64,000 nucleotides of DNA. It comes from a virus. Taxonomy: Duplodnaviria > Heunggongvirae > Uroviricota > Caudoviricetes. Position numbers and translations under genes: made by a program. The notes below the pieces were generated by a model. It made no database searches. It saw only the letters and a program-made list of their open reading frames with translations, and had not been told where the DNA came from. Positions 1-64,000 of the stretch are shown one piece after another (positions within the stretch are counted from its first letter, which is position 1; the number at the start of each line of letters is the position of its first letter). Location of the stretch: IMG/VR virus record IMGVR_UViG_3300031087_000527, positions 145,384 through 209,383 of that record; one strand, 5' to 3'.

Positions 1-747
1 CACTTTTTCTTTTCTTTCTAAAACCTGTTGGTCAGCATTTTCCTGAAGCTCTTTTCTCTCAGATTCGACCTTGTTCTCATAAGAAATCTTATAATAGATA
101 TGACCGTGAGACAGCGCCACGGTAACATTATTTATTCTTTTATCTTTGATGTAATCATTGTCCCGGAAAAATACATATTCCATCTTTTTCCAGATATTAA
201 TACCCAAACGGTCTTTTTTCTTCAGGGAAAACTTGCTTACCTCAAGCGGAACCGAATAGTTAAACACCTTACTTAACTTTTTGGTTTTAGGTGTTTCTGG
301 TTTTCCTGTAAACTTGCTGGGATTAGCATAGTATTTGCCGAGGTTTTTAAAGCTGTTTTTCCAGTCCTTACCTAAGCGCGTTACAATCTGAGAAATATTT
401 TTGTCATTAAGCTGCTGCCCTTCGGACAGCAACTGCTGATAGATCTCATTATGGTTTTCGATCAGGAAGGCTTTACATTTCAGAATAGATCCTTGAGTTT
501 TCTCGCCGCCGCTGTTGTCGGAGATAACTGCCTTCATGATGATACTGTTGGTGAGAAGGTTGAAGAAAGAGAAGTCTCTTTTTTCTTTAGGTAAGGCAAA
601 GATGCTTTCAGCCTCTTTGCCAAGGATAATGTTCAACATATTTTCGAGGTGCTTGTATCGCAGAACAGCTTTTTTCATTATGGCAACAAACTTCATATTT
701 TTTTCATGAAGTGAAAACGTTTTGAGTTGTTTTGTTTTTTCTGCCAT
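1..747 (-). CDS. TnpB-like (IS200/IS605 OrfB family) protein, N-terminal about 249 aa; the gene runs off the window start
   Basis: Minus-strand ATG at 747..745 preceded by AAAGGAGGG SD. Open frame to position 1 with no stop. The segment ...KVFNYSVPLEVSKFSLKKKDRLGINIWKK...KRINNVTVALSHGHIYYKISYE matches the pre-RuvC WED/bridge signature of TnpB (lpkiG...v.r..dg.wy.s), as in the 486-aa TnpB at 29917. The RuvC motifs would lie beyond the window. Confidence 0.55.
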   Translation of the reverse strand, partial: MAEKTKQLKTFSLHEKNMKFVAIMKKAVLRYKHLENMLNIILGKEAESIFALPKEKRDFSFFNLLTNSIIMKAVISDNSGGEKTQGSILKCKAFLIENHNEIYQQLLSEGQQLNDKNISQIVTRLGKDWKNSFKNLGKYYANPSKFTGKPETPKTKKLSKVFNYSVPLEVSKFSLKKKDRLGINIWKKMEYVFFRDNDYIKDKRINNVTVALSHGHIYYKISYENKVESERKELQENADQQVLERKEKV

Positions 748-921
748 AATGCCCTCCTTTTAGCTTTAACAATATTCTATAATTTAATAGCAATCAAATA
801 TTTGTTATGTTATTATAAGGCAGATGATCAGGCTTGTTCAGATTTTTAGTATACTGTTAAATACGCCAAGTCGTTAAAAGAGGCAACATCTTTTTATTAA
901 CTATCAACTTGGGGTATTATT

Positions 922-1521
922 ATGTCAAAAAACTATTCTTACTTCTGTTTATTTATCAGTAAAGCTGATGATGCTTTCTCTTTAGTTTCTCGCTCCTATG
1001 ACATTCTTTCTGCCAAAAAAGACACCCTTAAAGACGTAGGTTATAATGGTTCATCTGTTCGTTTGATTGAAAATGGGTCAACGGCATCAATTATTGACGC
1101 TATGATAGGTGAACGTGAAGCACTGCGTATAAATCACATAGGTAATCTCTATGAGCTGGATATCTATGGGGCGATTATGTCTGATCAGTTTAAGCCGTTC
1201 GATGCATGGACCGCTTTTCTTAGTGAGAAAGGTTTATTGCGTCAATGGATAGCGGGTGAGCTAAAAGCAGTTCAGGCTCAAAGTTATCGGGAGAGGTCGA
1301 AGGAGTTTGGCTACAGGTGTAAATACATTGAGGATGAATACTGTTTGGATAATCATAAAAAGATATGGAGTGGCTTAACGTATTTTGAAGGTCATGAGTA
1401 TGACAGGCATGGTGATTATTCCAAGTTTTATTATAAGCAACAAACACGATTTGTTTCTGTAGGTGCGTTCCTGTTAAATCAGTCATGGCGGAACCATGTT
1501 AACTGTAATATAGGCTTGTAA
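922..1521 (+). CDS. hypothetical protein (199 aa)
   Basis: Long ORF with ATG after GGGGT. No recognisable motif. Confidence 0.55.
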   Translation: MSKNYSYFCLFISKADDAFSLVSRSYDILSAKKDTLKDVGYNGSSVRLIENGSTASIIDAMIGEREALRINHIGNLYELDIYGAIMSDQFKPFDAWTAFLSEKGLLRQWIAGELKAVQAQSYRERSKEFGYRCKYIEDEYCLDNHKKIWSGLTYFEGHEYDRHGDYSKFYYKQQTRFVSVGAFLLNQSWRNHVNCNIGL

Positions 1522-1578
1522 GTTGTCTTTATTTCTTGTATTGCTCTGAGCAAAAAGGTATAATGTGCTCTAACTTTA

Positions 1579-1986
1579 ATGAAAGAGAAATTTATGTATA
1601 CTCAAAACGCAGAGCAGCTTGAAAAAAGTTTCAAGAAAGTCCTAGAAAAGCACGGTCTGAAAATAATGACAGGCCTTAATGTTGGTCATCTGCCTCTTGA
1701 GGATGGTATTCCTTATTTTGAGGTTTATAGATCTGAAGAGATTCGCCTAAGCGAAGGTCGTGAAATCGTTCAGGAAATGGCAAATGAAATGGATATTCAG
1801 ATGTTTTTCGCATCAGTTGAGAACTCTGATTATGACTGCTGTCTTAAAGGCTATATGGATTTGGACTTTGAGGATTTCAGTAAATATCCGGGAAGTTCTG
1901 TATCGGCGCTGTCTGATAGTCGTGATATTGTAGAATATATTGAAGAAGATCAATGTATTGGTAAAATGATTCGTCCTAATGCTTGA
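1579..1986 (+). CDS. hypothetical protein (135 aa; alternative start 1594)
   Basis: ORF downstream of a TATAAT box at about 1556. AAGAGAAA SD before the second ATG. Acidic protein. Confidence 0.6.
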   Translation: MKEKFMYTQNAEQLEKSFKKVLEKHGLKIMTGLNVGHLPLEDGIPYFEVYRSEEIRLSEGREIVQEMANEMDIQMFFASVENSDYDCCLKGYMDLDFEDFSKYPGSSVSALSDSRDIVEYIEEDQCIGKMIRPNA

Positions 1987-2065
1987 ATGTCATTTTGGTC
2001 TTTGATATGATGGTTTCGTTGAATCATCCTATGGCGGCAAGTTAATGTTAACATAGGAGATATTC

Positions 2066-2248
2066 ATGAACGAGTTAAATATGTTTGTTATGGATTTGGG
2101 TCATTTTGGTGTAATCATGGTTGTTGAGAAGGATGAGGTTGCTGCAAGGAAGTTAATGGAGCAGTATTATAACTATGATCCTGCAGAGGAAGTGGAAATG
2201 TTAGAGATAACGCAAGGTCTGGTTGTTTCCAACTATGGTGATTCGTAG
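2066..2248 (+). CDS. hypothetical small protein (60 aa)
   Basis: AGGAGA SD 7 nt upstream of the ATG. Confidence 0.55.
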   Translation: MNELNMFVMDLGHFGVIMVVEKDEVAARKLMEQYYNYDPAEEVEMLEITQGLVVSNYGDS

Positions 2249-2341
2249 TGTTATGACACCAGTCTTCGGGCTGGTGTTGTAAATTATAAAGTAAAAGCAT
2301 CGCTGTTGTTTTCAACTAATGAGACACATAAGGAGTAAGTT

Positions 2342-2632
2342 ATGGTAAAAGTTGATGGTAAAGAGTTCTTGCTTGAGTGGGCGCAAAAATATATTGAGCC
2401 AGCAAAGCGTTTGGTCGAAAATAATCCTGATGATGTTTCAGCTTTGGCATCCTTACGTCTTTACGAGATTGCGCTAGCTTCAATTAACCTGATGAGTAAG
2501 CCTGTTTTTCAGGAGCGCCGCTATCAGTTTATTGGCAAAAAGGAACTTGAGTATTGGGCGGATGTGGATCGTGGTGTATATTTGAACGTGCCTGAAAGTG
2601 AGAGACGTATTATTTATGTTCAGGAAAAGTAA
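2342..2632 (+). CDS. hypothetical protein (96 aa)
   Basis: AAGGAG SD. The ORF ends just before the tRNA promoter. Confidence 0.65.
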   Translation: MVKVDGKEFLLEWAQKYIEPAKRLVENNPDDVSALASLRLYEIALASINLMSKPVFQERRYQFIGKKELEYWADVDRGVYLNVPESERRIIYVQEK

Positions 2633-2642
2633 GAAATAAAAA

Positions 2643-2683
2643 GTAAAAAAAGAGTTGTACTTAAGAAAGAAGTTAGGTATACT
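2643..2683 (+). promoter_or_regulatory. sigma70-like promoter: A-tract, GAGTTGTACT (-35) and TATACT (-10), 17-nt spacer
   Basis: AAGTAAAAAAAGAGTTGTACTTAAG...TATACT, 9 nt upstream of tRNA-like gene 2693. The same motif occurs upstream of four other tRNA genes. Confidence 0.6.
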
Positions 2684-2692
2684 CTTTTTACT

Positions 2693-2774
2693 GCATAAGT
2701 AGCTCAGTTGGTAGAGCGGATACATGGTTTGACCATGAAATTGTGTAAAGGTTCGAGTCCTTTCTTATGCACCA
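2693..2774 (+). tRNA. tRNA-like gene with atypical anticodon arm (possibly Gln-like, loop GTTTGAC/TTG); may be a pseudo-tRNA
   Basis: Perfect acceptor stem GCATAAG/CTTATGC plus ACCA. Canonical D arm GCTC-AGTTGGTA-GAGC and T arm AAAGG-TTCGAGT-CCTTT. There are 29 nt between the D and T arms and only a CATG/CATG stem, so no canonical 5-bp/7-nt anticodon arm. Confidence 0.45.
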
Positions 2775-2775
2775 C

Positions 2776-2912
2776 ACGCGTAGTTCAATAGTAGAACGTC
2801 ACCTGACTATGAAGGGGAAACGCCCCGCAAAACACGTCAGGTTGGAAAAAGGCTGTATACGGCTGAGTATCTGTAAAGTAGGCTGCGGGAGCAAGACCCG
2901 TCGCGTGAACCA
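2776..2912 (+). ncRNA. 137-nt tRNA-ended structured RNA, reminiscent of the stable small RNAs embedded in T4 tRNA clusters
   Basis: 5' ACACGCG-TA-GTTC-AATAGTA-GAAC (acceptor plus D arm). 3' GCGGG-AGCAAGA-CCCGT (T-arm-like) then CGCGTGA-A-CCA, which pairs with the 5' end (6 of 7). Internal 7-bp stem ACCTGAC/GTCAGGT encloses a 28-nt loop with the hairpin GGGGaaacgCCCC. No ORF. Confidence 0.4.
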
Positions 2913-2952
2913 ATAAAAAATGGTTGTACTTCAGGTTTGAATAGGGTATGAT
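2913..2952 (+). promoter_or_regulatory. sigma70-like promoter (A-tract, GGTTGTACT -35, TATGAT -10) for tRNA-Phe
   Basis: AATAAAAAATGGTTGTACT, 17 nt, then TATGAT, ending 9 nt before tRNA G1 at 2962. Confidence 0.6.
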
Positions 2953-2961
2953 TGTTTTAAT

Positions 2962-3037
2962 GCATTTGTAGCTCAGTTGGTAGAGCACTGGATTGAAAAT
3001 CCGGGTGTCGCAGGTTCAAGTCCTGCTGAATGCACCA
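2962..3037 (+). tRNA. tRNA-Phe (anticodon GAA)
   Basis: Acceptor GCATTTG/TGAATGC. D arm GCTC-AGTTGGTA-GAGC. Anticodon stem CTGGA/TCCGG with loop TTGAAAA. T arm GCAGG-TTCAAGT-CCTGC. Encoded CCA. Confidence 0.85.
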
Positions 3038-3272
3038 ACCGCTTCTCGGTTCGACTCCGAGTAAGACGCAAAAGAAAATTGGCGAAAATTGTACATAAGT
3101 AACCAATGAGTATGGATTGGATTTGCTGAAAAGCAAGCGTTAAAGTCAAGTAGAGGCATCTACTATAATCGGTGGGAGTAATCCCGTGATTTGTCGCCCG
3201 GCGGCGATGTTGACGGATAGGGTTCGAGTCCCTGCAGCGGTGCTAATTTAATAAGCAAAGAGGCGAATAAAA

Positions 3273-3461
3273 ATGGCAAAATATAGTGTTCCTGTTTTTA
3301 TTATTATTCTGGCTTTGCTGATGTGTGTAGTTATGAGGCAAGAGCCTCTGTCTCAAAATGAAATCTCAGAGTATCATGGTCGTTGTATCAAGCATGGCGG
3401 AGAGCCAACGGATACACTGAGAGAAAACGGTAATGGCATTATTCAGGTTATTTGCCGTTAA
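3273..3461 (+). CDS. small membrane protein (62 aa, N-terminal TM helix)
   Basis: AAGAGGCGAA SD. Hydrophobic N-terminus VPVFIIILALLMCVV. TATAAT at about 3160 upstream. Confidence 0.55.
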   Translation: MAKYSVPVFIIILALLMCVVMRQEPLSQNEISEYHGRCIKHGGEPTDTLRENGNGIIQVICR

Positions 3462-3509
3462 CAGTTTGTAAGCTGTTAAATGAAAAATACAGCCTCAATG
3501 CTGTAATAT

Positions 3510-3585
3510 GGGAGTCAACTCTGGTTTGACAGCTCTGTTTGTAACTCAAGCATCTGGATCGGTTCGAATCCGATAACTTCCACCA
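3510..3585 (+). tRNA. tRNA-like gene, anticodon arm non-canonical (loop GTAACTC); identity undetermined
   Basis: Acceptor GGGAGTC/AACTTCC (6 of 7). T arm ATCGG-TTCGAAT-CCGAT. Encoded A-CCA. The D stem has only 3 bp and the anticodon stem TGTTT/AAGCA carries a G-T wobble. Confidence 0.4.
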
Positions 3586-3653
3586 AGCCTGTTAAATAGT
3601 GCTCTCAGCCTTCGGGAGAAGAGTTCCAGATGAGCGGGAACTAGCAGGCTACT

Positions 3654-3730
3654 GTTTAGTTGAGATTAGTGGTATATCGGGTAGGATCGCATTTCTATCG
3701 ACACTGGTTCGAATCCAGTACTGAACACCA
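3654..3730 (+). tRNA. tRNA-like gene, 77 nt, with no canonical anticodon stem
   Basis: Acceptor GTTTAGT/ACTGAAC (G-T wobble). T arm ACTGG-TTCGAAT-CCAGT. Encoded A-CCA. D-loop TAGTGGTAT. No 5-bp/7-nt anticodon arm can be drawn in ...GGTAGGATCGCATTTCTATCGAC. Confidence 0.4.
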
Positions 3731-3906
3731 AGAATGCCAGTTATTATCTGCAGGTAATACTGGAAGTCTGCGGCGTATTCTGGAGTTTGGCTTGGCGAGC
3801 TAAACTGAGGTCACTGCTACTGATATTATGGTAGACACACTCTCCACGCAGCTAGCCTGTTCCGGTCGTTGTAAAGCGGCCAGGATGTGGCGAAAATTGC
3901 CATTAT

Positions 3907-3994
3907 GTCTTGATGGTGGAATAGGTAGACACGCTGGTTTAAGATGCCAGTGCCTGTAATGGGCGTGAGGGTTCAAATCCCTCTTGAGACACCA
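3907..3994 (+). tRNA. tRNA-Leu (type II, long variable arm; anticodon loop TTAAGAT gives AAG, though TAA is possible)
   Basis: Acceptor GTCTTGA/TTGAGAC. D arm GTG-GAATAGGTAGA-CAC. Anticodon stem CTGGT/GCCAG. 16-nt variable hairpin. T arm GAGGG-TTCAAAT-CCCTC. A-CCA. Confidence 0.75.
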
Positions 3995-4054
3995 AAGTAG
4001 TATTTTTTCATATGAATGAATCCCATTAAAATTCAATTCTATGAGGAAAATATT

Positions 4055-4267
4055 ATGCGTTTATTAGATATAGTTCAGCCATTCCTTTCCGAAGATGCTG
4101 ATCTGGAAAGTGTTTTAAGTGATATCGATGTTAGGTTGCGTTTTGAATCAGAAATGACACATGGTTATGGTTCTTTCACTGATCGAATATTAACGGCAAC
4201 ACTTGAGGTGCGTTATCAAGGTGATGTGATCCATACACAAGAAGAATACGATATAAGCAGTAGTTAA
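4055..4267 (+). CDS. hypothetical protein (70 aa; the ORF extends upstream to 4016)
   Basis: GAGGAAAA SD before the internal ATG at 4055. Terminator hairpin follows. Confidence 0.5.
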   Translation: MRLLDIVQPFLSEDADLESVLSDIDVRLRFESEMTHGYGSFTDRILTATLEVRYQGDVIHTQEEYDISSS

Positions 4268-4271
4268 AAAT

Positions 4272-4298
4272 GAGAGTGCCTCCGGGCGCTCTTTTTTT
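4272..4298 (+). terminator. rho-independent terminator
   Basis: GAGTGCCTCCGGGCGCTC hairpin followed by TTTTTTT. Confidence 0.6.
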
Positions 4299-4376
4299 AT
4301 GTTTAGAATAATGATTTCCTTGTACGTGGTATGCGGGATGTGATAAAATAAATGCAATATTAACTGAGGAAAAGAA

Positions 4377-4793
4377 ATGACAAATAAAGAGATTTACGCG
4401 GAAGTAACAGCCTATAACGATATTCTCGTGGTGGAATATAAAACGGAAGACAGTAATGATATGGTTACCAGTCCTTACGATAAGCCCGGCAATCTTGGCT
4501 ACGTTATTGGCGATACTGGTCATGTGGCTATCTCTGAAGAAGCCTATGCGCTGCTGAGCGTGATTAAGCGCTCTGGTGATGCGATTGGTGATATTGATAT
4601 CTTTAAGCTGGATAAAGGTGGCTATGCGTTCTCTACGCTGGGTGGTATGTGTTCACTTATAGATCCAAGAATAGCAGAAGGAAGCAGAACCTATGTTGTT
4701 CCTCCACTGTCTTGCTTCCAAGTAATTGAAAACAATGTGCCAGAAGGGGCAAAAGAAGCTATCGATTCTCCTGATGATGACGAAAATGAGTAA
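4377..4793 (+). CDS. hypothetical protein with acidic C-terminal tail (138 aa)
   Basis: GAGGAAAAGAA SD. Ends ...DSPDDDENE. Followed by the hairpin AGGCAC...GTGCCT plus T-run (4815..4846). Confidence 0.7.
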   Translation: MTNKEIYAEVTAYNDILVVEYKTEDSNDMVTSPYDKPGNLGYVIGDTGHVAISEEAYALLSVIKRSGDAIGDIDIFKLDKGGYAFSTLGGMCSLIDPRIAEGSRTYVVPPLSCFQVIENNVPEGAKEAIDSPDDDENE

Positions 4794-4935
4794 TAAAACA
4801 TAAAATATCACCATAAAGGCACTTTAAAAGGTGCCTTTTTATTTTTGTCTATGCTACAATGTTGTCATATTATCCTGAATTGCTGAGCGATGCAGAAAGT
4901 GTAAGGCTTAATCCGCTCCAATGAAAAGAGAATCG

Positions 4936-5226
4936 ATGATGAATGCTGCCCTGTCTAACGAACTGATTGATAATCTTAATAGTCAGCTTAAAGTATTGCA
5001 TTTTCGCGCCACACCAGATTACATTAACGGCCTGTTTTCTGAAGAAGGTGTTAAGAAAACCATGATGGATGCGTATAGCGCAGGTGTGTTCTGTAATGCG
5101 ATTGCTGAAAAGATTACCGGGATGAAATGGCCTTCCGATAAAGATACCAAAGAAAAAGCGGAAGTGTTCTTCACTGCTTTAATTAAGGCTGTAGATGAAG
5201 ATAAAGACTTGATCTGGATTAACTAA
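4936..5226 (+). CDS. hypothetical protein, paralogue of the 5304..5621 product
   Basis: Start chosen by alignment with its paralogue (MMNAALSNELIDNLNSQL against MSEKLPAKLIADLNNRL). Shared C-terminal motif KITGMKWP..DKDTKEKAEVFFTALI. Confidence 0.6.
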   Translation: MMNAALSNELIDNLNSQLKVLHFRATPDYINGLFSEEGVKKTMMDAYSAGVFCNAIAEKITGMKWPSDKDTKEKAEVFFTALIKAVDEDKDLIWIN

Positions 5227-5303
5227 GCATAATAATGAGTCGTTCTTATGACTGAAAGATACTTTCAGTTTAATTTTAAAAGCTACCAATAAGAGAGTAA
5301 ACA

Positions 5304-5621
5304 ATGAGCGAAAAACTGCCTGCCAAACTGATTGCTGATCTGAATAACCGTCTTGCTAAAATTGGTGTTCGTGCGACCGAAGGTTTTTTAAACACGCTTC
5401 TGGATGGAACATACGTGAAGCAAAGCATGATTGAAATCAATGGTATTGATACTGCTGAACGTGAGATGTTCCAGGAGATTCTTGCACAGAAGCTGACTGG
5501 AATGGAATGGCCTTGCAATGCGGATTCAAAGGAGAAGGAAGATAAGTTCCTCAAAGCTCTTATTGATGGCGTGAATGCTGAGGATGGGCTAAGCTGGATT
5601 GATGAAGAAAAAACAGTTTAA
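5304..5621 (+). CDS. hypothetical protein, paralogue of the 4936..5226 product
   Basis: AAGAGAG SD. About 40% identity to the upstream neighbour (KLTGMEWPCNADSKEKEDKFLKALI). Confidence 0.7.
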   Translation: MSEKLPAKLIADLNNRLAKIGVRATEGFLNTLLDGTYVKQSMIEINGIDTAEREMFQEILAQKLTGMEWPCNADSKEKEDKFLKALIDGVNAEDGLSWIDEEKTV

Positions 5622-5682
5622 AAGTGTTGTGCATGAAAGGCTATTGAAGTAAAATAGCCTTCTACTCTACTACTGGATATCT

Positions 5683-6489
5683 ATGATGAAAATCGAAAAG
5701 CAAGTTGAGCTATTCTTTGTTGATCCTGCTGTGTTAAAACAGAGCAAAACGGTTATTATAGGCCATTTTACTTCGGCGCTGTCTATTCCTGATTGTGCGA
5801 AAGGATTTTTAACGATTACTGGAAACAGTGATGATAGCATCAAAAGCATTCATTTTTCCGAAGAGATTATTTTACCAGAATCAGATCGCTTCTACGGCGA
5901 GCCAGAACTGGCGTTTTTAAACTCACAAAGTCTGAACGATTTAATGAGAAACAATCAGCTTCGCGTTTTCAGTGATCTCTCGAATAGCAATATCATTTCA
6001 GAGGTCATGTTCCTTGAGGTCCCAGCTCTGATTGAGGGTCTGCGTTCTTATTTATTCTTTGGCTTTGCGGATGTGAATAATCCTCTGGTAAAAGCGAATC
6101 CATCAGTAGTGTTCTATACTGAGAAAGGAGAAATCAAAACGGGTGGTGTTGCTCCTCACCGGACAGGTGATCATATCGGCTATGCGACGAGCCGCAACTA
6201 TGCGTTTGGCTTTGGTCGTAAAATGAAGATGAGCTGCACTACATCAAAATTCTATCTGGAAGGCATGGATAAGTATAAACGTATGCTTTCTGATCCGACA
6301 CAAGAGAACAATCCAAATATTCGTAAAGTCTTTGCTCATTGTATGGAAGAGTATCTTGACCACATCCGCGCCCTGAATGTGGTGCTTGAAGAGGAAGGAA
6401 AAGGCTATCGTCCTTTCTGGTTAGATGAGGAACTAAGTGCTGAGCATGATGAGCTTTTCAACCGGGCGTTTGCTGTCCATAATAGTTAA
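5683..6489 (+). CDS. hypothetical protein (268 aa)
   Basis: Long ORF. Terminator hairpin AGCATTCGCAAGAGTGCTTTTTTTT follows. Confidence 0.7.
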   Translation: MMKIEKQVELFFVDPAVLKQSKTVIIGHFTSALSIPDCAKGFLTITGNSDDSIKSIHFSEEIILPESDRFYGEPELAFLNSQSLNDLMRNNQLRVFSDLSNSNIISEVMFLEVPALIEGLRSYLFFGFADVNNPLVKANPSVVFYTEKGEIKTGGVAPHRTGDHIGYATSRNYAFGFGRKMKMSCTTSKFYLEGMDKYKRMLSDPTQENNPNIRKVFAHCMEEYLDHIRALNVVLEEEGKGYRPFWLDEELSAEHDELFNRAFAVHNS

Positions 6490-6589
6490 GATGTGAGTTA
6501 AAAAAGAAGCATTCGCAAGAGTGCTTTTTTTTGTTTTTGTGGTTTTTGCAGGTTATAATGAAAACTTATTATTGGATAAGGATTTTATT

Positions 6590-6967
6590 ATGGTTGATTC
6601 TTGTTGTGAAAAAAATTACGGTCATTATATTATTGAAGAAGGCGATCTCTCCAGAGAAGCGTTAGATAAAATCTTTGGAGAAGATAACTACGAGTTAACT
6701 ATCGAAAAAAAATTTCAGAACTATAAAGAGACTGTGGATAAATGGTTCGGTGAAGGTTTTGAATATTTAAGAAAAACACCAAATGGAATTCTGGTGAGAC
6801 AGGTTGTAATGCGGCAAGGTGAGGTTTTAATGGTGGATATAAAACATTTTCAAAGAGAGATTTTTGAAAGAAAGTATATCTATACTTACAAAGTTAAAAC
6901 TCAGGATAAAGAAATTACACTTTGCGATTGCGATTGTCATGTTATAGGCTGTAATATGGATCACTAA
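6590..6967 (+). CDS. Cys-motif small protein (C-terminal CDCDCHVIGCN), first of three tandem paralogues
   Basis: AAGGA SD before the internal ATG. The upstream part of the track ORF overlaps a terminator and a TATAAT promoter. Shares EEGLDKIFG..NY and CxCxCHxxG motifs with the next two ORFs. Confidence 0.65.
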   Translation: MVDSCCEKNYGHYIIEEGDLSREALDKIFGEDNYELTIEKKFQNYKETVDKWFGEGFEYLRKTPNGILVRQVVMRQGEVLMVDIKHFQREIFERKYIYTYKVKTQDKEITLCDCDCHVIGCNMDH

Positions 6968-6982
6968 GAAGAGAAAATAAGA

Positions 6983-7318
6983 ATGAGAGAATGTTGTGAT
7001 TTATCAGGTATGAAATATATAGCTGAAAATAAAGAGCTTTCTGAAGAAGGGCTGGATAAAATTTTTGGCAAAGGAAACTATCAGGCGTTAACTCAGAAGA
7101 TACCTTACTCTAAAAAAGAAACAATGGATTTCATCTTTGGTGAAGGAAAATATATTTTTGTTGATGGTGGCATCAAAACGCTACAAGGAAATGCCATTCA
7201 TTTAATCAAAGATATTGATAGAGAGTTTGATTATATCTATAAGGTGATCGTAGATAACGTTGAACATGAGCTTTGCGGTTGCGATTGTCATGTTATCGGC
7301 TTAAATGTGATTCATTAA
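6983..7318 (+). CDS. Cys-motif small protein (CGCDCHVIGLN), paralogue
   Basis: AAGAGAAAA SD. Paralogue of 6590 and 7333. Confidence 0.7.
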   Translation: MRECCDLSGMKYIAENKELSEEGLDKIFGKGNYQALTQKIPYSKKETMDFIFGEGKYIFVDGGIKTLQGNAIHLIKDIDREFDYIYKVIVDNVEHELCGCDCHVIGLNVIH

Positions 7319-7332
7319 AATAGGTGGTTATA

Positions 7333-7542
7333 ATGGTTATGCCATGCTGTAGTATGTGTTATCAAAAGTATCTCAATCAAGATGGGACATTAAATGAAGA
7401 AGGTCTTAATGCGATTTATGGTAAGAACGCCTATAAAATCATTGAGGATGCAGAAAGTAAAAAGGTCATCCAGAAAGGATTTCAAAAAATAAAGCTGTGC
7501 TCCTGTATTTGTCATACAGTGGGTATGAATGTGATGCATTAA
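7333..7542 (+). CDS. Cys-motif small protein (CSCICHTVGMN), shortest paralogue
   Basis: AGGTGG SD. ATG at 7333 within the track ORF 7324. Confidence 0.55.
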   Translation: MVMPCCSMCYQKYLNQDGTLNEEGLNAIYGKNAYKIIEDAESKKVIQKGFQKIKLCSCICHTVGMNVMH

Positions 7543-7562
7543 TAAAAAGGTGCGAGAATAAT

Positions 7563-7886
7563 ATGAACGATAACGATGATTTGATTTCTGAAAAATATCT
7601 TGAAGCAGCTAAGAAAACCCTGACCGATGAAGAGGCGCTTGCTTTTGCGAAAAAGTTTAATATGACAAACTTTTCGCTCAATCCCAAAAATCTTAAGATT
7701 CGCATAAAAGCCTCAAGTCTTTCCTGTCCATTATGCCAGGGTAAAAATATTGAAGTGTATCGAATCAAAATAAGAGGCCATTACCAGGGAGACAGTCAGA
7801 ATATAGCACCTAAGATGAAGTGTCTGGATTGTGATGTCTGCTCTACTGTGTGGGGAGTGGCCCTTGCTGACCACTACTGTATTTAA
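7563..7886 (+). CDS. putative zinc-ribbon protein (107 aa)
   Basis: AAGGTG SD. CPLCQGK...CLDCDVC four-Cys arrangement. Confidence 0.6.
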   Translation: MNDNDDLISEKYLEAAKKTLTDEEALAFAKKFNMTNFSLNPKNLKIRIKASSLSCPLCQGKNIEVYRIKIRGHYQGDSQNIAPKMKCLDCDVCSTVWGVALADHYCI

Positions 7887-8005
7887 TACCTAAAATAACT
7901 CCTCGCCTCGGCGGGGATTTTCTATGGCTATGAAAAGGTTGTGCATGATCGTGCTTTGTTGTATAATGGCTATCTACTCTAATCAGAAAAGAAGGCGAAA
8001 GCTAA

Positions 8006-8401
8006 ATGGATATGATTGAAATCAGTGACATTAACGTTGATGTGGATGTGATTGACCGCATTAAGTTTAGAAAAGATAGCTATGTATCAGGTATGCTGTG
8101 CCGCAATGTGAGCTATCGTCATGCTGGCTTTATGTCATGGCTTGCGGTAAGAGTTATGGAGCTTTACAATAAAGCTGAAGCTAAATCGTTTGAAGTGAAT
8201 GACAATGCTATGGCCTCACGTGAGGACGCTCTCGATCTGAAAGCGCATACCAATGCGTTTATTGCTGAAATGAGAGAGTCTGGTATTCCTGCAGATGTTA
8301 TTTCGCATATGGAAAATGCATTGAATCGCGGTATTGCTATTATTGAAGCAAATCACAAAGCATGGAAAGAATCACTGACTAAAAAAGAGGCTCAGGCATG
8401 A
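8006..8401 (+). CDS. hypothetical protein (131 aa)
   Basis: SD AAGGCGAAAG. Overlaps the next gene by ATGA. Confidence 0.7.
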   Translation: MDMIEISDINVDVDVIDRIKFRKDSYVSGMLCRNVSYRHAGFMSWLAVRVMELYNKAEAKSFEVNDNAMASREDALDLKAHTNAFIAEMRESGIPADVISHMENALNRGIAIIEANHKAWKESLTKKEAQA

Positions 8402-8715
8402 TTGTTCAAAAGTTAATCTATAACGAAAAGCTGACACAGTTCTTCAAGAACTTCTTTGCGGGTGCGGTTAAGGCTGCCTACGTTTCATTCACTGAAGATG
8501 CAGGTGAAAGCGATGATGATCTGAGAAAAGAAAGCCAGAGAATTACAGATGAGCTGTCAAATATCAATCTTAGCCTTCCTATAAACGCCGTGGATTTTAA
8601 ATCGGTGATTGTCCTGGATATTTCAGGTGAATTGGTTGAGCTGACGATGGTGCATGAAGCAACGTCTATGATTTTTGCTAAAATTGATAAGGAAGATTGT
8701 ATTTTTATCAGTTAA
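8398..8715 (+). CDS. hypothetical protein (105 aa)
   Basis: Translationally coupled (ATGA overlap). Bidirectional terminator at about 8745. Confidence 0.7.
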   Translation: MIVQKLIYNEKLTQFFKNFFAGAVKAAYVSFTEDAGESDDDLRKESQRITDELSNINLSLPINAVDFKSVIVLDISGELVELTMVHEATSMIFAKIDKEDCIFIS

Positions 8716-8770
8716 AGGTTGATGACGTTTAGTGTATAAAGAACTCCTCTTGGTGAGGAGTTTTTCATTA

Positions 8771-9205
8771 TTACATTTTGAATTTACGCTGGAACTCTTC
8801 TTTTTGATTCAGGCTTCTTTTAATATCACTGATTACAGAGTTAGTTGGAACAATCCAGTCTCCCATAGAACCGATAGCATCATTTGTAACAACCAAATCT
8901 TTCATTACTTCAGCATACTTTGGTTGCGCTAAAAGTTTATCAACATTGCGCATCATATTTTCAAACTGTTCAGGGTATTTCTGCTCAGAAGGCGCATAAG
9001 GCGTGCCATGATCTCCCGGCTTATTTAAAATATAGGCAAGCTTAAAGCAGTCATATTTTTCGCCTTTACTGTCTATATAATCTTTTAGTAAATCGCCAAG
9101 ATTTTCAATAGGAATCGCTTCCTTCTTGAATAATTTCACTTGTTGCTCAAGCTCGGTTTTTTCTAAGTTTTTTTTGAAACTTTTTAATCTTTCTGAAAAG
9201 CTCAT
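8771..9205 (-). CDS. hypothetical protein (144 aa)
   Basis: Minus-strand ATG preceded by AAGGAAAT. Convergent with 8398..8715 across a shared hairpin. Confidence 0.7.
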   Translation of the reverse strand: MSFSERLKSFKKNLEKTELEQQVKLFKKEAIPIENLGDLLKDYIDSKGEKYDCFKLAYILNKPGDHGTPYAPSEQKYPEQFENMMRNVDKLLAQPKYAEVMKDLVVTNDAIGSMGDWIVPTNSVISDIKRSLNQKEEFQRKFKM

Positions 9206-9369
9206 TTTTTATTTCCTTAATGTAGTGTATAGTTACAATTTAAGAGCATTACAATATAAAGTAAAGCCATAGCTGAATGAAAAAAGAGTAATTCTGAGCG
9301 AGAAAATGAAGTATGGCTTAAAAAGTGCTTGCAATCGAGTTTCTGATTGGATAGAATGTTTTGTATAGC

Positions 9370-9444
9370 GTCCTGTTAGTTAAACGGATATAATCCCCTC
9401 CTCCTAAGAGGGAGTTGCAGGTTCGATTCCTGCACGGGACACCA
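9370..9444 (+). tRNA. tRNA-Arg (anticodon CCT)
   Basis: Acceptor GTCCTGT/ACGGGAC. D arm GTTA-AACGGATA-TAAT. Anticodon stem CCCTC/GAGGG with loop CTCCTAA. T arm GCAGG-TTCGATT-CCTGC. A-CCA. Confidence 0.8.
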
Positions 9445-9687
9445 CCGAGTGGTCTAATCAGCCACTAATCCTCCTCGGATGAAGAGAAGAGACGTGATTG
9501 TCTCAAGAGGCTTCTGGCAAGCAAGTTGTTTGCCCGGCATATAACCGTTAGAGATATCGTCTTGGTAGAGGCGTCAGTAAGAAGCGTGGAGAGGCTGTAT
9601 TAACTCTGTGAAGCGTGATTACCTACTGGATTAGCAGATCAGCCAGCATCGTATGACGCGGTGTGTGGGTTAAAGTGGCTAGTCAAT
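9445..9687 (+). ncRNA. 243-nt ORF-free spacer inside the tRNA cluster; candidate stable small RNA(s) or processing substrate
   Basis: No ORF longer than 40 codons on either strand. Nested hairpins occur immediately after the tRNA, such as CCGAG-GTGGtctaatcagCCAC-...-CTCGG. T4 tRNA clusters carry similar stable RNAs. Confidence 0.25.
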
Positions 9688-9762
9688 GATTTTTTAGCTC
9701 AACGGGTAGAGCATTGGCGGGAGAATCCGCTGACGACGTAGGTTCGAGTCCTGCAGAAATCA
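9688..9762 (+). tRNA. tRNA-like gene with 6-nt anticodon-region loop (GGCGG-GAGAAT-CCGCT); probably a pseudo-tRNA
   Basis: Acceptor GATTTTT/AGAAATC. D arm GCTC-AACGGGTA-GAGC. T arm GTAGG-TTCGAGT-CCTGC. No encoded CCA. Confidence 0.4.
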
Positions 9763-9892
9763 CCTGTTTTATTAGGTTGCGTCCGACAACGTGAGTGGAT
9801 GTGAAAGGTAATAGCACGTTTGGAGCGAAACCAGACTTTCCTATTATCGTTTAAGAGGTGGGCCGATACAACACCTAACCTGATAAGACTAT

Positions 9893-9968
9893 GCACTTGT
9901 AGCTCAGTTGGTAGAGCACTGGATTGAAGATCCGGGTGTCGGGGGTTCGAATCCCTCCGAGTGCACCA
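9893..9968 (+). tRNA. tRNA-Phe (anticodon GAA), second copy
   Basis: Acceptor GCACTTG/CGAGTGC. Same D arm and anticodon stem as 2962. Loop TTGAAGA. T arm GGGGG-TTCGAAT-CCCTC. A-CCA. Confidence 0.85.
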
Positions 9969-10095
9969 TTTTCTCTTCCTCTTATCATTTCAAAAATACC
10001 AATCTAATCTGAAAAGTCTTTACGATAACAATTTGATAAAAAATATTCAATATTGTAAGCTATTTTTAAATAATCATTAAATAGGCGAAACAAAT

Positions 10096-10314
10096 ATGAT
10101 CGTAAAAACTATATTTCTTATTTCTGTTTTTGGTGTTCATGGAAGCACTATTACAAACGTTCAGGTTATGCCTGATATGGCAACATGTAATACGGCGAAA
10201 GAGTTGGTTAATGATGTCAGCTATCAGCCAGAGAAACTGCGTGGTGAAGATTGGGGCAAATATATTTTTAAGCCACGTAAGATTGAATGTGTTGAAAAAG
10301 AAGTAAAGAAATAA
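10096..10314 (+). CDS. small secreted protein (72 aa, signal-peptide-like N-terminus)
   Basis: N-terminus MIVKTIFLISVFGVHGST is signal-peptide-like. Weak SD. Confidence 0.55.
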   Translation: MIVKTIFLISVFGVHGSTITNVQVMPDMATCNTAKELVNDVSYQPEKLRGEDWGKYIFKPRKIECVEKEVKK

Positions 10315-10356
10315 CTTAAATTATAAAAAATGGCTTATTTCGATAAGCCATTTTGC

Positions 10357-11310
10357 TTAATAAACATAATCAAGTTTAGGTTCTTCATGGAAAAGAGTTT
10401 CATAGTTTCTTTCTCGTGCTGATCTCACGAAGTGTTTCATCTTGTTGTAGTTAAATGGCTCTGTATACTCACGATCTTTGATTCGTTGAGATAATAATAA
10501 AGACTCGTTTCTATCCCAATAGGTATATTCAAGAGCATTTTTGCCAGTTTTATCAACCTGGTGAACATCTATTCCTGCGTTTACCAGCATTCTCGCTTTA
10601 TCAATATCAGCGCCAGCACCAAATAAGGCATTACGCCCCCACTCATCTATTTGATTGACATTAATACCTTTCTCAATCAGAGCGGTTAATAGCTGCAGGC
10701 TTCCATCTCTTTCATTACTATCTAAATAGAAAAGCATATTCCGCCCGTATTTATCTACCTGATGAATATTGATGCCATGCTCAACCAGAAATAAGCCTTT
10801 TTCTGCATCAAGAGTGAATAAACCATTACGTTGGGTTTTGGGGTTCACCTGATGTATATCGGCTCCATATTTAATATAAAGTTGGCCCATTTCTTTTTGA
10901 TTATCCAAGCAAAAAGATAGCTCATCAAAAACAGTCTGACCTTTTTTATTTTTCTGGTTAATGTTAATACCTTTCTCTAATAAATAGGTGGAGCTTTCAA
11001 TATTGGTGCTTTGGCTAAAAAGTGCATTTTCGCCATAGATATCAACATTATTAATGTCTGCACCATTTTCTATAAAGAGTTTTATTTTGGTTAACTCATC
11101 GGTTTTAGAAAATGGTGTAAATCCACTAGTTGTTCTGACATTAAAATCAAGAGGTTCAGGTTTGCCCAATCCCCATAGCGTTCTTTTTTGGCTTCTTTTA
11201 ATAATTTCTTCAGCGCTCGCATCAAACATAAAAATCTGATCTTCTCTCAGACCAGCAAACTCTCTGGCGCGGTTATCGAATACACGCATAACATCAGTTA
11301 GACTAAACAT
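10357..11310 (-). CDS. ankyrin-repeat protein (about 317 aa; the track ORF extends to 11343)
   Basis: Minus-strand ATG preceded by AAGGAGAT. At least six 33-aa repeats with the pattern G.(D/N)(I/V)(N/H)Q.D..G.N.LF. Confidence 0.8.
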   Translation of the reverse strand: MFSLTDVMRVFDNRAREFAGLREDQIFMFDASAEEIIKRSQKRTLWGLGKPEPLDFNVRTTSGFTPFSKTDELTKIKLFIENGADINNVDIYGENALFSQSTNIESSTYLLEKGININQKNKKGQTVFDELSFCLDNQKEMGQLYIKYGADIHQVNPKTQRNGLFTLDAEKGLFLVEHGINIHQVDKYGRNMLFYLDSNERDGSLQLLTALIEKGINVNQIDEWGRNALFGAGADIDKARMLVNAGIDVHQVDKTGKNALEYTYWDRNESLLLSQRIKDREYTEPFNYNKMKHFVRSARERNYETLFHEEPKLDYVY

Positions 11311-11435
11311 TGTAATCTCCTTTATTTTTCTAAACTGTATCATTTAGCAGAGGGTAAATCAAATTGACAACTATATAGATTTGCTATTTGAAAAGCATAA
11401 TGATATAGAGCGTAAATAATCGATGGAGAATAAAT

Positions 11436-11822
11436 ATGAGCCTTTTTAAACTTGTTTCAGTATTAGGAATCGCCTCATTGGTGTGTTTTGTTGGTAGTAA
11501 TGTATATTGGGATGGGAAGCAAAAAGAGTCAGCAAATAGAGTGATGAGTGCCTATATTGAGACTCATAAGAGTCAGATACTCAATCAGAAATCAACCGAT
11601 AGTCTGGCCTGTAATAAGCAAGAATGTCTGGCAAACTTCAGTTCATTAAAATCAGAAAATCTTCTGACGGAAAAAGATGAGCGTTTCTTTAAAGAAGGTC
11701 AGTATTACATTTTTAACAAGAAAGAAGATGGCACCATAGCTTATCGCATCATTAAAAGCAAAGATGAGGTTAAAGCCGATAGCGATGCGTTATCTTTGGT
11801 GGCTGTGCTGACAATCATGTAA
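11436..11822 (+). CDS. membrane-anchored protein (128 aa)
   Basis: GGAG SD. N-terminal TM/signal LVSVLGIASLVCFVG. Confidence 0.7.
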   Translation: MSLFKLVSVLGIASLVCFVGSNVYWDGKQKESANRVMSAYIETHKSQILNQKSTDSLACNKQECLANFSSLKSENLLTEKDERFFKEGQYYIFNKKEDGTIAYRIIKSKDEVKADSDALSLVAVLTIM

Positions 11823-11890
11823 TAGTCATTGATTGCGATAGCCCAAAGGTGTATAGTATAGAGCCATAAAACACAATAGACGAGGTTGAT

Positions 11891-12097
11891 ATGTTAGATC
11901 TGTGGGGAGAATGTGAGAGCGTGTTGGCTGATGAAAAAAGTAAAGATAAACGCAAGAAGCGCCAAGATGATTTGAGTAATGTCTCTCTTGATCTTGTTAG
12001 TTCGCCGGGATATGGTATGTCAGGTAAAGGCGCAGACTCAAACGCAACGCAAGCTATGATTGAAGATTATGCCTCAGATGAGTTGGATGGTTGGTAA
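11891..12097 (+). CDS. hypothetical acidic small protein (68 aa)
   Basis: GAGG SD. Bidirectional terminator 12120..12143 (AAAAGCGGCCTAGCCGCTTTTTTT). Confidence 0.5.
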   Translation: MLDLWGECESVLADEKSKDKRKKRQDDLSNVSLDLVSSPGYGMSGKGADSNATQAMIEDYASDELDGW

Positions 12098-12139
12098 ATC
12101 TTAATAAGTTATTAAATAAAAGCGGCCTAGCCGCTTTTT

Positions 12140-12607
12140 TTAACTTAAAGATAAAGATATTTTATATGTAGTCTTTTTATCTTTTGTGCAGCTTTTTAAG
12201 ATGCTAATAGTTTTATATGGATTATTATAAAATACAGTGCCTGCGGTGGACTCAACTAAACAGTTATTATTATTGTAATCTTTATAGTGAATATTGAAAT
12301 AAGTATTGTCTTTCTCAGGTGTGTTTGGGTTGCGGACCTGTGTGAAGGTGAAATATGTGCTATCAGAGTCTGTGTTTTTATCAAAAAAAGATCCATCGGT
12401 TGTTTCTTTTAAACTTGAGTCTTTTTGATCAAAATAAAAATAATGTTTTTTATTATCGTAAGGAACGTAAAAAGTATGGCTATATCCAATTCCCACGTCA
12501 GGCACAATGCTTAAATTTATTCTTTCATAAACAGGTGTTGCTGATAATACAGTGGAAGAAAATAATGATGCGGATAACAATAAACTGGTTAATATAATTC
12601 TATTCAT
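12140..12607 (-). CDS. secreted protein (155 aa, signal peptide, N/Y/T-rich)
   Basis: Minus-strand ATG preceded by AAGGAC. N-terminus MNRIILTSLLLSASLFSSTVLSA. Confidence 0.6.
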   Translation of the reverse strand: MNRIILTSLLLSASLFSSTVLSATPVYERINLSIVPDVGIGYSHTFYVPYDNKKHYFYFDQKDSSLKETTDGSFFDKNTDSDSTYFTFTQVRNPNTPEKDNTYFNIHYKDYNNNNCLVESTAGTVFYNNPYKTISILKSCTKDKKTTYKISLSLS

Positions 12608-12813
12608 ATTTGTCCTTTTAAAAGTAGTTTAAGTGTATAAAAATAGTATCAAATTTATGAAAAATGTAAATGCATTTAAAAGAGTAATGTTAAGATTTGA
12701 TAATGATTTAAGACAAGTCCTATAAGGTAAACTTAAACAAGATTAGTTTGATGAAAAATGTTTTAATCCATTGGAAAACATGATAAAGTATACGCACTTT
12801 TAAAGGAGATACT

Positions 12814-14718
12814 ATGACATATTCTGAACGTCTTAATGATATTGCAATCGTAAAGCTGGACACTGAAGGCTTCTCATCACTCGATAGCCGCACTAAACGT
12901 CTGGCTTATCATCTGTCAGAAGCGGGTATGTGGGGGAAAGTGATCGGGCTGACTCAGGGATCAAGCGCTAACCTTATCGTTATTCCTGCACTAATCCATA
13001 TGTATAAACATCTTGATAAAGAAACTGAAGCTTTTAAGCAGGTTCGTGATAGTTTATTTATGCTCTTTGCGCACGGTGGTCTTTATCATACCACAACAGG
13101 TGAAAAACTGACACTGCCTCTGGATAGTGAGCAATTTGATGTATTGTGTTCTAATGTTTACTGTTCATTAGCTGCCTTATCGATTGAAATATTTCTTTTT
13201 GAGAACGATACCTATAATCTACCTTTATACCGCACCGTTCAAAAAGACGGCGTAGATGTGGTTAAGCAGTCTGGTGTTAACTTCTATGCTGGCCTTACCA
13301 CCGAGGAAGTAATTGCTTTTCGCAAAGAAGCCTACCCGAAACATGATAATGATGAGATTCCACCTTACGGATTTAACGAGAAACTCCTAAAAAATCATCT
13401 CACGGGTGAGATTAAACGAGAAGTCATCTTCGCTGATGGTCTTTATGGTCGCTATGTTAAAGAAATCATTAAAGAGCTTAAGCTTGCTCTGAACTACACT
13501 GAAAATGAAAAACAACATGCCTCTATTGAGACACTGATTACCTTCTATGAGACGGGTGATGCTGCTGATTTTGATAAGCACTGTGTAGCGTGGACGCAAG
13601 ATCAGGATAGTTCGATTTATTTCGTAAATGGCTTGATTGAATCTTATAAAGATCCGCTAGGTGTGGCGTGTAACTTTGAGAGTTTGGTTGCGTTTAAAAA
13701 TCCAGCACAGACAGCTAAAGTGAAGCGTATCATTGATAATATCCAGTGGTTTGAGGATAATCTCCCGTTTGATAAGCGCTTTAAGAAAGATAAGGCTGTA
13801 GGGCTATCTGCGAGTTCTATCAATGTTATTTCTATGGCTGGAGAAACCTCTCCTGTGCTGCCTTTAGGGATTAACTTGCCTAACAGCGACTGGATTCGTA
13901 AAAAGTTTGGTTCTAAATCCGTTACGTTGTCTAACGTGGATTCCTCACGTAGTAGCTATGATGTGCCATTAACCAAAGCCTTGTATCTGGATAAATATCA
14001 GGATCTGATTAAGCGTTATGGCAATGAGACGGGCATCCTTCATACGGACTTGCATGAGATTGCTGGTCATGGTTCGGGCAAAGTGCTGGACGGCGTTAAC
14101 AGTGATGTTCTGTCTACGTATTACTCTGTCATTGAGGAATGCCGTGCGGATCTTGTGGCGCTTTACTATATCCCGGATGAGAAGCTAAAAGAGATTGGTG
14201 TGTTTGCTGAGGATGTCAATGTTCGCGATGCGGCAATGGCTAAGTATGTAGCGTATTTCACTAATGGCGCTATCGGTCAGTTGCGCCGTGTGCGTTTTGG
14301 CGCTGATCTGACACAAGCTCACTTCAGAAACCGCCAGGTTATCTCTACATGGTTGCTTGAAAAAGCGAAGCCTGAACAGATGGCGATGGTTGTGAAGGAT
14401 GGTCAGTATTTCATTGAAGTGAATGATCTGGATGGTGTTCGCGTTCTGGTTGGTCAGTTGCTGGCAGAGGTTCAGCGTATTAAATCGGAAGGCGATTTTA
14501 ACGCGGCTAAAGCCCTCGTAGAGACGTATGGCACCAAAGTTAATAGGTTGGTTCATAAAGAGGTGTTGGAGCGTGTGAGTGGCTTAGGATTGGCGACAGT
14601 GGTAGGCTTCATGACGCCGATTCTGACACCTAACGGCGATGATATTGTTATTGAATATCAGGAAGACTTCCTGACTCAGCAGATTGAGTTGTTTGAGAAA
14701 TATTTCCTGAAGAAATAA
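12814..14718 (+). CDS. dipeptidyl-peptidase III-like zinc metallopeptidase (MEROPS M49 family), 634 aa
   Basis: AAAGGAGAT SD. HEIAGHGSGK and EECRAD lie about 40 aa apart, matching the M49 signature pair HELLGHGSGK / EECRAE. Confidence 0.85.
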   Translation: MTYSERLNDIAIVKLDTEGFSSLDSRTKRLAYHLSEAGMWGKVIGLTQGSSANLIVIPALIHMYKHLDKETEAFKQVRDSLFMLFAHGGLYHTTTGEKLTLPLDSEQFDVLCSNVYCSLAALSIEIFLFENDTYNLPLYRTVQKDGVDVVKQSGVNFYAGLTTEEVIAFRKEAYPKHDNDEIPPYGFNEKLLKNHLTGEIKREVIFADGLYGRYVKEIIKELKLALNYTENEKQHASIETLITFYETGDAADFDKHCVAWTQDQDSSIYFVNGLIESYKDPLGVACNFESLVAFKNPAQTAKVKRIIDNIQWFEDNLPFDKRFKKDKAVGLSASSINVISMAGETSPVLPLGINLPNSDWIRKKFGSKSVTLSNVDSSRSSYDVPLTKALYLDKYQDLIKRYGNETGILHTDLHEIAGHGSGKVLDGVNSDVLSTYYSVIEECRADLVALYYIPDEKLKEIGVFAEDVNVRDAAMAKYVAYFTNGAIGQLRRVRFGADLTQAHFRNRQVISTWLLEKAKPEQMAMVVKDGQYFIEVNDLDGVRVLVGQLLAEVQRIKSEGDFNAAKALVETYGTKVNRLVHKEVLERVSGLGLATVVGFMTPILTPNGDDIVIEYQEDFLTQQIELFEKYFLKK

Positions 14719-14728
14719 GATACAGATT

Positions 14729-14750
14729 AAGCCTCTTCGGAGGCTTTTTG
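14729..14750 (+). terminator. rho-independent terminator (GCCTCTTCGGAGGC plus T-run)
   Basis: Identical 14-nt hairpin reused at 15261 and 39858. Confidence 0.7.
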
Positions 14751-14813
14751 TGCTTGCTTTACATGGTTGTTGTCGATATAATCGCGATAATCTTACTTTT
14801 AGGAATCATCATC

Positions 14814-15248
14814 ATGTTGGTAATCAATAAAGACGTGTCGAAAGTGAAAGCAATTGTGCAGAAACAGGCTGAGTATTTAAGAGGTTCAGCCAGTGATAAC
14901 TTCTTTCGTAAGAATCATTACTCGTTTTTTATGACTGATGAATATTTATGTGTATCTATGTTGATTGAGGAGCAGTGGTCAGGTTCTTGCTGGTCAGACG
15001 ATATGGATGAGCCAAAGTATTACGAAGAGAAAACCTCACTGGTCAAAAAAGCAATTCGTGTTTTACTATCTGCGATGCTGCCAAAGAAAAACAACGTTCA
15101 AATTGGTTCTTTGGTTGAGGATGTTTTCGAAAAAATGCGTCGAGATATGCATACTGAATACGGTTATTATGGCAACTACGAAACGACTAAGCGATACACT
15201 ATAAACATTTCGGATGTTTATGATTTATTAGGTGAGGAATTCACATAA
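14814..15248 (+). CDS. hypothetical protein (144 aa)
   Basis: The track ORF from 14748 overlaps the terminator and a TATAAT box. AGGAAT SD before the ATG at 14814. Confidence 0.6.
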   Translation: MLVINKDVSKVKAIVQKQAEYLRGSASDNFFRKNHYSFFMTDEYLCVSMLIEEQWSGSCWSDDMDEPKYYEEKTSLVKKAIRVLLSAMLPKKNNVQIGSLVEDVFEKMRRDMHTEYGYYGNYETTKRYTINISDVYDLLGEEFT

Positions 15249-15260
15249 CATCGAATAAAA

Positions 15261-15284
15261 AGCCTCTTCGGAGGCTTTTTATTT
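15261..15284 (+). terminator. rho-independent terminator (GCCTCTTCGGAGGC plus TTTTT)
   Basis: Same hairpin as 14729. Confidence 0.7.
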
Positions 15285-15352
15285 AATAAAAGAGTTGTTA
15301 TTGTTGTCATAAAATGGTATGATGGCTGTGTTATTTAAAGAGGGTTAAAGTG

Positions 15353-15475
15353 ATGACTGACGTAAAAGAGTTAGTGGCTAAGTTGTTAGAAGACGCAAAA
15401 CGTCTGCAGGAAGTTGAGCCTAATGCGGGAACGGCTAAGCGCATTGAAGAAGCTCAGGAATTTTTAAAATCATAA
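15353..15475 (+). CDS. small ORF (40 aa)
   Basis: AAGAGGG SD. Not in the ORF track because it is shorter than 60 aa. Translates MTDVKELVAKLLEDAKRLQEVEPNAGTAKRIEEAQEFLKS. Confidence 0.4.
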   Translation: MTDVKELVAKLLEDAKRLQEVEPNAGTAKRIEEAQEFLKS

Positions 15476-15512
15476 GCCCTGTAGGGTGAAACCAAATAAA
15501 AGAGGATTTAAC

Positions 15513-15653
15513 ATGTCGGATAATAAAGTAATGACTGAAAAAGAAGTGAACGAGCAATATCAGAAAGATGTTGCTGATTCTAAAAGCTACGGAGACGAAA
15601 TCCGTGCGCAAGTTCGTCGTGATACTGCACTTGAGAAACTGCGCTCAAAATAA
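15513..15653 (+). CDS. small ORF (46 aa)
   Basis: AAGAGGA SD. Translates MSDNKVMTEKEVNEQYQKDVADSKSYGDEIRAQVRRDTALEKLRSK. Confidence 0.45.
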   Translation: MSDNKVMTEKEVNEQYQKDVADSKSYGDEIRAQVRRDTALEKLRSK

Positions 15654-15684
15654 TATAAACTGAATATTCCCAGCCGAGGTGTGT

Positions 15685-15861
15685 ATGTTTTATGAAGGAA
15701 CTGGAGATTATGGTCCTCGCCGCACGGTAGAAGAGCAGAAAATCTATGATCGCTATTCAGAAGAGTCTGTAAAGGCCAAAACGTATGGTGAAGAGTATTG
15801 GGCTAAAGACCGTCGCGATCAGGCTCTGTCTCGTCTTCCATCCTATCAACGTTCTAAATAA
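15685..15861 (+). CDS. small ORF (58 aa)
   Basis: GAGGTG SD. ATG at 15685. Confidence 0.45.
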   Translation: MFYEGTGDYGPRRTVEEQKIYDRYSEESVKAKTYGEEYWAKDRRDQALSRLPSYQRSK

Positions 15862-15870
15862 GGTGAGATA

Positions 15871-16590
15871 ATGTCTGATATTGATGCAGTTCAAAATGTT
15901 CATGTGGCGAAATTCAAAGGCAATATTAATATGTATTGGCCTATGGAAAATGTAGCAATGGATAAAGTTGTGCGTAATGCGGGAAATAAAACATTGACGC
16001 CTGAGCATATTCTGCTTGGTGGTGGTGCGGGTGAGCATTCGGCGCTTGTTATTTATAGTGATGCGGTAGTGCTTCAGACACTGATTTATGACTCATTGTT
16101 TAATACGCCAGAGTCATGGGATGGTCATGATCTTGATGTGGTTGCGTTCTTTAAGAAAAATGAGCAGCTTCATGATAAGTATTCGTATGGCATTGAAAAC
16201 CCAATGTTCGATGCTATTCGTGGTAGTTGGAGTATGGACACAAATCAGTGGCCTTTACAATCATGGGCGAGCTTTATTGATAACCTTGATAAAGATGATT
16301 TACTGTCAGAAGACACTCCTGAGCGCGTAATGATCGATATGCTTGGCGTATTCGTTTTGGAGCAAATGCCGCTGGTATGCTTGGTGGACAACGATATTCG
16401 TGAGATGGCAGAGCTGTATCGTAATAATAAGGCATCGCTGCGTCCTTATATGAAGCAGGAATACATTGATAAACTGCTGAGCTATTTCACTGCGCCAGAG
16501 CGGGGAGAAATGTGTGGAACAATTCATGAAAATGGAGAGACGCGCTGGGGATACAACCTTTCTGCCTGGAAAAAAGATAATAATCAATAA
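15871..16590 (+). CDS. hypothetical protein (239 aa)
   Basis: AAGGTGAG SD 6 nt upstream. Confidence 0.8.
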   Translation: MSDIDAVQNVHVAKFKGNINMYWPMENVAMDKVVRNAGNKTLTPEHILLGGGAGEHSALVIYSDAVVLQTLIYDSLFNTPESWDGHDLDVVAFFKKNEQLHDKYSYGIENPMFDAIRGSWSMDTNQWPLQSWASFIDNLDKDDLLSEDTPERVMIDMLGVFVLEQMPLVCLVDNDIREMAELYRNNKASLRPYMKQEYIDKLLSYFTAPERGEMCGTIHENGETRWGYNLSAWKKDNNQ

Positions 16591-16635
16591 AAGGTATTGT
16601 GCATGATAAAGGAAGCTGCTATAGTGGCTTCATTG

Positions 16636-16852
16636 TCTTCTTAGCTCAGCGGTTAGAGCCGAGGCCGTAGATCACGGTGGTTGCGAGACGAGAAAATATC
16701 TACGTAAGCGATGCGTATCAGTTAAAGTCTGATAAGGCCCCAGCAGGAAGCCTTTAGCTCAATGGCAGAGCCGTGGCGGAGTTGTCCGTGGTCGTGTAGA
16801 TCCTCGTTTTAATAAGCAATGCGCACTGGTTCGAATCCAGTAGAGGACACCA
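16636..16852 (+). ncRNA. 217-nt composite tRNA-like locus: canonical tRNA 3' half whose acceptor partner lies 210 nt upstream, with two D-arm-like modules between
   Basis: 3' end ACTGG-TTCGAAT-CCAGT, AGAGGAC-A-CCA. The only complementary 5' acceptor, GTCTTCT, is at 16636. D-arm copies are TAGCTCAGCGGTTAGAGCC (16643) and TAGCTCAATGGCAGAGCC (16756). GTAGATC heptamer repeated. No standard anticodon arm. Confidence 0.4.
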
Positions 16853-16876
16853 TTATTTCGAAAAGGAAAAGCTGAT

Positions 16877-17134
16877 ATGAGCATGAAAGTTTCTGAATTT
16901 ATTGAATGGTTAAAAACACAGCCTCAAGATGCTGAGGTAATGGTAATTAGCCATACCAGTGGCTCAAGTTATTATGATCAAGGTGGAAATATTCAGGTCG
17001 TTGCCTTTAACCCTGAAGAGTCAGCGCCGGGCAAGTATGATCCTACATTTGAGATGGATGACTTTAGTGGAGATGGCTTTAAGAACTCGCAGTTCTATGG
17101 TCAGAAGCAACTTCTGCTTGGAAGTCATGAGTAA
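16877..17134 (+). CDS. hypothetical protein (85 aa)
   Basis: AAAGGAAAAG SD. Terminator GAAGGGACTACTTTTAGTAGTCCTTTTTTT follows. Confidence 0.7.
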   Translation: MSMKVSEFIEWLKTQPQDAEVMVISHTSGSSYYDQGGNIQVVAFNPEESAPGKYDPTFEMDDFSGDGFKNSQFYGQKQLLLGSHE

Positions 17135-17441
17135 GAGAAGAAGTTATGCGAAGGGACTACTTTTAGTAGTCCTTTTTTTATTTAAAAATCAAAAGCAGAA
17201 TATTATAATGAGCAATAAAAAAGTGCTGACGTGTGCTGACATTTTTGATTACGCAAGCCATTCTCATCATATGAAAGAAGTAAAAGAAAAGCGTGAATCG
17301 CTTAAAATTGAGTTCGCAAGTCTAGCTTGATTTCTACAGGATAAGATTATTCTAAAATAGAGGCAACATTTTGCTTGTGCATGATGTTGTCTTTTGCTAT
17401 ACTTTCTTCATAGAAAGTAATTATGATTAAAGAGGTTGGCG

Positions 17442-17657
17442 ATGTGTAAATCTTTCATGCTTTTTCTGATAAGTCTGTTATATATTATTGGTTTTTTTAA
17501 GCTGGTTGGTTTTCCTTTTGTGCCTTCAGTGGATCATAAAGGTTTAGAGATGCTGGCTTTTGTGTTCTACCTGTTCAGTGTTATTTATGCGGTCTTTTAT
17601 ATTGTGGTATCTCTGTTCACCTTTCGCGTGTCATCAGACGTTGAAGAAAAAAACTAA
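17442..17657 (+). CDS. small membrane protein (two TM helices)
   Basis: AAGAGG SD. Hydrophobic throughout. Confidence 0.55.
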   Translation: MCKSFMLFLISLLYIIGFFKLVGFPFVPSVDHKGLEMLAFVFYLFSVIYAVFYIVVSLFTFRVSSDVEEKN

Positions 17658-17668
17658 GAGGCTTCAAA

Positions 17669-18010
17669 ATGGATAAGTTTATCTCCCCATCAAAAGTTGT
17701 TATTGGTCAACCTCACGCGGCGGTATTTGCCCGTGGTGAGTTCTGCGATAAAGCAACTAACATTCAGTTTCAAGGTCTTAATGAAGAGCAAAAGCTTGCG
17801 GTTAAAGCTGCTGTTGTTTCATCAGATTGCCAAAATACAAAGCCATATATTCAAGGTGATTCCAATGATTGGCTTTTGATAGAGTTCTGGTCATCAGATA
17901 TGGTTGATGTGGCTCATGCCTGCGTTGTGCTTGCGAGAGTGGCAGGTTTGACTGAGGATCAGGTACCAGGCCTTTCTCATCCAGATTTTAAAGGCGTATT
18001 TGAAGTTTAA
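17669..18010 (+). CDS. hypothetical protein (113 aa)
   Basis: AAGAGG SD. Confidence 0.75.
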   Translation: MDKFISPSKVVIGQPHAAVFARGEFCDKATNIQFQGLNEEQKLAVKAAVVSSDCQNTKPYIQGDSNDWLLIEFWSSDMVDVAHACVVLARVAGLTEDQVPGLSHPDFKGVFEV

Positions 18011-18044
18011 ACATTTTTGACAACCACTTCTTCTAAGAGGATAT

Positions 18045-18557
18045 ATGGAAAACTCTTTATTTATTATTCAGCGTATTAATGGTTATGATTACGAAGGTGA
18101 AACCAAAACAATCATAGCGACACGTCATACGACGAAAAAAGCTATCGAAGAAGAAGTTGATCGTCTTAATAATTTCATGGATGGTGTAGAGATGCCAGAG
18201 CCAGGTAGTTCTTCATGGAACTATTTTGATTTTGAAGAGCTTTTTATATCGGCTGAGGGTGAGTATGAAAATTTTTTATTATCCAGCAAGAAAAATACTG
18301 TATTGAATATGGCTGGCTTAAAAAATGATATTAAACGTCGTTTTGATAAGACTTATTCTTATTACATGAGTGGCGAATATCGTTATTCAGATAAAACACT
18401 AGAGTCTTATCTGAAGGAGTCATATTCTCGCTTTCTTTCAGGTGACACGTATTTGTCAGACTTGTTGGATATTGCTGAGGAGCTTCAGCACAAAGGCTTT
18501 ATCAAGTCTGATGTGTCAGTGATCAGGGCATCGTTGTTTGTAGTTAAAGGCAAGTAA
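18045..18557 (+). CDS. hypothetical protein (170 aa)
   Basis: AAGAGGAT SD. Confidence 0.8.
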   Translation: MENSLFIIQRINGYDYEGETKTIIATRHTTKKAIEEEVDRLNNFMDGVEMPEPGSSSWNYFDFEELFISAEGEYENFLLSSKKNTVLNMAGLKNDIKRRFDKTYSYYMSGEYRYSDKTLESYLKESYSRFLSGDTYLSDLLDIAEELQHKGFIKSDVSVIRASLFVVKGK

Positions 18558-18638
18558 GTCCTTGTGAATGAGTAGAAATGCTCATTCACAATATATATAT
18601 AGCGTGATCAAAAAAACACGCGGTTGAACGAAAATAGC

Positions 18639-18677
18639 AAAAAAAGAGTTGTACTTAAAGATCCACTTTGCTATGAT
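18639..18677 (+). promoter_or_regulatory. sigma70-like promoter (A-tract, GAGTTGTACT, 17 nt, TATGAT)
   Basis: Conserved tRNA promoter motif upstream of tRNA-Arg(TCT). Confidence 0.6.
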
Positions 18678-18704
18678 TGTTTTATCGAGAGAGAACAATA
18701 TATT

Positions 18705-18781
18705 GCGTCCTTAGCTCAGCAGGATAGAGCAACGGCCTTCTAAGCCGTAGGTCATAGGTTCGAATCCTATAGGACGCGCCA
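18705..18781 (+). tRNA. tRNA-Arg (anticodon TCT)
   Basis: Acceptor GCGTCCT/AGGACGC. D arm GCTC-AGCAGGATA-GAGC. Anticodon stem ACGGC/GCCGT with loop CTTCTAA. T arm ATAGG-TTCGAAT-CCTAT. G-CCA. Confidence 0.9.
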
Positions 18782-18806
18782 CAAAAATAAATCTCACGAG
18801 GTCGAT

Positions 18807-19139
18807 ATGAAAATGTTTAAACGTTTTATTTTTGTGATGCTAATGGCATGTAGCTTTTCGAGCCTGGCTGACTATTATGAGTGTGATATTAGCAATGGCT
18901 CGGTAGGTTTTTGTGGATCGTGGGCGCAAGAAAAAAGTTATCCGGTTCAGGATCAGAGCGGAACATTTCATGACTGTGATATCAATAACGGGTCTGTGGG
19001 TTTCTGTGGTGGATGGAGCCAACGACAAAGTTTTCCGGTAAAGCAGTCAGATGGATCTTACAGTAAATGCGATATCAATAATGGCTCAGTGGGTTTCTGT
19101 GCTGGTTGGTATCAAGGCAAAGCATATATTCAAAAATAA
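18807..19139 (+). CDS. secreted small protein with three 35-aa Cys-pair repeats (CDInNGSVGFCgGW)
   Basis: Signal peptide MKMFKRFIFVMLMACSFSSLA. Internal triple repeat. Paralogue of 19194. Confidence 0.8.
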   Translation: MKMFKRFIFVMLMACSFSSLADYYECDISNGSVGFCGSWAQEKSYPVQDQSGTFHDCDINNGSVGFCGGWSQRQSFPVKQSDGSYSKCDINNGSVGFCAGWYQGKAYIQK

Positions 19140-19193
19140 AAAGTAAAGTCGGCTTTTGCCAAAAATTAATATAGTGATTCTTACGAGGCTGAA

Positions 19194-19526
19194 ATGGGAA
19201 TGTTTAAACGTTTTATATTAGTGATGTTAATGGCATGTAGTTTTTCAAGTTTTGCTGATTATTATGAATGCCAACTTGTGAGCGGTAGGCCTACTTCATG
19301 TGGCTCATGGGCAGATGCTCAAAACTATCCAGTGAAGCAAGAAGATGGTTTTTATAAGGATTGTAGCATTACGAGTGGAAGTGCGTCGATGTGTAGTGGC
19401 TGGAGTGATCGGGATACATTTCCTGTAAAAGATGATAGCGGTTTTTATCAAACTTGTTCACTGGTAAGTGGCAGGGCGACTACATGTAGCGGTTGGTATG
19501 ATGGTAAGGCTATTGTTGAACCATAA
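19194..19526 (+). CDS. secreted small protein, paralogue of 18807 (three Cys-pair repeats)
   Basis: Signal peptide MGMFKRFILVMLMACSFSSFA. Repeats C.L.SGR.T.C.GW. Confidence 0.8.
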   Translation: MGMFKRFILVMLMACSFSSFADYYECQLVSGRPTSCGSWADAQNYPVKQEDGFYKDCSITSGSASMCSGWSDRDTFPVKDDSGFYQTCSLVSGRATTCSGWYDGKAIVEP

Positions 19527-19529
19527 AAA

Positions 19530-19571
19530 GTAAAAAAAGCTGTTGTACTGAAAGAAAATAGTAGGTATAAT
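19530..19571 (+). promoter_or_regulatory. sigma70-like promoter (A-tract, CTGTTGTACT, 17 nt, TATAAT)
   Basis: Upstream of tRNA-Met. Confidence 0.6.
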
Positions 19572-19584
19572 AGCTTTACAAAAC

Positions 19585-19660
19585 GGCCCCTTAGCTCAGT
19601 GGTTAGAGCAGGCGACTCATAATCGCTTGGTCGCTGGTTCAAGTCCAGCAGGGGCCACCA
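19585..19660 (+). tRNA. tRNA-Met (anticodon CAT; elongator type, or Ile2 if lysidinylated)
   Basis: Acceptor GGCCCCT/AGGGGCC with G1-C72 paired. D arm GCTC-AGTGGTTA-GAGC. Anticodon stem GGCGA/TCGCT with loop CTCATAA. T arm GCTGG-TTCAAGT-CCAGC. A-CCA. Confidence 0.85.
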
Positions 19661-19755
19661 GCATTCATACTCTCTTTGAATGTATTTGATTGAAAGGTTT
19701 TTTACTGCTATAAAAGTTTGTTTAATAAAAAGGAAGCCACGAACTTCCTTTTCAT

Positions 19756-19842
19756 GCCTCAGTGGTGAAATAGGTAGACACAAGAGATTCAAAATCTCTC
19801 GCCTTCACGGGCGTACCAGTTCGATTCTGGTCTGAGGCACCA
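19756..19842 (+). tRNA. tRNA-Leu (anticodon CAA, type II)
   Basis: Acceptor GCCTCAG/CTGAGGC. D arm GTG-AAATAGGTAGA-CAC. Anticodon stem AGAGA/TCTCT with loop TTCAAAA. 15-nt variable hairpin. T arm ACCAG-TTCGATT-CTGGT. Preceded by the hairpin GGAAGCCACGAACTTCC plus TTTT. Confidence 0.85.
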
Positions 19843-19860
19843 ATAAAAGAGGGAAATACT

Positions 19861-20253
19861 ATGTTAACCCAAGAAAATGTAGCATTGATTCATAAAGCGA
19901 TTCCGTTATATGCTGAAAAAGTAAGGCTGGAGTCTGATATTGTTAGTGTGATGATTGATGATTCTGTGGAGCTTAAAGAGCGTGCGGAGCAGAATCAGAG
20001 AGTGCTTAAGGTGATTGCTCAAAAAGTGAATATCGCCTTTGAGAACCACGAAAGACCTCAGCTTGAAGGTCGTGAGCGCGTTCTGCTTATCGGAATGATG
20101 AGTTTTCTGATCAGAGAGATTGAAGCGCGTCAGATGATAAACGTAGCAGGTCATGACAATGTTGTTGCGGATGTTTTCAATCAAAAGATCGAGCGGAAGA
20201 TTAAAGAAATCAGAGGAATGATGGCTGATTTCAAAAAAGAAAAAATTTTATAA
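19861..20253 (+). CDS. hypothetical protein (130 aa)
   Basis: AAAGAGGGAAA SD. Confidence 0.8.
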   Translation: MLTQENVALIHKAIPLYAEKVRLESDIVSVMIDDSVELKERAEQNQRVLKVIAQKVNIAFENHERPQLEGRERVLLIGMMSFLIREIEARQMINVAGHDNVVADVFNQKIERKIKEIRGMMADFKKEKIL

Positions 20254-20345
20254 AAAGTGCTTGTGCAGCAAGAGAGAAGTGGATATAATGAGTCTCTAAG
20301 CTGAACAAAGCAATGAATATTAACGAGATAGAGGAGGTTAGATAA

Positions 20346-20465
20346 AAGGACTGGTTAGTGTCCAGTTCTCGATAATAGTAGCTAAGATCATTCGCATACC
20401 CTTAAGTCGAATGTAGCCGGATACGTAAAAGTGTATCTGATTATCGGTAGAGCACTAGATATTTT
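20346..20465 (+). ncRNA. candidate small RNA, repeat copy A (about 120 nt)
   Basis: TATAAT at about 20284 upstream. Hairpins GGACTGG..CCAGTTC and GGATACgtaaaagtGTATC. T-run at the 3' end. Copy B carries compensatory substitutions. Confidence 0.4.
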
Positions 20466-20562
20466 ATTCTTATATTATGATCTTATATTGATGATGAGCT
20501 TTGAGGCTGCTATGAGCCGTAAATCATAGAGTGGATTTAACTAACAGAGGGGGAGAATAGAT

Positions 20563-20682
20563 ATTAGGACTGGTTGGTGTCCAGTTCTCAGTGATAGTAG
20601 CTAAGACCATTCGCATAACCTTAAGTCGAATGTAGCTGGACACGTAAAAGTGTGTCTGATCACTGGTAGAGCACAAGATATT
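20563..20682 (+). ncRNA. candidate small RNA, repeat copy B (about 85% identical to A)
   Basis: GGACACgtaaaagtGTGTC: the T>C and A>G changes relative to copy A preserve the pairing. No ORF. Confidence 0.4.
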
Positions 20683-20945
20683 TAAAAACTTATTGATAAT
20701 TTTATATGATGAATATTTAGGAATAGGCGTCTACAGCCGTAAAGTAGAAAGCAATATTTGAACTCGTCTTGCTGATGCTATTAGGCGGATTGAGGTGGAT
20801 ATGAAGCCACAAATAATAGCAGAGAGCCACCTTCGGGTGGCTTTTCTTGTTTTAAAGAGAAAGTTTTGACAAAAGAAGCGCCGTAAGGTTTAATATAAGA
20901 ACAAATCAGCATCCTGTTTTAATATAAACTAAATAGGAGAAAAAT

Positions 20946-21266
20946 ATGAAAGAGTTAATCAAAAAAGAGTTAATGTTCATTGAAGAAAATGCTGATTTGC
21001 TGAGAAATAACTATGATCCTGTAATTTTTGATTTTGAAGGACATGAGCCAAAGTATTTGTGTATAATGGAGTTCGCGCCATTCTCTATGCAAATAAACGT
21101 CCGCATAGAACCAGAACTGTGTTTTTTGTTTTCTGAGAAAGGAAAAAGCAAGGTGGTAATAAGCAGGCAGTCCAGAGAAATGGATGAAGAAGAAGAAAAA
21201 ATCTTCAAAAGTTTCATTGGAAAAGTCTACGAGAGATCAAAAAATCAACATGATTCATGGTATTAA
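20946..21266 (+). CDS. hypothetical protein (106 aa)
   Basis: AATAGGAGAAAAA SD. Confidence 0.8.
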   Translation: MKELIKKELMFIEENADLLRNNYDPVIFDFEGHEPKYLCIMEFAPFSMQINVRIEPELCFLFSEKGKSKVVISRQSREMDEEEEKIFKSFIGKVYERSKNQHDSWY

Positions 21267-21336
21267 AACAAGAAAGGGGGCCAAGCCTCCTTTTTTATTG
21301 CATATTGATCAAAAAGTCTTCAGTTAGTTAAAAATA

Positions 21337-21377
21337 GTAAAAAAAGTGTTGTACTGAAAGGTGGTCTTTGCTATTAT
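21337..21377 (+). promoter_or_regulatory. sigma70-like promoter (A-tract, GTGTTGTACT, 17 nt, TATTAT)
   Basis: Upstream of the second tRNA-Arg(TCT). Confidence 0.55.
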
Positions 21378-21416
21378 TACTACATCGAAACGCGGTGTAG
21401 AGCGTAAGATAATATT

Positions 21417-21493
21417 GCTTCCTTAGCTCAGCAGGATAGAGCAACGGCCTTCTAAGCCGTAGGTCATAGGTTCGAATCCTATAGGATGCGCCA
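21417..21493 (+). tRNA. tRNA-Arg (anticodon TCT), second copy with T3:T70 acceptor mismatch
   Basis: Body identical to 18705. Acceptor GCTTCCT/AGGATGC has one mismatch. Confidence 0.75.
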
Positions 21494-21707
21494 GTTATGC
21501 GAGCCTACCTCTCTGTATAACATAAGTGATTATTGTGCTGTGTTTGAAACCGTGATCAATCGGGGCTGAGCTGATTTAAGAAAGATGCCTAATATTGCTT
21601 TCTAAGCTGAGTCTAAAATAATTGATAAGCCTTCATTTCACTATTTAAAACTTGTATAGGCGGCGAAACAAGTTAACTTAAAAAAGGAAGTTGCACCTTC
21701 CTTTAAT

Positions 21708-21793
21708 GCCTCAGTGGTGAAATCGGTAGACACAAGGGATTTAAAATCCCTCGGCTTAGCGCTGTACCAGTTCGAGTCTGGTCTGAGGCACCA
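21708..21793 (+). tRNA. tRNA-Leu (anticodon TAA, type II)
   Basis: Acceptor GCCTCAG/CTGAGGC. D arm GTG-AAATCGGTAGA-CAC. Anticodon stem AGGGA/TCCCT with loop TTTAAAA. T arm ACCAG-TTCGAGT-CTGGT. A-CCA. Preceded by the hairpin GGAAGTTGCACCTTCC plus TTT. Confidence 0.85.
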
Positions 21794-21865
21794 AACAATA
21801 TACGCGCTGCGTAAATTGAGTAGGAGATATGTCATGCCAACGTATTCTCTTACTGATCGATTAAT

Positions 21866-21955
21866 GGTGAAGTGGTAGAGAGGCTTAATACACTGTCCTG
21901 CTAAGACAGAGTGTGGGAAACCGCACCGAGGGTTCGAATCCCTCCTTCACCGCCA
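21866..21955 (+). tRNA. tRNA-Ser (anticodon GCT, type II)
   Basis: Acceptor GGTGAAG/CTTCACC. D arm GTA-GAGAGGCTTAA-TAC. Anticodon stem CTGTC/GACAG with loop CTGCTAA. 18-nt variable arm. T arm GAGGG-TTCGAAT-CCCTC. G-CCA. Confidence 0.85.
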
Positions 21956-22037
21956 AATAAAGAAAAAGCTTGTGCATAATGTCAATAATCGCTATACTCT
22001 TATCACTGAAACAAAATCACCTATATCAAGGAATAAA

Positions 22038-22307
22038 ATGAAAAACTCTACTTTTGCTGCTATCCTGTTTACTCTGGCTGCTACTGTTGCTGTATCGGGC
22101 TGCGATAAAAAGATCGACAACGCACTGATCGGTGTAAACCAGTGTAACGTCGTTCAGGAAAAGAATGCGGATGGCTCATTAGGCAAAACCAATACCATCT
22201 GTAAAAAAGCCAGTATTAACGAGTTGATTGCATCTATTTCTGAAAGCAAAAAGCAAGGCGGAAAAGGCATCGTCTCTGTAGATGTCAATGGACACAAACT
22301 TATGTAA
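22038..22307 (+). CDS. small lipoprotein (signal peptide with lipobox AVSGC)
   Basis: AAGGAAT SD. N-terminus MKNSTFAAILFTLAATVAVSGCDKK. Terminator 22315..22342. Confidence 0.7.
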   Translation: MKNSTFAAILFTLAATVAVSGCDKKIDNALIGVNQCNVVQEKNADGSLGKTNTICKKASINELIASISESKKQGGKGIVSVDVNGHKLM

Positions 22308-22443
22308 TAGATAAAAGGGCCGCTTCGAGCGGTCTTTTTTTATTTTAAAATGACAATAAATAGCTTGTGCAAGATCGGTGTTAAGAGTATACTTTCTTTA
22401 TTGAAGTGAACCTTACCTAAAAACTCTCGCAGGAATGACGAAA

Positions 22444-22788
22444 ATGAAAAAACTGATTGCTATCGTTGTTGGTGCTGTTCTGTGTGTATCTTCTGTTTCT
22501 ACTGCTCAGGCAACTGATAAAGCGATTATTTATGGCGCTCTCGGTGCGATTGCCGGATATGTGATTGGCTCTCAAATGTCAGATCGTAATGATAACCGAA
22601 ATGACAGCCGCCGTAATGATAACTATCGTTATGAGCAGCGTCAACGCCAGCAACAGATGCAAATGAATCAGGATCCGTCTATTGCCTATTTCACGAATGA
22701 TGGTTGCCCCGTGCGCCGCTATCAACAAACTGACTGGAATGGTAGCTCTCGTGTTGTTCTGGTGAATGAGTGCCGCCGTCAGAACTAA
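22444..22788 (+). CDS. small secreted protein (signal peptide), paralogue of 22866
   Basis: N-terminus MKKLIAIVVGAVLCVSSVSTAQA. C-terminal DGCPV...VLVNECRRQN resembles its paralogue. Confidence 0.7.
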   Translation: MKKLIAIVVGAVLCVSSVSTAQATDKAIIYGALGAIAGYVIGSQMSDRNDNRNDSRRNDNYRYEQRQRQQQMQMNQDPSIAYFTNDGCPVRRYQQTDWNGSSRVVLVNECRRQN

Positions 22789-22865
22789 TAAAACCTCTTG
22801 TGCAGAGGCGTAAGTTCAACTATACTACGCCTCTTATAATATTGATTACTCATTTAAGGAAAAAC

Positions 22866-23198
22866 ATGAAAAAGATGACTGTTGTTGCTCTGGCGGCTGT
22901 GTTGGCTCTGACTTCAGTTACGGCTGATGCGAAGTCTCGCTCACGATCTAAATCGTCCTCATGGACTAAGCATTTGGCTATCGCAGGCGGTGCTGCAGCT
23001 GTAGGTTATATGATGGGGCGTTCTTCTGGTAGCAGCACAGAACCACTTGAGCCAGTTCGTCAGAATCAGGATTACAACGCGCAACAGCCGCAAAAAACCT
23101 CTGATGGCTGCGTGTTGAAAAACTCAATCGAGACGATGGAAGATGGTAGCTTGCACAACGTCACTGTTAAAGAGTGTAACGACGATTACAGTTATTAA
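22866..23198 (+). CDS. small secreted protein (signal peptide), paralogue of 22444
   Basis: AAGGAAAAA SD. N-terminus MKKMTVVALAAVLALTSVTADA. C-terminal DGCVL...VTVKECNDD. Confidence 0.7.
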   Translation: MKKMTVVALAAVLALTSVTADAKSRSRSKSSSWTKHLAIAGGAAAVGYMMGRSSGSSTEPLEPVRQNQDYNAQQPQKTSDGCVLKNSIETMEDGSLHNVTVKECNDDYSY

Positions 23199-23245
23199 TC
23201 TACAGGGCGGCTAAAAACCGCCTTGTTTTATAAGGAGCGTTTCAA

Positions 23246-23494
23246 ATGAATTGGTTTTGGATTGTCGTAAAGAATATGCATCGTGGTGTTATTCTGGTGC
23301 CACTTTACCTTACTGAGCGTGTCTGCCACTATGTTGGCGAAGGTCTGGTGAGTTTTTCATGTGGAGTAGAAAAGCTACGTAAAAACCTCCAAGTTAAGCT
23401 CCCTGTTTATGGCAAGGAGTTTATCGAAGCTGAAGATCGCAAAGAGCGTCAAAAAGCAGAGGCGCAACTGAAAAGTCAGGAATGGGATGAGTAA
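23246..23494 (+). CDS. hypothetical protein (82 aa)
   Basis: AAGGAG SD. Terminator 23499..23522 (GCCGCCTTCGGGCGG plus T-run). Confidence 0.65.
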   Translation: MNWFWIVVKNMHRGVILVPLYLTERVCHYVGEGLVSFSCGVEKLRKNLQVKLPVYGKEFIEAEDRKERQKAEAQLKSQEWDE

Positions 23495-23599
23495 AAGATA
23501 AGCCGCCTTCGGGCGGTTTTTTAGTAAAAACCCTTGCGCATGTTGTCATTGTTTGTTATGATGTTCTCATATTGTGATGAACAACTAAGAGATAAGACG

Positions 23600-24241
23600 A
23601 TGCGTTATTTTGAGAAAAAAGACTTTACTCAGTTCTGCGAGAAAGCTGAATCTTTTGGTCAGGTTTTGGCTGAAAAAGAAGAGAACCGTATTTCCGCTCT
23701 CAAAACTCATAATACCTATACGAATGAAATGCGTCAGGGGATTCTTGATTGCCGTTCAAAAGCTATGGGCCGCGTGTTTATGAAAGGTGTGCTGACTGAA
23801 TATTGGGCCACTCAAGATGGCATGATTGTCAAAGCGGATAAAATTACTCATTCTTGGGGTGTAAGAGGCGATTCTGTTCGTAAGGTAAAGACGTTTAGCT
23901 GCTGTACCCGTTTCCACAAATCGTCTTCTATCGCATTAGCAGTATTGATGGCGAAAGTTTTTCTGCTTCCCGAAGGTGATTCAATGAAAGCATACACGGT
24001 TCGCCTTAAAGATGGTAACTGGTGGAACTGTAAACTTGAAAACCTTGAGTTGGTAAAGAAGGGTAGCATGGGGGCCGCCATAAAGAAATCTGTAAAAGTG
24101 ATGAGGAACGGAAAGTTTTATGCCGCCTTTGAAAGTGTTTCAGTATGTGCCGCTCAGCTTCGCATTCCTCGTCGCCGTATGAGTGAGATGCTGGCTACAG
24201 GTAAGCAAGTAAATGGTTTTACTGTTGAGCGTTTTTCCTAA
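23600..24241 (+). CDS. hypothetical protein (213 aa)
   Basis: AAGAGATAAG SD before the ATG at 23600. The upstream part of the track ORF is probably promoter sequence. Confidence 0.7.
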   Translation: MRYFEKKDFTQFCEKAESFGQVLAEKEENRISALKTHNTYTNEMRQGILDCRSKAMGRVFMKGVLTEYWATQDGMIVKADKITHSWGVRGDSVRKVKTFSCCTRFHKSSSIALAVLMAKVFLLPEGDSMKAYTVRLKDGNWWNCKLENLELVKKGSMGAAIKKSVKVMRNGKFYAAFESVSVCAAQLRIPRRRMSEMLATGKQVNGFTVERFS

Positions 24242-24258
24242 CAAATAAGGAGTTATCT

Positions 24259-24726
24259 ATGTGGAAATATATTTCTGGCACTGAAAAAGACTTTGTTGGT
24301 TCTCCAGATTGGGCAACGCAACGGCTGGACACCGATAAGGGAGAGCCTCAGACGCCACAGGAAGCGTTTGTAGCGTGGATCGGTGATATTGGCGGCAAAC
24401 GTATGGTTAAAGACCAGTTTAGCCCTGAGCGCGAGTTTGATGGCAACTATGGCTATCGCAACTTCATCAGCGCAGAACGTGTAAAGCTGAATGTAGCTGA
24501 ACCGACATTTCTGCCTGTTGAGCCTCAAGAGAAAGATCTTTATAAGAAGGTAAAAGAAGATGTCTCTGTAAATACCGCAGGCGGAAAGATTGATTACCTC
24601 AAAGGCGAACATGTATCTTATGGTGGCGACATTACCATGTTTGGAAAAGTATGGTCTGTTATTTCGATCAGTGATAATGAAGACTATATGGGATTTGTTT
24701 CACCGGATATGCTGGAAGATATTTAA
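24259..24726 (+). CDS. hypothetical protein (155 aa)
   Basis: AAGGAG SD. Convergent terminator shared with the chemotaxis-protein gene. Confidence 0.8.
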   Translation: MWKYISGTEKDFVGSPDWATQRLDTDKGEPQTPQEAFVAWIGDIGGKRMVKDQFSPEREFDGNYGYRNFISAERVKLNVAEPTFLPVEPQEKDLYKKVKEDVSVNTAGGKIDYLKGEHVSYGGDITMFGKVWSVISISDNEDYMGFVSPDMLEDI

Positions 24727-24755
24727 CAAAAGAAAAGCCTCTAACGAGGCTTTTT

Positions 24756-25820
24756 TTATGCGGCTGTTCTGTGTTCCTTTTCAATATCATCAAGATCATG
24801 TCGAATATTGTTTAGCGTTTTAGCTGTCTCCTCGGAGTAAGTCGTATTCTCATAGACAGCCATGATGATATTATCAATAGAGTTCTTCATACATTCTATT
24901 TTCATTCGTTGCTCTTTGGATGATGTGCTAATTGTAGAAAGTGCCAGATTAGTTCGCTCTATCATTGTCAGCATTTCATGGATGTAAGCCGCGTTTTTAT
25001 TGTTGAGTTTGAATGTATCTTCTATTTGAGAGGATGTATCATTCACAAGTGCCTTGATTTCCTGAGCAGAATCCGCACAGCTTTTGGCTAACAATCTCAC
25101 TTCATTAGCTACAATTGAAAATCCTCTGCCGTGATCGCCCGCTCTTGCAGCTTCAATAGAGGCATTCAGAGAAAGAAGATTAGTTTTAAAAGCCATCTCA
25201 CTAATAAAGTCGGATATCTTTTTAATCTCCAAAGACTGGTCCTTTATGGTGCTTGTAGAGTTTGTCATAAGTGAAACATTCTCTATGGCTTCCTGAACAC
25301 CAGCAAGCGTCATGGAAGCTAATGAAAAGGCCTGATTGGACTCCTGTTCATTGTGTGAGGCGACCTGATAAAGCTCATTCACGCTGTATGCGGTTTTCTC
25401 AACAGCACGGCTCTGTGTTTCATTTCTGGAGAGTAGTGCGAGATTGCCTTTATCCAGTGAGATAAGACTGTCATTAAGACGCTGTGAGGCTTCCTGCTGC
25501 TGAGTTGCCCATTGGCTTAACATTTCTCTGACTACATCAAGATCAGGAGAGCAAAATGCGCTCTTACAGAAGTCTTTATTGCTAAGGTTATGAATATCTT
25601 TACGTAATAAGGCTAATGGGTTAATCAGATTAACCGTAATGTAATGCCGAATAAAAAGTGACGCAGGTAATAGCAAAAAAGGAATAGCGGAAAATAATAT
25701 CAGAGATGTTGATATATCTCCGGTTAAATAAAATACAAAAGGAATAAAAGCATAAAATGAAAAAATAAATAATACCGATGAAGCAACAGCCCTAACAGAA
25801 ATATCTCTTATGTGTTTCAT
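24756..25820 (-). CDS. methyl-accepting chemotaxis protein-like transducer (two N-terminal TM helices, coiled-coil signalling domain)
   Basis: Minus-strand ATG preceded by AAGGAT. Highly conserved MCP signalling core FKTNLLSLNASIEAARAGDHGRGFSIVANEVRLLAKSCADSAQEI. No large periplasmic ligand-binding domain. Confidence 0.85.
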   Translation of the reverse strand: MKHIRDISVRAVASSVLFIFSFYAFIPFVFYLTGDISTSLILFSAIPFLLLPASLFIRHYITVNLINPLALLRKDIHNLSNKDFCKSAFCSPDLDVVREMLSQWATQQQEASQRLNDSLISLDKGNLALLSRNETQSRAVEKTAYSVNELYQVASHNEQESNQAFSLASMTLAGVQEAIENVSLMTNSTSTIKDQSLEIKKISDFISEMAFKTNLLSLNASIEAARAGDHGRGFSIVANEVRLLAKSCADSAQEIKALVNDTSSQIEDTFKLNNKNAAYIHEMLTMIERTNLALSTISTSSKEQRMKIECMKNSIDNIIMAVYENTTYSEETAKTLNNIRHDLDDIEKEHRTAA

Positions 25821-26155
25821 ATTAATATCCTTATAGAAGTTTTATAATCAATAACATAGAAAAAATAATTAATAAACTCACTGCATGGCATTCTGATTAC
25901 TTTGCTTAAAATACAAATATATAAATCGGAATAAATCAAATAAGCAGAACATCTAGCTGTTAAATATTTTTATTTTTATGTTTAGGTTATTATTTAGCCT
26001 AGTAATGGGGGTTAATAGGTGTATCTCGGATAATCGAAGGCATGATAATCACAGAGAAAATAGATTAATAAAATCACTGTATTTCTAGGATAATTCCCAA
26101 TATTGAAATCAATATTGGCATATGGTATAGTAACGCAATATTAACAGGAGGCCTT

Positions 26156-26458
26156 ATGAATGAATTTGCTGAAATGAAGAAGCATAAAAATGAGCTTATG
26201 GCTGATATAGAAAGCTCGTTTCAAAAAATGAACATGAAGTTTGATGCTCACACTATTGAAATGGATAGAATGCTTAGAAATCATGGTGAGAGCATGTCGG
26301 CTTCATTTGACAGGCATCATGAGGCAATAGAGCAGAAGTTTTCCGATCAGCGTGAGAATGTCTCTAAAATGATGCGAAAGTTATCATGGCAAACCACGGC
26401 GTGGTTAGTTGGTATCTTTGCCATGTGGTTTTTTATCTTTTATAATTTTGGAGTGTAA
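26156..26458 (+). CDS. tail-anchored membrane protein (100 aa)
   Basis: AGGAGG SD. C-terminal TM segment WLVGIFAMWFFIFY. Confidence 0.75.
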   Translation: MNEFAEMKKHKNELMADIESSFQKMNMKFDAHTIEMDRMLRNHGESMSASFDRHHEAIEQKFSDQRENVSKMMRKLSWQTTAWLVGIFAMWFFIFYNFGV

Positions 26459-26459
26459 T

Positions 26460-26600
26460 ATGGTTAAGAGGCTAAATGGAGAAGATGTCAGGAAAATCAT
26501 GTTGGCTAATGCGAAAGTATTAGTGTCTGAACAATATAGAGCGCCTGCAGATGAGCTTAATGGAAAGCGGAGAGTAAATAAAAATAAAAAAGGGCCGTAG
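26460..26600 (+). CDS. small basic ORF (46 aa)
   Basis: GGAGTG SD. Terminator GGGCCGTAGCCC plus T-run follows. Confidence 0.4.
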   Translation: MVKRLNGEDVRKIMLANAKVLVSEQYRAPADELNGKRRVNKNKKGP

Positions 26601-26608
26601 CCCTTTTT

Positions 26609-27289
26609 TTATTGTTTAGCAGCTTCCCATAGTTTTTGATTTTCTTCAGTGAGGTCGGTTAAGTCTCGTATTTCTTTATAATAATCACAGGCATCTTCAT
26701 TGATTTCAGAAACCAGCATCAAGATAATTTCAGGATTAGGAGCATCTTTAATGCCTGAAATGTCCATTTTGAAGGAGACGGTGCTTTCTGTTTGTTCAAT
26801 CAGGATATTACGATGAAGTTTGGAAACGTATTCATTAGCTGCTTCATCTTTTGCTTTCTCGGTATTATGAATTCTATATTGAGGATTAATATTTTTGTCT
26901 TTAAAGTTGATTTTTGCGATATAACCGGCAGCTTCCTTCTCAAGGGAATCATCTTTCTTAACGACTTTTCCATAGCGGTAATCCATATCATACGAGTCCC
27001 AAATAGTAGAAATCTTGATAGATTTTACTGCTGAGCAAGTTTTAAAATCATCGCTGACTTTAAAGGTATAGCGATCACAGTCTTTCGAGCAAATGTTGCT
27101 AAAAATCTTTTCGGCATCTTTCTTGAAGTTTCCGCCTGCATCATAAGAGTAGATATATGAATTATAGTTAACAAAAGAATAGCTTTTGTGTGATGGACTC
27201 AGGCAGAAAAACAAGACAAAAGCGAAAACGGTAATCAGTAAGACAACAATACTGACTCTGGTTGCGCGGTTACAATCATTATAAGACAT
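26609..27289 (-). CDS. membrane-anchored protein (226 aa)
   Basis: Minus-strand ATG at 27289 preceded by GAGGTG. N-terminal TM segment VSIVVLLITVFAFVLFFCL. Confidence 0.7.
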   Translation of the reverse strand: MSYNDCNRATRVSIVVLLITVFAFVLFFCLSPSHKSYSFVNYNSYIYSYDAGGNFKKDAEKIFSNICSKDCDRYTFKVSDDFKTCSAVKSIKISTIWDSYDMDYRYGKVVKKDDSLEKEAAGYIAKINFKDKNINPQYRIHNTEKAKDEAANEYVSKLHRNILIEQTESTVSFKMDISGIKDAPNPEIILMLVSEINEDACDYYKEIRDLTDLTEENQKLWEAAKQ

Positions 27290-27430
27290 AGACACCTCGA
27301 TGTTTAAAAGAAGTAGTATTATAGCCTTTACACCTATCATGTTCAACATATTAATGTCGTAAAAAATGATTGAGTTCTACACTGATAACGTGATATAATC
27401 ATTGCCTACTTTTTACAAACAGGAGAGCCT

Positions 27431-28426
27431 ATGTCACATTTTACCGTTATTGTTGCTGGTGATGTTAATCTTAAGAAAGCATTAGCGCCTTTCGAGGAAC
27501 AGTCGTCCGATCCTGAAAACTCACCTTATTTTGAATTCGAAAATAAGAGTGAGTCTTCTCAAGAGCGAGAGGATTACAAAAACAAAACTACGCAAATCGT
27601 TGAGCTGGATGGTGTAAAATACCATCGTTCTGATGATGTTGTTCGCAGATTTGAAAAGTCTATCAAAAGCGAGAGTTCACCTTTCGGTGAGACAGTGCTT
27701 GAACTTCCTGAAGGTGCTAGACTTTATGAGGGTGCAGTTTCAGAAATCTATCCAACATTTGAAAGCTATCTTAGAGATTATTGTGGTTATGGATATTCAG
27801 AAGAACTTGATGCTTATGGATATTGGCATAACCCTAATGCAAAATGGGATTGGTATCAGGTAGGCGGTCGCTGGACAGGATATTTTAAAGGTAAACTGGG
27901 TGTGGGTGGAGAACAAGGCCGTCCTGGTCTGATGACGGAAGCTGCTGAGGCAGGTCGCTATGATGTTATCCGTTTGAAAGATATTGACTTTGAAGGTATG
28001 GAGGCTGAGGCTATTGCTGAGGCAAACGCAACCTATGATAAGATTGAGTCTATTTTGAAAGGCCGTCAATATCCGTCATGGACAGAGATCAGGGAAAAGC
28101 ATGGTGCGGATATTGATGCAGCAAGAAATGAATATCATAATCATCCGGTTGTTAAGGATTTTAATGAAGCTCGTTTTGATTTTTGGGGTGATTTTTATGA
28201 AATCTTTGGCAATAGCCGTGAGGAATATGTTGAGAGACAGCGTAAATCAATCATCACGCCGTTTGCTTTCCTGAAGGATGGTGTATGGTCTGAAAAGGGA
28301 CAAATGGGCTGGTTTGGTATGGCGATGGATGAAAAAGCTCAGAAAGACTGGAATGATGAGTTCTACAATATGCTGCGTGGCCTTCCTGAAGACACCCTGT
28401 TAACAGCAGTTGACTGTCATATCTAA
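27431..28426 (+). CDS. hypothetical protein (331 aa), family sharing the C-terminal motif ...TAVDCHI with 32567..33061
   Basis: AGGAGAG SD. Paralogous N-terminus (MSHFTVIVAG) and C-terminus (FAFLKDGVWS...LTAVDCHI). Confidence 0.85.
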   Translation: MSHFTVIVAGDVNLKKALAPFEEQSSDPENSPYFEFENKSESSQEREDYKNKTTQIVELDGVKYHRSDDVVRRFEKSIKSESSPFGETVLELPEGARLYEGAVSEIYPTFESYLRDYCGYGYSEELDAYGYWHNPNAKWDWYQVGGRWTGYFKGKLGVGGEQGRPGLMTEAAEAGRYDVIRLKDIDFEGMEAEAIAEANATYDKIESILKGRQYPSWTEIREKHGADIDAARNEYHNHPVVKDFNEARFDFWGDFYEIFGNSREEYVERQRKSIITPFAFLKDGVWSEKGQMGWFGMAMDEKAQKDWNDEFYNMLRGLPEDTLLTAVDCHI

Positions 28427-28549
28427 ATCAATAAAGGCTCCTTCGGGAGCTTTTGTCATGCTTAAATGATTAGGTTTGATTATTGATGTATGTTGCTATC
28501 ATTTAACGTAGAATAAAAACAATATTAATATAGATAATGAGGATTTAAG

Positions 28550-29740
28550 ATGGGATCATTTAATACCACGTGCGCTATCAGTCGGGCTACAATTCTTCAA
28601 GGCAATAATGTGCGTTTGTTTTATGTTGTATCAGAAGGCAAGTCAATGGGCAAAGGCTGTGAGTGCTATCCTTGGGATAACTTTAAGCTTATTGGCGGCG
28701 TAGGTATTCCTGCGAAATATGCAGATTACAATAACTATGAATTTGACGAAAACTCTTTGTTTGCCCGATATATTCATGATCAGATTAAGTCTGAATACTC
28801 AGAGAATGTCTCTGTTGAAGGTAAGGAGTACAATCCCTATCATGATCACATGGATGTCAATATCAAGGATTTAACATGGCAGAAGATTCAGGACATGATT
28901 CATAGTGGAAGATTGTTCCTTAATGGTTGTCAAGGAGAAAAATGTTTCGTAGCGTCCTTTGCTATTCATGAATCTGTTTATCAGGTAATGATTGAATCCA
29001 AAGAAAGTATCGATGAAAAGCTTAAGGAAGTAATGGGGAGCTATAACGATATGGTTGGCTTCAGAGAGGCTGTTGAGAAAAATAAGGCACGATTAGCGGC
29101 AGATTTTGAATCTGGAAAGATTACTTATGAACAGCAAACGGATATTGCTAATCAAATAGCGTGTGAAAGCATGAAGCAGTTAAACGCAAACAAGATCAAG
29201 TTTGGTATGGCTGGTCAGGCAACATCAAACGTAGGCGGCCCACAGCTTCACAGAGACATCATTGCTTTTGCTAAAAGTAATGGATTTGATAAAGCTGAAA
29301 AAGAAATATTTCGTGCCTTGCTGGAAACCGAAAATATGCTGAACACAATGTATGTTCAAAATGTTATGATTCGTCCGGTTATGACTTCAGGACAGTGTGG
29401 TGAGCCAAAGGACAGTGCTATTTTTTTGCGCAAGTTGGCTAACGCTGTAGAGAATATCAAGAGTAAATGGCACGATGAGTATGGCGTAAAGGTTGATGTA
29501 TGCAAAGAGTCTAAAGAGTGGCAACAGGTTAAGCTATCAGATATTAAAACTGAATGGGAAGAAACTTTAGACATTGAAGACGAGGAATATGCCTACCTTT
29601 GTGAGATCATTGAAGGTAAAGATAAACTAATTATCTCTCCAGAAGAATGGGATAACGGTGAGTTTTTCTATGATGTGCTTGCTGATGTAATCGGTGAAAG
29701 TCTGGATACCAGTATTGAACTTCATATCTTAAACCAGTAA
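28550..29740 (+). CDS. hypothetical protein (396 aa)
   Basis: GAGGAT SD. Terminator 29754..29784. Confidence 0.85.
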   Translation: MGSFNTTCAISRATILQGNNVRLFYVVSEGKSMGKGCECYPWDNFKLIGGVGIPAKYADYNNYEFDENSLFARYIHDQIKSEYSENVSVEGKEYNPYHDHMDVNIKDLTWQKIQDMIHSGRLFLNGCQGEKCFVASFAIHESVYQVMIESKESIDEKLKEVMGSYNDMVGFREAVEKNKARLAADFESGKITYEQQTDIANQIACESMKQLNANKIKFGMAGQATSNVGGPQLHRDIIAFAKSNGFDKAEKEIFRALLETENMLNTMYVQNVMIRPVMTSGQCGEPKDSAIFLRKLANAVENIKSKWHDEYGVKVDVCKESKEWQQVKLSDIKTEWEETLDIEDEEYAYLCEIIEGKDKLIISPEEWDNGEFFYDVLADVIGESLDTSIELHILNQ

Positions 29741-29836
29741 ATCATTATCTAAAAAAGAGAGCGCCTTGCAGGGCGCTTTTTTATACATTAAGTATCGTGC
29801 TTTTTTCTTTCATGTGGTGAAACAGTTAAAATTATA

Positions 29837-29850
29837 GCAACGAACGCAAC
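29837..29850. repeat. left inverted repeat GCAACGAACGCAAC flanking tnpB
   Basis: Exact reverse complement of GTTGCGTTCGTTGC at 31409..31422. Confidence 0.6.
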
Positions 29851-29916
29851 ATATTAAACATGTTTGATTTTTCTTCTTTTTTATTATAGTATCCTTTTAT
29901 AAATTACGGGGATATT

Positions 29917-31377
29917 ATGACGCAGACTTACTTTATTAAACACGATTATGACAGAACAGTTCAGCCGTTCTGGAATGAACAGTGTCTTAAAATATCTCAA
30001 AACCTTTTTCTCCCCTGCACCGAAAATAATATCCCTAATTTTAAAACTCATTACCTCTCTTCTTTGATCCGTAAGCTTACACCCGTTCATTCTTATCACT
30101 TTCCTTTATTCTTTAAATCTTATGTTATGTCTGCGCCTGATATTGTGGTTAAAGCCGTAAGGAAAGTGCGCTTTTATTTTACCTCGACTGAACAAAGACT
30201 TAAATATGAGCAAATGATGATGGTTGCTCGCAGAGCCTACAATCTTGCGGTTGATATGTGTAATAACAGAGAATTTATCGATGAGCAGGGGAAACCTGTT
30301 GATATCAGAATTCCCATCAGAGATAAAGTAAAAAAAGAAAGTGCTGAAAATAATTATGTTTTTGACACTAATGTCTGCGATCAGGCTGTCAGGATAGCTA
30401 AGTCTGAGTTTATCACTCTCTGTAAAAATAACAAAAAGAAGAAGAATACAACATTATTCACGAGTTTCTCACGACTAGGCTTCAAAAGCCGTAAAGACAA
30501 AAAACAGACCTTTTCCCATCCCCGGATGGGAAAAGAGGGTTCCGTCTGTATAAAATCGTTGGGAAGCATCAGGCTGACGGAAAAGCTGCCTGATGAATGC
30601 TATGGCAAAAATGTTGAGGTAACAATGGAGTATGGCAGATGGTTCATCTGCGTCCAGAAAAATATAGAGATAAAAGGAAACCGTTTAGATTGTTCCGAAA
30701 GCCAAGGGCCAAATAAAACGGTTTCTGAAAAAGAAGTGAAAGTGATTGCTCTTGATCCGGGAAGCAGGACGTTTTTAACAGGATTCAGCGAGAAAGAAGT
30801 TATCGTTTATGGTAAGGATTATTCTATAAAATGCTTACTACCATTGGCAAAGAAGATGCGTGAGCTGTATTCTTTGCGTGAGAGGTTAAAGAAGCATGAG
30901 CTATACAGAAAGGAAAGCCTGGATAATCCGCAGTGGATAAACGATACGTTTAGGCATATAGAAAACAGCCTGAATAGGCTGTCCTGTAAGCGTCAGGATC
31001 TTGTTAATCATCTGCACAGGACTGTAGTTTATGATATAGTGATGAGCTACGATGTGATTTATCTTCCTGATTTCGAAACCAAGTCTATGGTAAAGACTAA
31101 GGGGAGAAGAATAGGCCGTAAAGCTGTTCATAACATGCTTTCTCTGAGTCATTATATTTTTAAGGAATTTCTGCTGTGGACAGCAAAGAAATACGGTAAG
31201 GAAGTCATTATCGTTAACGAGAGTTATACGAGTAAAACCCAAAGCTGGAACGGAGTGGTAAATGAAAAGCTGGGATCATCGAGGTTGATGAAAGACGGCA
31301 AAAGAATAATAAACAGAGATATCAATGGTGCAAGGAATATTTACCTGAAGCACATATCTCAGTTAACTAACATTTAG
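29917..31377 (+). CDS. tnpB: TnpB-like RuvC nuclease (IS200/IS605 OrfB family), zinc-finger cysteines absent; alternative start 30127 gives 416 aa
   Basis: N-terminal VRKVRFYFTSTEQ (KFRLYPT.EQ-like). RuvC-I VIALDPGSRTF. RuvC-II YLPDFETKSM. RuvC-III NRDINGARNI. Where CxxC...CxxC is expected the sequence reads TSKTQSWNG...MKDGKRI with no cysteine. Confidence 0.85.
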   Translation: MTQTYFIKHDYDRTVQPFWNEQCLKISQNLFLPCTENNIPNFKTHYLSSLIRKLTPVHSYHFPLFFKSYVMSAPDIVVKAVRKVRFYFTSTEQRLKYEQMMMVARRAYNLAVDMCNNREFIDEQGKPVDIRIPIRDKVKKESAENNYVFDTNVCDQAVRIAKSEFITLCKNNKKKKNTTLFTSFSRLGFKSRKDKKQTFSHPRMGKEGSVCIKSLGSIRLTEKLPDECYGKNVEVTMEYGRWFICVQKNIEIKGNRLDCSESQGPNKTVSEKEVKVIALDPGSRTFLTGFSEKEVIVYGKDYSIKCLLPLAKKMRELYSLRERLKKHELYRKESLDNPQWINDTFRHIENSLNRLSCKRQDLVNHLHRTVVYDIVMSYDVIYLPDFETKSMVKTKGRRIGRKAVHNMLSLSHYIFKEFLLWTAKKYGKEVIIVNESYTSKTQSWNGVVNEKLGSSRLMKDGKRIINRDINGARNIYLKHISQLTNI

Positions 31378-31437
31378 GTGCTTCGCCTTAGCCGGAACTG
31401 CGAATGCTGTTGCGTTCGTTGCGGGTTTAATGAAGAG
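31375..31437 (+). repeat. tnpB 3'-flanking conserved element (right-end or omega-RNA-like), copy 1
   Basis: Starts at the tnpB stop codon: TAGGTGCTTCGCCTTAGCCGGAACTGCGAATGCTGTTGCGTTCGTTGCGGGTTTAATGAAGAG. Contains the right inverted repeat. Related copies at 43312 and 37870. Confidence 0.6.
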
Positions 31438-31486
31438 TCAGGTAAAAGTAAAGATGATGGCAGCTATAATCAACAAAGTCGTGCAA

Positions 31487-31522
31487 TAAAAAAGCCTCCT
31501 ATGGAGGCCTTTATTTGTTTTG
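31487..31522. terminator. bidirectional rho-independent terminator (AAAAAGCCTCCTATGGAGGCCTTTATTTGTTTT)
   Basis: Hairpin flanked by an A-run and a T-run, between the convergent tnpB unit and the SPFH gene. Confidence 0.6.
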
Positions 31523-31529
31523 ATAAGGA

Positions 31530-32432
31530 TTAGTTATCGAGAGAGATAACGGGCATAGTAGGCCTGTCAGAAACGATAACTACCATGAGTTTTTCCACAA
31601 TGCGTTTCTTCTCAGCATCCTCAAAAGACACACCGATCTCACTTTGGATGTTAGCAATAGCATCCTTCACGGTTAATACAGCAGCATCAACAATGGCGCG
31701 GCGACTCTCTGCCATTTTTTCAGCTTGCTGACGCATCAGCATAGGCTGAGCGATTTCTGGCGCATAAGCGATCTTAGTAATGCTGGCGCTGATAATAACC
31801 ACACCGATTTCTTTTAAACGTGTATTAATGCTTTCAATCAGCTTGGTTGAAAACGAACCTAAGTTGTTGCTCAGGGTTTCTTCATCAGCCACATTGCTGT
31901 CAAATGCATGTTGAGTAACAATCGTTCTCAGTTCACTCTCGCTGGCGTTGCGAATAAAATCATCTGGCTTCTCAGCATTATAATGGAACGGAGCAGCCTG
32001 TTCAACACGGTAGTTGACCACCATAGAGACATTCAAGGGAATACCCTTTTTGTCATTGATTTTGGTTTCCTGAGTTTCAAAGGTATTAATCTTGGTGCTG
32101 ATTTTCTCAAAGGAGAAGAAAGGATTGACGAATGTAACACCTTCACCCATAAGTGTGCCTCGGTATTTACCTAAGAAGCTGGCAACCACTTTCTGATTGG
32201 GGGAGATAATGATAAAGCTGTTAAAGAAGAAAATAGCAGCAATGATGCCAGAAATAAAAGCCGTAGAACCATACAGAATAGAGATTTCTTCACGGAATTC
32301 ATTATAGCCATAAGGCACCTGAACCTGAGCGTGCATAACAGCGTAGACGGTAATCGCAATGAAGATAAGTGTCAGCACAACGCCAAGATAGGCTGCACTC
32401 AGATTGGTTTTTTCATCTTTCAAAATATTCAT
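31530..32432 (-). CDS. SPFH/band-7 (stomatin/prohibitin-like) membrane protein
   Basis: Minus-strand ATG preceded by GGAG. N-terminal TM helix, then an SPFH-like core (...VASFLGKYRGTLMGEGVTFVNPFF...NVSMVVNYRV...). Confidence 0.8.
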   Translation of the reverse strand: MNILKDEKTNLSAAYLGVVLTLIFIAITVYAVMHAQVQVPYGYNEFREEISILYGSTAFISGIIAAIFFFNSFIIISPNQKVVASFLGKYRGTLMGEGVTFVNPFFSFEKISTKINTFETQETKINDKKGIPLNVSMVVNYRVEQAAPFHYNAEKPDDFIRNASESELRTIVTQHAFDSNVADEETLSNNLGSFSTKLIESINTRLKEIGVVIISASITKIAYAPEIAQPMLMRQQAEKMAESRRAIVDAAVLTVKDAIANIQSEIGVSFEDAEKKRIVEKLMVVIVSDRPTMPVISLDN

Positions 32433-32566
32433 TATGGCAAAGCTCCTGATTAGTAAATAGAGACAGCATTATAGCGACTCTTATGGTGCTTTTCAATGTA
32501 AATATGACTAAGAAACTTGATAAAGTGAAGAAAATGCGTGAAAATAAAATAAAAAAGGAAAACGAT

Positions 32567-33061
32567 ATGCATTATGCTCTAATGGTAGTTTTAGAAAAAG
32601 ACATTGTAAAACAAATGGAAAAGTTCAAAGAAGCTGAGGATAATCCTGAATCAAAATGGGATAACTATGGATTAGGTCGCCGTTTCAGAAGCTACTTCTC
32701 TAAAAAGGATGGCACAAACTTTTGCGTATCTAAGGTCTGCGAAATCGACATAGAAAAAATGAAGGCGGAAATGATAGAAGTCGCTAAGAAAGAGTATGGC
32801 ATTTTTGAGGTGATAAACTTTGAAAGCGAAGAAAGAAAGCGAGAAGCTATTATTAATATGTTAGGTTCTTACATGACAGAAGAAGATTATATCAGCCAGC
32901 GATCAAGAGAGTTTTTAACACCTTATGCTTTCCTTCGTAGCGGAGAGTGGTATGATGCTAAACGCTCAGGATCGCATGAGAAGTGGATAGAAGATTTTCA
33001 AAAAATATTTGAAGACCTTCCTCCTGAAACTGAGTTGGCGGTTTTTGACTGTCATATTTAA
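32567..33061 (+). CDS. hypothetical protein (164 aa), paralogue of 27431..28426 (C-terminal ...LAVFDCHI)
   Basis: AAAGGAAAAC SD before the ATG at 32567. The N-terminus MHYALMVVLEKD aligns with MSHFTVIVAGDV. Confidence 0.7.
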   Translation: MHYALMVVLEKDIVKQMEKFKEAEDNPESKWDNYGLGRRFRSYFSKKDGTNFCVSKVCEIDIEKMKAEMIEVAKKEYGIFEVINFESEERKREAIINMLGSYMTEEDYISQRSREFLTPYAFLRSGEWYDAKRSGSHEKWIEDFQKIFEDLPPETELAVFDCHI

Positions 33062-33067
33062 AAAGTG

Positions 33068-33095
33068 CTTGCTATTGATATCTTGTTGGTATAAT
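33068..33095 (+). promoter_or_regulatory. promoter with extended -10 (TTGctaTTGATA ... TGgTATAAT)
   Basis: Drives the ORF-free transcript 33102..33374. Confidence 0.45.
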
Positions 33096-33101
33096 ATGGC
33101 T

Positions 33102-33374
33102 ATGTTGATGCAGACTGGAACGTGTTAAACGGGTATCAATGTCGGGCGAGAGCCTCCCAGCCTGTGAGCGGGATATTGAAAGAGTAGGCCAGATTTTGAG
33201 ATAACTTTATTTTGCCAGTGCCGAGAATGAGGCCCTAAAAGCACGTCGGACGTTGAGCCGGAAGAGCGGAAGTCATTCACCGCAATCGCTATGGGAAGCG
33301 AGAGAGTGTACGAATAATCACGGGCAAACCTAAAGTTATCTCAGAACAAATAAGACGCTTCGGCGTCTTTTTTG
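33102..33374 (+). ncRNA. candidate structured ncRNA of about 270 nt, bounded by its own promoter and terminator
   Basis: No ORF longer than 11 codons. Locally GC-rich. 12-bp long-range pairing GAGATAACTTTA (33198) with TAAAGTTATCTC (33331). Ends with AAGACGCTTCGGCGTCTTTTTTG. Confidence 0.45.
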
Positions 33375-33430
33375 TTGTGCATAAACCATCGTTGTGTTAA
33401 AATCATGTTCTACTTTAAAAAGGAATCCTC

Positions 33431-33673
33431 ATGAAAGAGAAAATCATGTTAGTGTTAGGCCTGATGTGTCTCATCGGTGGTGTAATTGTCAGTTTTCAGA
33501 TATTTCCTGAGTCATTCAAGCAAGTAAATGACATCCTCGCATCTTTATTAATGAGTGTTGCAGGCGTAGCATTAGGCGCAACGTCTTTCGGTATAGTATT
33601 GGTTTCTCAAGCCTTTTTTGATGCTTTTGTGAGCGATATGAAATCCAATATAGCGTCGTCAAAAACATCCTAA
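33431..33673 (+). CDS. small membrane protein (two TM helices)
   Basis: AAGGAAT SD. Confidence 0.7.
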   Translation: MKEKIMLVLGLMCLIGGVIVSFQIFPESFKQVNDILASLLMSVAGVALGATSFGIVLVSQAFFDAFVSDMKSNIASSKTS

Positions 33674-33796
33674 GTGTTTGAATATATGGCGCATTTTAAA
33701 TATCTAAGACCTATTTATTGCTTGATTGTCAGGTGCTAAAGGTATATAATGCTTCTTATTGAAAGTGATGAAATCTGATAACTTATCGAGGTAAAA

Positions 33797-34099
33797 ATGA
33801 AAATCTCTAAGCTGAAACCTGGTGATGTTGTTTTCTCTGTTGAAAAGACAAAGATGGGTAATACTACGCTTAAAACCGTTTCTGTATTCCGCGTATCTAT
33901 TAAAGAAGTTCATGAGACACATGTTATTGCTTCATGGAATGGCAATAAACCTCGTCGTTTTGGTCTGGCGGCTGTGAGTAAGTGGAAAGAAAAGGAACCT
34001 GTAAGAATCCAGATTCGTCCTTGCTATTACCGTCTGGCAACAAAAGAAGAAATTGCTCAGATGGAAAAAGAAAAGGCTGAGAAAAAGCAGATTAACTAA
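33797..34099 (+). CDS. hypothetical protein (100 aa)
   Basis: GAGG SD. Terminator AAAGGAGGCAAACCTCCTTTTG. Confidence 0.75.
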   Translation: MKISKLKPGDVVFSVEKTKMGNTTLKTVSVFRVSIKEVHETHVIASWNGNKPRRFGLAAVSKWKEKEPVRIQIRPCYYRLATKEEIAQMEKEKAEKKQIN

Positions 34100-34151
34100 T
34101 CATAAAGGAGGCAAACCTCCTTTTGTATCACTTTATGTTTGAGGAAATATC

Positions 34152-34604
34152 ATGGCTACGTTTACGCCGATTGAGCGTCCGGTTATCAAGAATCAGCTTG
34201 AGTATACGCTTCAGGAATGTCATACGGATGTTAATGAACATGACGCCTGGGCGGGACCTGTTGTTTACATTGCCGATGAAGTCTCAACAAAAGAAGAAGC
34301 TGAGATTTTCCTGCGCTGCCTGCAGATTTGTATTGAGAAGTTCAATGGATCACGCACACGTTATGGTGAGCCTTACGACTCGGTAGATTTTGAAGCAGAA
34401 GAGTTCGAAGATGAATTTGATGAAATTGAGCATGATACCTCAGATAATGTCATTCGTTTCTCAAAAGATGGGAAAGATTATTTTATCGGTTATGATTTTG
34501 ATATGGGGATGCCTACCGAAGATGCGCGATACTTCGCGGGTGTGAAGTTTGTTAGTGCTATTTTCTACGATGAAAATGGCAACATGTTTAATGTAGAAAT
34601 GTAA
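34152..34604 (+). CDS. hypothetical acidic protein (150 aa)
   Basis: GAGGAAAT SD. Terminator GGCTGCCTCTGGGCGGCC plus T-run. Confidence 0.8.
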   Translation: MATFTPIERPVIKNQLEYTLQECHTDVNEHDAWAGPVVYIADEVSTKEEAEIFLRCLQICIEKFNGSRTRYGEPYDSVDFEAEEFEDEFDEIEHDTSDNVIRFSKDGKDYFIGYDFDMGMPTEDARYFAGVKFVSAIFYDENGNMFNVEM

Positions 34605-34656
34605 GCCAAGGCTGCCTCTGGGCGGCCTTTTTATTAACTAAATACAGGAGTTTTTT

Positions 34657-34908
34657 ATGACGAAAAAGAAAGTTCCCAAAACAATGATTATTAGTGGGAA
34701 AGTGAGTGATCTCTTTTTCATGACGATAAAAGATGAAAATGGGCAAGTCATCGCTGATTATGATGGTTATGTTCCATCTTTTGTTCCTAATGATGGTTCT
34801 GATTATATTTTGATGGAAATTGATATTGAAAATGGTCTGATTTTAGGCTGGCGTAATCCGACAGAGAGTGAGCAATTTCAGGATTTGATAAAGAATCATA
34901 AAGGATAA
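34657..34908 (+). CDS. hypothetical protein (83 aa)
   Basis: CAGGAG SD. Bidirectional terminator AAAAAGGCCAGAAATGGCCTTTCTTTT. Confidence 0.7.
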   Translation: MTKKKVPKTMIISGKVSDLFFMTIKDENGQVIADYDGYVPSFVPNDGSDYILMEIDIENGLILGWRNPTESEQFQDLIKNHKG

Positions 34909-34933
34909 AAAAAGGCCAGAAATGGCCTTTCTT

Positions 34934-35356
34934 TTAACGGATTTTAGGGCTGCTTGAATAAGGTATGCTGATAGTAGATGACGGCTGGTTGTAGCGGTCT
35001 CTGGCTTCTTTAAGTCTTGATGAAAAAGAAAGTTGGGGTTTATTTTGACTTACAGATGCCGCTGCAGGTTGTCTGATGTTTTCGTTATTTTTAGAAGAGT
35101 TTGGATTTACTGAGTCAAATATTTTACCTTGGGTTATATAAGGCTTTGTCTTTATATCTGTCATGTCTTTTGCTAGAATGTCATCGTGATTAGCTTGATA
35201 GATTTCATCTTTATTTGCTTCTTTGTAAATAACATCCATATTCTGCTGCCGAATAATGGTATCAACAGAGAATAAAGCCATATCAAGTTCCCTATTATGC
35301 TCATTCAAAGGTGGAACTTCTGCAAGGTTAAATCGCTTATACAGTGGAGCTGACAT
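34934..35356 (-). CDS. hypothetical protein (140 aa)
   Basis: Minus-strand ATG preceded by AAAGGATT. Confidence 0.65.
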   Translation of the reverse strand: MSAPLYKRFNLAEVPPLNEHNRELDMALFSVDTIIRQQNMDVIYKEANKDEIYQANHDDILAKDMTDIKTKPYITQGKIFDSVNPNSSKNNENIRQPAAASVSQNKPQLSFSSRLKEARDRYNQPSSTISIPYSSSPKIR

Positions 35357-35484
35357 AAAAAATCCTTTCTTTAAGTAGTTTCTTTAATTGTAGAGTAGAT
35401 TGAATTTTAGTCAAGCAAAAAAGCTTGTGCATCAGGTGCTTTTGCGCTATAATGACAACTATTAAATTTAAAAGGAAGGCTATA

Positions 35485-36378
35485 ATGAGAGATATTAATC
35501 AAACCATGAATAAGAACTTCATTCGGACGTTTAAGCTTCCGATTGCGGTAGATCGTGAGCCTTATTTCTCTTATTTTCTTAACCTTCTTGATCCTTATTA
35601 CGACACTCTTCGTAAGTTTGAACTGTTCAAAAAAGCGTATGATGTTCATGGTGAGTTGATGTTCAAGCATAACGCAAACAAGCTCGATGAAACGCTTAAA
35701 TATCTAAGCCAAAAGCCAGAGTATGCGCGTTTTGCTAAAATGGATATGAAGCCTTTTCAGAAAAAGCTGTCTATTCCTAAAAAAGAACTCTACACCACAG
35801 GTAATGAAGGCCGCGTCTATATCAGTATTGATTTGGTTAAGGCAAACTTCCAGTCTCTTAAACTTGTTGAGCCAACTCTCTTTGATGGTCATACGACTTT
35901 CAATGATTTTGCCGTAAGTCGTGGCTTTGATGAAGTGTTGCTTAACAGTAAGATCACTCGTCAAGTCATTTTTGGTGGCCTTTCTCCGGCGCGTCAGCAA
36001 AGTATTCAGCAGTTTATGATGGAAAACATTATTGCTGATCTGATGCGTAAAGGCTTCAATAAAGATGGTATTTATAGCCTGTCTTCTGATGAGATGATTT
36101 TTGAGGATGTTGGCTATAATCTTGAAGATATTAAAGATACGGCATCAGCGTTAGGCTATGAAGTCCGTGTAGAACGTTTTGACCTAGTGAAACCATTTGA
36201 GAAGGCTTACTTTGTAAAAGAAGGTCATGATGGTTCACGCGAGTTTAAGATGGTGACCACAGCAGTAATGGCTGAGTTCATTAAGAAATATGAAGGTCGC
36301 CCCCTGGAAGATATTGATCTTTATTTCTACGATGAGAATAAACGGCTATCTAAGTTTATTGAAACAAGTATTTTCTAA
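35485..36378 (+). CDS. hypothetical protein (297 aa)
   Basis: AAAGGAAGG SD before the ATG at 35485. Confidence 0.8.
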   Translation: MRDINQTMNKNFIRTFKLPIAVDREPYFSYFLNLLDPYYDTLRKFELFKKAYDVHGELMFKHNANKLDETLKYLSQKPEYARFAKMDMKPFQKKLSIPKKELYTTGNEGRVYISIDLVKANFQSLKLVEPTLFDGHTTFNDFAVSRGFDEVLLNSKITRQVIFGGLSPARQQSIQQFMMENIIADLMRKGFNKDGIYSLSSDEMIFEDVGYNLEDIKDTASALGYEVRVERFDLVKPFEKAYFVKEGHDGSREFKMVTTAVMAEFIKKYEGRPLEDIDLYFYDENKRLSKFIETSIF

Positions 36379-36424
36379 AAATACTTTTGATAAGTTAAAA
36401 CCACTATTAAAAAGAGGATTTAAA

Positions 36425-37048
36425 ATGATTAAAGAAATGCTGCCAGTAAACCGTGGGCGTGTCGATGATGCGGATGCGGTGTTTTATAAAGAAAAGACAG
36501 GCCGTGACATCACTAAAACGGAACTTCGTCTATTGCCTTTGCTTCACCACATGTATATGACAACCGATCCCGTAAATGGAAATCGTATCAATCAGGAAGA
36601 GCATGTCATTTTGACAGCAATGAAAGATGCAGGCTTTATTGAATTTGGTCGCGCTCGCCGTATGGTCGGTTTTTACGATGTGAAGATGAGTAAAGAGTCA
36701 TGGAATGTGATCGTTAAAATGCTGTATGACACTTATGCGGCTAAAGTTAAAGAACAGCCTGAGATTAAAGGCTCTTATCAGGATTTGGTTGGTCGTGAGA
36801 TTGATCGCGATGAAATGACGGCTATTTTCAAGCTTTGCTATGCTGTTATGAATGGTGGCTATATTGATGAAAATGATCTCACTCAAAAAGTAATGGCGGC
36901 ATTCAATCGCTTCAGTAAAAAAGGTTTGATTTACTTTGCACCGCGAGGCCCGGAAGCTGAACGTTATAATGTAGCTATCACTGAAGTGATGTGGTATGCG
37001 ATTAACGAGGTGTTATTTGAAAACGTGGTAAAGAAAGAAGTAGAATGA
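36425..37048 (+). CDS. hypothetical protein (207 aa)
   Basis: AAAGAGGAT SD before the ATG at 36425. Confidence 0.75.
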   Translation: MIKEMLPVNRGRVDDADAVFYKEKTGRDITKTELRLLPLLHHMYMTTDPVNGNRINQEEHVILTAMKDAGFIEFGRARRMVGFYDVKMSKESWNVIVKMLYDTYAAKVKEQPEIKGSYQDLVGREIDRDEMTAIFKLCYAVMNGGYIDENDLTQKVMAAFNRFSKKGLIYFAPRGPEAERYNVAITEVMWYAINEVLFENVVKKEVE

Positions 37049-37089
37049 AATTAAAAAAGAAAAGGGAGCATAGCTCCCTTTTTTATTAA

Positions 37090-37290
37090 TTAACGATTAC
37101 TGTCATGATTTACAAACAGGCTTGAGTCGCCCTGAACTTCACCACGCTGTGCCTGATGTTGAACAAAAGCTTGATAGCTCTGAGTTGTCTGCATGTTCTC
37201 ATCACCGTTGCCCTGTGTTGCCTGAGCTGCGAATGAACCTGTAAGTAAAGCGATAGCTAAAGCGGAAACTGCAATTTTAGTGTTTTTCAT
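37090..37290 (-). CDS. small secreted protein (signal peptide)
   Basis: Minus-strand ATG preceded by AAGGAAAAC. N-terminus MKNTKIAVSALAIALLTGSFAAQA. Confidence 0.65.
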   Translation of the reverse strand: MKNTKIAVSALAIALLTGSFAAQATQGNGDENMQTTQSYQAFVQHQAQRGEVQGDSSLFVNHDSNR

Positions 37291-37606
37291 GTTGTTTTCC
37301 TTTTATGAAGTTAAAATATTATGTGATGTGCATCACATTTGTATAAGAATGATACGCTATGATTATAGAATGATCAAGGCCTTATGTTTGATGGAGATAG
37401 TCAAAAAAACTGAAGTGAAATGATCAAATAGTGCTATACATTGAGAATGAAAGTTGATATAGTGAGTCTACTGATTTGAAGAGAGGTAAAGCTATGTGGT
37501 CTTACTATTTCATGTCCTACTCAATTCAGCCAGCCGAGCAGGTTGTGTCTGAAAATAAACGTGTATCTTTTTGGCGTAAGTTTTTTAACTAACTAAGAGG
37601 TGTAAT

Positions 37607-37825
37607 ATGGCATATCCTAATAAACCACAGAATCAAAAACAGCGTCAGTCTCAGTCCAACAATCGTTCCCGTTCCTCTTCAGGTTCTCGTTCGAGTGGTG
37701 GTGGTTATAATAGCGGCCTGTATGATGGCTATGATTCGAATGATTATGGTAGCCGTGACGATGGTTGTAGCAATAGCTATTCGTCGAATAGCGATTCAAG
37801 TGGTTCGTGTGGTTCTTCAGATTAA
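37607..37825 (+). CDS. low-complexity Ser/Gly/Asn/Asp-rich small protein with basic N-terminus
   Basis: AAGAGGTG SD. ...RSRSSSGSRSSGGGYNSGLYDGYDSNDYGSRDDG... Confidence 0.6.
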   Translation: MAYPNKPQNQKQRQSQSNNRSRSSSGSRSSGGGYNSGLYDGYDSNDYGSRDDGCSNSYSSNSDSSGSCGSSD

Positions 37826-37869
37826 AAAATAGTTGAATGTCATGTTCTGGACTGCTATACTGTCATTAC

Positions 37870-37921
37870 GGTGAGGTTAGCCGGAACATGAAAGTAAATT
37901 TAATTAAATGAGGTTAGTAAA
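37870..37921 (+). repeat. partial copy of the tnpB-flank element, forming the 5' leader of a small basic protein gene
   Basis: GGTGAGGTTAGCCGGAAC...AAAGTAAATTTAATTAAATGAGG resembles copy 1 (GCCTTAGCCGGAAC...GGGTTTAATGAAGAG). Confidence 0.4.
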
Positions 37922-38071
37922 ATGCAAGGCTCTGCTGGCGTTCGTGTAGAAAAGTTTGGTAAAGATAAACGTGACAGTCGTGGTGGTGAGTTCGGTGGTA
38001 AACAGGATTCACGTAAAAAAGGCAAAGTTCAACGTGGAAAACGTCGTGATGACGAGCAAAGCGGTTTCTAA
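37922..38071 (+). CDS. small basic protein (49 aa), paralogue of 43402..43551
   Basis: GAGGTTAG SD. MQGSAGVRVEKFGKDKRDSRGG...KVQRGKRRDDEQSGF shares VRVEKFxK with its paralogue. Terminator GGCTGCTTCGGCAGCC follows. Confidence 0.55.
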   Translation: MQGSAGVRVEKFGKDKRDSRGGEFGGKQDSRKKGKVQRGKRRDDEQSGF

Positions 38072-38144
38072 GCTGTAAGGGCTGCTTCGGCAGCCTTCTC
38101 TTAAATAGTCTGAATTGGTATATTTAAACTATTAGGAGAGAAAA

Positions 38145-38570
38145 ATGATTAAAGTAGATTACGAACACTCTGAGAATTTTATTGACGAAAATGATATCTT
38201 CGTTGGTTTTAATACAGAGTTCCAATGCTGTGAAAACTTCGGTTGGTATTTTAAAGATAACGACTGTATCGACGATGCTCAGGCGTTGTCAGAGAATGAA
38301 GATGTTGTAAGTAAGATTGACTTTGATATGGAAGGATGGGTGTTTGATACCTCCTACTGTGAATGCAAATACTACGATACAAAGACATTTACTTCTGTTG
38401 ATGCTGTAGTCTTTCGTATAATCAAAGAAGCTCAAGAAAAGTTTCTGTTCTTGTTTAATGTAGGTAATGGCATGTATGCGCACGATTTTTTCTTCGGTGC
38501 ATGCAAAGATGCCCACGCCAATAAAGCATTAAGTGATAATCAAGTGATTATTGAACAAGGTTCAGTATAA
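38145..38570 (+). CDS. hypothetical protein (141 aa)
   Basis: TAGGAGAGAAAA SD. Terminator 38577..38599. Confidence 0.8.
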   Translation: MIKVDYEHSENFIDENDIFVGFNTEFQCCENFGWYFKDNDCIDDAQALSENEDVVSKIDFDMEGWVFDTSYCECKYYDTKTFTSVDAVVFRIIKEAQEKFLFLFNVGNGMYAHDFFFGACKDAHANKALSDNQVIIEQGSV

Positions 38571-38616
38571 ACAATAAAGCACCGAAAGGTGCTTTTTTTA
38601 CATCAGGAGAAAAAAT

Positions 38617-38913
38617 ATGATCGAACAAATGATGAGTATTAAGCATATTTATGCGGATATTGAGAAAAAAGAAAAAGAAGCTCGCTTACAAATATCCGAA
38701 AATAGCAAAGGTATTCAAGAAATAGCGGCTCTTTATGAGCCAGAGCGTATTTCTCTAATCAAAGAAGCGCAGTCCGCCTTAAAAGAACATGGCTTCCTAT
38801 GGGATACGAAAAACTTAAGTGTTATAATGGTCAAGTTTAAACCTCTTTCATGGCGTGATCATGTTTTCTTTGTTGAGCGACATATCGGTCGATGCCTTAC
38901 CAATGTAGCTTAA
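38617..38913 (+). CDS. hypothetical protein (98 aa)
   Basis: CAGGAGAAAAA SD. Confidence 0.75.
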   Translation: MIEQMMSIKHIYADIEKKEKEARLQISENSKGIQEIAALYEPERISLIKEAQSALKEHGFLWDTKNLSVIMVKFKPLSWRDHVFFVERHIGRCLTNVA

Positions 38914-39007
38914 ATAGTCATGTTAATTATACTAAACAGGAAAAGATATTTTGCTTATCATTTTCTATAATAGTATAATATACTAAACAACAAATGAGGA
39001 TACTACT

Positions 39008-39367
39008 ATGTTAAAGCCATCTGTTTCTGCAAATGATCTGAAAGTAAAAAATGAGGCCATCGAGAATGAAAAATACAGCAGCCTCAACGCCGCATTTAAT
39101 AATATCGAGACGAAGCTTAAAAATAAGATGGAAACAATGAAGCAGGCTATTAGCTCTGGAGAGGTTGTAGCTCATGTTAAAATGACTAGGCCGCTGCGTG
39201 AAAATGATCTGAAGGAACTTCAGGATGCTTATCATGGATCAGGATTCTCGGTTGAGATGAAACGGGAAGAAGAACTGCAGGATTATACAGGTCAGCCTAA
39301 CAGATTTGGCAACTATATTCCTGCAGAGTATGACACTGTTTACGTGCTTACAGTCAGGATGATATAA
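39008..39367 (+). CDS. hypothetical protein (119 aa)
   Basis: TGAGGAT SD. Terminator 39371..39393. Confidence 0.75.
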   Translation: MLKPSVSANDLKVKNEAIENEKYSSLNAAFNNIETKLKNKMETMKQAISSGEVVAHVKMTRPLRENDLKELQDAYHGSGFSVEMKREEELQDYTGQPNRFGNYIPAEYDTVYVLTVRMI

Positions 39368-39442
39368 AAAAGGCCCTACGGGGCTTTTTTGCTTTTTGTA
39401 TTTCATGTGGTAAAATGCTTGTATTAATAATAGGAGAGAGAT

Positions 39443-39592
39443 ATGTCAGAGCATTATGTGCTAACACAAGAAGAGCTTGAGCAACTAACGGAGATTGCTC
39501 AGGAGACTTCAGTAGAAGTTCCTCATGGTCTAAGTCGTGAGGAAAGGCGTGAATGGTCAAAAAAAGAGCTTGAAGCTAAAAAAGATGCCTGA
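39443..39592 (+). CDS. small ORF (49 aa)
   Basis: TAGGAGAGAG SD. Its stop overlaps the next ATG (ATGCCTGA). Confidence 0.5.
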   Translation: MSEHYVLTQEELEQLTEIAQETSVEVPHGLSREERREWSKKELEAKKDA

Positions 39593-39857
39593 TATACTGA
39601 AATCTATTAAGTCAGATCAGGTGTTTAATATGCAAAAGGTGAAATGTGTAGAGTCAGGCAATAAGAAATATGAAATGGTTTTAGAATACGGAGAAACCTT
39701 AAACACGATTTCTTTGTCGGTATCAGAAAAAGGCGAGCAAGTAGTTCGTTACCTGAATCAGTTTTTGAGAAATGTGTCGGATACTGATGTGTTTAAAACC
39801 ATGTTGAAACATAACTTAGGCGAAGCGGAGAGTGCTGAGCTTATCGGTCAAATCTAA
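39585..39857 (+). CDS. hypothetical protein (90 aa)
   Basis: Translationally coupled ATG inside the GTG-initiated track ORF 39537. Confidence 0.55.
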   Translation: MPDILKSIKSDQVFNMQKVKCVESGNKKYEMVLEYGETLNTISLSVSEKGEQVVRYLNQFLRNVSDTDVFKTMLKHNLGEAESAELIGQI

Positions 39858-39877
39858 GCCTCTTCGGAGGCTTTTTT
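39858..39877 (+). terminator. rho-independent terminator (GCCTCTTCGGAGGC plus TTTTTT), third identical copy
   Basis: Same hairpin as 14729 and 15261. Abuts the 3' end of the minus-strand ferredoxin gene. Confidence 0.65.
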
Positions 39878-40115
39878 AATAGATGGCTATTTCGATATCG
39901 GTCTTAGGCACCGTACAGCAAAGAAGGAACTCGCCTGATGGTTTATAAGCCAAGTCATCTTTGACCATCATAATCTCTCCTGAGATCAGTTTGCTGTGGC
40001 AAGCGCCACAAAATCCATCCATGCAATTAAACTCTACAATGATTTCTTTAGCTAAAAGATAGTGAAGCAACGATGTGTGATTAAAGTCGGTTATTTTGAC
40101 ATGAATGTTTCTCAT
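39876..40115 (-). CDS. plant-type [2Fe-2S] ferredoxin-like protein (79 aa)
   Basis: Minus-strand ATG preceded by GAGGAG. Cys pattern C-x4-C-x2-C...29 aa...C (CMDGFCGACH ... LLCC). Confidence 0.75.
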   Translation of the reverse strand: MRNIHVKITDFNHTSLLHYLLAKEIIVEFNCMDGFCGACHSKLISGEIMMVKDDLAYKPSGEFLLCCTVPKTDIEIAIY

Positions 40116-40209
40116 ACGTACTCCTCATTAAGTATTCATAGTATAACACGCTTTCCAGCCAACTAAAAACCAAAATAAAAAAGATTTCGCTATGCAATCA
40201 TAGTTCGTA

Positions 40210-40440
40210 ATGCTAGAATGGCTTTTCAAATCAAGGAATAGGGCAAGGCTAAAAATGACATTTGGAAACGTGGAGTGTTCTTGGTTCAAGATAATGTTGT
40301 TGTTTGCATCGTTTTTAATAGGTGGCTTCATGGCTATAGATGCTCCGGCAATTAACGTTGCTGATAATGTTATTCGCTTTCTTCAAGGAGGTTCTATTTC
40401 TTTTGTGATCTGCTGTGTGATCATGGCTTTCATGCCGTAA
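40210..40440 (+). CDS. small membrane protein (76 aa)
   Basis: AGGGCAAGG SD. Two hydrophobic segments. Terminator 40471..40491. Confidence 0.5.
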   Translation: MLEWLFKSRNRARLKMTFGNVECSWFKIMLLFASFLIGGFMAIDAPAINVADNVIRFLQGGSISFVICCVIMAFMP

Positions 40441-40601
40441 ACATAAAAAATGAAACATTAGTTTATATTAAGCACCTTCGGGTGCTTTTTTATTTGTATT
40501 ATTAAAATACATTAAAAATAATTATGTATAGCTATTGTTATATTGTATTTTTTTTATTACTTTCGAATTGTATTTCATTAACAATAAGGAAGAAAGTATA
40601 A

Positions 40602-41162
40602 ATGAAGATTTTTATTAGGAATAGAAAGTTAAAAGGATTTTCTTTGTTAGAGTTATTATTGGTTTTAGGAATAATAGCGGCGCTAATAGTGGCGGCTTTT
40701 ATTGTTTATCCTAAAGTAAGAACTTCGCAAATAGTTGACGCTGAATCTAAAAATATTGCGACCATTAGAGCAGGATTACTGGCTTTATATTCATCCACAA
40801 CGAATATAACAACAGTAAATAATACAGTAGGAATAAATGCGCAAATATTTCCTGATAATATGTTAGTTCAAAGTGGTGGAACAGTATCAGATGTGGTTAA
40901 TGGTTTTAAAGGTAAAGTAAAGTTGTCTGCTACAAATTATGCTTCCTATGGTAAGGTTGTGTTCAATATAAGTTATGCCAACGTCCCTCAAGATGCTTGC
41001 GTTAAGCTTGTAACAGCAGTTGCTCCAAGTATGTCTATGGTTAACATAGGCGGTAGTTATGCTAAAAGTGATTTATCTAATGTTGACTGGAGTGTGGCAA
41101 ATGCAGCGACAGCATGTAACTCTGCCGGAACAAGCTCAACGATTGTTTTTTCATTTTATTAA
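40602..41162 (+). CDS. type IV pilin/pseudopilin-like protein (class III prepilin signal)
   Basis: AAGGAAGAAAG SD. N-terminus MKIFIRNRKLKG|FSLLELLLVLGIIAALIVAAFIVYP matches the prepilin peptidase site G/F-x-x-x-E followed by a hydrophobic helix. Confidence 0.8.
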   Translation: MKIFIRNRKLKGFSLLELLLVLGIIAALIVAAFIVYPKVRTSQIVDAESKNIATIRAGLLALYSSTTNITTVNNTVGINAQIFPDNMLVQSGGTVSDVVNGFKGKVKLSATNYASYGKVVFNISYANVPQDACVKLVTAVAPSMSMVNIGGSYAKSDLSNVDWSVANAATACNSAGTSSTIVFSFY

Positions 41163-41273
41163 ATCCTTAATCATGATTATTTCTAAAAGGCATACTTTCG
41201 CGGTGTGCCTTTTTATTTGCGATTAGAATATTATTTATGTTATTATGCTATTACTATATAAGAGGGTATAAAA

Positions 41274-41822
41274 ATGAATACGACAACGAAAAAGCGTCCT
41301 AAAATAACTGAAGAGTTTGTTTATGCGAAATCTGAAGGTGAGCTGTTAGTAGAGGAGATGGAAAAACTGTCGGCTGCAGGTGTTGAACGTAGCAGTATGG
41401 GGCGCAATCATCCAAATGAGCGCGAGTTGCCAGTGAGAAAAAATGCTGACGGCTTGATTGATGTTCATTCATTTATTTCTGAAGCGCATTTTGAAGGCTA
41501 TATCAAGAAAGAGCTGGATCGTCCGGGCTTGTTCCCACTAAAGAAAAAATGGAATGTTGGTGGCACAGGTGCTGATGGCTATGGTGGGGAAACTGTTATA
41601 GAAGCTGAGCGCGAGCCTAAGTATCCTGAAGCTCTGTTAGATATTCTTGAGTTATTGCGTCCGAATATGACGGCTATACAGATTGAGCGCGTATTGTCTG
41701 GTTTGGAGTATTCAGAGCATACAGATACTGAAGTTGGCTATTACTACGACAAACACGATGTCATGATTCATGAGTATGAAACGCAAAGTTTACTTGAATC
41801 GCTGAAAAAGACATTCGGTTAA
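41274..41822 (+). CDS. hypothetical protein (182 aa), paralogue of 41901
   Basis: AAGAGGG SD. Shared C-terminal domain (KKW.VGG...). Confidence 0.85.
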   Translation: MNTTTKKRPKITEEFVYAKSEGELLVEEMEKLSAAGVERSSMGRNHPNERELPVRKNADGLIDVHSFISEAHFEGYIKKELDRPGLFPLKKKWNVGGTGADGYGGETVIEAEREPKYPEALLDILELLRPNMTAIQIERVLSGLEYSEHTDTEVGYYYDKHDVMIHEYETQSLLESLKKTFG

Positions 41823-41900
41823 AGTATTGCTAAAATAGTAATAGAAAAGCATATCAGTTTCTGGTATGCTTTTTTTATTGCATAAAACAAAGAGGTTAGC

Positions 41901-42263
41901 ATGATTGATATTAATAGCATTAAATATGCCGAAGAATTGGAAAAACTAGTTGAGGAAGAGTTGGGACGTAAAGTGTTCCCAATTGAAAAGAAATGGGTTT
42001 CCGGCGGTGTGGTTCGAGGTTGGACTGGTACTGAGTCTCGTATTCCTGCTGAAGCAGAGCCTTTACATGATCCAGAAGAATGGATTGATGTGCTTGAGGT
42101 GATTTGTCCTAATATTAATTTCCTCCAGTATAAGCGTCTGGAAAGTAGAGGCCTGTGGGATGAAGATACTGATAGTAGAAATGATTACTATGAATGCGAA
42201 GAATACAAGATCAAACGTCTGAATACCGAAAATCTCTTAGATGCCTTGAAATCCATTTTTTAA
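41901..42263 (+). CDS. hypothetical protein (120 aa), shorter paralogue of 41274
   Basis: AAAGAGG SD. Aligns with the C-terminal half of 41274. Confidence 0.8.
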   Translation: MIDINSIKYAEELEKLVEEELGRKVFPIEKKWVSGGVVRGWTGTESRIPAEAEPLHDPEEWIDVLEVICPNINFLQYKRLESRGLWDEDTDSRNDYYECEEYKIKRLNTENLLDALKSIF

Positions 42264-42274
42264 GTGAGAAAACC

Positions 42275-42718
42275 ATGAACATTAAAGTTGTCTTCATCGT
42301 TGGCTTACCCGGAGCAGGGAAGACAACTTTACTAAAACAAATGGGTGATGGTTTTTGTATTGATGATTTATCCATTAACCTGGATAAATTGGATAACTTT
42401 AAACAGAATCCAGAACCAGTCCTGTATATTGCTGATCCGACTCTATGCATGGCTACTCAGGAAAGGGCTGAAACTTCTTTGAAGAAGATGCTGGGTTCAG
42501 ATTTTACTGTTGAGTCATTTCAATGGTGCTTCTTTGAAAATGATTTAGAGGCTTGCTGGGCAAATGTTGAAGCGCGTCAAGATAAAAGGAAAATCGATAT
42601 TCATTTCGTGAAGCATCTCTTTCGCTGCTATGCTGAGAACTATGATCTGGATAAGCAAGAGCTAATTCCCGTTTACAAAGGAAATCAAAATGTTTCTAAA
42701 AAATCCAGAAAAATATAG
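42275..42718 (+). CDS. P-loop NTPase / nucleotide-kinase-like protein (147 aa)
   Basis: Walker A VVFIVGLPGAGKTTLLKQ. Start at 42275 within the track ORF 42194. Confidence 0.75.
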   Translation: MNIKVVFIVGLPGAGKTTLLKQMGDGFCIDDLSINLDKLDNFKQNPEPVLYIADPTLCMATQERAETSLKKMLGSDFTVESFQWCFFENDLEACWANVEARQDKRKIDIHFVKHLFRCYAENYDLDKQELIPVYKGNQNVSKKSRKI

Positions 42719-43118
42719 CTATACATTAACTCTGGTTGATTCTGATATGCCTGATTATAAAGGAGAAGACTATATCAGGGATTTCTTCTCGGTTGATGGG
42801 AATCTATTAATAACACAACACGATCATAATGATAAAATGATTAGTCCAGACGCTATGTTGTGGGCGACACCTTATACACGTCATGAGGTTAAAACCATTC
42901 ATGATATCAAAGCGGCTTTATCTTTAAAAAGTATTTTTGTGGATGACTGCTATGATGAATCAGTGATTCTTTCAGACCTCTCAGAGTCAGACACTTTTAT
43001 CACACTCTTTGGAGACAGGCCTGTAAGCGACTTGTCGGATGATACAATTGCGTATTACGTTAAAGGCAAGCCCATAAAAGTAAGCGCGTCTGAGTTTTTT
43101 GAGGAAGTATTGGCTTAA
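42690..43118 (+). CDS. hypothetical protein (142 aa)
   Basis: AAAGGAAAT SD. Overlaps the previous gene by 29 nt. Confidence 0.7.
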   Translation: MFLKNPEKYSYTLTLVDSDMPDYKGEDYIRDFFSVDGNLLITQHDHNDKMISPDAMLWATPYTRHEVKTIHDIKAALSLKSIFVDDCYDESVILSDLSESDTFITLFGDRPVSDLSDDTIAYYVKGKPIKVSASEFFEEVLA

Positions 43119-43259
43119 AAACAAGCAAACTAACACGATGATCTCAAATAATGCTTGAACCACAAAAAGGCGATTGCTATACTTATTTCACTGGTTAGGG
43201 CGCACGCCCATGTTTTTTAAAAGAAGATTGAAGCAACTAACACAACAAAATGCGGTAAT

Positions 43260-43288
43260 TTAATATAAAATTTGCAATTTTATATTAA
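43260..43288. repeat. perfect 29-bp palindrome TTAATATAAAATTTGCAATTTTATATTAA
   Basis: 13-bp arms around TGCA, 23 nt upstream of tnpB-flank element copy 3. Confidence 0.7.
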
Positions 43289-43311
43289 ATATATTATATC
43301 TTTTACTACAA

Positions 43312-43383
43312 TAGGTGCTTGGCCTTAATCGGAACTGCGATTTTAACAGGTTTTGTTGTGATCGTTGCGATTTAAATCAAGAG
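43312..43383 (+). repeat. solo copy of the tnpB-flank element (no tnpB), leader of a small basic protein gene
   Basis: TAGGTGCTTGGCCTTAATCGGAACTGCGATTTTAACAGGTTTTGTTGTGATCGTTGCGATTTAAATCAAGAG is collinear with 31375..31437, including the TAGGTGCTT start and the GTTG.G..CGTTGCG core. Confidence 0.6.
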
Positions 43384-43401
43384 ATAAATAAGGACGATAA
43401 A

Positions 43402-43551
43402 ATGTTAAACTCTTCTTCTATCCGCGTAGAGAAATTTGAGAAATCGAAGAAAATGGCTCGCAAAGAAGTCGTAGCTAAGCGAGATAATAAAAAATTGAAT
43501 AAGGTTGTTCGCGGTCGTCGTGAAGAACTAGAGCTTGAAGATGTTTATTAA
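43402..43551 (+). CDS. small basic protein (49 aa), paralogue of 37922..38071
   Basis: AAGGACGAT SD. MLNSSSIRVEKFEKSKKMARKEVVAKRDNKKLNKVVRGRREELELEDVY. Terminator GGTCGCTTAGCGGCC plus T-run. Confidence 0.6.
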   Translation: MLNSSSIRVEKFEKSKKMARKEVVAKRDNKKLNKVVRGRREELELEDVY

Positions 43552-43642
43552 AATAAAGGTCGCTTAGCGGCCTTTTTTATTGCTTTGGATTTCTGAAATC
43601 TGTATAATGACAACCATGTTAATGAACTCTATGGTGATTATG

Positions 43643-44266
43643 ATGGAAAAAGAACAATTTGGTGTTAGCCCTTCACATTGGGCAGGACTCAGTGAAGAAG
43701 AGCGCGAGCTTTATCGCATTATTCGTCCTATGCGCACTTGCAATTATAGTGTGACCGTCGAGCTTCATAATGTTAAGCGTGAGCTTGCGCGTCAAGCTGA
43801 GCAGGCGGAGTTGGATGGTGGCGTGTTTAACCTGAATCCTGATTTCCAGCGCGGACATGTATGGTCCCTTGAAAAACAGATTGGCTATGTAGAGAACCTG
43901 CTTCGGGGAACGGCTCCAATTGAAATCAAGTTCAACTGTGCTAAGTTTCATGATTTTAACGCTGAGGCGACGGGAATGCATGGCTATGATATGGTCTGTG
44001 TTGATGGCCTGCAGCGTTTAACCGCCGTTGTGGATTTCATGGATGGCAAGTTCAAGCTTTTTGATGGGCGATATGATGAAACATCACTGCTTAAAACAGC
44101 CTTTTCACCACGCCGTAAGCATCTCCTGTTCCAGATCTATGATGTGAAAGACTATGGTGATTTGATTCAGTTCTATCTGGATCTTAACACAGGCGGTGTG
44201 GTTCATGAAGAAAGTGAGCTTAATCGAGTGAGAAAGCTTCAACAGGATTATCAGTCAAGTAAATAA
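43643..44266 (+). CDS. DUF262 / ParB-like nuclease-domain protein
   Basis: TATAAT upstream. Motifs PDFQRGHVW and DGLQRLTA match the DUF262 (GmrSD N-terminal, ParB-like) signature. Confidence 0.75.
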   Translation: MEKEQFGVSPSHWAGLSEEERELYRIIRPMRTCNYSVTVELHNVKRELARQAEQAELDGGVFNLNPDFQRGHVWSLEKQIGYVENLLRGTAPIEIKFNCAKFHDFNAEATGMHGYDMVCVDGLQRLTAVVDFMDGKFKLFDGRYDETSLLKTAFSPRRKHLLFQIYDVKDYGDLIQFYLDLNTGGVVHEESELNRVRKLQQDYQSSK

Positions 44267-44296
44267 CTAAAAAGGCGAGGGATCGCCTTTTTATTT

Positions 44297-44866
44297 TTAG
44301 ATTTCGATGTTTTTGTTTGCGCAGAAAGTAATAAGTTGCTTATTAACCTGAAGCCATAAAGCATACTCTTTTGGTATATAAGCAAGATAAGTAATCGGAC
44401 TTTCTTTTATATTCAGTATTCTTGCACTAATAAAATCATTTTCAACAATAGTACTTTCTGATTTAAGTTTCTTGGCATGGGCTACAACGCGATTAAATAA
44501 GCTCTTATCTTTCTTATAATCTTCTATGTCTTCCTCAGAAAATGCAAACAAATGCACGCCTGACTCACAGGCTTTCTGTGGATAATCTTCATAGGGCTTG
44601 CCCATTAAAGCTGTTGCGCTTTCATCAGTAGGCAAATCCTCTTTAAATGCCTCAAACAAATCAAAATCACTATGATTAAGATACGTAAAGCCATCACCAT
44701 TAACAATGATGCTGCTAAGACCGTCATGAGATATTTTTGAAGAAAAAAGAACGCTGCGATGTGATTGCTCAGGATCTTTTTGATATTCATTAAAGAACTC
44801 TGCAGGATCGAAAGATTTAAGCACGTGTAAATCATTGTCTTTGATTGTAAATAAAATGGTATTCAT
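44297..44866 (-). CDS. hypothetical protein (189 aa)
   Basis: Minus-strand ATG at 44866 preceded by AAGGAGAT. Second gene of a minus-strand pair. Confidence 0.7.
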   Translation of the reverse strand: MNTILFTIKDNDLHVLKSFDPAEFFNEYQKDPEQSHRSVLFSSKISHDGLSSIIVNGDGFTYLNHSDFDLFEAFKEDLPTDESATALMGKPYEDYPQKACESGVHLFAFSEEDIEDYKKDKSLFNRVVAHAKKLKSESTIVENDFISARILNIKESPITYLAYIPKEYALWLQVNKQLITFCANKNIEI

Positions 44867-44922
44867 GATATATCTCCTTTTAAGTATGTTGAGTATAAAA
44901 TAAGCAAAGGTTAAAAACAAAT

Positions 44923-46383
44923 TTACTTATTTGGAGAAAAGAGTAGGTTTTCAATTTTCATTAAACGCTTGGGCATTTCAGGATCGAAAAAGAGACTATC
45001 AGCTATTCGTGCGCAAAACTCATGAGGTGTCATAAAGTAGTTATAGTGATGAGGATTACGGCAATCAATCTCTTTTTTTATAGTGTGAGTAAATGAAGAA
45101 ATATCCACATCAAAATAATGGTAATAAGATAAATCAATGTCGAGTATTTCTGAAATGAAAGGTTCGTATTGTATTAAAGCTTGTATTTTTTCCATCAGTT
45201 TACTTTCAGCATTTAATATTTTTTGTATGGCAGAAAAATAAAGGCGATACATTAGAATATTAGAAGGTGAAATTTTAAGTGTTATTGATGAGAGATTTAA
45301 ATAAAGAGAATTTTTATTTCTTTCATTAAGCTCTAATGCTTCAGGCAAGAATCGCGCTATAAGCTCCTCTAAGCGGTTCTTAAACATCTCGTAAGGCTTT
45401 GTGTTATTATTTGATAACGTGCTCGCTATGAACGTTTTAAAGACGTTGCTGAGGCCAAACTGATTGGCGTGGTCGGATGCCATTATAAAATCATCCGGGA
45501 CAGTGCGATTTTCTCGGATTGATTCAAGTAAGTAATAGTCGAGAGCATGGAATCGTTCATGATGATAGGTTCTTTGAAGTTGCTCAATAAAGTCTTGTTT
45601 TTCATTAAAGGCATGAGCAATACATTTAAGGTTAAGTCCGACTTTACCACACTGGAATGCGCCATGATCCTGATTAAAGTTCTTAGCTGTATTATAAATA
45701 AGAAAGTTTTTATCTGTGTTGAGATGAAGATGAATATTACCATACAGGCCAACACGGTGATGACTTTGATAAAGCTCAGCGAGACTGCTAAAAGCACGGT
45801 TAATATCATCAAATGCTTCATTGGTTATGCTGTAATGCTCCGGTGCATGGATAGAGCCAAATTGATAGCGATGAAGTAGATTATAGGCTTTGAGACTATT
45901 ATCCGAAAAAGAAGAGTAGTGCTCCGAAGTTGCTTTTATTTGTTGATGAAGGTAGGCATCATCATAATCCTGAGTCGTTTGGGTCAGCAGAGTGTTGGTT
46001 TCAAAAATGGATTTTTTCAAATAATAATGGGCATTTTTGTAGTTCTCTTTAAATAAAATATAGAAAGAAGATTCTCGTTCTTTAATTAATGTCAGCATTT
46101 CAGTAATAGATTGGCTTTGTATTATAAGGTGAGCTAACTTTTCATCTTTTTTCTGAACTTCTGATAAGTGACTGTAGCTGAGTTTATTATGAGCAAGAGG
46201 TAAAAGGTTATATTGAAAAAAGTAAGATTTTACAAAAAGAGATTTGGCAAGATTAAATCCTCGGAGACCAAAGAGCTTAATCAGGTTAGTTAAGTCTGTT
46301 TTGTTATCCTGAGAATAAATAGCAAAAGCGGATTCCATTGTGTTAAGATAATGCTCAAGATAATAGTTTTTAATAACGTGCAT
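44923..46383 (-). CDS. hypothetical protein (486 aa)
   Basis: Minus-strand ATG at 46383 preceded by AAAGGAG. Confidence 0.8.
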   Translation of the reverse strand: MHVIKNYYLEHYLNTMESAFAIYSQDNKTDLTNLIKLFGLRGFNLAKSLFVKSYFFQYNLLPLAHNKLSYSHLSEVQKKDEKLAHLIIQSQSITEMLTLIKERESSFYILFKENYKNAHYYLKKSIFETNTLLTQTTQDYDDAYLHQQIKATSEHYSSFSDNSLKAYNLLHRYQFGSIHAPEHYSITNEAFDDINRAFSSLAELYQSHHRVGLYGNIHLHLNTDKNFLIYNTAKNFNQDHGAFQCGKVGLNLKCIAHAFNEKQDFIEQLQRTYHHERFHALDYYLLESIRENRTVPDDFIMASDHANQFGLSNVFKTFIASTLSNNNTKPYEMFKNRLEELIARFLPEALELNERNKNSLYLNLSSITLKISPSNILMYRLYFSAIQKILNAESKLMEKIQALIQYEPFISEILDIDLSYYHYFDVDISSFTHTIKKEIDCRNPHHYNYFMTPHEFCARIADSLFFDPEMPKRLMKIENLLFSPNK

Positions 46384-46486
46384 AACACTCCTTTTCTTGT
46401 TATCATAGCGTAGCATAAAATAGATGGTCTTCAAAATATTTTGAGGCAGATCGCAGAACAGAAAATCTTAGAGATAGAGGTATTTA

Positions 46487-47056
46487 ATGGTAAATCAGGA
46501 AAAAGTAAGAAAAATTTTACTAGACAACTGCGCAGGAAACGTTGAGGCGCAACGATACTTTACGTTATTCTTAAGAGTGGAAAAGCTGCTTGGTGAAGAG
46601 AAAGATCGGTGGCTTAAAGAAGATACCGAGTATTTATCTCTTATGAAGAAGTCGGCACTTTATGTCGATAAGAATGCCTTTGGAGGGATTGTTGTCTTTG
46701 TATTGGCCTGCATCCTCGCTAATCTTATTATTATGCCTATTTTTCCGTTAGTTTTAGGTTTTCATGTGAGTGGGTGGCTTTATGGATTTCTGACAGTAGT
46801 GAGTGGTTTGGGGCTTCAAACATTCTTGGCTCTACGATTTAGAAGACTGAGTGTTTTAGCGTTGCTGGTTCAGTTTGAAAACAGAGAAATGAGTAAAGGC
46901 TTTTTTGAGAAAATGTTGGATGCTGTCCCGGAAGATAAGCTTCAGGATAAGAAAGATATGGCTGATATTTTGGCTAAATATTCCTATCAGTATAATGGTG
47001 TCAAACAATACAAGCATCTACTCGCTTACAAGATAATGAATAACAGGTCTATGTAG
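46487..47056 (+). CDS. membrane protein (189 aa, about 3 TM segments)
   Basis: GAGG SD. Hydrophobic core GIVVFVLACILANLIIMPIFPLVLGF. Confidence 0.7.
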   Translation: MVNQEKVRKILLDNCAGNVEAQRYFTLFLRVEKLLGEEKDRWLKEDTEYLSLMKKSALYVDKNAFGGIVVFVLACILANLIIMPIFPLVLGFHVSGWLYGFLTVVSGLGLQTFLALRFRRLSVLALLVQFENREMSKGFFEKMLDAVPEDKLQDKKDMADILAKYSYQYNGVKQYKHLLAYKIMNNRSM

Positions 47057-47094
47057 TGATTTTAAAAAATAACAAAACATAAAGAGGTAAAAAT

Positions 47095-47283
47095 ATGGCA
47101 GCACGTCCTTTGAAGTTTGACAATGAAAACATGTCTAAGTGTAGTAATGCGATTGTGGATGAATCAGGGACCGTAGTTTTTCCTGCTGGTTTTTATACTG
47201 CTAAAGGAAATCTTGGCAGAGTCGTACTATTGGATCTAATTAGGCGGAAAGGTTTAAGGTTCTTGGAGAACGATGAAAAATAA
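47095..47283 (+). CDS. hypothetical small protein (62 aa)
   Basis: AAAGAGG SD. Terminator AAAAGGAGAGTAATCTCCTTTTTT. Confidence 0.6.
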   Translation: MAARPLKFDNENMSKCSNAIVDESGTVVFPAGFYTAKGNLGRVVLLDLIRRKGLRFLENDEK

Positions 47284-47378
47284 CAGAAAAGGAGAGTAAT
47301 CTCCTTTTTTACGTCTAAATAAAGCTGGAACTAAAGCATGAAAAAAGGTATAATTGGTTAAATAATTCAGAGGTTTCT

Positions 47379-47924
47379 ATGCTTGAAATAATCACTTATC
47401 ATGATGCTAAATCACAAGGAATGAGTAAATTTTTTAGTGGAAAAATGTGTCGTAATGGGCATGTGGCTGAACGCTATATTGGTTCACGTTCTTGCGTGAT
47501 ATGTGCTTATAACAATGAAAAGAAGCACAAAGAGAATAATCCTGAGAAGACTACGGCAAGACGTAAGGCATATCGTGAGAAAAACCATGAGCGTCTTTTG
47601 GATGCAGATAAGTTGTATAGAGAAAGTCATAAAACACAAAGAGCTTATCATCGAAAAAACTATAAGAAAAGAAATCTTGAAAGGACGCCTCGTTGGTTTG
47701 GTGAGTTTGACGAGTTTGTTTTGATGGAGGCTGTGGTGTTGTGTAGGCAGCGTCAAAAAGAAACAGGATTTGAATGGCATGTGGATCACATGTATCCATT
47801 AAATGCTAAAAAAGTGAGTGGGCTTCATTGTGCGGAAAACTTTCAGGTTATTCCTGCTGTGATGAATGAATCAAAACAAAATAAACTGATAATGACTGAA
47901 CGTTGTCAATGGCTGAGAGGATAA
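47379..47924 (+). CDS. HNH endonuclease
   Basis: CRNGH...C.IC zinc-binding pair. HNH core FEWHVDHMYPLNAKKVSGLHCAENFQVIPAVMNESKQNK. Confidence 0.85.
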   Translation: MLEIITYHDAKSQGMSKFFSGKMCRNGHVAERYIGSRSCVICAYNNEKKHKENNPEKTTARRKAYREKNHERLLDADKLYRESHKTQRAYHRKNYKKRNLERTPRWFGEFDEFVLMEAVVLCRQRQKETGFEWHVDHMYPLNAKKVSGLHCAENFQVIPAVMNESKQNKLIMTERCQWLRG

Positions 47925-47928
47925 ACGA

Positions 47929-49113
47929 ATGTCTCAAAATATTTATGATCCAAGATATGAAACTAATGTGCCTTGTTTTAATAAGACACAAGTAAAGGCG
48001 TTTGTCTTGAATAATGAAGTTAACAAAGTAAGGCATTGGTTTGCTAATGGTCGTCCTCATAAGCGTCTTGCGGGTGAGGCTATGTATGAAGCTATTCATC
48101 AGGATAACGCTGAAATCATAGATTTGGTCTATCAATCTGGATGGGTAAGTAAAGAAAAGTTCTTATTTGAAGTTTTGGGTAAATGTGAGGTTCGCTATAC
48201 ACAGGATAATGAGAAGAAAGAGTATTATCCTCAAGTAAGAGAGTGGGCAGCTAAAACACTTATGGCGGAAATAGATCGCAAAAGCTTAAAAGATAAAGTG
48301 TTTAAAGAGCTTGTGTTTATGCTGAGTAAAACCAATAGCGATGAGGATGCTCGCAAGATCGGAATCGATTATACTATAAAAATGGCTCGTGAAGAAGCAC
48401 AGTCTATTGGGATTGGCCTTTTATGGAATCTGAAGTTGGTTGATGAAGGTGTAAGGGATAGGGCTAAAAAAGGGCTGGAAGGTAATGTGAAGGCTAAAAA
48501 GCAGAGTATGGATTACTTTGAGACTTTGCTTTTCATGGTCGAGCGAGGAACGCCTATGCCAACCAACCTGTTAAAAGCAATTGTAATGTATGGAAATCGT
48601 TTAGGTTTTGACTTCGTGAAACCTTATTCAGAAAAGTTATTTTCATTAGATTCAGTTGTGATTGATTCTCCGAAAAACGTTGGGCTTTTGGTGACCGAGC
48701 TTGGGGTATGGCAAGAGGATAAGTGTATTTCTCTTGAAGATGTTGGGCGTATGCTTTCACTTTTGATTAAAAGTGGATTAAAAAACACAGTAGTGATTAA
48801 GCGTAAAGATGTAATGATCGATGAGGAAACGGGCAAGGAAGCGGAGCACTACGATTATTTTGAGGTTCGCCGTGGTGTAGTGGGATCCGTGGAGCGAGTA
48901 AATAGCGTGCGTCAAAACTGCCGTCCTAATCAGAATGTTTTTTATGAACATGGTTTTTTAAGTAAGGGCGACAATAATGATGAGGTGGTTATTGATATTC
49001 GTGAATATGTTTTTATTGATCATGATGATACATCAATCTACAAAACCCGGCCTGTTACTGAAGCAGAAAAACAGGCATCGATTGCTGAGTTTGAAGCCTT
49101 AAGATTTAAATAA
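47929..49113 (+). CDS. hypothetical protein (394 aa)
   Basis: AGAGGATAAAC SD. Confidence 0.85.
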   Translation: MSQNIYDPRYETNVPCFNKTQVKAFVLNNEVNKVRHWFANGRPHKRLAGEAMYEAIHQDNAEIIDLVYQSGWVSKEKFLFEVLGKCEVRYTQDNEKKEYYPQVREWAAKTLMAEIDRKSLKDKVFKELVFMLSKTNSDEDARKIGIDYTIKMAREEAQSIGIGLLWNLKLVDEGVRDRAKKGLEGNVKAKKQSMDYFETLLFMVERGTPMPTNLLKAIVMYGNRLGFDFVKPYSEKLFSLDSVVIDSPKNVGLLVTELGVWQEDKCISLEDVGRMLSLLIKSGLKNTVVIKRKDVMIDEETGKEAEHYDYFEVRRGVVGSVERVNSVRQNCRPNQNVFYEHGFLSKGDNNDEVVIDIREYVFIDHDDTSIYKTRPVTEAEKQASIAEFEALRFK

Positions 49114-49176
49114 TGGTTGTGCAGCATATGAGTAGATGTTAGAGTGCTAAATATATTATAAAATAAAGAGGTATGT

Positions 49177-49899
49177 ATGAGTTTAAACGCACAAGAGTTA
49201 TCGTTTCTGAATGCCGTAGGCCCACGTCCTGCTATCAATAAAATGGGACTGTTGAAATTTGTAAGTGATGTCTATCCTGAGCAGGGCATGAGCGTCTTTG
49301 AGAAGAAACTGCTGACTAAGCGGAAGGTTAAAACTAAAATCATTGTAACCTCACTGAAAGTGCAGGAGGCTATGATTAAACGTCTTTTTGATGGTGAGCT
49401 TGAGTTTAAGAAGATAGGGGCAATAGCATGGAGCGAGAATTATGCGCCTGCCTTAAAAAAGGTTGAAAGTTTCAATGCGTTCCGTGAGAAAAACGATAGC
49501 TTATCTTTAGTTGACTTTATTTTGGAAGCAATCAAAGAAGGTGATCATTCGGAGATGTTTCGTGAAGACTGGCCTTTTACGGTCCAATATCAAAAAGGTG
49601 AATGTTATTTTGAAGTTAATCAAGAGACGCCTGAATTTGATGAATATGAAACATCTCATCAGCAGGAAGAGCGCCTGATTAACATTTTCAACAGTTATTT
49701 CCACGCATGGACAACCAAACTGGATAAATATCGTGATTTGCTGAAAACGCTTAAAGGTATGGAAGAGAGCGTAGGTTTGGATGCGAAGATCAAGGATAAA
49801 ATTATTAGCAACTATCTTGATTCTCTGCAGACGCCCTCACATGCTGAGCAGTTTAAAGATAAAATAACGCTTCGCGAGTTTGTTTTGAAATATGCTTGA
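49177..49899 (+). CDS. hypothetical protein (240 aa)
   Basis: AAAGAGG SD. Bidirectional terminator 49916..49940 (GCCACCTCCGGGTGGC). Confidence 0.8.
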   Translation: MSLNAQELSFLNAVGPRPAINKMGLLKFVSDVYPEQGMSVFEKKLLTKRKVKTKIIVTSLKVQEAMIKRLFDGELEFKKIGAIAWSENYAPALKKVESFNAFREKNDSLSLVDFILEAIKEGDHSEMFREDWPFTVQYQKGECYFEVNQETPEFDEYETSHQQEERLINIFNSYFHAWTTKLDKYRDLLKTLKGMEESVGLDAKIKDKIISNYLDSLQTPSHAEQFKDKITLREFVLKYA

Positions 49900-49941
49900 A
49901 TGAAGGCAAGATGATAAAGCCACCTCCGGGTGGCTTTTTAC

Positions 49942-50703
49942 TTATGATTTAGCGTCATGCCAGAGTTTTATGTCTGCCTGCTGTTTCATTAGCTCAGGCG
50001 TCTTTTCTAATATCTCATCATTAATTGTATTCAACAGGTTTTCAAAAGTCGCCATAGGCACAGACACTATCGTATCAGCAGTCTCAACAATAACGCCTTC
50101 GCGGGAAGGTTTTAAGACAATATTGCTTGCCACTTTTAAGTTTGATTGAACATCAAGATAGTGATTATATTTTTCATATCGAGTTTTTACAATTTTCTGA
50201 TAATCTTCTTCTCTTTGAGTTGGTGCGAAAACAGGGAAAACAGGGAAAAGGCTGTTTTTAGGAAGCATAAAGGTCAAATCAGGTTTGCCATCATTAAATG
50301 AAACGATTGCAATGTAGTTATCCACTACAACTTTACCTTCTTCGACATCACGCTGTGTGGCAATAATATAATCATCACGACTGGAAGATGTCATTACAGG
50401 TGTAAGGCGAACAAGCTTAACGTCTCTGGACAAAATGGGCTTATCAATGAAATACCTTTCACATCCCTCATGGCAAGGAGTCTGTAAAAGATCTTTAGCT
50501 TCATTAAAAAGTACCTGCTCATTTCTGTAGTCAGATGATGAGGTGTTAATAAAGCGATTAGCAGGCCTGTCATAAATATTTCCTATAGCAAAACAAATTA
50601 ATCCTAAGAAGGTTAAAGTCGGGCCAAGCCAAGCGAAAATTGATAGACGTAAGCGGAATGACTTTTTATTTTCCAGCTTGGTGTAAACATTATCTTTATC
50701 CAT
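49942..50703 (-). CDS. membrane-anchored protein (253 aa)
   Basis: Minus-strand ATG at 50703 preceded by AAAAGGTAAC. TM segment LSIFAWLGPTLTFLGLICFAIG. Confidence 0.7.
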   Translation of the reverse strand: MDKDNVYTKLENKKSFRLRLSIFAWLGPTLTFLGLICFAIGNIYDRPANRFINTSSSDYRNEQVLFNEAKDLLQTPCHEGCERYFIDKPILSRDVKLVRLTPVMTSSSRDDYIIATQRDVEEGKVVVDNYIAIVSFNDGKPDLTFMLPKNSLFPVFPVFAPTQREEDYQKIVKTRYEKYNHYLDVQSNLKVASNIVLKPSREGVIVETADTIVSVPMATFENLLNTINDEILEKTPELMKQQADIKLWHDAKS

Positions 50704-50827
50704 TGAAGTTACCTTTTTTGTGTGAACTGATATGTTATAATAATCTAAAGTGAGATTCAATTTTACTTGCTAAGGTGAGTCGTGTGGTGTAAATATTAAG
50801 CAGAAAAGAGGACGGAATAATAAGATA

Positions 50828-51331
50828 ATGGGATTAAAATGTAGTCATCAAGCCTTTAGAGGAACATACGGTGAGTTTCACCGATTTAGACAGGTTGTGG
50901 CAAATGCTGCAGGCGGGTCTATGCCTCCTCACTATAAATCAAAAGGAAAGGGCTTATTTGATTTTGATGAGTATGGACAGCTTATTGTTGATGATGAGCT
51001 TGAAGATCATGAGGTTTATCTCCCTGAAGACATTAGGCAGGATGATAAAAATATAGGTCTGTTTGTATTTCTGCTTCATTCCGATTATGACGGTGATATC
51101 TCTCCAGATATGTGTTTTTTAGTGGCTGACAGTTTGCAGAAGCTGTTACCTGTGATAAAAACAACAAACTATCCTTTCATCCCCAAAAAGAAAATACCTG
51201 ATTTGACAATAAAAGGTGTTGTACAGAGCATAGAACAATGGCATAATGAGAGCTACGGTGAGATTGCCGAAAATTTTATACGTGGTTGCCGAAGAGCGGC
51301 AGATGCTAACGAGCCTTTATTATTTGATTAG
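50828..51331 (+). CDS. hypothetical protein (167 aa)
   Basis: AAAGAGGACGG SD. Confidence 0.7.
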   Translation: MGLKCSHQAFRGTYGEFHRFRQVVANAAGGSMPPHYKSKGKGLFDFDEYGQLIVDDELEDHEVYLPEDIRQDDKNIGLFVFLLHSDYDGDISPDMCFLVADSLQKLLPVIKTTNYPFIPKKKIPDLTIKGVVQSIEQWHNESYGEIAENFIRGCRRAADANEPLLFD

Positions 51332-51336
51332 GAGTT

Positions 51337-51690
51337 TTGATGGAACAGTTCTATGTAGTCAGTGTCAAACACACTCTGAAAACCTGTGATTTTATCTTGT
51401 TGTGGGGGCCGGATGCGCGTGGCTATACGCACAGTCTGGAGCGTGCTGGGAAATATACCCGTGAAGAAATTATGTCGCAACAGGATTACTATAATAACGG
51501 TAAGCATACGATAGCTGTTCCTTGCTCTGTGATTGACTCTCTTAAAACCACAACAGATGAACAGGAAGAGTTTCCCGGTCATGGTATCATGCATATCAAA
51601 GATAATTGGGATCAGCTTCTTGATAAGGTTATTGCTAAGCCACTTGCTGATCCGGTGATTAACTATCGTCGAGCCATGAAAGTGGTGTAA
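51337..51690 (+). CDS. hypothetical protein (117 aa)
   Basis: TAGGAG SD. Terminator AAAAAGGCCAGTCCAACTGGTCTTTTTTATT. Confidence 0.8.
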   Translation: MMEQFYVVSVKHTLKTCDFILLWGPDARGYTHSLERAGKYTREEIMSQQDYYNNGKHTIAVPCSVIDSLKTTTDEQEEFPGHGIMHIKDNWDQLLDKVIAKPLADPVINYRRAMKVV

Positions 51691-51782
51691 AACATAAAAA
51701 GGCCAGTCCAACTGGTCTTTTTTATTGCTTATCATTTCAAAGATCTATAAAATAGCGCCAATAAATCTATTTAAGGAAAATC

Positions 51783-52556
51783 ATGAGTAAGAATCCAGTG
51801 GTAGCATTCTTTTTTGATCATATCAATAAGCAGGGTAATGAAGTCCGTCAGCACTTCTCACAAGTAAAGAAAGATTCAATGTTTTTCCATGTTAATATTA
51901 TTGGTAATAAAGGAGAGGATCCGGCATGTTTCTTTGCTTACCATTTCAGCGATAAGTTAATAGAAGAAGCTGATTTCTTGAATATGGTTGAAGATCCTTT
52001 CCGAACAGGCGTCAGGGCTATTACTATCAGTCAGGAAGAAAAGAATGCATTTTCTGAGAGTTTCTATAGAGTGAATACTGAACAAATGCCTGATTGGGAG
52101 TATCGGAGAGGTGCTTATCAGGAGCTTTTAGATGCACCAGTGTTGCATGTAGAGCAAGGTGTTGAAGGTCTTATAGATGCTGTGGCTAACTATATGCACA
52201 TGGATAAACATGACCTCGGTTCTGGTATGTATCATCGTAAGCCAGAGAATATTTCTTTAGAGGTTATCTATCAAAAAACAGATGATAACTTTAAATGGGG
52301 CGATATTACAGCGCGAGTTGTGTTTAATGGTGAGGTGATTGGTCATTATAATCGTGGCGGTCGCTATATGGATACCTACACCTATTACACGCATGATCGT
52401 GCTAAATGGAATGCGATGATGGATTATATTGTGAAGGAATACAATATTACGCCGGAAGAAGATTATTCTTTGTTTGAGTTCAGCAAAGAGGATGATATTT
52501 ATACGCTTGCTCATATTCCAGGTTATCACGATGTAGAGGAATCTGACAATGACTAA
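51783..52556 (+). CDS. hypothetical protein (257 aa)
   Basis: AAGGAAAAT SD. Confidence 0.85.
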   Translation: MSKNPVVAFFFDHINKQGNEVRQHFSQVKKDSMFFHVNIIGNKGEDPACFFAYHFSDKLIEEADFLNMVEDPFRTGVRAITISQEEKNAFSESFYRVNTEQMPDWEYRRGAYQELLDAPVLHVEQGVEGLIDAVANYMHMDKHDLGSGMYHRKPENISLEVIYQKTDDNFKWGDITARVVFNGEVIGHYNRGGRYMDTYTYYTHDRAKWNAMMDYIVKEYNITPEEDYSLFEFSKEDDIYTLAHIPGYHDVEESDND

Positions 52557-52674
52557 GATCTTAGCGGCCTGTTCTCGTTCCGCTACGGCTAATGAGAAGG
52601 CGTTTGCCTTTGGCATGATGGTTGGTGTATTTATGGGGGCAGTAATCGGAATAGGTGCTTGTCTTACAGTATAG
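52549..52674 (+). CDS. small hydrophobic peptide (41 aa)
   Basis: ATG overlaps the previous stop (ATGACTAA). MTKILAACSRSATANEKAFAFGMMVGVFMGAVIGIGACLTV. Terminator GCTGCTTCGGCAGC follows. Confidence 0.4.
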   Translation: MTKILAACSRSATANEKAFAFGMMVGVFMGAVIGIGACLTV

Positions 52675-52778
52675 CAAAGAAGCTGCTTCGGCAGCTTCTT
52701 TTATTGGTATTGGATAAATTTGATTATTTTTGTCGCTATAAAATAAAATAGAAGTAAATTTAAATAAAAGGATAAAAT

Positions 52779-53429
52779 ATGGATGGTTCTACAGCTATTT
52801 TTGATTTTGAGAAAATGTTGGAAAATGAAAGGGCTAAATATAATCGAATGAAAGAAAAAGAAATAATGGAACGAATTGATTTTCTTGAGAAAAATAAGAT
52901 TGAACAAAACGCTCATTATTTTTTGGAAACCAGATTTTGGGGTTTGTTTTTATTATTAAGCTTAATGTTAACAACGCTTTCAGTCAGTTTAATTGTGGTT
53001 TTTCTGACAAAATTATTATTTCATTCATTTGGGGCTACTGTATTTTCTTCTTTTTTAGGCGTGTTGCTTGGCGCATGGTTAAGTATTTTACTATTTGAAA
53101 AAGTTAAGGTAAAAGCTAAAGATAAGTATGAAGTTAAGAAGCTTAAAAAACTGAGGAAAAATATGAATAGTAAGCCTGATTTTTTTGACGAGTCATTCTT
53201 GTCATCGACAGCATCACCTGAGTTGATAGTTGCATTCGAAAAAGAAATGGGCAGGCAATACCTGATTGAGATGTATGTAGCTAATAATGGAGAGGAACTT
53301 ACCAATCAAATGCTGATGGATCATTTTAACAAGAGAGATAGAATCGCTCAGGAAGAAAATAATCTCAGGATACTGTATGAGGACTGCATTAAAAAAGTAG
53401 AAGGTAAACATCTTTTTTGTGCTAAATAG
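52779..53429 (+). CDS. membrane protein (216 aa, central pair of TM helices), paralogue of 53499
   Basis: AAAAGGATAAAAT SD. Conserved C-terminus LIEMYVANNGEEL...LYEDCIKKVE. Confidence 0.8.
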   Translation: MDGSTAIFDFEKMLENERAKYNRMKEKEIMERIDFLEKNKIEQNAHYFLETRFWGLFLLLSLMLTTLSVSLIVVFLTKLLFHSFGATVFSSFLGVLLGAWLSILLFEKVKVKAKDKYEVKKLKKLRKNMNSKPDFFDESFLSSTASPELIVAFEKEMGRQYLIEMYVANNGEELTNQMLMDHFNKRDRIAQEENNLRILYEDCIKKVEGKHLFCAK

Positions 53430-53498
53430 AATATGGGCAATGTATTCGTCGAGTCGAAATATTTTATATTTCCTATAAACAAATATTAAGAGGCCGTA

Positions 53499-54098
53499 AT
53501 GTCTAAGTTTAAAATAATATTGGAAAGAGATAAAGAGGATTACAGGGATGAAAAAGGTCGGGAAATAATAAAACAAATAGATTTTTACAAGAATAATAAT
53601 GTAAAGATTAAAGTCGTAGACTTTTTAAATAACCGATTTCCGAACGATTTTATACAGTTTTTTTTAATATTAGGAATTTTTATTCCAGTTAATCTTTTGA
53701 TGTGCAGTATTATGTATTTATTGTTCAAAAATCAAATGGCTATATCTTTATCCATATTGCTTACGTCTATCATTAGTTTTGTAAGTTTACATTTGGTGAG
53801 TATAAAAGCGAAAGACAAAGAAAAGATAGATAATCTAGAAAGTTATTTTGATCAAGAAAATAATTTTTTAAATGATGAGTTTATGAAAATGCCCGCATCT
53901 CAAGATTTACTTGGTGCGTTTAAAAAAGAAATGGGCAAACAAGCATTGATTGAGGCTTATGTCGCAAATAAAGGTGAAGAGCTAAGCAATGAGCAAATAA
54001 TAGCTTATTATGAAAAGCTAGAGAGTGAAGATCTTGATAAAAACAAAGAGTTTAGATTGCTCTATGAGGACTGTATCAAAAAAGTGGAACTCTGCTAA
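53499..54098 (+). CDS. membrane protein (199 aa), paralogue of 52779
   Basis: AAGAGG SD. LIEAYVANKGEEL...LYEDCIKKVE. Confidence 0.8.
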   Translation: MSKFKIILERDKEDYRDEKGREIIKQIDFYKNNNVKIKVVDFLNNRFPNDFIQFFLILGIFIPVNLLMCSIMYLLFKNQMAISLSILLTSIISFVSLHLVSIKAKDKEKIDNLESYFDQENNFLNDEFMKMPASQDLLGAFKKEMGKQALIEAYVANKGEELSNEQIIAYYEKLESEDLDKNKEFRLLYEDCIKKVELC

Positions 54099-54294
54099 AA
54101 ATTATCATTAATTGAATAATTCTCAACAGCAACAAGATTATATAATAAAAAAGAGGCTTTCGTTTACTCTACAAGGACTGTGTTCAGAAAAGGGAGCTTT
54201 ACTAAAAACCTCAATACGCTTTTTTCATTTAACGCTTGTGCATCATCTCAATAGCTGATATTATGTTGTCATACAAACAGTAAAGAGGTGTATC

Positions 54295-54558
54295 ATGGTT
54301 GAGATTCCTAAGTTAAAAGTAGGCGATAAGGTGCTGGTAAAATGGCACAATGGTTTATATCCTGAAGAAGGCGTGTTTATGCTGGAAGAGTATATGTTCT
54401 GCTTAGGATACTTTGAGTCAGAGGATCATCGTACAATGCATCGGTTCACGCCCCTGTCTGATCTCATGCAACCTGCAGATGACCGTACAGCCCATATGTC
54501 AAACATTGGCAGCTATCCTATCGAGGTTGTGCCTATGTTTGAGCTTGTATCTGAATAA
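54295..54558 (+). CDS. hypothetical protein (87 aa)
   Basis: AAAGAGGTG SD. Confidence 0.75.
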   Translation: MVEIPKLKVGDKVLVKWHNGLYPEEGVFMLEEYMFCLGYFESEDHRTMHRFTPLSDLMQPADDRTAHMSNIGSYPIEVVPMFELVSE

Positions 54559-54606
54559 TCTATAAAGCCCTTTAATGAGCTTTTACTCTATCTAAAAGGA
54601 AAAAAT

Positions 54607-54822
54607 ATGCACAGTAAAACCAATGTTGTTGAAAATCCAGAACAAGACGTTGCAGTTTCTTTTGAGTATCGCGGCTATATCGTCAAGCATGTAACGCTCA
54701 AAGAGTTTGGTGTGCTGAACTGGATGTTTGAGCCTCTGGATAAGATCCATGATGGCGAGCGTGAGTGGCGCGTATCTGAAGAGATGGTCATTGAAGCCAT
54801 TGACGAGTATTCTGAAGACTAA
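54607..54822 (+). CDS. hypothetical protein (71 aa)
   Basis: AAAAGGAAAAAAT SD. Confidence 0.7.
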   Translation: MHSKTNVVENPEQDVAVSFEYRGYIVKHVTLKEFGVLNWMFEPLDKIHDGEREWRVSEEMVIEAIDEYSED

Positions 54823-54882
54823 GGTTGTTCTCTGAAGCTGAGCTTGATATAATAAGCTATACTACTAATAAGAGGATGTATC

Positions 54883-55074
54883 ATGAAGCAAGCTGTTTTG
54901 AATAAAACGCCAGAAGGTAATGGTTATGAAGTGCATTACAATGGCAATACGATTTTGAAATCTACTTATCGGGATGCATGGCGTCTCGTTAATGGCCTGT
55001 TAATGTCTGGAGAGATTGACTCCATCGATAACAAAGAAGTGCCGGAACAATCAGTATTTGTCCGAGCAGCATAA
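54883..55074 (+). CDS. hypothetical protein (63 aa)
   Basis: AAGAGGATG SD. Terminator 55093..55118 (GGCCGCGCTGCGGCC). Confidence 0.7.
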   Translation: MKQAVLNKTPEGNGYEVHYNGNTILKSTYRDAWRLVNGLLMSGEIDSIDNKEVPEQSVFVRAA

Positions 55075-55181
55075 TCAATAAAATACTTATATAAAGGCCG
55101 CGCTGCGGCCTTTTTTTATAAATAATTTGCTCAAGTTTCAATCAAAGGTTATGATGGCTCAATGAATATAAGGAGACAAAT

Positions 55182-56288
55182 ATGCTTGCATTTGGTAAAA
55201 AGACAATGTTCAAAGAACAGGCTGTGGCTACGAGTAGAGCGAAAATAAAACGTAATTTTTTGAAGAATTTTTGCGTTGGGACTATGGTTTTAGTTTGTGG
55301 ACTGGTCTCTTATGATGTTGGTGTTACAGCATCAAATATTAACCATATAAATAATATGGCTGAATATAAGATACAAAATCAGAAATCTCTGGATAATTAC
55401 AGTACCTTTAAAGATCGAGTGATGGCAGTTCCTTATTCGGATGCGCAGTTCAAAAAAGATTTAACCACATTTGAATATATGTATGGTTATAAAGGCTCGG
55501 ATAGCCCCGTTTATAAAAAAATAATAGAGGATGAGAAAAAAAGTTTAAACGTATTATTATATCAAAACTTAGCTAAGGATAATGCTAACAATTTCTATTC
55601 TGATTTATACACTATGACTAAAAGTTATACATTAAAAGATTATATAAATAGAAACAGTGTCGGTCATAAAAAATTTACAGATGATGTCTCAAAGGTGCAA
55701 GGTAAGCATGAAATAGCAGCCATCAAGTATGAAGATGTATTTAATATGAATCAGAAAGAAAGGATTGCTAATATGGCATCCCAAACACTAGGATATTATT
55801 ATAGTAATATCGATAATAAAATGTATCAAAACTTCAGAAATTTACTGGTCGAAAAAGGTTTTAGTGCTAATGCTTATTTTCCTGATAAGGAAAAAGCAGG
55901 AAAATACCATGACCTTTATTATGATTATTTGTATAACTATGAGATGTCTTCTGAAAAGTTGGCTATAAGACAGGATTTCTATGATGATGTTTATAAAAAT
56001 AATCAAACTATCAGGCAATATTATGAGCAAGGCGATTTCAAAAAACTGCGAGAGCTATTTAAAATAGGTAATGGTTTTGCTCAAATAGCAATAACTGATT
56101 ATATCAATGACACAAAAGAAAATAGCAATTTGGGAGAGCCTTTTTATCATCGTTTAGCTCAGCACTTCGAAATGCATCCTGATCTTAAAAAACCCGCTAA
56201 GGTTTACGAAGAGTATACTGGTTCAACTTCTCCAGAAAAGAAAGGCCTCTATGACAGAAGTATTGATACATTTTTGTATATGCCATGA
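55182..56288 (+). CDS. signal-anchored paralogue 1 of 6 (368 aa): basic N-terminus, one TM helix, about 300-aa extracytoplasmic domain
   Basis: AAGGAGACAAAT SD. Motifs VPYSDAQFKKDL, YY..GD.KKLRELFKIGNGF and YTGS.SPEK shared with the next five ORFs. Confidence 0.85.
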   Translation: MLAFGKKTMFKEQAVATSRAKIKRNFLKNFCVGTMVLVCGLVSYDVGVTASNINHINNMAEYKIQNQKSLDNYSTFKDRVMAVPYSDAQFKKDLTTFEYMYGYKGSDSPVYKKIIEDEKKSLNVLLYQNLAKDNANNFYSDLYTMTKSYTLKDYINRNSVGHKKFTDDVSKVQGKHEIAAIKYEDVFNMNQKERIANMASQTLGYYYSNIDNKMYQNFRNLLVEKGFSANAYFPDKEKAGKYHDLYYDYLYNYEMSSEKLAIRQDFYDDVYKNNQTIRQYYEQGDFKKLRELFKIGNGFAQIAITDYINDTKENSNLGEPFYHRLAQHFEMHPDLKKPAKVYEEYTGSTSPEKKGLYDRSIDTFLYMP

Positions 56289-56410
56289 AGATATTTTTTT
56301 CTATTAAATTCTTAAAGAACCACTCGTTGGTTCTTTTTGTTTACATAATAAATTTGGTATATTATCAGCAAAAATAGTATTATTACACTATGATAAAATG
56401 AGGACTATCT

Positions 56411-57502
56411 ATGCTAAAGTTTGGCAATAAAACACTATTCAATCAAAAAATCGCTAGGTCAGAAAAATCTGTTATAAAAAGAAAAACATGGAAGCATATT
56501 GCTGCAGGCGTACTCTGCTTATTTGGAGGAATGGCTACCTATGATGTGGCTGTGACGGCGTCAAACATTAGTCATGTTAATAAAATGGTTGAATACAAGA
56601 TAGCGGACAATGCCTCACTTGATAACTACAGTTCTTTTAAGGCCAGAGTGATGGCTGTACCTTATTCGGATGCGCAGTTCAAAAAAGATTTGAAGACCTT
56701 TGAGTATATATATGGTTACAAAGGCAATGAGAATGTTGTTTTCAAACACTATATGTGGCGTGATCGCGCAGTTGGAAGTAATGTTGAATTGAATGCTATG
56801 CTTGTGATGAATGTTAGGTTTGATAATCCTGGGGAGCTTTATAAAGACATCTATAACTTTACAAAAGGGCGTGATGTTAAGGAGATGACTGATGGAAGAG
56901 AAAATGATTTTTACGGAAAAATTAATGATATTTATAACCAGCATATACCATTTAAAAAGGTTTTTAATAATGCTCAGATGATGAAGTCGATAAGAGCAAA
57001 CATGTCGCTAGGATCTTCTTATAGCTATATTCATAGTGAAAGTAAAATGTATGACAATCTTAGCCAGTTGCTGGTTGAACAGGGGTTTAATCCTCAATCC
57101 TATTTTGCCAGTAAAGAAGATGTCAGAAAAGTGGAATCTATTATTGGTCTTTCTACTAGTGCTGAAAATAAAGTTATATTTGAAAACTATGCTCATCAGG
57201 TAGACAAAAATAACAGAGATTTACGAGCTTATTACGAAAAAGGGGATCTGAAAAAGTTAAGAGAGCTATTCAAAATAGGAAATGGTTTCTCCAAAGTAGT
57301 GGTTTCTGATTATATTGATGGCATGAAAAAAGATTACAATATAGGATATTCTTTTTCATCTTATCTATATCAGAATGAAAGTTTGGGTACAATTAATTTC
57401 CTGAAGCCTGCTGAGTTGTATTCTAAATATACTGGCTCATTAACACCAGAAAAAGAAAAAATATATAAAAAAGATATATTGGATATTTGGTATAGACCAT
57501 AA
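56411..57502 (+). CDS. signal-anchored paralogue 2 of 6 (363 aa)
   Basis: Closest to paralogue 1. A stretch longer than 30 nt, CCTTATTCGGATGCGCAGTTCAAAAAAGATTT, is identical at the DNA level. Confidence 0.85.
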   Translation: MLKFGNKTLFNQKIARSEKSVIKRKTWKHIAAGVLCLFGGMATYDVAVTASNISHVNKMVEYKIADNASLDNYSSFKARVMAVPYSDAQFKKDLKTFEYIYGYKGNENVVFKHYMWRDRAVGSNVELNAMLVMNVRFDNPGELYKDIYNFTKGRDVKEMTDGRENDFYGKINDIYNQHIPFKKVFNNAQMMKSIRANMSLGSSYSYIHSESKMYDNLSQLLVEQGFNPQSYFASKEDVRKVESIIGLSTSAENKVIFENYAHQVDKNNRDLRAYYEKGDLKKLRELFKIGNGFSKVVVSDYIDGMKKDYNIGYSFSSYLYQNESLGTINFLKPAELYSKYTGSLTPEKEKIYKKDILDIWYRP

Positions 57503-57511
57503 GAGGCTAAA

Positions 57512-58585
57512 ATGTTAAAAACTAAAAATATTTTTTATAGAACTATCAGCTATGCTAAAACAAATAGCAGTAAAATCAATAAAGCGTCTCTCCTTAAGAG
57601 AGTTGCTTTAGGTGTCTCACTTTCTATTGCTGCTATAGCCTCTTGGGATGTGGCGGTTAACCTGACCAATATTAAACATGTTGCTGACATGGTTGACTAT
57701 AAAGTGTATAACAACGCTCAGACAAACAACTATTCAAATTTTAAGTCTAAAATGGAGGCTGTTCCTTATTCAGATGAGGATTTTAACCGAGATCTAAACA
57801 TATTTAAGTTAACCTATATTGATGGTAATAAATCTTTTAGAAATACAATAAACTATGGCGATGGTCTTGATACACTTTTACTGCTTAAATACACTTACAC
57901 TGATCCTGTTGGTTATTTAAAAGAGATGTCTTTTGTGAATCAGGAGTCTGTTGATAATCTAAATAATCACAACCCAAGATCAAAACTTAACGCAGAAAAA
58001 ATACAGCGTATTACAGATAAATATAAAATAAAAAGCGATGGGTTTTCTTACGCTGACGATTTACAAGTAAAGAAGCGTGCTAAATCTATATTTGTTGTGA
58101 TGAATAGTGATTTAAATATTGCTGCTGATAATACGTATGCGCCTATTTATGGCAACTTTGAAAGATTATTAAGCGAACATGATATAAACAAAAACATGTA
58201 TTTATGGAGATCAGCTTATATCAAAATGAAGTTTGGAAAAATAAGCGCAAAAGAATATCAGAGTGAACAAGATAAAATAGATAGAGGCGTTGCATTAAAT
58301 ATTGAAACATTAAAGCAATACTATAAGAATGGCGATTTGGATAAGCTAAGGGGAGTATTCCGTTTTGGTAATGCTTTTACTTCTGTAGCAGTAGATCAAT
58401 CTCTAAAAGAAAATGCGCATATAGGCATCCCCATATCTGCTCTGCTTATGACATATTTTGATAATGACTATGATTATTACGATACTATGCAAGAAGGTGC
58501 TAAGGCATATCAGAAGATGACTGGAACACTAACGCCTGAAAAAGAATCGCTTTACGGTAAAGACGATTTTATTCTATGGCACTAA
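57512..58585 (+). CDS. signal-anchored paralogue 3 of 6 (357 aa)
   Basis: 9-nt spacer from the previous gene. VPYSDEDF, YYKNGDLDKLRGVFRFGNAF, TGTLTPEK. Confidence 0.85.
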   Translation: MLKTKNIFYRTISYAKTNSSKINKASLLKRVALGVSLSIAAIASWDVAVNLTNIKHVADMVDYKVYNNAQTNNYSNFKSKMEAVPYSDEDFNRDLNIFKLTYIDGNKSFRNTINYGDGLDTLLLLKYTYTDPVGYLKEMSFVNQESVDNLNNHNPRSKLNAEKIQRITDKYKIKSDGFSYADDLQVKKRAKSIFVVMNSDLNIAADNTYAPIYGNFERLLSEHDINKNMYLWRSAYIKMKFGKISAKEYQSEQDKIDRGVALNIETLKQYYKNGDLDKLRGVFRFGNAFTSVAVDQSLKENAHIGIPISALLMTYFDNDYDYYDTMQEGAKAYQKMTGTLTPEKESLYGKDDFILWH

Positions 58586-58600
58586 ATAAGGGTTAAATAA

Positions 58601-59653
58601 ATGCTTAAAGTAAAAAGTATATTTAATAATGATATAGCCTATAAAGAGAGATCGGCTAAGGTCAGTAAGACTTCTGTTGTTAAAAAAGTAATAGTAGGCG
58701 CAATGTTTACCGTGGCAGGCATTGCTGCATGTGATGTAGCTATATTAAGTGGTGATGTTGCGAAAGTAAATACAGTGGCAAATTACAAAGTAAATCATTA
58801 TAAATCGTTGTCTTCGTATAGCACGTTTAAAGAAAAAATAGACGCTGTTCCTTATACAGATGCGCAGTTTAATCAGGATTTAAAGGTTCTTGATGCTATC
58901 TATAATCATCAGGACAACGTTATGTATAACAAAGTAATGAGCAGCGCTAGTGGGGCTTATGGCTCTTTTTTAGGTATGATGGTGTTAGGAAGTGGTAAGT
59001 ATATTGATCAGGCTGCCACGTATAATAAGCTGCTCCCCTTAACAAAAGATATGCCTGAAAAGGAACTGAAAGATGTAAATCCTGAAATATATAGAGCATT
59101 TGCCTTGGATGAGGCTGTTAAAAAGGATAAAGTAAAGTGGGCTATGAATTCGCTAGCTTCTCTTAAAATGAGTGTGAGCTATGCCTCTTTTGGTGAGGGT
59201 ATAGATTTGAATAAAGGGCTTTATGAAAACATGGAGCGTTATTTCAAAGAAAAAGGATTTGGTGAAAATATTCTTTTCATATCGCCTGACCTTGCTCTTT
59301 CACGAGGTGATAGAAGTAAAGATATTCAAAATTTTTATACGAAGGCAAAAGAATCCACTCAGAAAGCGAATACTGAACTTGAAAGTATTTACCGTTCTGG
59401 TGATAAGGCGAAGCTGAAAGAGCTGCTCCAGATGGCTTATGCTTTCCAATATCGCATAGCGGGAGAGATAGCTCAGAAAACATATAATGTAGGCTGGGTT
59501 GAGCCGCCTCTTTCATTTCAGCTTATGGGAAATGCTGAAAATGGTTATGGTTTAGCGAAAAGTATAAAATGGATTGCTCAGAAAAATGGCGATTATACGC
59601 CTGAAAACGCTATATATTATGATAATGATTTCTTTTTTTCGTTATATTACTAA
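58601..59653 (+). CDS. signal-anchored paralogue 4 of 6 (350 aa)
   Basis: 15-nt spacer. VPYTDAQF, YRSGDKAKLKELLQMAYAF, GDYTPEN. Confidence 0.85.
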   Translation: MLKVKSIFNNDIAYKERSAKVSKTSVVKKVIVGAMFTVAGIAACDVAILSGDVAKVNTVANYKVNHYKSLSSYSTFKEKIDAVPYTDAQFNQDLKVLDAIYNHQDNVMYNKVMSSASGAYGSFLGMMVLGSGKYIDQAATYNKLLPLTKDMPEKELKDVNPEIYRAFALDEAVKKDKVKWAMNSLASLKMSVSYASFGEGIDLNKGLYENMERYFKEKGFGENILFISPDLALSRGDRSKDIQNFYTKAKESTQKANTELESIYRSGDKAKLKELLQMAYAFQYRIAGEIAQKTYNVGWVEPPLSFQLMGNAENGYGLAKSIKWIAQKNGDYTPENAIYYDNDFFFSLYY

Positions 59654-59664
59654 GGAAATAAGAT

Positions 59665-60717
59665 ATGTTAAAAACAAAAGGTATGTTTGAGCAAAAATAT
59701 ACATATTCTAATGCATCAAAAAATAAAATCGCAAAGGCTTCATTGTTAAAACGTGTTGCTTTAGGTGTTGGCTTGACTATTGCGGCAATTACATCATGGG
59801 ATTTGGCTCTAATCAATACATATGCTGTTAAAATAAATGACTTAGCAGACTATAAGGTGAGTCATTATGCTGGCTTAACAAGCTATGATAACTTTAAAAA
59901 ACAGATAGAGACTGTGCCTTATTCGGATGCGCAATTTGACTATGATTTAAAGACATTAGACTATCTCTATGGGCATAAAGATAACCTCATGTATAGAAAA
60001 ATGATTAGCTACTCAAATAGTGGATATGGTTCTTTTTTAGTCTCTGCTATAGTTAATAACTTTGAACATAAAGATCCACATAAGACATATAAAAAACTAT
60101 TACAAGAAACGGCAAGTATGCCTAATACAAAAGAAATACCATCTAATCTTTATTCTTTTACCAGTAGAGATATAACCCCTGAGAATAATAAAGATATCGC
60201 AAGAGTAAGGATGTCAAGCCTTTTCAAGTTGGGTAATAGTTATGGCTCTTTTGGTCCGAGTATAACTATAAACAGAGCAATATATGATAATATGAATACG
60301 TATTTAAAAGAGAAAGGATATAAAGAGAATCTGTTATTTATCGATCCTAATCTTTCTTATAATCGAGAAGAGCTGACGAAAACAAAATCACAGTCAATTA
60401 AATATCTTGAAGAAATAAGGCATTCTCAAGATAAAGCAAATGCTGAGATAGAAAAGTATTATCGATCAGGAGATTTGGTAAAACTTAAGGAGCTATTTAA
60501 AATGGCTCATGCTTTCACTTACAATATCGTTGAACAGCCTATGTCTTATATAAATAAAAATGCGCCATCCTCAAACCTAATATCTTCTATATTATTCGAC
60601 AGGATATATAATGGATCTGTAATTTACGATAGTGCTGGTTTTATTTCTAAGGTTAAAGGTGAGTATACTCCTGAGAAGTCTGTCTATTATGAAAACCCCT
60701 TTGGCCTTTATTACTGA
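59665..60717 (+). CDS. signal-anchored paralogue 5 of 6 (350 aa)
   Basis: 11-nt spacer. VPYSDAQF, YYRSGDLVKLKELFKMAHAF, GEYTPEK. Confidence 0.85.
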   Translation: MLKTKGMFEQKYTYSNASKNKIAKASLLKRVALGVGLTIAAITSWDLALINTYAVKINDLADYKVSHYAGLTSYDNFKKQIETVPYSDAQFDYDLKTLDYLYGHKDNLMYRKMISYSNSGYGSFLVSAIVNNFEHKDPHKTYKKLLQETASMPNTKEIPSNLYSFTSRDITPENNKDIARVRMSSLFKLGNSYGSFGPSITINRAIYDNMNTYLKEKGYKENLLFIDPNLSYNREELTKTKSQSIKYLEEIRHSQDKANAEIEKYYRSGDLVKLKELFKMAHAFTYNIVEQPMSYINKNAPSSNLISSILFDRIYNGSVIYDSAGFISKVKGEYTPEKSVYYENPFGLYY

Positions 60718-60726
60718 GGAAATACA

Positions 60727-61830
60727 ATGATTACACTAAAAAGAAAAGAGAATATTTTTGATAAAGATATATCACATAAAAACAACTCAGTGGTCAAATC
60801 TAAAGGTTTTTTCAAGAAATCCTTTATATCATTGTCATTGCTTTGTCTGACGGCTGTATCCTTAGATATAGGAACGTCAGTATCTAATGGCGTAAAGATG
60901 TCAAACTTTGCTGATAGTAGAGCAGCTTACTTTGAAAGCGTTGAAACCTATTCAGCATTCAAAAATAAGGCTGATGCCGTTCCTTATTCTAAGAGTGATT
61001 TTGAGAAAGATATGGCGTTATTCAAGTTTATTTATTTGGATTCTCGCAACAATACATTATTTACGTATATGAATGAAACAAATACTTTTGATGCCTTTGT
61101 TCGAGCAAAATATAAATATAATGGAATAGATAATACTAAACATCTGGCAGCGCTTATGGGGATGCTTTCAAAAGATCAATATTTTTCTGAAGGGAATGAA
61201 AATATACAAAGTCTACAGAATAATATTAGTCTTTATCAAGATAAACTAAAAAATAATTTGAGCAAAAAAGAATCTCTCGATTATGTGCAATATTCTTTTT
61301 CAACAAGAGATGGTTATACGAAAGATCCATCCTTATCTGAAAAAATGTATAATAACATAATACAGTATTCTAATAAGCAAGGACTGGATGCCAATCTCTT
61401 TATGTTAAACCCCACTCAATCTCAGAAGTATGTTGAGCTTAAAAACTCTTTAGCTTATGGCTACACGAAAGATGATGCCTTTATTAAAAAGACGTTTAAT
61501 GAAATAAATGAACTTAAAGAGGCTAGAAGTATTGGACTTCAAGAAATGATAACAGCTTACGATAAGCATGACTATGATAAACTGTATACAATGTTTAAGA
61601 CGTTTAATGCTTTTTATACGATTATCTCTAAGGACAGGCCTCAAAACACAAGTCCTGAAATTGAAACCTATCTGACAAGTAAAATCTATATTTCAGAGAA
61701 GGATAGAATGGATTGGGCTATTACAAATAATGTTGATAAGGTTTATCGAATTCTAAATGAAAACCAGAAAGGAACGATATACGGTGATGACGAAGAATCC
61801 AGTCTGCGCGGGTGGTTTGTGGCTTTTTAA
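60727..61830 (+). CDS. signal-anchored paralogue 6 of 6 (367 aa), most divergent
   Basis: 9-nt spacer. VPYSKSDF. Same TM topology. Confidence 0.8.
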   Translation: MITLKRKENIFDKDISHKNNSVVKSKGFFKKSFISLSLLCLTAVSLDIGTSVSNGVKMSNFADSRAAYFESVETYSAFKNKADAVPYSKSDFEKDMALFKFIYLDSRNNTLFTYMNETNTFDAFVRAKYKYNGIDNTKHLAALMGMLSKDQYFSEGNENIQSLQNNISLYQDKLKNNLSKKESLDYVQYSFSTRDGYTKDPSLSEKMYNNIIQYSNKQGLDANLFMLNPTQSQKYVELKNSLAYGYTKDDAFIKKTFNEINELKEARSIGLQEMITAYDKHDYDKLYTMFKTFNAFYTIISKDRPQNTSPEIETYLTSKIYISEKDRMDWAITNNVDKVYRILNENQKGTIYGDDEESSLRGWFVAF

Positions 61831-61976
61831 AAATAAAAAAACAGGAAAATTTCTTATTATTTGACAAAGTTTATTTAACTCCTAAATTATTATTAATAAA
61901 TATTTATCCATTATTTAAAAATATGGAATGGTGTTTTAACTTATTTTATTACTAATACTACCAATCAGGAGTTTAT

Positions 61977-63947
61977 ATGAAAAACTTGCTACAAAGTTTA
62001 TTTATCACTGCCAATACACTAACAACAACCAAAGATATATCCTATGTTATGCGAGGTGATGATAATAATTACTATATTTTCCTTGAGATTTATAACTTTA
62101 ATGATCAAGATAAAATGACGCTTAGGCTTCTTAAACAAGAGAGTATTCATAACGATATTTTACTGCTTGAGATTGAAGATAAGGAAAAAGAAATATCAGA
62201 TTTTAGCAATGATACGTATGGCTTGTCTGATTTGGTTAAAGAAAAAAATAAAAAAATAAATATTGATAGCGTTGGAAAAAATAAAAAATGCTATCTTATT
62301 TTAAAAGATGACTGTGAGCAGAGAATAAAAAAAGAGTTTTTAAATATATTGGTAATAATACAGAAATACCAATCAAAATGTCTTGATTGCGAAGATGCCT
62401 TAATATTTATCCCTTTTGAAGAGAAGTTTGATAATAATGAAATAAGAAAAGATGTTGGTTCTAATAAAGGCTGTAGGTTTATAGAAAAATCAGGTCAGCC
62501 GTTCTATTTTGAATCTTGCTCCGAGGCGCAATACTCATGGATAAATGCGCTTGTTTACCAATACCCAAACCAAAGAATACAGTCAAAAATATTACTTAAT
62601 GCTTTGAATCTTTCTTTCTTTTCTAATGAGACTGAAAAGAAAGATGAGGTTCCTTTTATGGCTATTATTAGTAAAGATCATGGGGCTAGTGGATTTATTG
62701 ATACGTTAAGCTATGGATCAAAAGAAAAGATACCTGAAGGAGAAGTATTTAGTGGAAAATATAGTATAAATAATGAAAGTGCGCACTATATTAATCCATT
62801 AGATATTTGTTTTGGGCATGATAAGCCATTAGGAGCTGAGATGTTCACAATTAGTCAGGTTTTATCATATATAACAGGCAATGAAATTCATGCTGGACTA
62901 TTGCTGGATATTGTTGAGAGTCTATATATACCCAAATATGTAAAAACAGAAAGTATACCGGAAATCAAAACACTCCTTTTAAAAGAAGGTGAGAATAGTG
63001 AAGAAATTTCATGGATAGAAATAAGAAATATTCTTGCGCGTTCTGGTAAGAACGAATTATTTGCGTGGTATGCGCATAAGCAAGCGATGCCTACACTTAA
63101 GGATTTTATGAATGCTTTAGGTAAGAAAAGAGATGGTGAATTTAAAGTCTTCGATAAAGATTTTGAGAGGGCAATTTTAAAAGCCGAAAAAATTCTTAAA
63201 AATAATGTATTCGCCTCATGTGCTACGAATATTAATATAGATTATAGAGAGCATATAACGCATATGATTCTCTCTAAAAATGAAAAAGAAGCTGAATTGG
63301 GCTATATTGTTGCCTCATCCCATCTTTTTAAACAATTTTTACTTAACTCATATGATGATGTTTCTAATATAAATGAAGATTGTAAGCCAATTATGAGAAA
63401 ATATATTAATAAGTTTAAAAATGCAGCAAAGCGTGTAGTGCTAGATGACGCAGATATAGCTTTTTCAAAAAGGAGCAATAATTCGCTTCAACACATTATA
63501 AATATTTTTGCAAGAGAGGCTCGTAAGTGTAAAATGGATTTGACTATTTTATTAAGTGAAGAAGACTATAAAAATGAAAAATGCGATGAGTTTAAACAGT
63601 TTATTACGTCTTCTTTCAAAATAACCTGTCATGAAGATAAAAACAGCATTTATTCAACACCAATCCTTTCAAATAAAAATAAGGATATAGTATTAAATAG
63701 TTATTTCGACACTAAATCAGGAGAGATAAATCCAGTGCTTTATTTTAATCTTTCTCCAGTAGAGTATTGGGCTGTAACTACAATACGAACAGAAGTTAAC
63801 TTGAGAAATAAGCTATACGCTATAACTTCAGTGGGAAAAGCCAGAAAAATACTTGCTGATGCTTATCCAGAAGGGCTTTTAATGGCTCAATATAATGAAG
63901 ATTACAACGAAAATGAAGTCTTAGAGTATCTGCTTCAACGAGTATAA
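61977..63947 (+). CDS. large hypothetical protein (656 aa) downstream of the six-paralogue array
   Basis: CAGGAG SD after a 146-nt AT-rich spacer. Terminator 63955..63976 (GGCCACCTAGTGGCC plus T-run). Confidence 0.85.
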   Translation: MKNLLQSLFITANTLTTTKDISYVMRGDDNNYYIFLEIYNFNDQDKMTLRLLKQESIHNDILLLEIEDKEKEISDFSNDTYGLSDLVKEKNKKINIDSVGKNKKCYLILKDDCEQRIKKEFLNILVIIQKYQSKCLDCEDALIFIPFEEKFDNNEIRKDVGSNKGCRFIEKSGQPFYFESCSEAQYSWINALVYQYPNQRIQSKILLNALNLSFFSNETEKKDEVPFMAIISKDHGASGFIDTLSYGSKEKIPEGEVFSGKYSINNESAHYINPLDICFGHDKPLGAEMFTISQVLSYITGNEIHAGLLLDIVESLYIPKYVKTESIPEIKTLLLKEGENSEEISWIEIRNILARSGKNELFAWYAHKQAMPTLKDFMNALGKKRDGEFKVFDKDFERAILKAEKILKNNVFASCATNINIDYREHITHMILSKNEKEAELGYIVASSHLFKQFLLNSYDDVSNINEDCKPIMRKYINKFKNAAKRVVLDDADIAFSKRSNNSLQHIINIFAREARKCKMDLTILLSEEDYKNEKCDEFKQFITSSFKITCHEDKNSIYSTPILSNKNKDIVLNSYFDTKSGEINPVLYFNLSPVEYWAVTTIRTEVNLRNKLYAITSVGKARKILADAYPEGLLMAQYNEDYNENEVLEYLLQRV

Positions 63948-64000
63948 ATTGCTGAGGCCACCTAGTGGCCTTTTTGTCGTTCTATAAAATCAGTAACACA

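Follow-up and report, generated by a model that had tools for sequence, protein, structure and literature searches.

A probable tnpA-less IS607-family element with a cysteine-free, Fanzor2-like TnpB in jumbo phages

We have found that a 64,000-nucleotide stretch of phage DNA (hereafter the window) contains at positions 29826-31437 what is probably a non-autonomous, tnpA-less element of the IS607 family that has colonised jumbo phages, a reading to which we assign a probability of about 0.8. The case is built on comparison of the element with its other copies and with empty sites, and on relatives that combine the same ends with a tnpA gene of the serine-recombinase class. The features of the element, and of a miniature copy elsewhere in the window, are collected in Table 1.

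Table 1. Features of the element and of the tnpB-less miniature copy (site 2), in window coordinates
Feature	Position	Strand	Basis or remark
AACAG target motif, presumed TAM; part of the flank, outside the element	29821..29825	+	Precedes copies; empty site L003
Whole element: left end, tnpB and right end	29826..31437	+	1612 bp, without target-site duplication
Left end, 91 bp: 11-nt terminus TTAAAATTATA, left arm, promoter-like hexamers, RBS	29826..29916	+	Read from sequence
Left arm GCAACGAACGCAACA, subterminal repeat motif, presumed binding site of serine-recombinase TnpA	29837..29851	+	Inverted repeat, covariation, relatives
Promoter-like hexamers TTGATT, N17, TAGTAT	29864-29869, 29887-29892	+	Sequence reading; conservation across loci
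RBS GGGGA, in left end	29908-29912	+	Read from sequence
tnpB, 486 aa; cysteine-free clade of Fanzor2-like TnpBs (DPG and alternative Glu)	29917..31377	+	Profiles, alignment A1, AlphaFold2
Predicted catalytic D280	30754-30756	+	
Predicted catalytic E435	31219-31221	+	
Predicted catalytic D468	31318-31320	+	
Right end, candidate omega-RNA scaffold, 61 nt	31377..31437	+	RNAalifold, pair counts, single-sequence folds, covariance model
Right-end helices: P1 CUUCG/UGAAG; P2 AGCC/GGUU; apical hairpin P3 containing the right arm		+	RNAalifold
Right arm TGTTGCGTTCGTTGC, subterminal repeat motif and 3′ strand of hairpin P3	31408..31422	+	
Predicted guide segment TCAGGTAAAAGTAAAGATGA, flank directly 3′ of right end	31438..31457	+	Position; analogy with characterised TnpB systems
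Site 2, miniature of left and right end without tnpB	43221..43383	+	Arm-motif search; covariance model, 72 bits
Site 2 left arm GCAACTAACACAACA	43233-43247	+	
Site 2 right end	43314-43383	+	Covariance model
Site 2 right arm TGTTGTGATCGTTGC	43354-43368	+	
Site 2 candidate guide	43384-43403	+	

Results

Extent of the element and its target site

The original prediction, of a complete tnpB-only insertion element at 29837-31437, is supported by about 10 phage insertions that arose independently, by more than 30 bacterial copies and by two alleles in which the window site is empty; with these for comparison the ends can now be defined. Similarity between copies begins at 29826 and ends at 31437; the right end had thus been placed exactly, but the true left boundary lies 11 nt upstream of where it had been put. 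With 29826-31437 taken out, the window is collinear with two alleles in which the site is empty (L023 and L024), and an occupied allele of the same site (L025) has a left end identical to that of the window. Further insertions occur at many other sites in phages and in bacteria. The phage contigs, related and unrelated, provide at least 10 different insertion sites; a copy that is 95% identical sits in an unrelated context, and at locus L001 the element splits a DUF6012 gene. Neither the repeats nor the 3′ element is therefore unique to the window site, since copies are present at about 10 phage sites and in bacteria. GenBank phages contained no near-identical DNA match to the unit, and plasmids searched in distant mode contained none either; IMG/VR was scanned for the right-end tail and the neighbour gene, again with no match.

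The flanks of the first four loci had nothing in common, and the empty sites came from a syntenic pair (L003 and L010) and from homologs of the neighbour gene. L003 and L010 form a clean empty/occupied pair, and neither this pair nor the comparison of the window with L023 and L024 reveals a target-site duplication. The empty L003 site already has AACAG directly 5′ of the point at which L010 bears the element. The same pentanucleotide precedes 10 of 10 independent phage insertions and ACAG precedes 12 of 13 bacterial copies; the flanks differ at each insertion site. In every copy the left flank ends in AG (as ACAG) and so does the element itself (as GAAGAG or CAAGAG). The two empty alleles of the window site have TG and TA at the position of this dinucleotide. 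Judging from their sequences, they cannot show that AACAG was present in the ancestral target and, because the motif is missing from them and the guide segment differs, homing into alleles of this type would not be predicted. A reading of the differences at the TAM position as escape from targeting was withdrawn, the entire intergenic spacer having diverged.

The arms are subterminal motifs and presumed binding sites of TnpA

The 14-bp inverted repeats that had been thought to bracket the gene are real and one base longer than described, the arms at 29837-29851 and 31408-31422 forming an inverted repeat of 15 nt with 100% complementarity, but the element extends beyond them, by 11 nt on the left and 15 nt on the right. 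The termini themselves, TTAAAATTATA and TTTAATGAAGAG, have no inverted-repeat relation. With up to two mismatches the 14-mer occurs four times in the window, against 0.23 occurrences expected by chance, and left and right arms co-vary from copy to copy through compensatory changes. In autonomous relatives the motif is found two to three times in the left end, in several direct and inverted copies and once as a tandem triplet; in some phage copies (L002, L005 and L018) the left arm has degenerated beside an intact right arm and an intact tnpB. The arms match the subterminal motifs of the IS607 family and are not termini; we presume that TnpA binds them.

The same arms, 1.5 kb apart, could instead be imagined to pair as a long-range stem in RNA or single-stranded DNA and to direct RNase III-type processing or an intron-like excision from host transcripts. 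Perfect complementarity over 15 nt and compensatory changes between copies would suit such a stem, as would the interrupted DUF6012 gene of L001, where removal at the RNA level would help. We nevertheless consider pairing of this kind very improbable: the promoter of the element is situated downstream of the left arm, which has decayed in three copies in which the right arm and tnpB persist, the right arm is already used in the local hairpin P3, autonomous relatives repeat the motif in their left ends as recombinase binding sites are repeated (PMC6188088), and no intron or other Rfam family was matched.

Relatives with the same ends encode a serine recombinase

Full-length, autonomous relatives in marine Gammaproteobacteria, namely Vibrio (a Vibrio zhanjiangensis copy among them), Psychromonas and Endozoicomonas, have the same ends together with a serine-recombinase tnpA. 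At L021, L027 and L030, and in many Endozoicomonas copies, the product of the gene between these left and right ends is a serine recombinase with a MerR-type HTH. A tblastn search found no tnpA in the window element or in the rest of the window, and the gene is absent from the phage copies examined. Because relatives with the same ends have tnpA, we class the window copy as a non-autonomous derivative. Elements of the IS607 family have been described as having no terminal inverted repeats and no target-site duplication, and as carrying subterminal motifs and exchanging strands at a dinucleotide (PMC6188088).

The original prediction had taken the right end to be of the IS200/IS605 type. The element would then be an IS1341-like tnpB-only unit, and a Y1 tyrosine transposase, acting through subterminal hairpins, would mobilise it in single-stranded form and insert it 3′ of a short target motif. 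Insertion 3′ of a conserved pentanucleotide without duplication is indeed how IS200/IS605 elements behave (reviewed in PMC13565253), and the window TnpB gives weak matches to Pfam OrfB_IS605 and HTH_OrfB_IS605, each below cutoff. However, the product of each tnpA found with these ends is a serine recombinase that carries a MerR-type HTH at its N terminus, which points to the IS607 type. The arms, moreover, are mutually inverted, which does not suit Y1 transposases, since these require similar hairpins on one strand; in the left end we saw no counterpart of the right-end fold; and the nearest protein relatives are Fanzor2 and the TnpBs of IS607 elements. An IS200/IS605 affiliation thus seems to us scarcely credible.

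A Fanzor2-like TnpB with a probably relocated catalytic glutamate

Profile searches support the identification of the protein as a TnpB. The NCBIfam guided_TnpB model (NF040570) matches residues 90-475 with 107.4 bits against a cutoff of 100, Pfam Cas12f1-like_TNB gives 46.2 bits against a cutoff of 26.3 (5e-12), and phrog_506 is matched at 1e-30; an exact-protein look-up returned nothing on record. The AlphaFold2 model (pLDDT 87.3) has a fold resembling TnpB, Fanzor and Cas12f. Its top match by both structure and sequence is the mimivirus Fanzor2 9b0l (Foldseek E 8e-22; profile E 7e-34, full length), followed by the TnpBs of ISFba1 and ISDra2.

All of the motif strings quoted in the original prediction are present (ALDPGSRTF at aa 278, PDFETKSM at 384, TSKTQSWNG at 438, MKDGKRI at 458 and RDINGARNI at 467), and a conserved catalytic Asp/Glu/Asp set was rightly expected; it is the choice of the RuvC-II glutamate that does not stand. 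E388 (DFETK) is replaced by R, F, Q, S, K or A in several homologs, but D280, E435 and D468 are invariant across the 67 sequences of alignment A1 and correspond, in the alignment with Fanzor2, to its DPG, NE and DRD motifs. On this alignment the catalytic residue of RuvC-II is very probably the relocated E435 (NESYTS). Within the DPG motif (ALD280-P-G), G282 is invariant and P281 almost invariant among homologs; in the stretch E435-SYTSKT-Q442, Q442 is aligned to the first Cys of Fanzor2 and of relatives that have a C4 finger. DPG together with a glutamate placed six residues ahead of the first Cys makes up the pro-Fanzor signature (PMC10711439), and by the criteria of Yoon et al. (2023) the window TnpB fits it on both counts.

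We reject a start at 30127, which would give a protein of 416 aa: the first 80 residues show conservation among homologs, with W19, N20 and P33 invariant or nearly so, and AlphaFold2 models this part with high confidence. The gene is under purifying selection, with dN/dS of 0.10-0.23.

The zinc finger had been reported as lost, and indeed the finger positions of the window TnpB contain zero cysteines; the C4 finger of pro-Fanzors (CxxC...CxxC, between RuvC-II and RuvC-III) was not found in it. The loss is not, however, peculiar to this gene. All 120 of the nearest homologs lack the C4 finger, and their segment is free of cysteine but for isolated single residues; among 111 parsed representatives, 61 have no cysteine and 21 have four or five in the zinc-finger segment; and the cysteine-free segment is common to about 60 diverse clusters at 50% identity. 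As read from these alignments, the missing finger is a trait of a whole large branch, and it has already been reported that large branches of TnpB have lost the C4 finger (PMC10691335).

The right end as a likely guide-RNA scaffold

A conserved element had been noted at the stop codon, in the place where omega-RNA scaffolds are found; it is real, measures 61 nt and has a fold supported by covariation. This fold is 97.9% paired with three compensatory pairs and is equalled by 1-2 of 500 shuffles, the covariation resting on few independent events. The same fold was returned by 12 of 14 single-sequence folds, with a folding energy only modestly better than that of shuffled sequences (z -0.3 to -2.4). 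MAFFT alignment with the distant right ends of F88 and L021 mis-registered the 5′ strand, so single-sequence folds and a covariance model were used. The model matches 31377-31437 (88 bits) and 43314-43383 (72 bits) and recovers right ends outside its building set at E<=1e-8. A further, marginal match at 11005-11079 has no arm motif, lies inside a minus-strand ORF and is probably due to chance.

Because the covariation-supported three-helix fold stops 2 nt (AG) before the element boundary, the right end is likely to be the scaffold of a guide RNA. Synonymous-site conservation in the 3′ coding region is no higher than the gene average and so provides no extension of the scaffold into tnpB; the RNA is therefore either unusually compact or incompletely defined. 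Peaks of synonymous conservation at aa 1-25 and 237-270 are probably artefacts, since only identical residues were counted in variable regions. An Rfam search gave sub-threshold noise only, RAGATH-18 being absent from 29000-32500 even at E<=10. Downstream of the predicted guide segment there is a terminator-like hairpin at 31494-31508. At the other end of the element, the promoter-like hexamers read TTGATA-N17-TAGAAT at other loci. The window version has 8 of 12 matches, under the threshold of a sigma-70 scan, and because that scan did not list it we infer promoter activity from conservation.

A miniature copy and the question of domestication

The second locus recognised by the covariance model, site 2, has an AT-rich, promoter-like spacer that leads directly into the right end, and ACAG is absent on its left side. 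Its right end shows the compensatory changes CUUG/CAAG and AAUC/GAUU and is of a subtype common to L013 and bacterial copies. Comparable ORF-less miniatures occur in bacteria (L028 and L041).

Site 2 bears on the suggestion, made in the original prediction, that the nuclease is a domesticated derivative. TnpB and its RNA would in that case have given up transposon maintenance, and the phage would use them for regulation or, under RNA guidance, to attack host DNA or competing phages, with site 2 as a second, stand-alone guide-RNA gene. The spacer of site 2, and right-end changes that are compensatory rather than random, would fit this idea, as would the AT-rich, promoter-like spacers that several phage copies have between the stop codon and the right end, the lack of tnpA in the phage copies examined and the strongly purifying selection on tnpB. 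We regard domestication as improbable, since the ends are intact and the element differs in its insertion site in almost every phage lineage and is polymorphic for presence or absence at the window site, which is the behaviour of a mobile parasite and not of a phage gene that has become fixed. The guides, moreover, are local flanks, as in ordinary TnpB elements, and in a non-systematic comparison neither candidate guide was tied to a target beyond its own flank. A role as a TldR-like repressor is unlikely because the catalytic residues are intact; a TldR-type, nuclease-dead domesticated TnpB was rejected, these residues being invariant and the location of the gene variable and polymorphic.

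Discussion

If the element belongs to the IS607 family, as we think probable, its movement to new (A)ACAG sites would depend on a TnpA that acts in trans. The subterminal GCAACGAACGCAAC-type motifs (the inverted repeats of the original prediction) would be bound by this TnpA, and strands would be exchanged at AG, the dinucleotide with which both the target (ACAG) and the element (GAAGAG) end. Mobilisation in trans is something that we infer, because there is no tnpA in the window. Transcription of tnpB would run from the left-end promoter through the right end into the flank, so that the omega-RNA might consist of the 61-nt P1-P2-P3 scaffold and ~16-20 nt of flank from 31438. The target of TnpB and this RNA would be AACAG followed by a match to the guide, a combination present only in the unoccupied allele of a sister genome or of a co-infecting phage. 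Cleavage would be carried out by a RuvC site made up of D280, the relocated E435 and D468, and repair by recombination from the occupied copy would restore or spread the element (homing). The former zinc ribbon may be kept as a cysteine-free beta-structure around the conserved W444, G446, L452 and G453.

A more ambitious version of this scheme holds that the element is a system for RNA-guided homing and marker exclusion between co-infecting jumbo phages, in which TnpB and the right-end RNA would cut AACAG-bearing, unoccupied alleles of competitors, site 2 would act in trans as a stand-alone guide-RNA gene, the scaffold would be a compact one of ~61 nt and the nuclease, Fanzor2-like, would be independent of zinc. 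We put this forward tentatively, and as a whole we think it rather unlikely.

The window element represents no new kind of system but a well-resolved addition to the known IS607-TnpB type, and the loss of the zinc finger was previously reported in the literature. What it does define is a sizeable lineage of Fanzor2-like TnpBs without zinc coordination, carried on an element of the IS607 type with an (A)ACAG target and a right end of ~61 nt. The motif searches published for bacterial relatives of the eukaryotic Fanzors required CxxC...CxxC and for that reason would have passed over this clade. Should the scaffold consist of the 61-nt right end and nothing more, it would rank among the most compact guide RNAs of the TnpB/Fanzor group and be useful for engineering. 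The jumbo-phage copies, tnpA-less and polymorphic at single sites, offer a natural system in which homing by TnpB between co-infecting phages could be tested.

With the known members of the IS607 family (IS607, IS1535, ISXfa1 and ISFba1) the element shares the lack of target duplication and of true terminal inverted repeats, short subterminal motifs common to both ends, a dinucleotide common to target and element end (for which AG would be the candidate here), autonomous relatives in which a serine-recombinase tnpA is followed by tnpB, and a guide RNA derived from the right end (here a candidate). Among the differences, tnpA is missing from the phage copies, the usual GG of IS607 is replaced by an AG that forms part of (A)ACAG, and tnpB and tnpA of the autonomous relatives overlap by ~250 nt in different frames. 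The candidate guide-RNA scaffold, at ~61 nt and with no RAGATH-18 match, is also far from the ~150 nt of ISXfa1 and the 187 nt of ISFba1.

The match to Fanzor2 of Acanthamoeba polyphaga mimivirus (9b0l) is full-length and includes the N-terminal extension, and with Fanzor2 and the pro-Fanzor TnpBs the window protein shares the DPG of RuvC-I, a catalytic glutamate that has moved to a point six residues ahead of the first zinc-finger position, and a RuvC-III of the DRDxN type. Fanzor2 and the published pro-Fanzors, however, keep the C4 finger, whereas the window clade has replacements of the QSWN / K..K type and a conserved Trp, and the Fanzor2 gene belongs to a virus of eukaryotes rather than to a bacteriophage. 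The resemblance to ISDra2 and other TnpBs of IS200/IS605 elements lies in a RuvC nuclease beside a right-end guide RNA (here predicted) and, with ISDra2, in a TAM that equals the transposon target motif, so that the nuclease is aimed at the empty site in a logic of homing and maintenance (here presumed). ISDra2, the canonical OMEGA system, differs in having a transposase of the Y1 class, the canonical RuvC-II glutamate and a zinc finger, and in that its scaffold and coding region overlap.

The clade-wide loss of the C4 finger with retention of a rearranged catalytic site recalls the zinc-finger-less TnpB branches described by Altae-Tran et al. (PMC10691335), some of which are enriched in viruses; in the RIIIr-4 branch, however, it is RuvC-III that is rearranged, whereas in the window clade RuvC-II is rearranged and the RDxNGA motif is normal. 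Lastly, site 2, L028 and L041 resemble the MITEs and PATEs of IS200/IS605 elements in being short, ORF-less units composed of a left and a right end, but site 2 differs from these in that a promoter-like spacer feeds its right-end RNA and in having no ACAG on its left.

Identity of the TnpB protein and its missing zinc finger

We have found that the 486-residue product of tnpB carries every motif quoted in the original prediction and belongs, by profile comparison of its sequence, to the TnpB family; it scores 107.4 bits against the NCBIfam model guided_TnpB, above the curated cut-off of 100, and matches Pfam Cas12f1-like_TNB (5e-12) and phrog_506 (1e-30). An AlphaFold2 model built on an alignment of 67 homologs has a mean pLDDT of 87.3 and a pTM of 0.83, and in a Foldseek comparison with the PDB it is closest to 9b0l, the ternary complex of mimivirus Fanzor2 (E 8e-22), followed by ISFba1 TnpB, ISDra2 TnpB and Cas12f. 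The family profile also aligns with Fanzor2 from end to end, including the N-terminal extension (E 7e-34). The alternative start suggested at 30127 is unnecessary, as conservation extends through the N-terminal 80 residues (in the 67-sequence alignment W19 and P33 never vary and N20 rarely does) and this part is well modelled. Phage tnpB copies evolve under purifying selection (dN/dS 0.10-0.23).

D280, E435 and D468 are invariant in the same alignment, whereas E388 (DFETK), initially taken for the catalytic RuvC-II residue, is not conserved: several homologs have R, F, Q, S, K or A there. E435 lies six residues upstream of Q442; in Fanzor2 and in relatives that retain the cysteines, the residue aligned to Q442 is the first cysteine of the zinc finger.

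The cysteines of the zinc finger are indeed absent, but their loss is not peculiar to the window gene: the C4 set is missing from 120 of the 120 nearest homologs. Among 1.84 billion cluster representatives, searched exhaustively, the closest ~50 carry zero to two cysteines in this segment, and C4-bearing relatives (TSKTC-GSCG...KCPECG...RDVNGA) begin only at about E 1e-31. As judged from these homologs, the absence of cysteines is a character of the whole clade. The replacement segment keeps conserved residues of its own (W444, G446, L452 and G453 across the 67 sequences) and is confidently modelled without cysteines (pLDDT ~86-92). Loss of the C4 finger has been reported for "some large TnpB branches", and so have virus-specific rearranged branches (PMC10691335); the zinc-finger-less state was thus anticipated by the literature and is not new as such. 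We note that the regular expression with which Yoon et al. collected pro-Fanzors demanded CxxC...CxxC (PMC10711439), and so would have left this clade out.

Limits of the element and its insertion sites

Close homologs (59-95% amino-acid identity) are located on metagenomic phage contigs, and copies also came to light in a two-anchor right-end pattern scan. The unit does occur elsewhere: at no fewer than 10 independent insertion sites, with mutually unrelated flanks, similarity starts straight after AACAG and stops sharply at ...TTTAATGAAGAG. In L003 and L010, two syntenic phages that are 98% identical across 5.9 kb, the element occupies different positions and points in opposite directions, and the empty site in L003 for the L010 insertion reads ...GGGAATAACAG^TGTGATC..., clean and with no duplication. 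The window's own site is empty in two relatives (neighbour gene 91-93% identical), whose alleles are collinear with the window once the element is removed, and occupied in the closest relative (96%), where the left end is identical. Copy comparisons and empty alleles together place the element's limits as listed in the table. Alignment of these loci thereby establishes the limits, the target motif, the absence of duplication, the multiple sites and the site polymorphism. Neither empty allele has AACAG or an exact guide match, and so they would not serve as substrates; since the whole spacer has diverged, we draw no inference on selection from them.

Coordinates of the element and of other features
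Feature	Position	Detail
AACAG target motif	window 29821-29825	in flank, outside element
Element	window 29826-31437	1612 bp
Left arm	window 29837-29851	15 nt
tnpB	window 29917-31377 (+)	486 aa
Right arm	window 31408-31422	15 nt
Site 2	window 43221-43383	left arm, 64-nt AT-rich spacer, right end
tnpB/tnpA overlap	L021 3990-4400; L022 (F88) 2850-3250; L027, L030, Endozoicomonas loci	
Serine-recombinase homolog	L011 1157-1627	156 aa
Split DUF6012 gene	L001 9705-11944	
Four-base-anticodon tRNA	window 9688-9764	anticodon agaa
Peptidase M49 ORF	window 12814-14718	634 aa
ORFs beside the insertion	window 27431-28426; 32483-33061	331 aa; 192 aa
Sub-threshold GmrSD match	window 43580-44266	directly downstream of site 2
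Six-ORF run	window 55182-61830	350-368 aa each

In L001, a DUF6012 gene is interrupted by a 95%-identical copy; the upstream fragment encodes 78 aa and the downstream one 160 aa, the latter called from a GTG within the right end. Very large contigs are also among the carriers, L017 (Ga0308161_1000030) and P0005, of 443 kb and 539 kb; their sizes suggest either megaphage-size hosts or concatenated assemblies.

The window itself derives from a large phage rich in tRNAs (12 tRNA genes), and its genes are distantly related to those of ~355-kb GAP32/Rak2-type jumbo phages. The insertion is flanked by convergent genes, for a 396-aa protein of unassigned function and a Band_7/SPFH protein. Two ORFs either side of the locus, neither with a Pfam match, have near-alike C-termini (...LPEDTLLTAVDCHI in the 331-aa and ...LPPETELAVFDCHI in the 192-aa product), a similarity that suggests they are paralogs. 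The 12-tRNA cluster includes an ARAGORN call with a four-base anticodon and duplicate tRNA-Phe(gaa) and tRNA-Arg(tct) genes. Six consecutive same-strand ORFs, unusually AT-rich (GC 0.29-0.35), may be a tandem paralog array; the two that were searched have no Pfam match. Another ORF matches peptidase family M49 (dipeptidyl-peptidase III) strongly (E 1e-55).

Affiliation with IS607

The original prediction likened the position of the 3' element to that of IS200/IS605 right ends. A copy in Vibrio breoganii (L021) shares the left junction, GAGAACAG/TTGATC..., and its right end, ...TTGCGTTCGTTGCGATTTAAATCAAGAG/, is homologous; it carries a tnpA, frameshifted in that copy, that codes for a catalytic domain of the serine-recombinase type and for a MerR-type HTH. 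A scan of one bacterial genome per species with the right-arm signature returned 45 loci, more than 25 of them within a single Endozoicomonas MAG and the remainder in Oceanospirillales, Psychromonas and three Vibrio species, and many are complete copies with both tnpA and tnpB. Left junctions end in CAG/ in 13 of the 13 bacterial copies examined and in ACAG/ in 12. These sequence matches establish a serine-recombinase partner in relatives with the same ends, hence IS607 rather than IS200/IS605; tnpA being absent from the whole window, the unit there is a tnpA-less IS607-family TnpB element.

IS607 ends have neither TIRs nor TSDs but multiple subterminal motifs bound cooperatively by TnpA (PMC6188088), and the window's family matches these features. 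The inverted repeats noticed earlier are perfect over 15 nt, but rather than bracketing the element they are best read as predicted TnpA recognition motifs. With up to 2 mismatches allowed, a 14-mer from them has 4 occurrences in the window, where chance would give 0.23. Bacterial copies have a left-arm homolog, GCAACAAACGCAACA, ~12 nt inside the end; L021 has extra arm copies, the second inverted and the third inside tnpA, and an otherwise complete copy in the Endozoicomonas MAG (L053) has the motif at its left end as a tandem triplet, GCAACAAATGCAACAAACGCAACAAACGCAACA. The arms co-vary across copies: some have G:C at position 6, L003 and L010 have T:A, and Vibrio phage F88 pairs AAAGAACGCAAA with TTTGCGTTCTTT. 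In L002, L005 and L018 the left arm has decayed, as would be expected if no TnpA acts on these copies.

A phage contig, L011, has a gene for an IS607-like serine-recombinase homolog that shares 33% identity with the L021 tnpA product. It lies 4.4 kb upstream of the contig's tnpB element, on the opposite strand, and could be a phage-borne source of TnpA. We also note an overlap of ~250 nt in autonomous relatives: the initial ~80-130 codons of tnpB share DNA, in another frame, with the part of tnpA for the catalytic domain (for example, ATGCAAGAG... reads MQEL in tnpB and, one base off, TATGCAAGAGTTAGC reads YARVS in tnpA). In F88 both frames are open though the HTH part of tnpA is missing.

A conserved right end and a miniature copy

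The covariance folding called for at the outset was carried out on an alignment of 13 non-redundant right ends; it gives a nested structure, predicted independently by RNAalifold, of P1 (CUUCG/UGAAG), P2 (ARCC/GGYU) and an apical P3 with the right arm. In P1 and P2, 97.9% of cells are paired and three pairs have compensatory changes, a result equalled by only 1-2 of 500 column shuffles; slid registers all stay at or below 57% paired. The 5' strand of P3 is variable and uses differing registers to pair with the conserved arm. Single-sequence folding gives the same architecture in 12 of 14, with energies only modestly better than those of shuffled sequence. A covariance model built from the 13 recovers non-training right ends in bacteria and F88 (E<=1e-8); in the window it identifies precisely two copies, in the empty alleles no copy at all. 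Covariation thus establishes the predicted structure as conserved. It stops 2 nt short of the end of the element, at the place expected for the junction of an omega-RNA scaffold and guide. The right end has no Rfam match, RAGATH-18 included, synonymous-site conservation gives no sign that a scaffold extends into the coding region, and in several copies 13-95 nt of AT-rich spacer separate the stop codon from the right end. On these sequence grounds the functional scaffold may be unusually short, at ~61 nt.

A further covariance hit in the window (11005-11079, starting GGTGCTTTGGC and ending ATAAAGAG; 17 bits, E 0.06) has no arm motif and falls within an ORF on the minus strand, and is therefore probably due to chance. 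The right end of L012 (37-98, reverse complement), a short contig that shows this end only, has the standard anchors 5' GGTGCTTCGCC and 3' TTTAATGAAGAG around a wholly different interior from which the arm motif is absent. From the GTG of TAGGTGCTT a frame is open through the right end at all loci (31378-31533 and 43315-43551 in the window); its product, a Cys-rich peptide (..NCECCCVRCGFNEE..) resembling a CxxCG zinc-finger knuckle, is probably incidental to the conservation of the arm sequence.

Two extra arm matches, and 89% identity to the 29 nt that begin at the stop codon, reveal the second window copy, site 2. Located 13.5 kb from tnpB, it has the element's architecture with no ORF, and its spacer is homologous to the left-end promoter region. 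Its right end is of a different subtype, common to L013 and bacterial copies, and the differences are compensatory rather than random (CUUG/CAAG and AAUC/GAUU). ACAG is not present on its left. Two bacterial genomes have comparable ORF-less miniatures of ~190 bp, inserted at different sites, and site 2 is a miniature, non-autonomous derivative that might offer the TnpB a second guide. The gene directly downstream matches the N-terminal domain of the GmrSD restriction endonuclease below threshold (31.7 bits; cutoff 33.2).

Proposed mechanism and comparison with known systems

We propose that the element would be mobilised by TnpA supplied in trans. Transcription would start at the left-end promoter (an 8/12 match, which the promoter scan did not list), the right end and flank would form an omega-RNA, and AACAG would serve as the TAM. 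By analogy with characterised TnpB systems, unoccupied alleles would then be cleaved and the element copied by recombination. Also of interest, though secondary, are the affinity to Fanzor2, the small size of the candidate scaffold, the orphaned miniature and possible homing between phages.

The window TnpB resembles the pro-Fanzors, whose signature is DPG with an alternative glutamate (PMC10711439; review PMC13565253), in having ALD-P-G and E435 at the alternative-glutamate spacing. IS607 exchange takes place at a dinucleotide common to element end and target (PMC6188088); the candidate here is AG (ACAG/ and GAAGAG/), whereas in IS607 it is GG. Finally, RAGATH-18 is the scaffold of the characterised IS607 TnpB ISFba1, and the scaffolds of ISXfa1 and ISFba1 are 150-187 nt long, in contrast to the ~61-nt candidate of the family described here.

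Follow-up and report, generated by a model that had tools for sequence, protein, structure and literature searches.

An IS607-type TnpB element and a gene-less miniature with the same right end in a large gut phage

The sequence that recurs beside tnpB in this phage is the right end (RE) of an IS607-type family of TnpB elements, and not the natural control region of a small-protein gene family. The window, the whole 64-kb stretch of DNA that was analysed, belongs to a large phage from a human-gut metagenome. It is best explained as carrying two insertions of one IS607-family lineage, of 1,612 bp and 160 bp, a reading to which we give a probability of about 0.8. An earlier note had described three copies of a tnpB 3'-flank element, the second and third each leading a gene for a small basic protein. 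Copy 1 closes the full-length element, the tnpB-less copy 3 is a 160-base miniature inserted ahead of one of these genes, and copy 2 is an ordinary native leader of the small-protein family. The analysis shows the element boundaries, the presence/absence polymorphism, the architecture of the ends, covariation in the RNA and a connection with relatives that carry TnpA. The full-length element and its surroundings comprise the following features.

29826..31437, + strand: full-length, TnpA-less IS607-family element of 1,612 bp that carries tnpB; source of copy 1
29837..29851, + strand: left-end subterminal repeat arm GCAACGAACGCAACA, two CGCAAC hexamers; exact reverse complement of 31408-31422
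29917..31377, + strand: tnpB, 486 aa, IS607/Fanzor2-like 'DPG' type (Pfam, PHROG and PDB matches)
31373..31437, + strand: right-end RNA module of copy 1, abutting the tnpB stop codon (31375-31377)
31438..31457, + strand: putative guide flank of the copy 1 RNA, TCAGGTAAAAGTAAAGATGA
31454..31489, + strand: 11-codon ORF after copy 1, pre-existing intergenic sequence outside the element

The homology of copies 1 and 3, as first noted, is borne out by three measures. They alone contain the 19-mer GCCTTARYCGGAACTGCGA (0.01 occurrences expected); a profile built from nine REs, all from other genomes, gives E-values of 2e-14 for copy 1 and 3e-11 for copy 3; and a covariance model, searched with filters off, scores them at 66 and 51 bits, respectively. 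The similarity extends beyond the 3' flank, as 15-nt repeat arms also stand at the left end of both copies, and it is not limited to the region of an SD next to an ORF: TTTAA..AAGAG is part of the element and not the SD of a small gene. In the full-length element the arms form a perfect inverted repeat that brackets tnpB (29837-29851 and 31408-31422), and in elements that have diverged (F88, L027, L037 and L004) the left-end and right-end arms change together.

The tnpB product matches Pfam PF07282 (Cas12f1-like_TNB; E=5e-12), the transposase family PHROG 506 (1e-30) and, as its best PDB match, the mimivirus TnpB-like protein L79 (9b0l; E=7e-28). It retains the RuvC residues D280, E435 and D468, a triad that is invariant in 24 homologues, and contains no zinc-finger cysteines. 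L79, the closest solved structure by sequence, shares the DPG, NE.Y/L.T.KT and DRD.N.A.NI motifs; it differs in keeping a CxxC...CxxC zinc finger, which the window clade is without, and in coming from a eukaryotic giant virus rather than a phage.

TnpB homologues of 36–95% identity have these ends on either side and are followed by the RE, and the ends of the 1,612-bp element recur in five to six other insertion contexts. Left end and RE are also shared with full IS607 copies that encode a serine-recombinase TnpA, in Vibrio breoganii (L105) and in a viral contig (L106) that encodes TnpA and TnpB and whose RE scores 81 bits. TnpA was not found anywhere in the 64-kb window. In L002, a DUF6012 gene is split by an element, the removal of which restores one continuous Pfam match (profile positions 1–197 of 200); in L006, an element interrupts a different ORF in frame.

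Both insertions are precise. Relatives (L021, L022, L023, L018 and L019) are uninterrupted at these sites, with flanks 90–95% identical, and the empty sites have no target duplication: they hold a single AG or AT dinucleotide, compared with AG at both window junctions. For the full-length element, AG lies at 29824-29825 on the flank side and at 31436-31437 as its last two bases; its empty site was seen in three relatives, and its flanks are contiguous in L021 (249-1523 and 1525-2518, 93–95% identity). The L021 empty site has AT where the model expects AG. In a table of the junctions, the elements are preceded by ..AC[NG] and close with ..AAG[NG], and the dinucleotide covaries between junctions, mostly AG/AG with GG/GG in L027 and TG/TG in L038. 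The 11-codon ORF had been taken for a remnant; L021 and L022 have the same ORF where the site is empty, so it is not what is left of a third paralogue.

The miniature and the two small-protein genes are laid out as follows.

37833..37921, + strand: native promoter of gene A, TTGAAT-17-TATACT (37833-37861), and leader including copy 2 (37870-37921)
37922..38071, + strand: small basic protein gene A, 49 aa
43155..43209, + strand: native promoter of gene B, TTGAAC-17-TATACT (43155-43183; promoter scan), and 5' hairpin GGGCGCACGCCC (43198-43209)
43224..43383, + strand: gene-less miniature IS607-family element of 160 bp containing copy 3; its flanks are adjacent in relatives without the element
43233..43247, + strand: left-end repeat arm of the miniature, GCAACTAACACAACA, 13/15 complementary to 43354-43368, with one change relative to copy 1 that is found on both arms
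43310..43383, + strand: right-end RNA module of the miniature, copy 3 (HMM, covariance model and pseudoknot)
43402..43551, + strand: small basic protein gene B, 49 aa (terminator 43555-43575)

The two 49-aa products are true paralogues, as had been proposed (44% identity, E=1e-10), and each gene has its own SD and its own terminator. Because copy 3 lies within the 5' UTR of gene B and each unit runs in the order element, SD, short ORF and terminator, the element could be read as a native cis-regulatory leader, or a small RNA, of the 49-aa family, with tnpB inserted into a third such unit. This reading, the second alternative in the note, is refuted, and we give it almost no credence. The miniature separates the native promoter and hairpin of gene B from the SD of that gene, and this promoter and hairpin are upstream of the insertion and conserved in element-free relatives. 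The gene B leader is uninterrupted in four independent relatives, with orthologues in L018, L019/L020 and L021 lacking the segment and having its flanks exactly adjacent (15400|15401 in L021); 49-aa proteins also occur elsewhere without the element, as in L010, where the family member P0127 has its own promoter and an unrelated leader. Furthermore, the element is found behind tnpB in genomes and settings that are unrelated, even within ORFs, and the tnpB site is found empty, with the short ORF after copy 1 already there. The tie between element and small-protein family amounts to a single chance insertion before one paralogue.

Copy 2 is a different case, and its listing as a copy of the element did not hold. 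It shares only the 11-mer TTAGCCGGAAC with copy 1 (Smith–Waterman against shuffles, P=0.006) and has no significant similarity to copy 3 (same test, P=0.16). That 11-mer, together with a region that begins AATAG|TTGAAT, like the left junction ACAG|TTGATA, and a GAG end before the SD, is what could mark copy 2 as a third miniature, ancient and heavily eroded, fixed in the phage lineage with both repeat arms lost. Such an origin is very unlikely, given that copy 2 is absent from the RE HMM matches at E<=100 and from the covariance-model matches at E<=10, and has none of the hexamer repeats, P1, P2 or pseudoknot described below. The 11-mer is itself broken in L021-L024, and relatives read GAAGCTTGCCGGAAC at this place; it is missing from the 82%-identical orthologue L120, which keeps the leader architecture with a different hairpin, GTCAGAAATGAC. 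The region of copy 2 is present in all relatives, and the part of it nearest the SD can be aligned with gene B's native leader.

The REs share a fold of two covarying hairpins (P1 and P2) and a pseudoknot, in a structure model that covers the 3' 62–65 nt. Across 23 REs, 90.5% of cells are paired, compared with 74% in shuffles and 31–54% when partners are slid; both partners change in 8 of the 12 pairs. The pseudoknot has 5/5 pairs in all 23, in six loop/tail combinations. Copy 1 has P1 at ~31376-31388, P2 between 31398-31404 and 31415-31421, the loop CUUCG (31381-31385) paired with the tail UGAAG (31431-31435), and direct hexamers GTTGCG-TTC-GTTGCG at 31409-31423. Copy 3 has P1 at ~43313-43325, P2 at 43335-43341/43361-43367 with the compensatory change CGAU/AUCG, and its own compensated pseudoknot variant, CUUGG with UCAAG (5/5). 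Such a fold is what the 3' portion of a guide RNA for TnpB (omega RNA or reRNA) could have, the guide of which would begin in the flank; the first 14 nt of the putative guide of copy 1 equal the L021 empty site, where AAACAT precedes them. No Rfam family covers the RE RNA, which has no match by sequence to described RNAs.

P2 overlaps in part with the hexamer repeats, which recur in mirror image at the left end, and subterminal repeats are bound by IS607 TnpA (PMC6188088), so the hairpins might be DNA structures or recombinase sites only, with no guide RNA made. We consider this unlikely, as covariation is also seen in P1 and the pseudoknot, neither of which falls within the repeat arms. For serine recombinases the substrate is double-stranded DNA, and hairpins are not required. 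The RE occupies the stretch from the tnpB 3' end to the element boundary, which is where the guide RNAs of TnpB are encoded (PMC10711439).

The suggestion that copy 3 is a right-end or omega-RNA-like sequence of the TnpB element without tnpB is right in kind. It is not a solo right end: the miniature is complete, with a left end, a right end and both repeat arms, and AG at 43222-43223 and 43382-43383. Nor does it mark targeted sites at the small-protein family, because it stands in front of only one of the two paralogues. It retains the entire right-end module along with the left-end repeat arm and ~25 nt from the 3' end of tnpB, and is present, 100% identical, in L119, from an independent run. 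As just one copy was seen, the miniature could stem from a deletion in place instead of having moved as a miniature. It may then be an inert relic of a full-length tnpB element internally deleted at the same site, with no function in RNA or transposition, and the remaining tnpB coding end and two uncompensated mismatches between the arms (43233-43247/43354-43368) are consistent with this. We regard this reading as possible, although somewhat doubtful: the compensated changes specific to copy 3 in P2 and the pseudoknot indicate that the RNA fold is intact, and the RE tail matches an L105-type sublineage (the last 21 nt of the L105 RE are identical) and differs from that of the resident full-length copy. 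An internal-deletion origin is compatible with the two-insertion explanation of what the sequence is. Guide-RNA competence of the miniature is uncertain, given ~97 nt of RE-side sequence compared with ~150 nt in the one measured IS607 reRNA, which extends past the element boundary (PMC10711439).

The agreement with published IS607 properties (PMC6188088 and PMC10711439) counts for the two-insertion explanation. IS607 elements have subterminal imperfect repeats and short direct repeats without terminal inverted repeats at the tips, and exchange 2 bp without target duplication (PMC6188088). Like members with a serine-recombinase TnpA and TnpB (IS607, IS1535 and ISXfa1), the window elements have these ends, one dinucleotide at both junctions and the empty site, a 'DPG'-type TnpB and a predicted RNA encoded in the RE beside the tnpB 3' end. 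They differ in that both copies lack tnpA, exchange is at AG (NG) where GG is described for IS607 and ISXfa1, the zinc-finger cysteines have disappeared from the TnpB clade and the elements reside in a large gut phage. A 260-kb contig carries a close relative of this phage.

The RE would have two overlapping roles. As DNA, its subterminal hexamers GTTGCG-N3-GTTGCG, mirrored at the left end, may be bound by IS607 TnpA dimers, with insertion by 2-bp exchange at an NG dinucleotide without target duplication; the elements were presumably moved in trans by a TnpA encoded elsewhere. As RNA, probably transcribed and processed, it would supply the 3' part of the guide RNA (P1, P2 and the P1 loop pseudoknotted with the 5 nt that precede the terminal dinucleotide), and the adjacent flank would serve as the guide. 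TnpB might then be guided to cut empty sites in co-infecting relatives, after which the element would be copied, which amounts to homing. The omega RNAs or reRNAs of TnpB (ISDra2 and ISXfa1) and Fanzor RNAs are likewise encoded from the tnpB 3' end to the transposon boundary, with conserved hairpins and a pseudoknot adjoining a guide of flanking DNA that matches the empty site, an arrangement that is also predicted for the RE RNA. The IS200/IS605 family is known to have gene-less derivatives whose omega RNAs are used in trans (PATE; Meers et al., PMC10055086). The miniature likewise consists of only two TnpB-transposon ends, and would also keep the guide-RNA module and need TnpA and TnpB in trans. 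Its parent is IS607 (double-stranded DNA, serine recombinase), in contrast to IS200/IS605 (single-stranded DNA, Y1 transposase), and it was found as one copy, in a phage 5' UTR. A point against the two-insertion explanation is that its left flank reads AA[AG], whereas 11 of 12 full-length elements adjoin AC[NG].

The recurrence of the tnpB 3′ flank within the window is explained by a non-autonomous TnpB element of the IS607 family and a single gene-less miniature derivative. The reported likeness between copy 1, which abuts the tnpB stop codon (31373-31437), and copy 3 (43310-43383) is real: within the window these two alone carry the 19-mer GCCTTARYCGGAACTGCGA (expected number, 0.01). It is not confined to the tnpB 3′ flank, as the earlier note had it, and left-end repeat arms are common to both elements too. 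tnpB is enclosed by a perfect inverted repeat of 15 nt (29837-29851 and 31408-31422), copy 3 by the same two arms (43233-43247 and 43354-43368), and each arm is built as two hexamers, GTTGCG-N3-GTTGCG. In the element that ends in copy 1, 11 nt separate the left arm from the left tip and 15 nt the right arm from the right tip.

IS607-family elements of the window
29826-31437, 1612 bp: full-length element with copy 1 as right end; precise insertion, flanks adjacent in relatives
43224-43383, 160 bp: gene-less miniature with copy 3 as right end; precise insertion, flanks adjacent in relatives

Matching left and right ends flank TnpB homologues in unrelated surroundings, at loci L002, L003 and L004 of other genomes (95%, 77% and 76% identity), and further at L006 (73%), L009 (59%) and in Vibrio phage F88 (L001, 38%). 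The element splits a DUF6012 gene in L002, where excision in silico yields a continuous Pfam match (profile positions 1-197 of 200), and interrupts another ORF in frame in L006. Comparison of 12 full-length elements and the miniature places the left junction at ..AC[NG]/TT... and the right end at ...AAG[NG]/flank, the slash marking the boundary; AC[NG] stands beside 11 of the 12 full-length elements, and AA[AG] beside the miniature. The junction dinucleotide is mostly AG, as at both junctions of both window copies, and covaries between junctions (GG/GG in L027, TG/TG in L038). The two arms likewise co-vary in F88, L027, L037 and L004. The F88 element (L001 2797-4499) has the tail assembly chaperone gene on one side and the tape-measure gene on the other in this 136-kb Vibrio phage, whose record holds a second tnpB place; its hexamers read TTTGCG in place of GTTGCG in both arms, and a change in hairpin P2 of the right end compensates. 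Some elements carry one or two copies of a hairpin unit of about 40 nt, GTTTTTACGCAA-N-TTACGTTTTA, between the tnpB stop and the right end; the unit is missing in the window copy and L009.

Hairpin unit of about 40 nt between tnpB and the right end
L003 11465-11548
L004 5468-5552
L006 5468-5510

Synteny relates the window phage to three contigs, L021, L022 and L023, of which one was drawn from a 260-kb contig. The flanks of the full-length element correspond to L021 249-1523 and 1525-2518 (93-95% identity), those of the miniature to L021 14867-15400 and 15401-15631, and the leader of gene B (43402..43551, encoding a 49-aa basic protein downstream of the miniature) is also uninterrupted in L018 and L019/L020. 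Because the flanks are contiguous in relatives, both window copies are precise insertions. Target duplication is absent, with a single AT or AG at the empty sites compared with AG at both window junctions. The 11-codon ORF that follows copy 1, previously taken for a remnant, is already present at the empty site in relatives. The miniature is absent in four relatives, and a contig from a separate sequencing run (L119) is 100% identical to the window, miniature included. As judged by these genome comparisons, both elements are polymorphic, filled or empty, among closely related gut phages. Polymorphic TnpB insertions thus occur in large gut phages as filled and empty alleles of genomes that are 90-95% identical, which is the setting needed for testing RNA-guided homing between co-infecting phages.

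The ORF at 29917-31377 encodes TnpB (Pfam Cas12f1-like_TNB, PF07282, 5e-12; PHROG 506 transposase, 1e-30). Its RuvC residues D280, E435 and D468 are unchanged in an alignment with 24 homologues. The CxxC...CxxC zinc-finger cysteines have been lost across this clade, in which the region reads KTRSWDG...IKD....VDRD (window 31230-31330; TnpB residues ~438-470); in contrast, the nearest solved structure, the mimivirus TnpB-like protein L79 (9b0l, 7e-28), keeps them. Among INPHARED genomes, relatives of the protein are found in Vibrio phages alone (28-38% identity); with megablast, the tnpB region yielded no phage there that is closely related to that of the window, and a protein scan of viral contigs gave no match. 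One homologue, P0054, carries a fused resolvase domain. By its sequence, the window TnpB is a predicted RuvC-type RNA-guided nuclease of the IS607-associated lineage.

The family assignment draws on elements with the same ends. An element of Vibrio breoganii (L105) has a serine-recombinase TnpA, represented by a helix-turn-helix (HTH) fragment and by a resolvase domain in fusion with TnpB. The left end of this element is ACAG/TTGATCAAA...AACAAACGCAACA, and its right end agrees exactly with copy 3 over the final 21 nt. A viral contig (L106) encodes TnpB and a TnpA that shares 87% identity with its L105 counterpart, and has a right end scoring 81 bits. L106 was recovered by one pattern scan of viral contigs, and another such scan gave nothing. 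IS607 elements have no terminal inverted repeats, cause no target duplication and exchange 2 bp; they have a subterminal imperfect inverted repeat and short direct repeats (PMC6188088). The window elements are alike in their subterminal imperfect inverted repeat, short direct repeats, dinucleotide exchange and lack of both terminal inverted repeats and target duplication, but differ in that neither encodes TnpA, whereas the same-ended L105 and L106 elements do. No serine recombinase or resolvase was found in the 64-kb window by tblastn, and both window copies are therefore non-autonomous. An IStron or group I intron was rejected, as no intron family reached the Rfam gathering score in the window and the left end, with roughly 90 nt ahead of tnpB, is too short for one.

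The right end has the character of an RNA module. A profile HMM built from nine right ends of other genomes matched copy 1 (2e-14), copy 3 (3e-11) and the left arm of copy 1 (0.011), and a two-hairpin covariance model, run on the window with filters off, found copies 1 and 3 alone (66 and 51 bits). Across 23 right ends gathered from the loci with the covariance model, hairpins P1 and P2 are paired in 90.5% of alignment cells, compared with 74% after shuffling and 31-54% with partners slid, and double-sided changes occur in 8 of the 12 pairs, in an alignment that is fitted to the model; copy 3 itself has a compensated P2 change (CGAU/AUCG). A pseudoknot joins the P1 loop, CUUNN, to an NNAAG tail before the terminal dinucleotide, with all 5 positions paired in all 23 right ends and in six combinations (CUUCG/UGAAG in copy 1, CUUGG/UCAAG in copy 3). 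Covariation within this alignment thus favours P1, P2 and a pseudoknot, each with compensating changes. Extending the alignment further into the tnpB 3′ end revealed no convincing stems upstream of P1. No Rfam family matches the right end at gathering or loose thresholds, the latter giving chance terminator-like matches.

Conservation of the right end could instead have reflected coding, as two frames that start at GTG, of 51 and 78 aa, specify similar Cys-rich peptides. The frame is closed in F88, where the corresponding right-end sequence holds a stop, so that the 78-aa read-through ORF of the miniature is not conserved, and RNA covariation explains the conservation. An in-frame start at the right-end ATG (AATGAAGAG) was also rejected; it is in frame in L003, not in L002, and probably incidental.

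The module lies 3′ of TnpB proteins of 36-95% identity at at least 20 loci, and copy 3 is the module without tnpB. It is consistent with the 3′ portion of an omega RNA or reRNA, the guide RNA of TnpB, with the flank as putative guide; expression and activity of such an RNA are predictions. IS607 reRNA extends past the element boundary (PMC10711439). The flank of copy 1 matches the L021 empty site at 14 of 14 nt, preceded there by AAACAT, and that of copy 3 matches the L018, L019 and L021 sites at 19 of 20 nt, preceded by AAAAAG or AAATAG; the flanks suggest an adjacent motif, possibly AC-NG. Other matches of the two putative guides in the window do not exceed chance.

Predicted TnpB targets of the right-end RNAs
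TCAGGTAAAAGTAAAG: copy 1
ATAAATAAGGATGATA: copy 3

The suggestion that the repeats are solo right-end or omega-RNA-like relics therefore holds for copy 3 as a right end and RNA module and fails as regards a solo end, since a left-end arm is also present. The main value of the locus is a clean natural filled/empty system together with a new RNA model: boundaries exact to the base, the matching empty sites and a P1/P2/pseudoknot structure supported by covariation for a zinc-finger-less, IS607-type TnpB lineage that was previously unmodelled. At L035, a single tnpB is followed by two right-end modules (2882-2949 and 3149-3216) spaced 267 nt apart, of which the second may represent either a tandem remnant or a solo right end.

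Copy 2 (37870-37921), upstream of gene A (37922..38071), drops out as a copy of the element. It gave no HMM match at E ≤ 100 and no covariance-model match at E ≤ 10, shares with copy 1 the 11-mer TTAGCCGGAAC and an AT-rich stretch and nothing else, and has no significant similarity to copy 3 (P = 0.16). All relatives keep the region, in which their 11-mer is broken, and the corresponding leader of an 82%-identical orthologue (L120) has a different hairpin. These leaders follow a common plan of promoter, short variable hairpin, AT-rich spacer and GATAAAT(G/A)AGG..TAAAATG, which makes copy 2 the native leader of gene A. The alternative that the element is a regulatory leader of the 49-aa family, into which tnpB inserted, is contradicted by its absence upstream of gene B in L018, L019, L020 and L021; nor did the HMM and covariance model find it upstream of gene A orthologues, or any copy lie upstream of the homologue P0127 in L010 and L011. 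A shared regulatory leader, or targeted site, of a small-protein family gives way to transposon ends.

The two 49-aa proteins are indeed paralogous (44% identity, E = 1e-10). Their homologues are limited to related metagenomic contigs and the P0127 group; neither protein has a match in Pfam, NCBIfam, PHROG or PDB, and that of gene B has none in INPHARED (tblastn). An ArfA-like function, prompted by the motif RVEK..K.K, was rejected (hhalign probability, 0.7%), and we found no evidence linking small-protein function to the element. P0127, a 48-aa family member, is encoded at 3001-3147 of L010-L017 and occurs in 308 contigs from human-gut metagenomes, some of more than 1 Mb. It bears an Escherichia coli label in one source; megablast against complete E. 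coli genomes gave no match, and its neighbours are small ORFs without Pfam matches and without likeness to the window. The tRNA cluster of the window phage, of 12-13 tRNAs, includes one with a four-base anticodon (agaa) called by ARAGORN at 9688-9764 (Rfam tRNA, 47 bits), which may be of the frameshift-suppressor type or a miscall.

The miniature keeps the left-end arm and right-end module within 160 bp and has no coding capacity, so that a natural gene-less IS607 derivative is available with its RNA module intact. It is the one gene-less copy in the window, and no other was found among about 120 loci save the second right end of L035, with public collections scanned to a limited extent. A more interesting possibility, which we consider rather unlikely, is that the miniature is a working guide-only module, a gene-less homing or competition device of a large phage. 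A candidate internal sigma-70 promoter (TTGCAA-17-TATATC) fails a consensus scan, and this proposal therefore relies on the native upstream promoter of gene B. Read-through from that promoter would yield an omega-type RNA whose guide would be the ribosome-binding site and start region of gene B (ATAAATAAGGACGATAAAAT), and this RNA would be loaded in trans onto the TnpB of the full-length copy. TnpB would then cut co-infecting relatives without the insertion (a 19/20 match at the gene B leader), and the miniature would be copied in. Binding of TnpB at the gene B 5′ untranslated region might also damp gene B translation.

Other nuclease genes were observed around these insertions. The window edge truncates another tnpB, of a different type (1-747, minus strand), which has no right end of the family studied here and is 89% identical over 249 aa to a 547-aa TnpB of L022. 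The latter gene (L022 12527-14170) occupies the place of a PilS-like pilin gene in L021 and L023 and is therefore another polymorphic insertion. Upstream of a ferredoxin gene, relatives also encode a protein with RRXRR and HNH domains, an IscB-like pair in Pfam.

RRXRR+HNH protein in relatives
L021 10354-11610: 418 aa
L022 10294-11592: split into two ORFs

No such gene lies at that position in L023, and the equivalent place in the window (~39860-39876) holds no ORF of that size. The lineage of the window phage seems to gain and lose several genes of the RNA-guided-nuclease type.

What the first reader, a model, noticed from the sequence alone, without database searches (positions are those of the whole stretch)
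39876..41162. Type IV prepilin-like protein next to a 2Fe-2S ferredoxin
ORF 40602..41162 starts MKIFIRNRKLKG|FSLLELLLVLGIIAALIVAAFIVYP, a class III prepilin signal with the G/F cleavage site and E at position +5. This is a pilin or pseudopilin that a phage could use to cap, block or hijack host type IV pili or the type II secretion system. Immediately upstream on the opposite strand lies a 79-aa plant-type ferredoxin (C-x4-C-x2-C...C), of the YfaE type that in bacteria services ribonucleotide-reductase cofactor assembly, yet no nrd genes are in the window.
Basis: partly seen in the sequence, partly recalled or inferred. Interest (0 to 1): 0.55.

Follow-up and report, generated by a model that had tools for sequence, protein, structure and literature searches.

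The report
Orphan type IVb pilin on megaplasmid
The gene is a real, intact pilus-subunit gene, but it most likely sits on a giant enterobacterial plasmid of the recently described "pMEGA" kind rather than on a phage, where it is one of many spare copies of the plasmid's own pilus subunit; the small ferredoxin next to it is probably an unrelated neighbour.

Summary
Both observations hold. ORF 40602-41162 is a complete prepilin: a 12-residue leader ending in Gly, then Phe+1 and Glu+5. It matches Pfam PilS, and its predicted fold matches only type IVb major pilins (CofA, TcpA, S. Typhi PilS). ORF 39876-40115(-) is a four-Cys 2Fe-2S ferredoxin, 35% identical over its full length to E. coli YfaE. 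No nrd genes are in the window.

The phage premise does not hold. The window has no match in phage records, and its relatives lie on 0.87-1.37 Mb contigs. Gene content fits the pMEGA megaplasmids of Enterobacteriaceae (bioRxiv 10.1101/2025.09.30.679422): scattered tRNAs, TnpB, ankyrin, MCP and tandem paralogues. That preprint already reports 7-16 pilin copies per genome beside a Dot/Icm secretion system and an R64-like type IVb pilus machine. I found that machine in a relative (L051); its pilin's assembly helix differs from this one by one residue in 27.

Best reading: a solitary, separately transcribed alternative major subunit for the plasmid's own pilus. It is under strong purifying selection. 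Its helix is conserved among paralogues while its head varies.

The ferredoxin-pilin pair sits at different sites in two lineages, but I found no functional link. This is a new member of a known kind; modest interest.

The parts
40602..41162 (+). Prepilin gene, 186 aa. The leader M1-G12 is encoded by 40602-40637. The mature type IVb major pilin F13-Y186 is encoded by 40638-41159, followed by the stop codon 41160-41162.
   Evidence: Pfam PilS and N_methyl. G-1/F+1/E+5 and Cys133/Cys172 are invariant. AlphaFold2 model with pLDDT 86 matches CofA, TcpA and PilS. dN/dS is about 0.065 against the orthologue.
40470..40487 (+). Terminator-like hairpin with a UUCG loop and a T-run upstream of the pilin gene. 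It separates the pilin from the preceding + strand small ORF.
   Evidence: Terminator scan. It is one of six GCNNCTTCGGNNGCTTTTT sites in the window, all on the + strand, where 0 are expected by chance.
41185..41213 (+). Hairpin with a 12-bp stem and a U-rich tail, 22 nt after the pilin stop codon. It is the likely terminator of a monocistronic pilin unit.
   Evidence: RNA fold of 41160-41225: -15.7 kcal/mol, z = -3.5 against shuffles.
39876..40115 (-). YfaE-like [2Fe-2S] ferredoxin, 79 aa, with Cys31, Cys36, Cys39 and Cys66/67.
   Evidence: Pfam Fer2. NCBIfam YfaE 66 bits against a cut-off of 75. 35% identity to E. coli YfaE. The Cys residues are conserved in all orthologues, and dN/dS is 0.065 against L007.
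40330..40440 (+). Small hydrophobic ORF between the ferredoxin and the pilin. It is 36 aa from this ATG and up to 76 aa if started at 40210. Coding status is uncertain.
   Evidence: Listed. Called as a 36-61 aa gene in the same-lineage loci L007, L029 and L030. The clade-2-like relatives have only a 226-bp ferredoxin-pilin spacer with no gene called in it. No family hit.
39856..39873 (+). Terminator-like hairpin that ends the upstream + strand genes. It abuts the 3' end of the ferredoxin gene.

Best explanation
The window is a piece of a giant, low-GC conjugative plasmid of Enterobacteriaceae related to the published pMEGA elements; it is not a phage. ORF 40602-41162 is one of that plasmid family's many dispersed copies of a PilS/BfpA-type type IVb major pilin.

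Proposed mechanism:
1. The gene is transcribed as its own unit, bracketed by terminators.
2. The prepilin inserts into the inner membrane, and a prepilin peptidase cuts it after Gly12. The source of that peptidase, plasmid or host, was not found.
3. The mature subunit is polymerised by the plasmid's own R64-like type IVb pilus machine (secretin, PilO/P-like proteins, T2SSE ATPase, T2SSF platform, PilT-like ATPase), which lies beside the Dot/Icm transfer genes.
4. This is possible because the assembly helix is almost identical to that of the machine-linked pilin.
5. The variable globular head then gives the filament a different surface. That could alter which recipients or surfaces the pilus binds, or let it escape pilus-specific phages or antibodies.

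Shown here: the protein's identity, intactness, selection and fold; the existence of paralogues; and the presence of the machine in a relative. Inferred: that this orphan copy is processed and assembled by that machine, and what the variation is for.

The ferredoxin is a YfaE-like electron carrier. It probably serves a di-iron or other redox enzyme encoded elsewhere on the replicon and is only a neighbour of the pilin.
For: Replicon:
- No phage match.
- 12-13 scattered tRNAs in 64 kb.
- TnpB, ankyrin, MCP, HflK/C-like Band_7 and M49 peptidase genes, plus six tandem paralogues. These are the content classes listed for pMEGA.
- Pilin cluster members lie on contigs of 1,369,952, 982,256 and 866,249 bp. 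pMEGA5 is 1,369,842 bp.
- The preprint reports pilin subfamily SF2096 at 7-16 copies per genome, and a pilin subfamily among the highly expressed genes in a metatranscriptome.

Pilin:
- PilS family membership and a type IVb fold.
- Processing motif and disulfide Cys pair invariant.
- dN/dS of 0.065 overall and 0.02 in the alpha-1 helix.
- Among paralogues the alpha-1 helix is 83-94% identical while the head is 44-66% identical.
- Solitary copies lie beside unrelated genes such as MutS and a TROVE-domain protein.

Machine:
- Locus L051 has 32% GC and comes from the same assembly as a clade-2-like contig.
- It encodes, in order: DotB-like, TcpQ-like, secretin, two ORFs of 493 and 277 aa without a family hit, T2SSE, T2SSF, PilS pilin, PilT-like, and further on IcmW.
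- This is the order of pMEGA4 genes 53 to 35 in the paper's Table S8.
- Its pilin starts FSLLELLLVLGIIAALVVAAFIVYPKV, one residue different from the window pilin.
Against: - The window itself contains no pilus machinery, relaxase or replication gene. The link to a conjugative megaplasmid rests on relatives and on a preprint.
- The window has 37% GC, against 26-29% for the published pMEGA clades. It is at best a separate lineage.
- A relative is filed as viral in IMG/VR, and three window ORFs hit PHROGs of unknown function strongly.
- No prepilin peptidase was found in L051 or in the parts of the supplement that are held.
- No promoter was predicted in the 110 bp upstream of the pilin.
- Nothing shows that this particular copy is expressed or assembled.
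Confidence: 0.6

Rival explanations
1. Interference or exclusion pilin. The orphan pilin is made in order to enter, and thereby alter or poison, the type IVb pili of co-resident elements (IncI-type plasmids, ICEs, PilS/PilV islands) or of the host. This would block pilus-dependent phages or competing conjugative elements.
For: - Its assembly helix is nearly identical to that of ordinary Enterobacterales PilS pilins, so cross-assembly is plausible.
- A prophage-encoded FimU-like pilus component is reported to give anti-phage defence (PMC12952977, seen).
- Neighbouring ORFs give weak hits to defence-related domains such as GmrSD_N/NsnA and an AAA protein.
Against: - It is a complete major pilin with intact Glu+5 and the disulfide pair, and its head domain is under purifying selection. 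This is what an assembling structural subunit looks like.
- PADLOC finds nothing for it.
- The element family has its own machine.
- 7-16 copies per genome is hard to explain by interference alone.
Confidence: 0.15
2. Same machine, different purpose. The paralogues build bundle-forming, adhesive pili for colonisation of gut or plant surfaces and microcolony formation, as BFP, CFA/III and TCP do, rather than serving conjugation.
For: - The closest folds are the colonisation pili CofA and TcpA.
- Many homologues carry a Pfam Bundlin hit.
- The elements occur in gut and plant-associated samples.
Against: - The machine lies within the Dot/Icm transfer region in an R64-like order.
- The closest cellular homologues sit beside MobA, TraD and the shufflon adhesin PilV, which are conjugation contexts.
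- The two purposes are not mutually exclusive.
Confidence: 0.15
3. One reading: a phage-encoded pilin or pseudopilin used to cap, block or hijack host type IV pili or the type II secretion system.
For: - IMG/VR files a 341-kb relative as a viral contig.
- Scattered tRNAs and many small unknown ORFs resemble jumbo phages.
- Some ORFs hit PHROGs of unknown function.
Against: - No similarity to any of 50,697 phage records.
- No structural PHROG among the ORFs tested.
- Relatives reach 1.37 Mb.
- The preprint finds relaxases, Rep proteins, a T4SS and no phage proteins in closed genomes.
- Pseudopilin models fail their cut-offs.
Confidence: 0.04
4. The ferredoxin and the pilin form a functional two-gene module, for example redox-dependent pilin maturation or an electron-conducting pilus.
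For: The pair is adjacent and divergent in two lineages although it sits at different genomic sites. In clade-2-like relatives it lies between tRNA genes. In the window lineage it lies at the site where relatives have two tandem pilins.
Against: - A terminated small ORF lies between the two genes in the window.
- The intergenic DNA is not conserved.
- The other pilin paralogues seen here in the fetched loci have no ferredoxin beside them.
- The ferredoxin carries a homopolymer frameshift in two assemblies where the pilin is intact.
- A recombination breakpoint falls inside the ferredoxin gene.
- Known YfaE biology concerns ribonucleotide reductase (established knowledge).
Confidence: 0.04

Closest known systems
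pMEGA megaplasmid pilin subfamily SF2096 (Guitor et al., bioRxiv 10.1101/2025.09.30.679422)
   Same: - Type IVb (CofA/PilS/BfpA-like) pilins present in 7-16 copies per genome.
- Most copies are dispersed and a few lie beside a type IVb pilus machine within the Dot/Icm region.
- The genome setting is the same: low GC, many tRNAs, TnpB, ankyrin, MCP and tandem paralogue clusters.
- The window pilin is 86% identical to a protein found on contigs of pMEGA size.
   Different: - The window and its closest relatives have 36-38% GC, against 26-29% for the published clades.
- They carry the ferredoxin-pilin pair at a different site.
- The YfaE-like ferredoxin is not mentioned in the parts of the paper that are held.
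PilS, major pilin of the IncI1 plasmid R64 thin pilus, and the S. Typhi SPI-7 PilS
   Same: - Same Pfam family (PF08805) and same fold (3fhu).
- The pilus machine is linked to a Dot/Icm-like transfer system.
- In R64 the thin pilus supports mating in liquid (own knowledge).
   Different: - R64 has one pilS inside the pil operon and varies the tip adhesin PilV through the shufflon (own knowledge). Here the major pilin itself is multiplied and scattered.
- No shufflon repeats or recombinase lie near this copy.
- Identity to the PilS-family pilins found on PLSDB plasmids is 34-52%.
BfpA (EPEC bundlin), CofA (ETEC CFA/III), TcpA (V. cholerae)
   Same: Type IVb major pilin architecture: a long alpha-1 helix, an anti-parallel sheet and a C-terminal disulfide-bounded region. 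The 12-residue leader is similar in length to that of BfpA (own knowledge).
   Different: - Those are single major subunits in dedicated virulence operons.
- Structure-based identity to CofA, TcpA and PilS is only 12-20%.
- Phe at +1 is a type IVa-like trait (own knowledge).
Prophage-encoded FimU-like pilus protein giving anti-phage defence (PMC12952977)
   Same: A mobile element carries a lone type IV pilus component without the machine.
   Different: That protein is a minor-pilin mimic that alters the host pilus. This one is a major pilin on an element whose family encodes its own machine.
E. coli YfaE
   Same: About 80 aa, with the same C-x4-C-x2-C...CC pattern and C-terminal DIEI motif, and 35% identity over the full length.
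   Different: It is not next to nrdAB and scores 66 bits against the 75-bit equivalog cut-off.

Membership tests
Type IV prepilin (class III signal peptide) | Short basic leader ending in Gly, followed by a hydrophobic helix of about 20 residues with Glu at +5 | tested here: met
   MKIFIRNRKLKG|FSLLELLLVLGIIAALIVAAFIVYP. G12, F13 and E17 are invariant in 16- and 60-sequence alignments.
Type IV prepilin (class III signal peptide) | Match to the N-terminal cleavage/methylation models above their cut-offs | tested here: met
   PF07963 scores 24.2 bits against 21.2. TIGR02532 scores 20.0 bits against 16.3.
Type IV prepilin (class III signal peptide) | Cleavage and N-methylation by a prepilin peptidase | not testable with these tools
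   No peptidase A24 gene was seen in the window or in L051. This needs biochemistry.
Type IVb major pilin, PilS/BfpA family (PF08805) | Family model match over the globular domain | tested here: met
   PilS scores 77.2 bits against a cut-off of 22, covering residues 46-183.
Type IVb major pilin, PilS/BfpA family (PF08805) | Type IVb fold and a C-terminal disulfide pair | tested here: met
   The AlphaFold2 model has pLDDT 86. The top 16 PDB hits are all type IVb major pilins. Cys133 and Cys172 are invariant.
Type IVb major pilin, PilS/BfpA family (PF08805) | Long leader (15-30 aa) and a non-Phe residue at +1, the classical type IVb traits (own knowledge) | tested here: not met
   The leader is 12 aa with Phe at +1. 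All close homologues share this, including the enterobacterial 'type 4 pilus major pilin' proteins, so it is a trait of the subfamily.
Type IVb major pilin, PilS/BfpA family (PF08805) | Gene located in an operon with the assembly ATPase, platform protein and secretin | tested here: not met
   No such genes lie within 64 kb. This is a solitary copy. The operon exists in a relative, L051.
Type II secretion pseudopilin (GspG-K) | Equivalog model match above the cut-off | tested here: not met
   GspH scores 20.6 bits against 80, GspJ 19.2 against 64.85 and GspG 13 against 88.85. Only the N-terminal helix aligns.
YfaE (class Ia RNR maintenance ferredoxin) | NCBIfam equivalog score | tested here: not met
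   NF007985 scores 66 bits against a cut-off of 75. It is still by far the best model, covering profile positions 10-80 of 81.
YfaE (class Ia RNR maintenance ferredoxin) | Four Cys ligands, about 80 aa, full-length similarity to E. coli YfaE | tested here: met
   35% identity, E = 5e-20, Cys residues aligned.
YfaE (class Ia RNR maintenance ferredoxin) | Genetic linkage to nrdAB | tested here: not met
   tblastn with E. coli NrdA and NrdB finds nothing in the window or in the pMEGA-like loci held at that point. The rest of the replicon was not available. pMEGA4 is annotated with NrdE and NrdF/NrdI.
Plant-type [2Fe-2S] ferredoxin (PF00111) | Family model match and Cys ligands | tested here: met
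   Fer2 scores 34.6 bits against 21. The alignment to the 4wqm ferredoxin domain includes the Cys residues.
pMEGA-type Enterobacteriaceae megaplasmid | Replicon larger than 1 Mb with a T4SS, relaxase and Rep proteins, and no phage structural genes | tested here: inconclusive
   Only 64 kb are in hand. Relatives carrying 86-99% identical pilins lie on contigs of 0.87-1.37 Mb. A Dot/Icm plus type IVb pilus locus was seen in relative L051.
pMEGA-type Enterobacteriaceae megaplasmid | Many tRNAs, about 80% hypothetical genes, and multicopy pilin, TnpB, ankyrin and tandem paralogue clusters | tested here: met
   compared with the paper's description.
pMEGA-type Enterobacteriaceae megaplasmid | GC content of 26-29% | tested here: not met
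   The window has 37.3% GC and same-lineage loci have 36-38%. Clade-2-like loci have 28-32%.
Bacteriophage genome | Similarity to known phages or phage structural families | tested here: not met
   No megablast or tblastn match in INPHARED. The only PHROG hits are to unknown-function families and to a ferredoxin family.

The most novel reading that the evidence does not exclude
The dispersed pilins form a repertoire of interchangeable major subunits. An invariant leader-proximal assembly helix lets one plasmid-encoded type IVb machine build pili with different surfaces, and the same conserved 5' segment promotes swapping of pilin heads between loci and between plasmids. This would be a way for a broad-host-range megaplasmid to vary recipient recognition or escape pilus-specific phages by multiplying the major pilin, rather than by shuffling the tip adhesin as R64 does.
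Probability: 0.3. Interest if true: 0.55.

Novelty: new member of a known kind. Interest (0 to 1): 0.3.

Why it matters
The result moves a supposed phage oddity to where it most likely belongs: a recently described class of megabase plasmids in E. coli, Salmonella, Citrobacter and their relatives.

It adds three details to that description:
- The spare pilins keep the assembly helix of the machine-linked pilin almost unchanged while their heads diverge.
- They are under strong purifying selection and appear to be transcribed as separate units.
- Pilin loci differ between lineages in which paralogue they hold.

If the copies really are alternative subunits of a conjugative pilus, they bear on how these very large plasmids reach many hosts. 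The ferredoxin is a small side issue: it may be a cofactor-maintenance protein for a ribonucleotide reductase carried elsewhere on the plasmid.

Tried and rejected
- Phage origin: no DNA or protein match in the phage collection.
- E. coli complete genomes: megablast of 20 kb found nothing. No closed copy of this lineage is there.
- PLSDB plasmids: only PilS-family pilins at 34-52% identity.
- GTDB representative genomes: nothing with the window pilin as query.
- Sequence search of the PDB with the pilin: only the N-terminal helix matched geopilins. The fold search was needed.
- Ferredoxin homologue search: it returned only six proteins, all from this plasmid lineage.
- NrdB scan of IMG/VR to ask whether the 341-kb relative carries class Ia RNR: swamped by phage NrdB and uninformative.
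- R64 by accession AP005147.1: not in the collection.
- Chimeric pilin idea, with the leader from the resident paralogue and the head from the ferredoxin-linked one. The leader is 7/12 identical to L012a against 3/12 for the orthologue, but the DNA alignment is too short and AT-rich to support it. I leave it as a hint only.
- Direct repeats flanking the ferredoxin segment (39855 and 40469): these are copies of a generic terminator design found six times in the window, not insertion scars.
- Shufflon-like inverted repeats near the pilin: none found.
- Defence-system models: nothing for the pilin or the ferredoxin.
Full report
**1. The observation**

Both reading frames are present exactly as described.

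The 186-aa product of 40602-41162 begins MKIFIRNRKLKG|FSLLELLLVLGIIAALIVAAFIVYP.
- It matches Pfam PilS (77.2 bits, cut-off 22) and N_methyl (24.2 bits, cut-off 21.2).
- It matches the TIGR02532 prepilin cleavage/methylation domain (20.0 bits, cut-off 16.3).
- In alignments of 16 and 60 relatives, Lys-2, Gly-1, Phe+1, Ser, Leu, Leu, Glu+5 and the two C-terminal cysteines (Cys133, Cys172) are invariant.
- A regular-expression scan and tblastn with 18 pilin paralogues show that it is the only pilin, and the only pilin remnant, in the 64 kb.

The 79-aa product of 39876-40115 on the minus strand is a ferredoxin.
- It matches Pfam Fer2 (34.6 bits, cut-off 21).
- Its best NCBIfam model by far is YfaE, at 66 bits, just below the 75-bit equivalog cut-off.
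- Against E. coli K-12 YfaE, fetched from NC_000913.3, it is 35% identical over the full length (E = 5e-20), with C-x4-C-x2-C...CC and the C-terminal DIEI motif aligned.
- tblastn with E. coli NrdA and NrdB finds nothing in the window.

**2. What kind of replicon this is**

The evidence points elsewhere.
- Megablast of 6 kb and tblastn of the pilin against 50,697 phage records gave no match.
- Of 16 window ORFs scanned against PHROGs, none hit a structural family. Three hit families of unknown function.
- The window is 37% GC, is transcribed almost entirely from the + strand, and has positive GC skew throughout.
- It carries 12-13 scattered tRNA genes.
- It encodes a peptidase M49, an ankyrin-repeat protein, an MCP signalling-domain protein, a TnpB, an HflK/C-like Band_7 protein, a GmrSD_N-domain protein and six tandem ~350-aa paralogues without any family.

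The pilin's nearest relatives point to very large contigs.
- The nearest relatives are 99% and 86% identical.
- Members of their 90%-identity clusters lie on contigs of 866,249, 982,256 and 1,369,952 bp.
- These relatives come from gut and environmental metagenomes, plus one NCBI assembly whose pilin is labelled Shigella flexneri.

[quoted passage not shown] The paper describes:
- circular pMEGA plasmids of 1.31-1.58 Mb;
- 26-29% GC, 104-208 tRNAs and about 80% hypothetical genes;
- a Dot/Icm-type T4SS, relaxases and Rep proteins, and no phage proteins;

Further points from the paper:
- pMEGA5 is 1,369,842 bp, almost the length of the longest contig that carries a cluster member.
- Table S8 lists, for pMEGA4, PilT (gene 42), pilins, PilC, a BfpD-like ATPase, an R64-type PilO, a secretin and DotB. 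It also lists five dispersed pilins.

The window's lineage is not identical to the published clades.
- The window and its near-identical relatives (L007, L008, L028-L030) are 36-38% GC.
- Syntenic loci of clade-2-like relatives are 28-32% GC.
- DNA identity between the two groups is about 66-84%.

I therefore read the window as a higher-GC relative of clade 2, not as a described pMEGA.

**3. What the pilin is**
- An AlphaFold2 model built on 60 homologues has mean pLDDT 86.
- Foldseek against the PDB returns only type IVb major pilins as significant hits: CofA in the ETEC pilus (9iuf, E = 8e-7, TM 0.68), TcpA (8uhf, 3hrv, 1oqv) and S. Typhi PilS (3fhu, 1q5f).
- Pseudopilin models (GspG/H/J) align only to the N-terminal helix and score far below their cut-offs.
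- The protein has the size of a major pilin, not of the large type IVb minor pilins.
- Named cellular homologues are 47-52% identical and are annotated "type 4 pilus major pilin" in Klebsiella, Escherichia, Salmonella, Citrobacter and others.
- Two of these were examined. They lie beside MobA/MobL, TraD and the shufflon adhesin PilV, which is a conjugation setting.

**4. The gene is functional and is one of a family**

*Selection.* Against its orthologue in the clade-2-like relatives (L002/L011) the mature part has dN/dS of about 0.065: 0.02 in the alpha-1 helix and 0.09 in the head. Synonymous sites are near saturation. Against L007 the ratio is 0.066.

*Copy number.* Relatives carry many copies.
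- One 341-kb IMG/VR contig has at least seven pilin-like genes at four separate places. These include a truncated 130-aa copy and a 310-aa prepilin-like gene.
- The metagenome that holds the window's own lineage (JGI 3300013307) has at least three, on two contigs.

*Pattern of divergence.* Between paralogues the alpha-1 helix stays 83-94% identical while the globular part drops to 44-66%, and the leader peptides differ freely.

*Genomic setting.* Several copies examined are solitary and lie next to unrelated genes such as MutS or a TROVE-domain protein; others form tandem pairs.

*Transcription unit.* In the window the gene is bracketed by terminator-like hairpins.
- Upstream is a UUCG-loop hairpin with a T-run at 40470-40487. 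It is one of six such sites in the window, all on the + strand, where none is expected by chance.
- Downstream is a 12-bp hairpin with a U-rich tail at 41185-41213, directly after the stop codon (z = -3.5).

The gene therefore looks like a monocistronic unit. The consensus scan predicted no sigma-70 promoter in the AT-rich 110 bp upstream.

**5. The machine**

A metagenome scan with the paralogue alignment returned locus L051. It has 32% GC and comes from contig OKEV01000023.1 (142 kb), in the same assembly as a clade-2-like contig that carries the 87% pilin.

L051 encodes, in order:
- a DotB-like T2SSE fragment;
- a TcpQ-like protein;
- a secretin;
- two ORFs of 493 and 277 aa with no family hit;
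- a 607-aa T2SSE ATPase;
- a T2SSF platform protein;
- a PilS-family pilin;
- a 337-aa PilT-like ATPase;
- further on, IcmW.

This is the order of pMEGA4 genes 53 to 35 in the paper's table. The machine-linked pilin begins FSLLELLLVLGIIAALVVAAFIVYPKV, one residue different from the window pilin over the first 27 mature residues.

A short 41%-GC contig (L071) carries a 93%-identical platform gene and a 74%-identical ATPase gene. It comes from a metagenome that also holds a locus (L100) 88% identical in DNA to a window-lineage locus (L099). This suggests that the higher-GC lineage has the machine too.

I found no prepilin peptidase in L051, and none is listed in the held parts of the supplement. 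Enterobacterial hosts have their own prepilin peptidases (own knowledge).

**6. Synteny and the ferredoxin**

The pair sits at different sites in the two lineages.
- In clade-2-like relatives (L001-L006, L011, L031-L038) the divergent ferredoxin-pilin pair lies between the equivalents of window positions 8716 and 9687. That places it between tRNA-Arg(CCT) and a tRNA cluster, next to the ankyrin and M49 genes.
- At the site syntenic to window 39.4-41.9 kb, those relatives instead have two tandem pilins, 55-65% identical to the window pilin, and no ferredoxin (L012, L016).
- In the window lineage the pair occupies that second site (L007, L008, L028-L030). The first site holds a different minus-strand ORF.

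So the two genes stay together while their location differs. I see five reasons not to read this as a functional link:
- A terminated small ORF lies between the two genes in the window.
- The intergenic DNA is not conserved.
- The other pilin paralogues seen here in the fetched loci have no ferredoxin beside them.
- Two assemblies show a homopolymer frameshift in the ferredoxin while the pilin is intact. This may be a sequencing error.
- A recombination breakpoint falls inside the ferredoxin gene. Identity between the window and L007 jumps from about 85-90% to 99-100% at about 40,000 and stays there to about 43,650.

The ferredoxin itself is conserved: all four Cys are kept and dN/dS is 0.065 against L007. 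Its partner is unknown here. pMEGA4 is annotated with NrdE and NrdF/NrdI. Whether this lineage has a class Ia reductase could not be tested, because the NrdB scan was swamped by phage genes.

**7. Mechanism, rivals and comparison**

Best-supported reading:
- The gene is an alternative major subunit for the plasmid's own R64-like type IVb pilus.
- It is made from its own transcription unit and processed at Gly12/Phe13.
- It is polymerised through an assembly helix that it shares with the machine-linked pilin.
- Its head gives the filament a different surface.

This differs from R64, where a single pilS is kept and the tip adhesin PilV is varied by the shufflon (own knowledge). It resembles organisms that keep several pilins with a common hydrophobic N-terminus, such as Haloferax PilA1-6 (own knowledge).

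The identity, intactness, selection, paralogy and the machine in a relative are shown. Processing, assembly and the purpose of the variation are inferred.

Rivals:
- An interference or exclusion role, analogous to the prophage FimU-like protein of PMC12952977.
- A colonisation role rather than a mating role.
- The phage reading.
- A ferredoxin-pilin functional module.

PADLOC finds nothing for the pilin or the ferredoxin.

**8. Verdict**
- The phage-hijack interpretation is not supported.
- The feature belongs to a family already noted in a 2025 preprint.
- What this analysis adds: placement in a higher-GC lineage; the helix-conserved, head-variable pattern under purifying selection; the solitary transcription unit; and the lineage-specific placement of a ferredoxin-pilin pair.
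- Interest is modest.

Noticed in passing
window 37000-45000 compared with L007/L008: DNA identity to the closest relative is about 85-90% up to about 40,000. It then jumps to 99-100% from inside the ferredoxin gene to about 43,650 and falls again. This looks like a recent recombination tract of about 3.6 kb between related plasmids, and it includes the pilin.
   Followed up: partly
window 9688-9764: ARAGORN calls a tRNA with a four-base anticodon (agaa), and Rfam scores it as tRNA at 47 bits. It could be a frameshift-suppressor-like or decoy tRNA. Rfam also finds a 13th tRNA at 3654-3727 that ARAGORN missed.
   Followed up: no
window 55182-61830: Six tandem paralogous ORFs of 350-368 aa on the + strand; the three scanned have no Pfam hit and the one scanned has no PHROG hit. 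They resemble the clustered multicopy families, possibly poly-immunity loci, described for clade 2 pMEGAs.
   Followed up: no
window 14731, 15262, 28437, 39858, 40472, 52682: A recurrent terminator design, GCNNCTTCGGNNGCTTTTT, with a UUCG tetraloop. There are six copies, all on the + strand, where none is expected by chance.
   Followed up: partly
L051 9974-10549 compared with L050, L052, L053, L083: The machine-linked pilin of the low-GC Dot/Icm plus type IVb pilus locus matches, at 92-97% in translated comparison, the pilin carried by four other metagenomic loci (two of them on >2-Mb contigs). L050, the one examined, has the ORF layout of the MobA/TraD/PilS/PilV islands (L026), which have no machine. 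Such islands might be mobilisable hitch-hikers that use the megaplasmid pilus.
   Followed up: partly
L002 18595-20561: Two tandem pilin paralogues lie next to a 531-aa GtrII-like membrane glycosyltransferase (PF14264), which hints at pilin glycosylation in the clade-2-like relative.
   Followed up: no
L035 and L036, 2540-2780: The YfaE-like ferredoxin is interrupted by a frameshift in an A/T homopolymer near its 5' end in two independent assemblies, while the adjacent pilin is intact. This may be real decay, phase variation or an assembly error.
   Followed up: partly
window 1-64000; L007, L028-L030: This lineage has 36-38% GC, against 26-29% for the two published pMEGA clades. It occurs in several metagenomes from different sources (JGI 3300013307, ENA, Logan). 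It may be a third, undescribed clade.
   Followed up: partly
window 41274-41822 and 41901-42263: The two ORFs downstream of the pilin (182 and 120 aa) look like paralogues: both contain a KKW..GG motif and a shared C-terminal segment. They have no family hit. The clade-2-like relative has only one copy at this site.
   Followed up: no
window 29917-31377: A TnpB (Cas12f1-like TNB domain) gene. A TnpB sits at a different position in some relatives (L001 16118-17266) and is absent from others (L002), so it is mobile within the family.
   Followed up: no
L023 9998-10390 and L024 10004-10936: The 341-kb IMG/VR relative also has a truncated 130-aa pilin and a 310-aa prepilin-like gene next to MutS. 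The family therefore includes decaying and enlarged members.
   Followed up: partly
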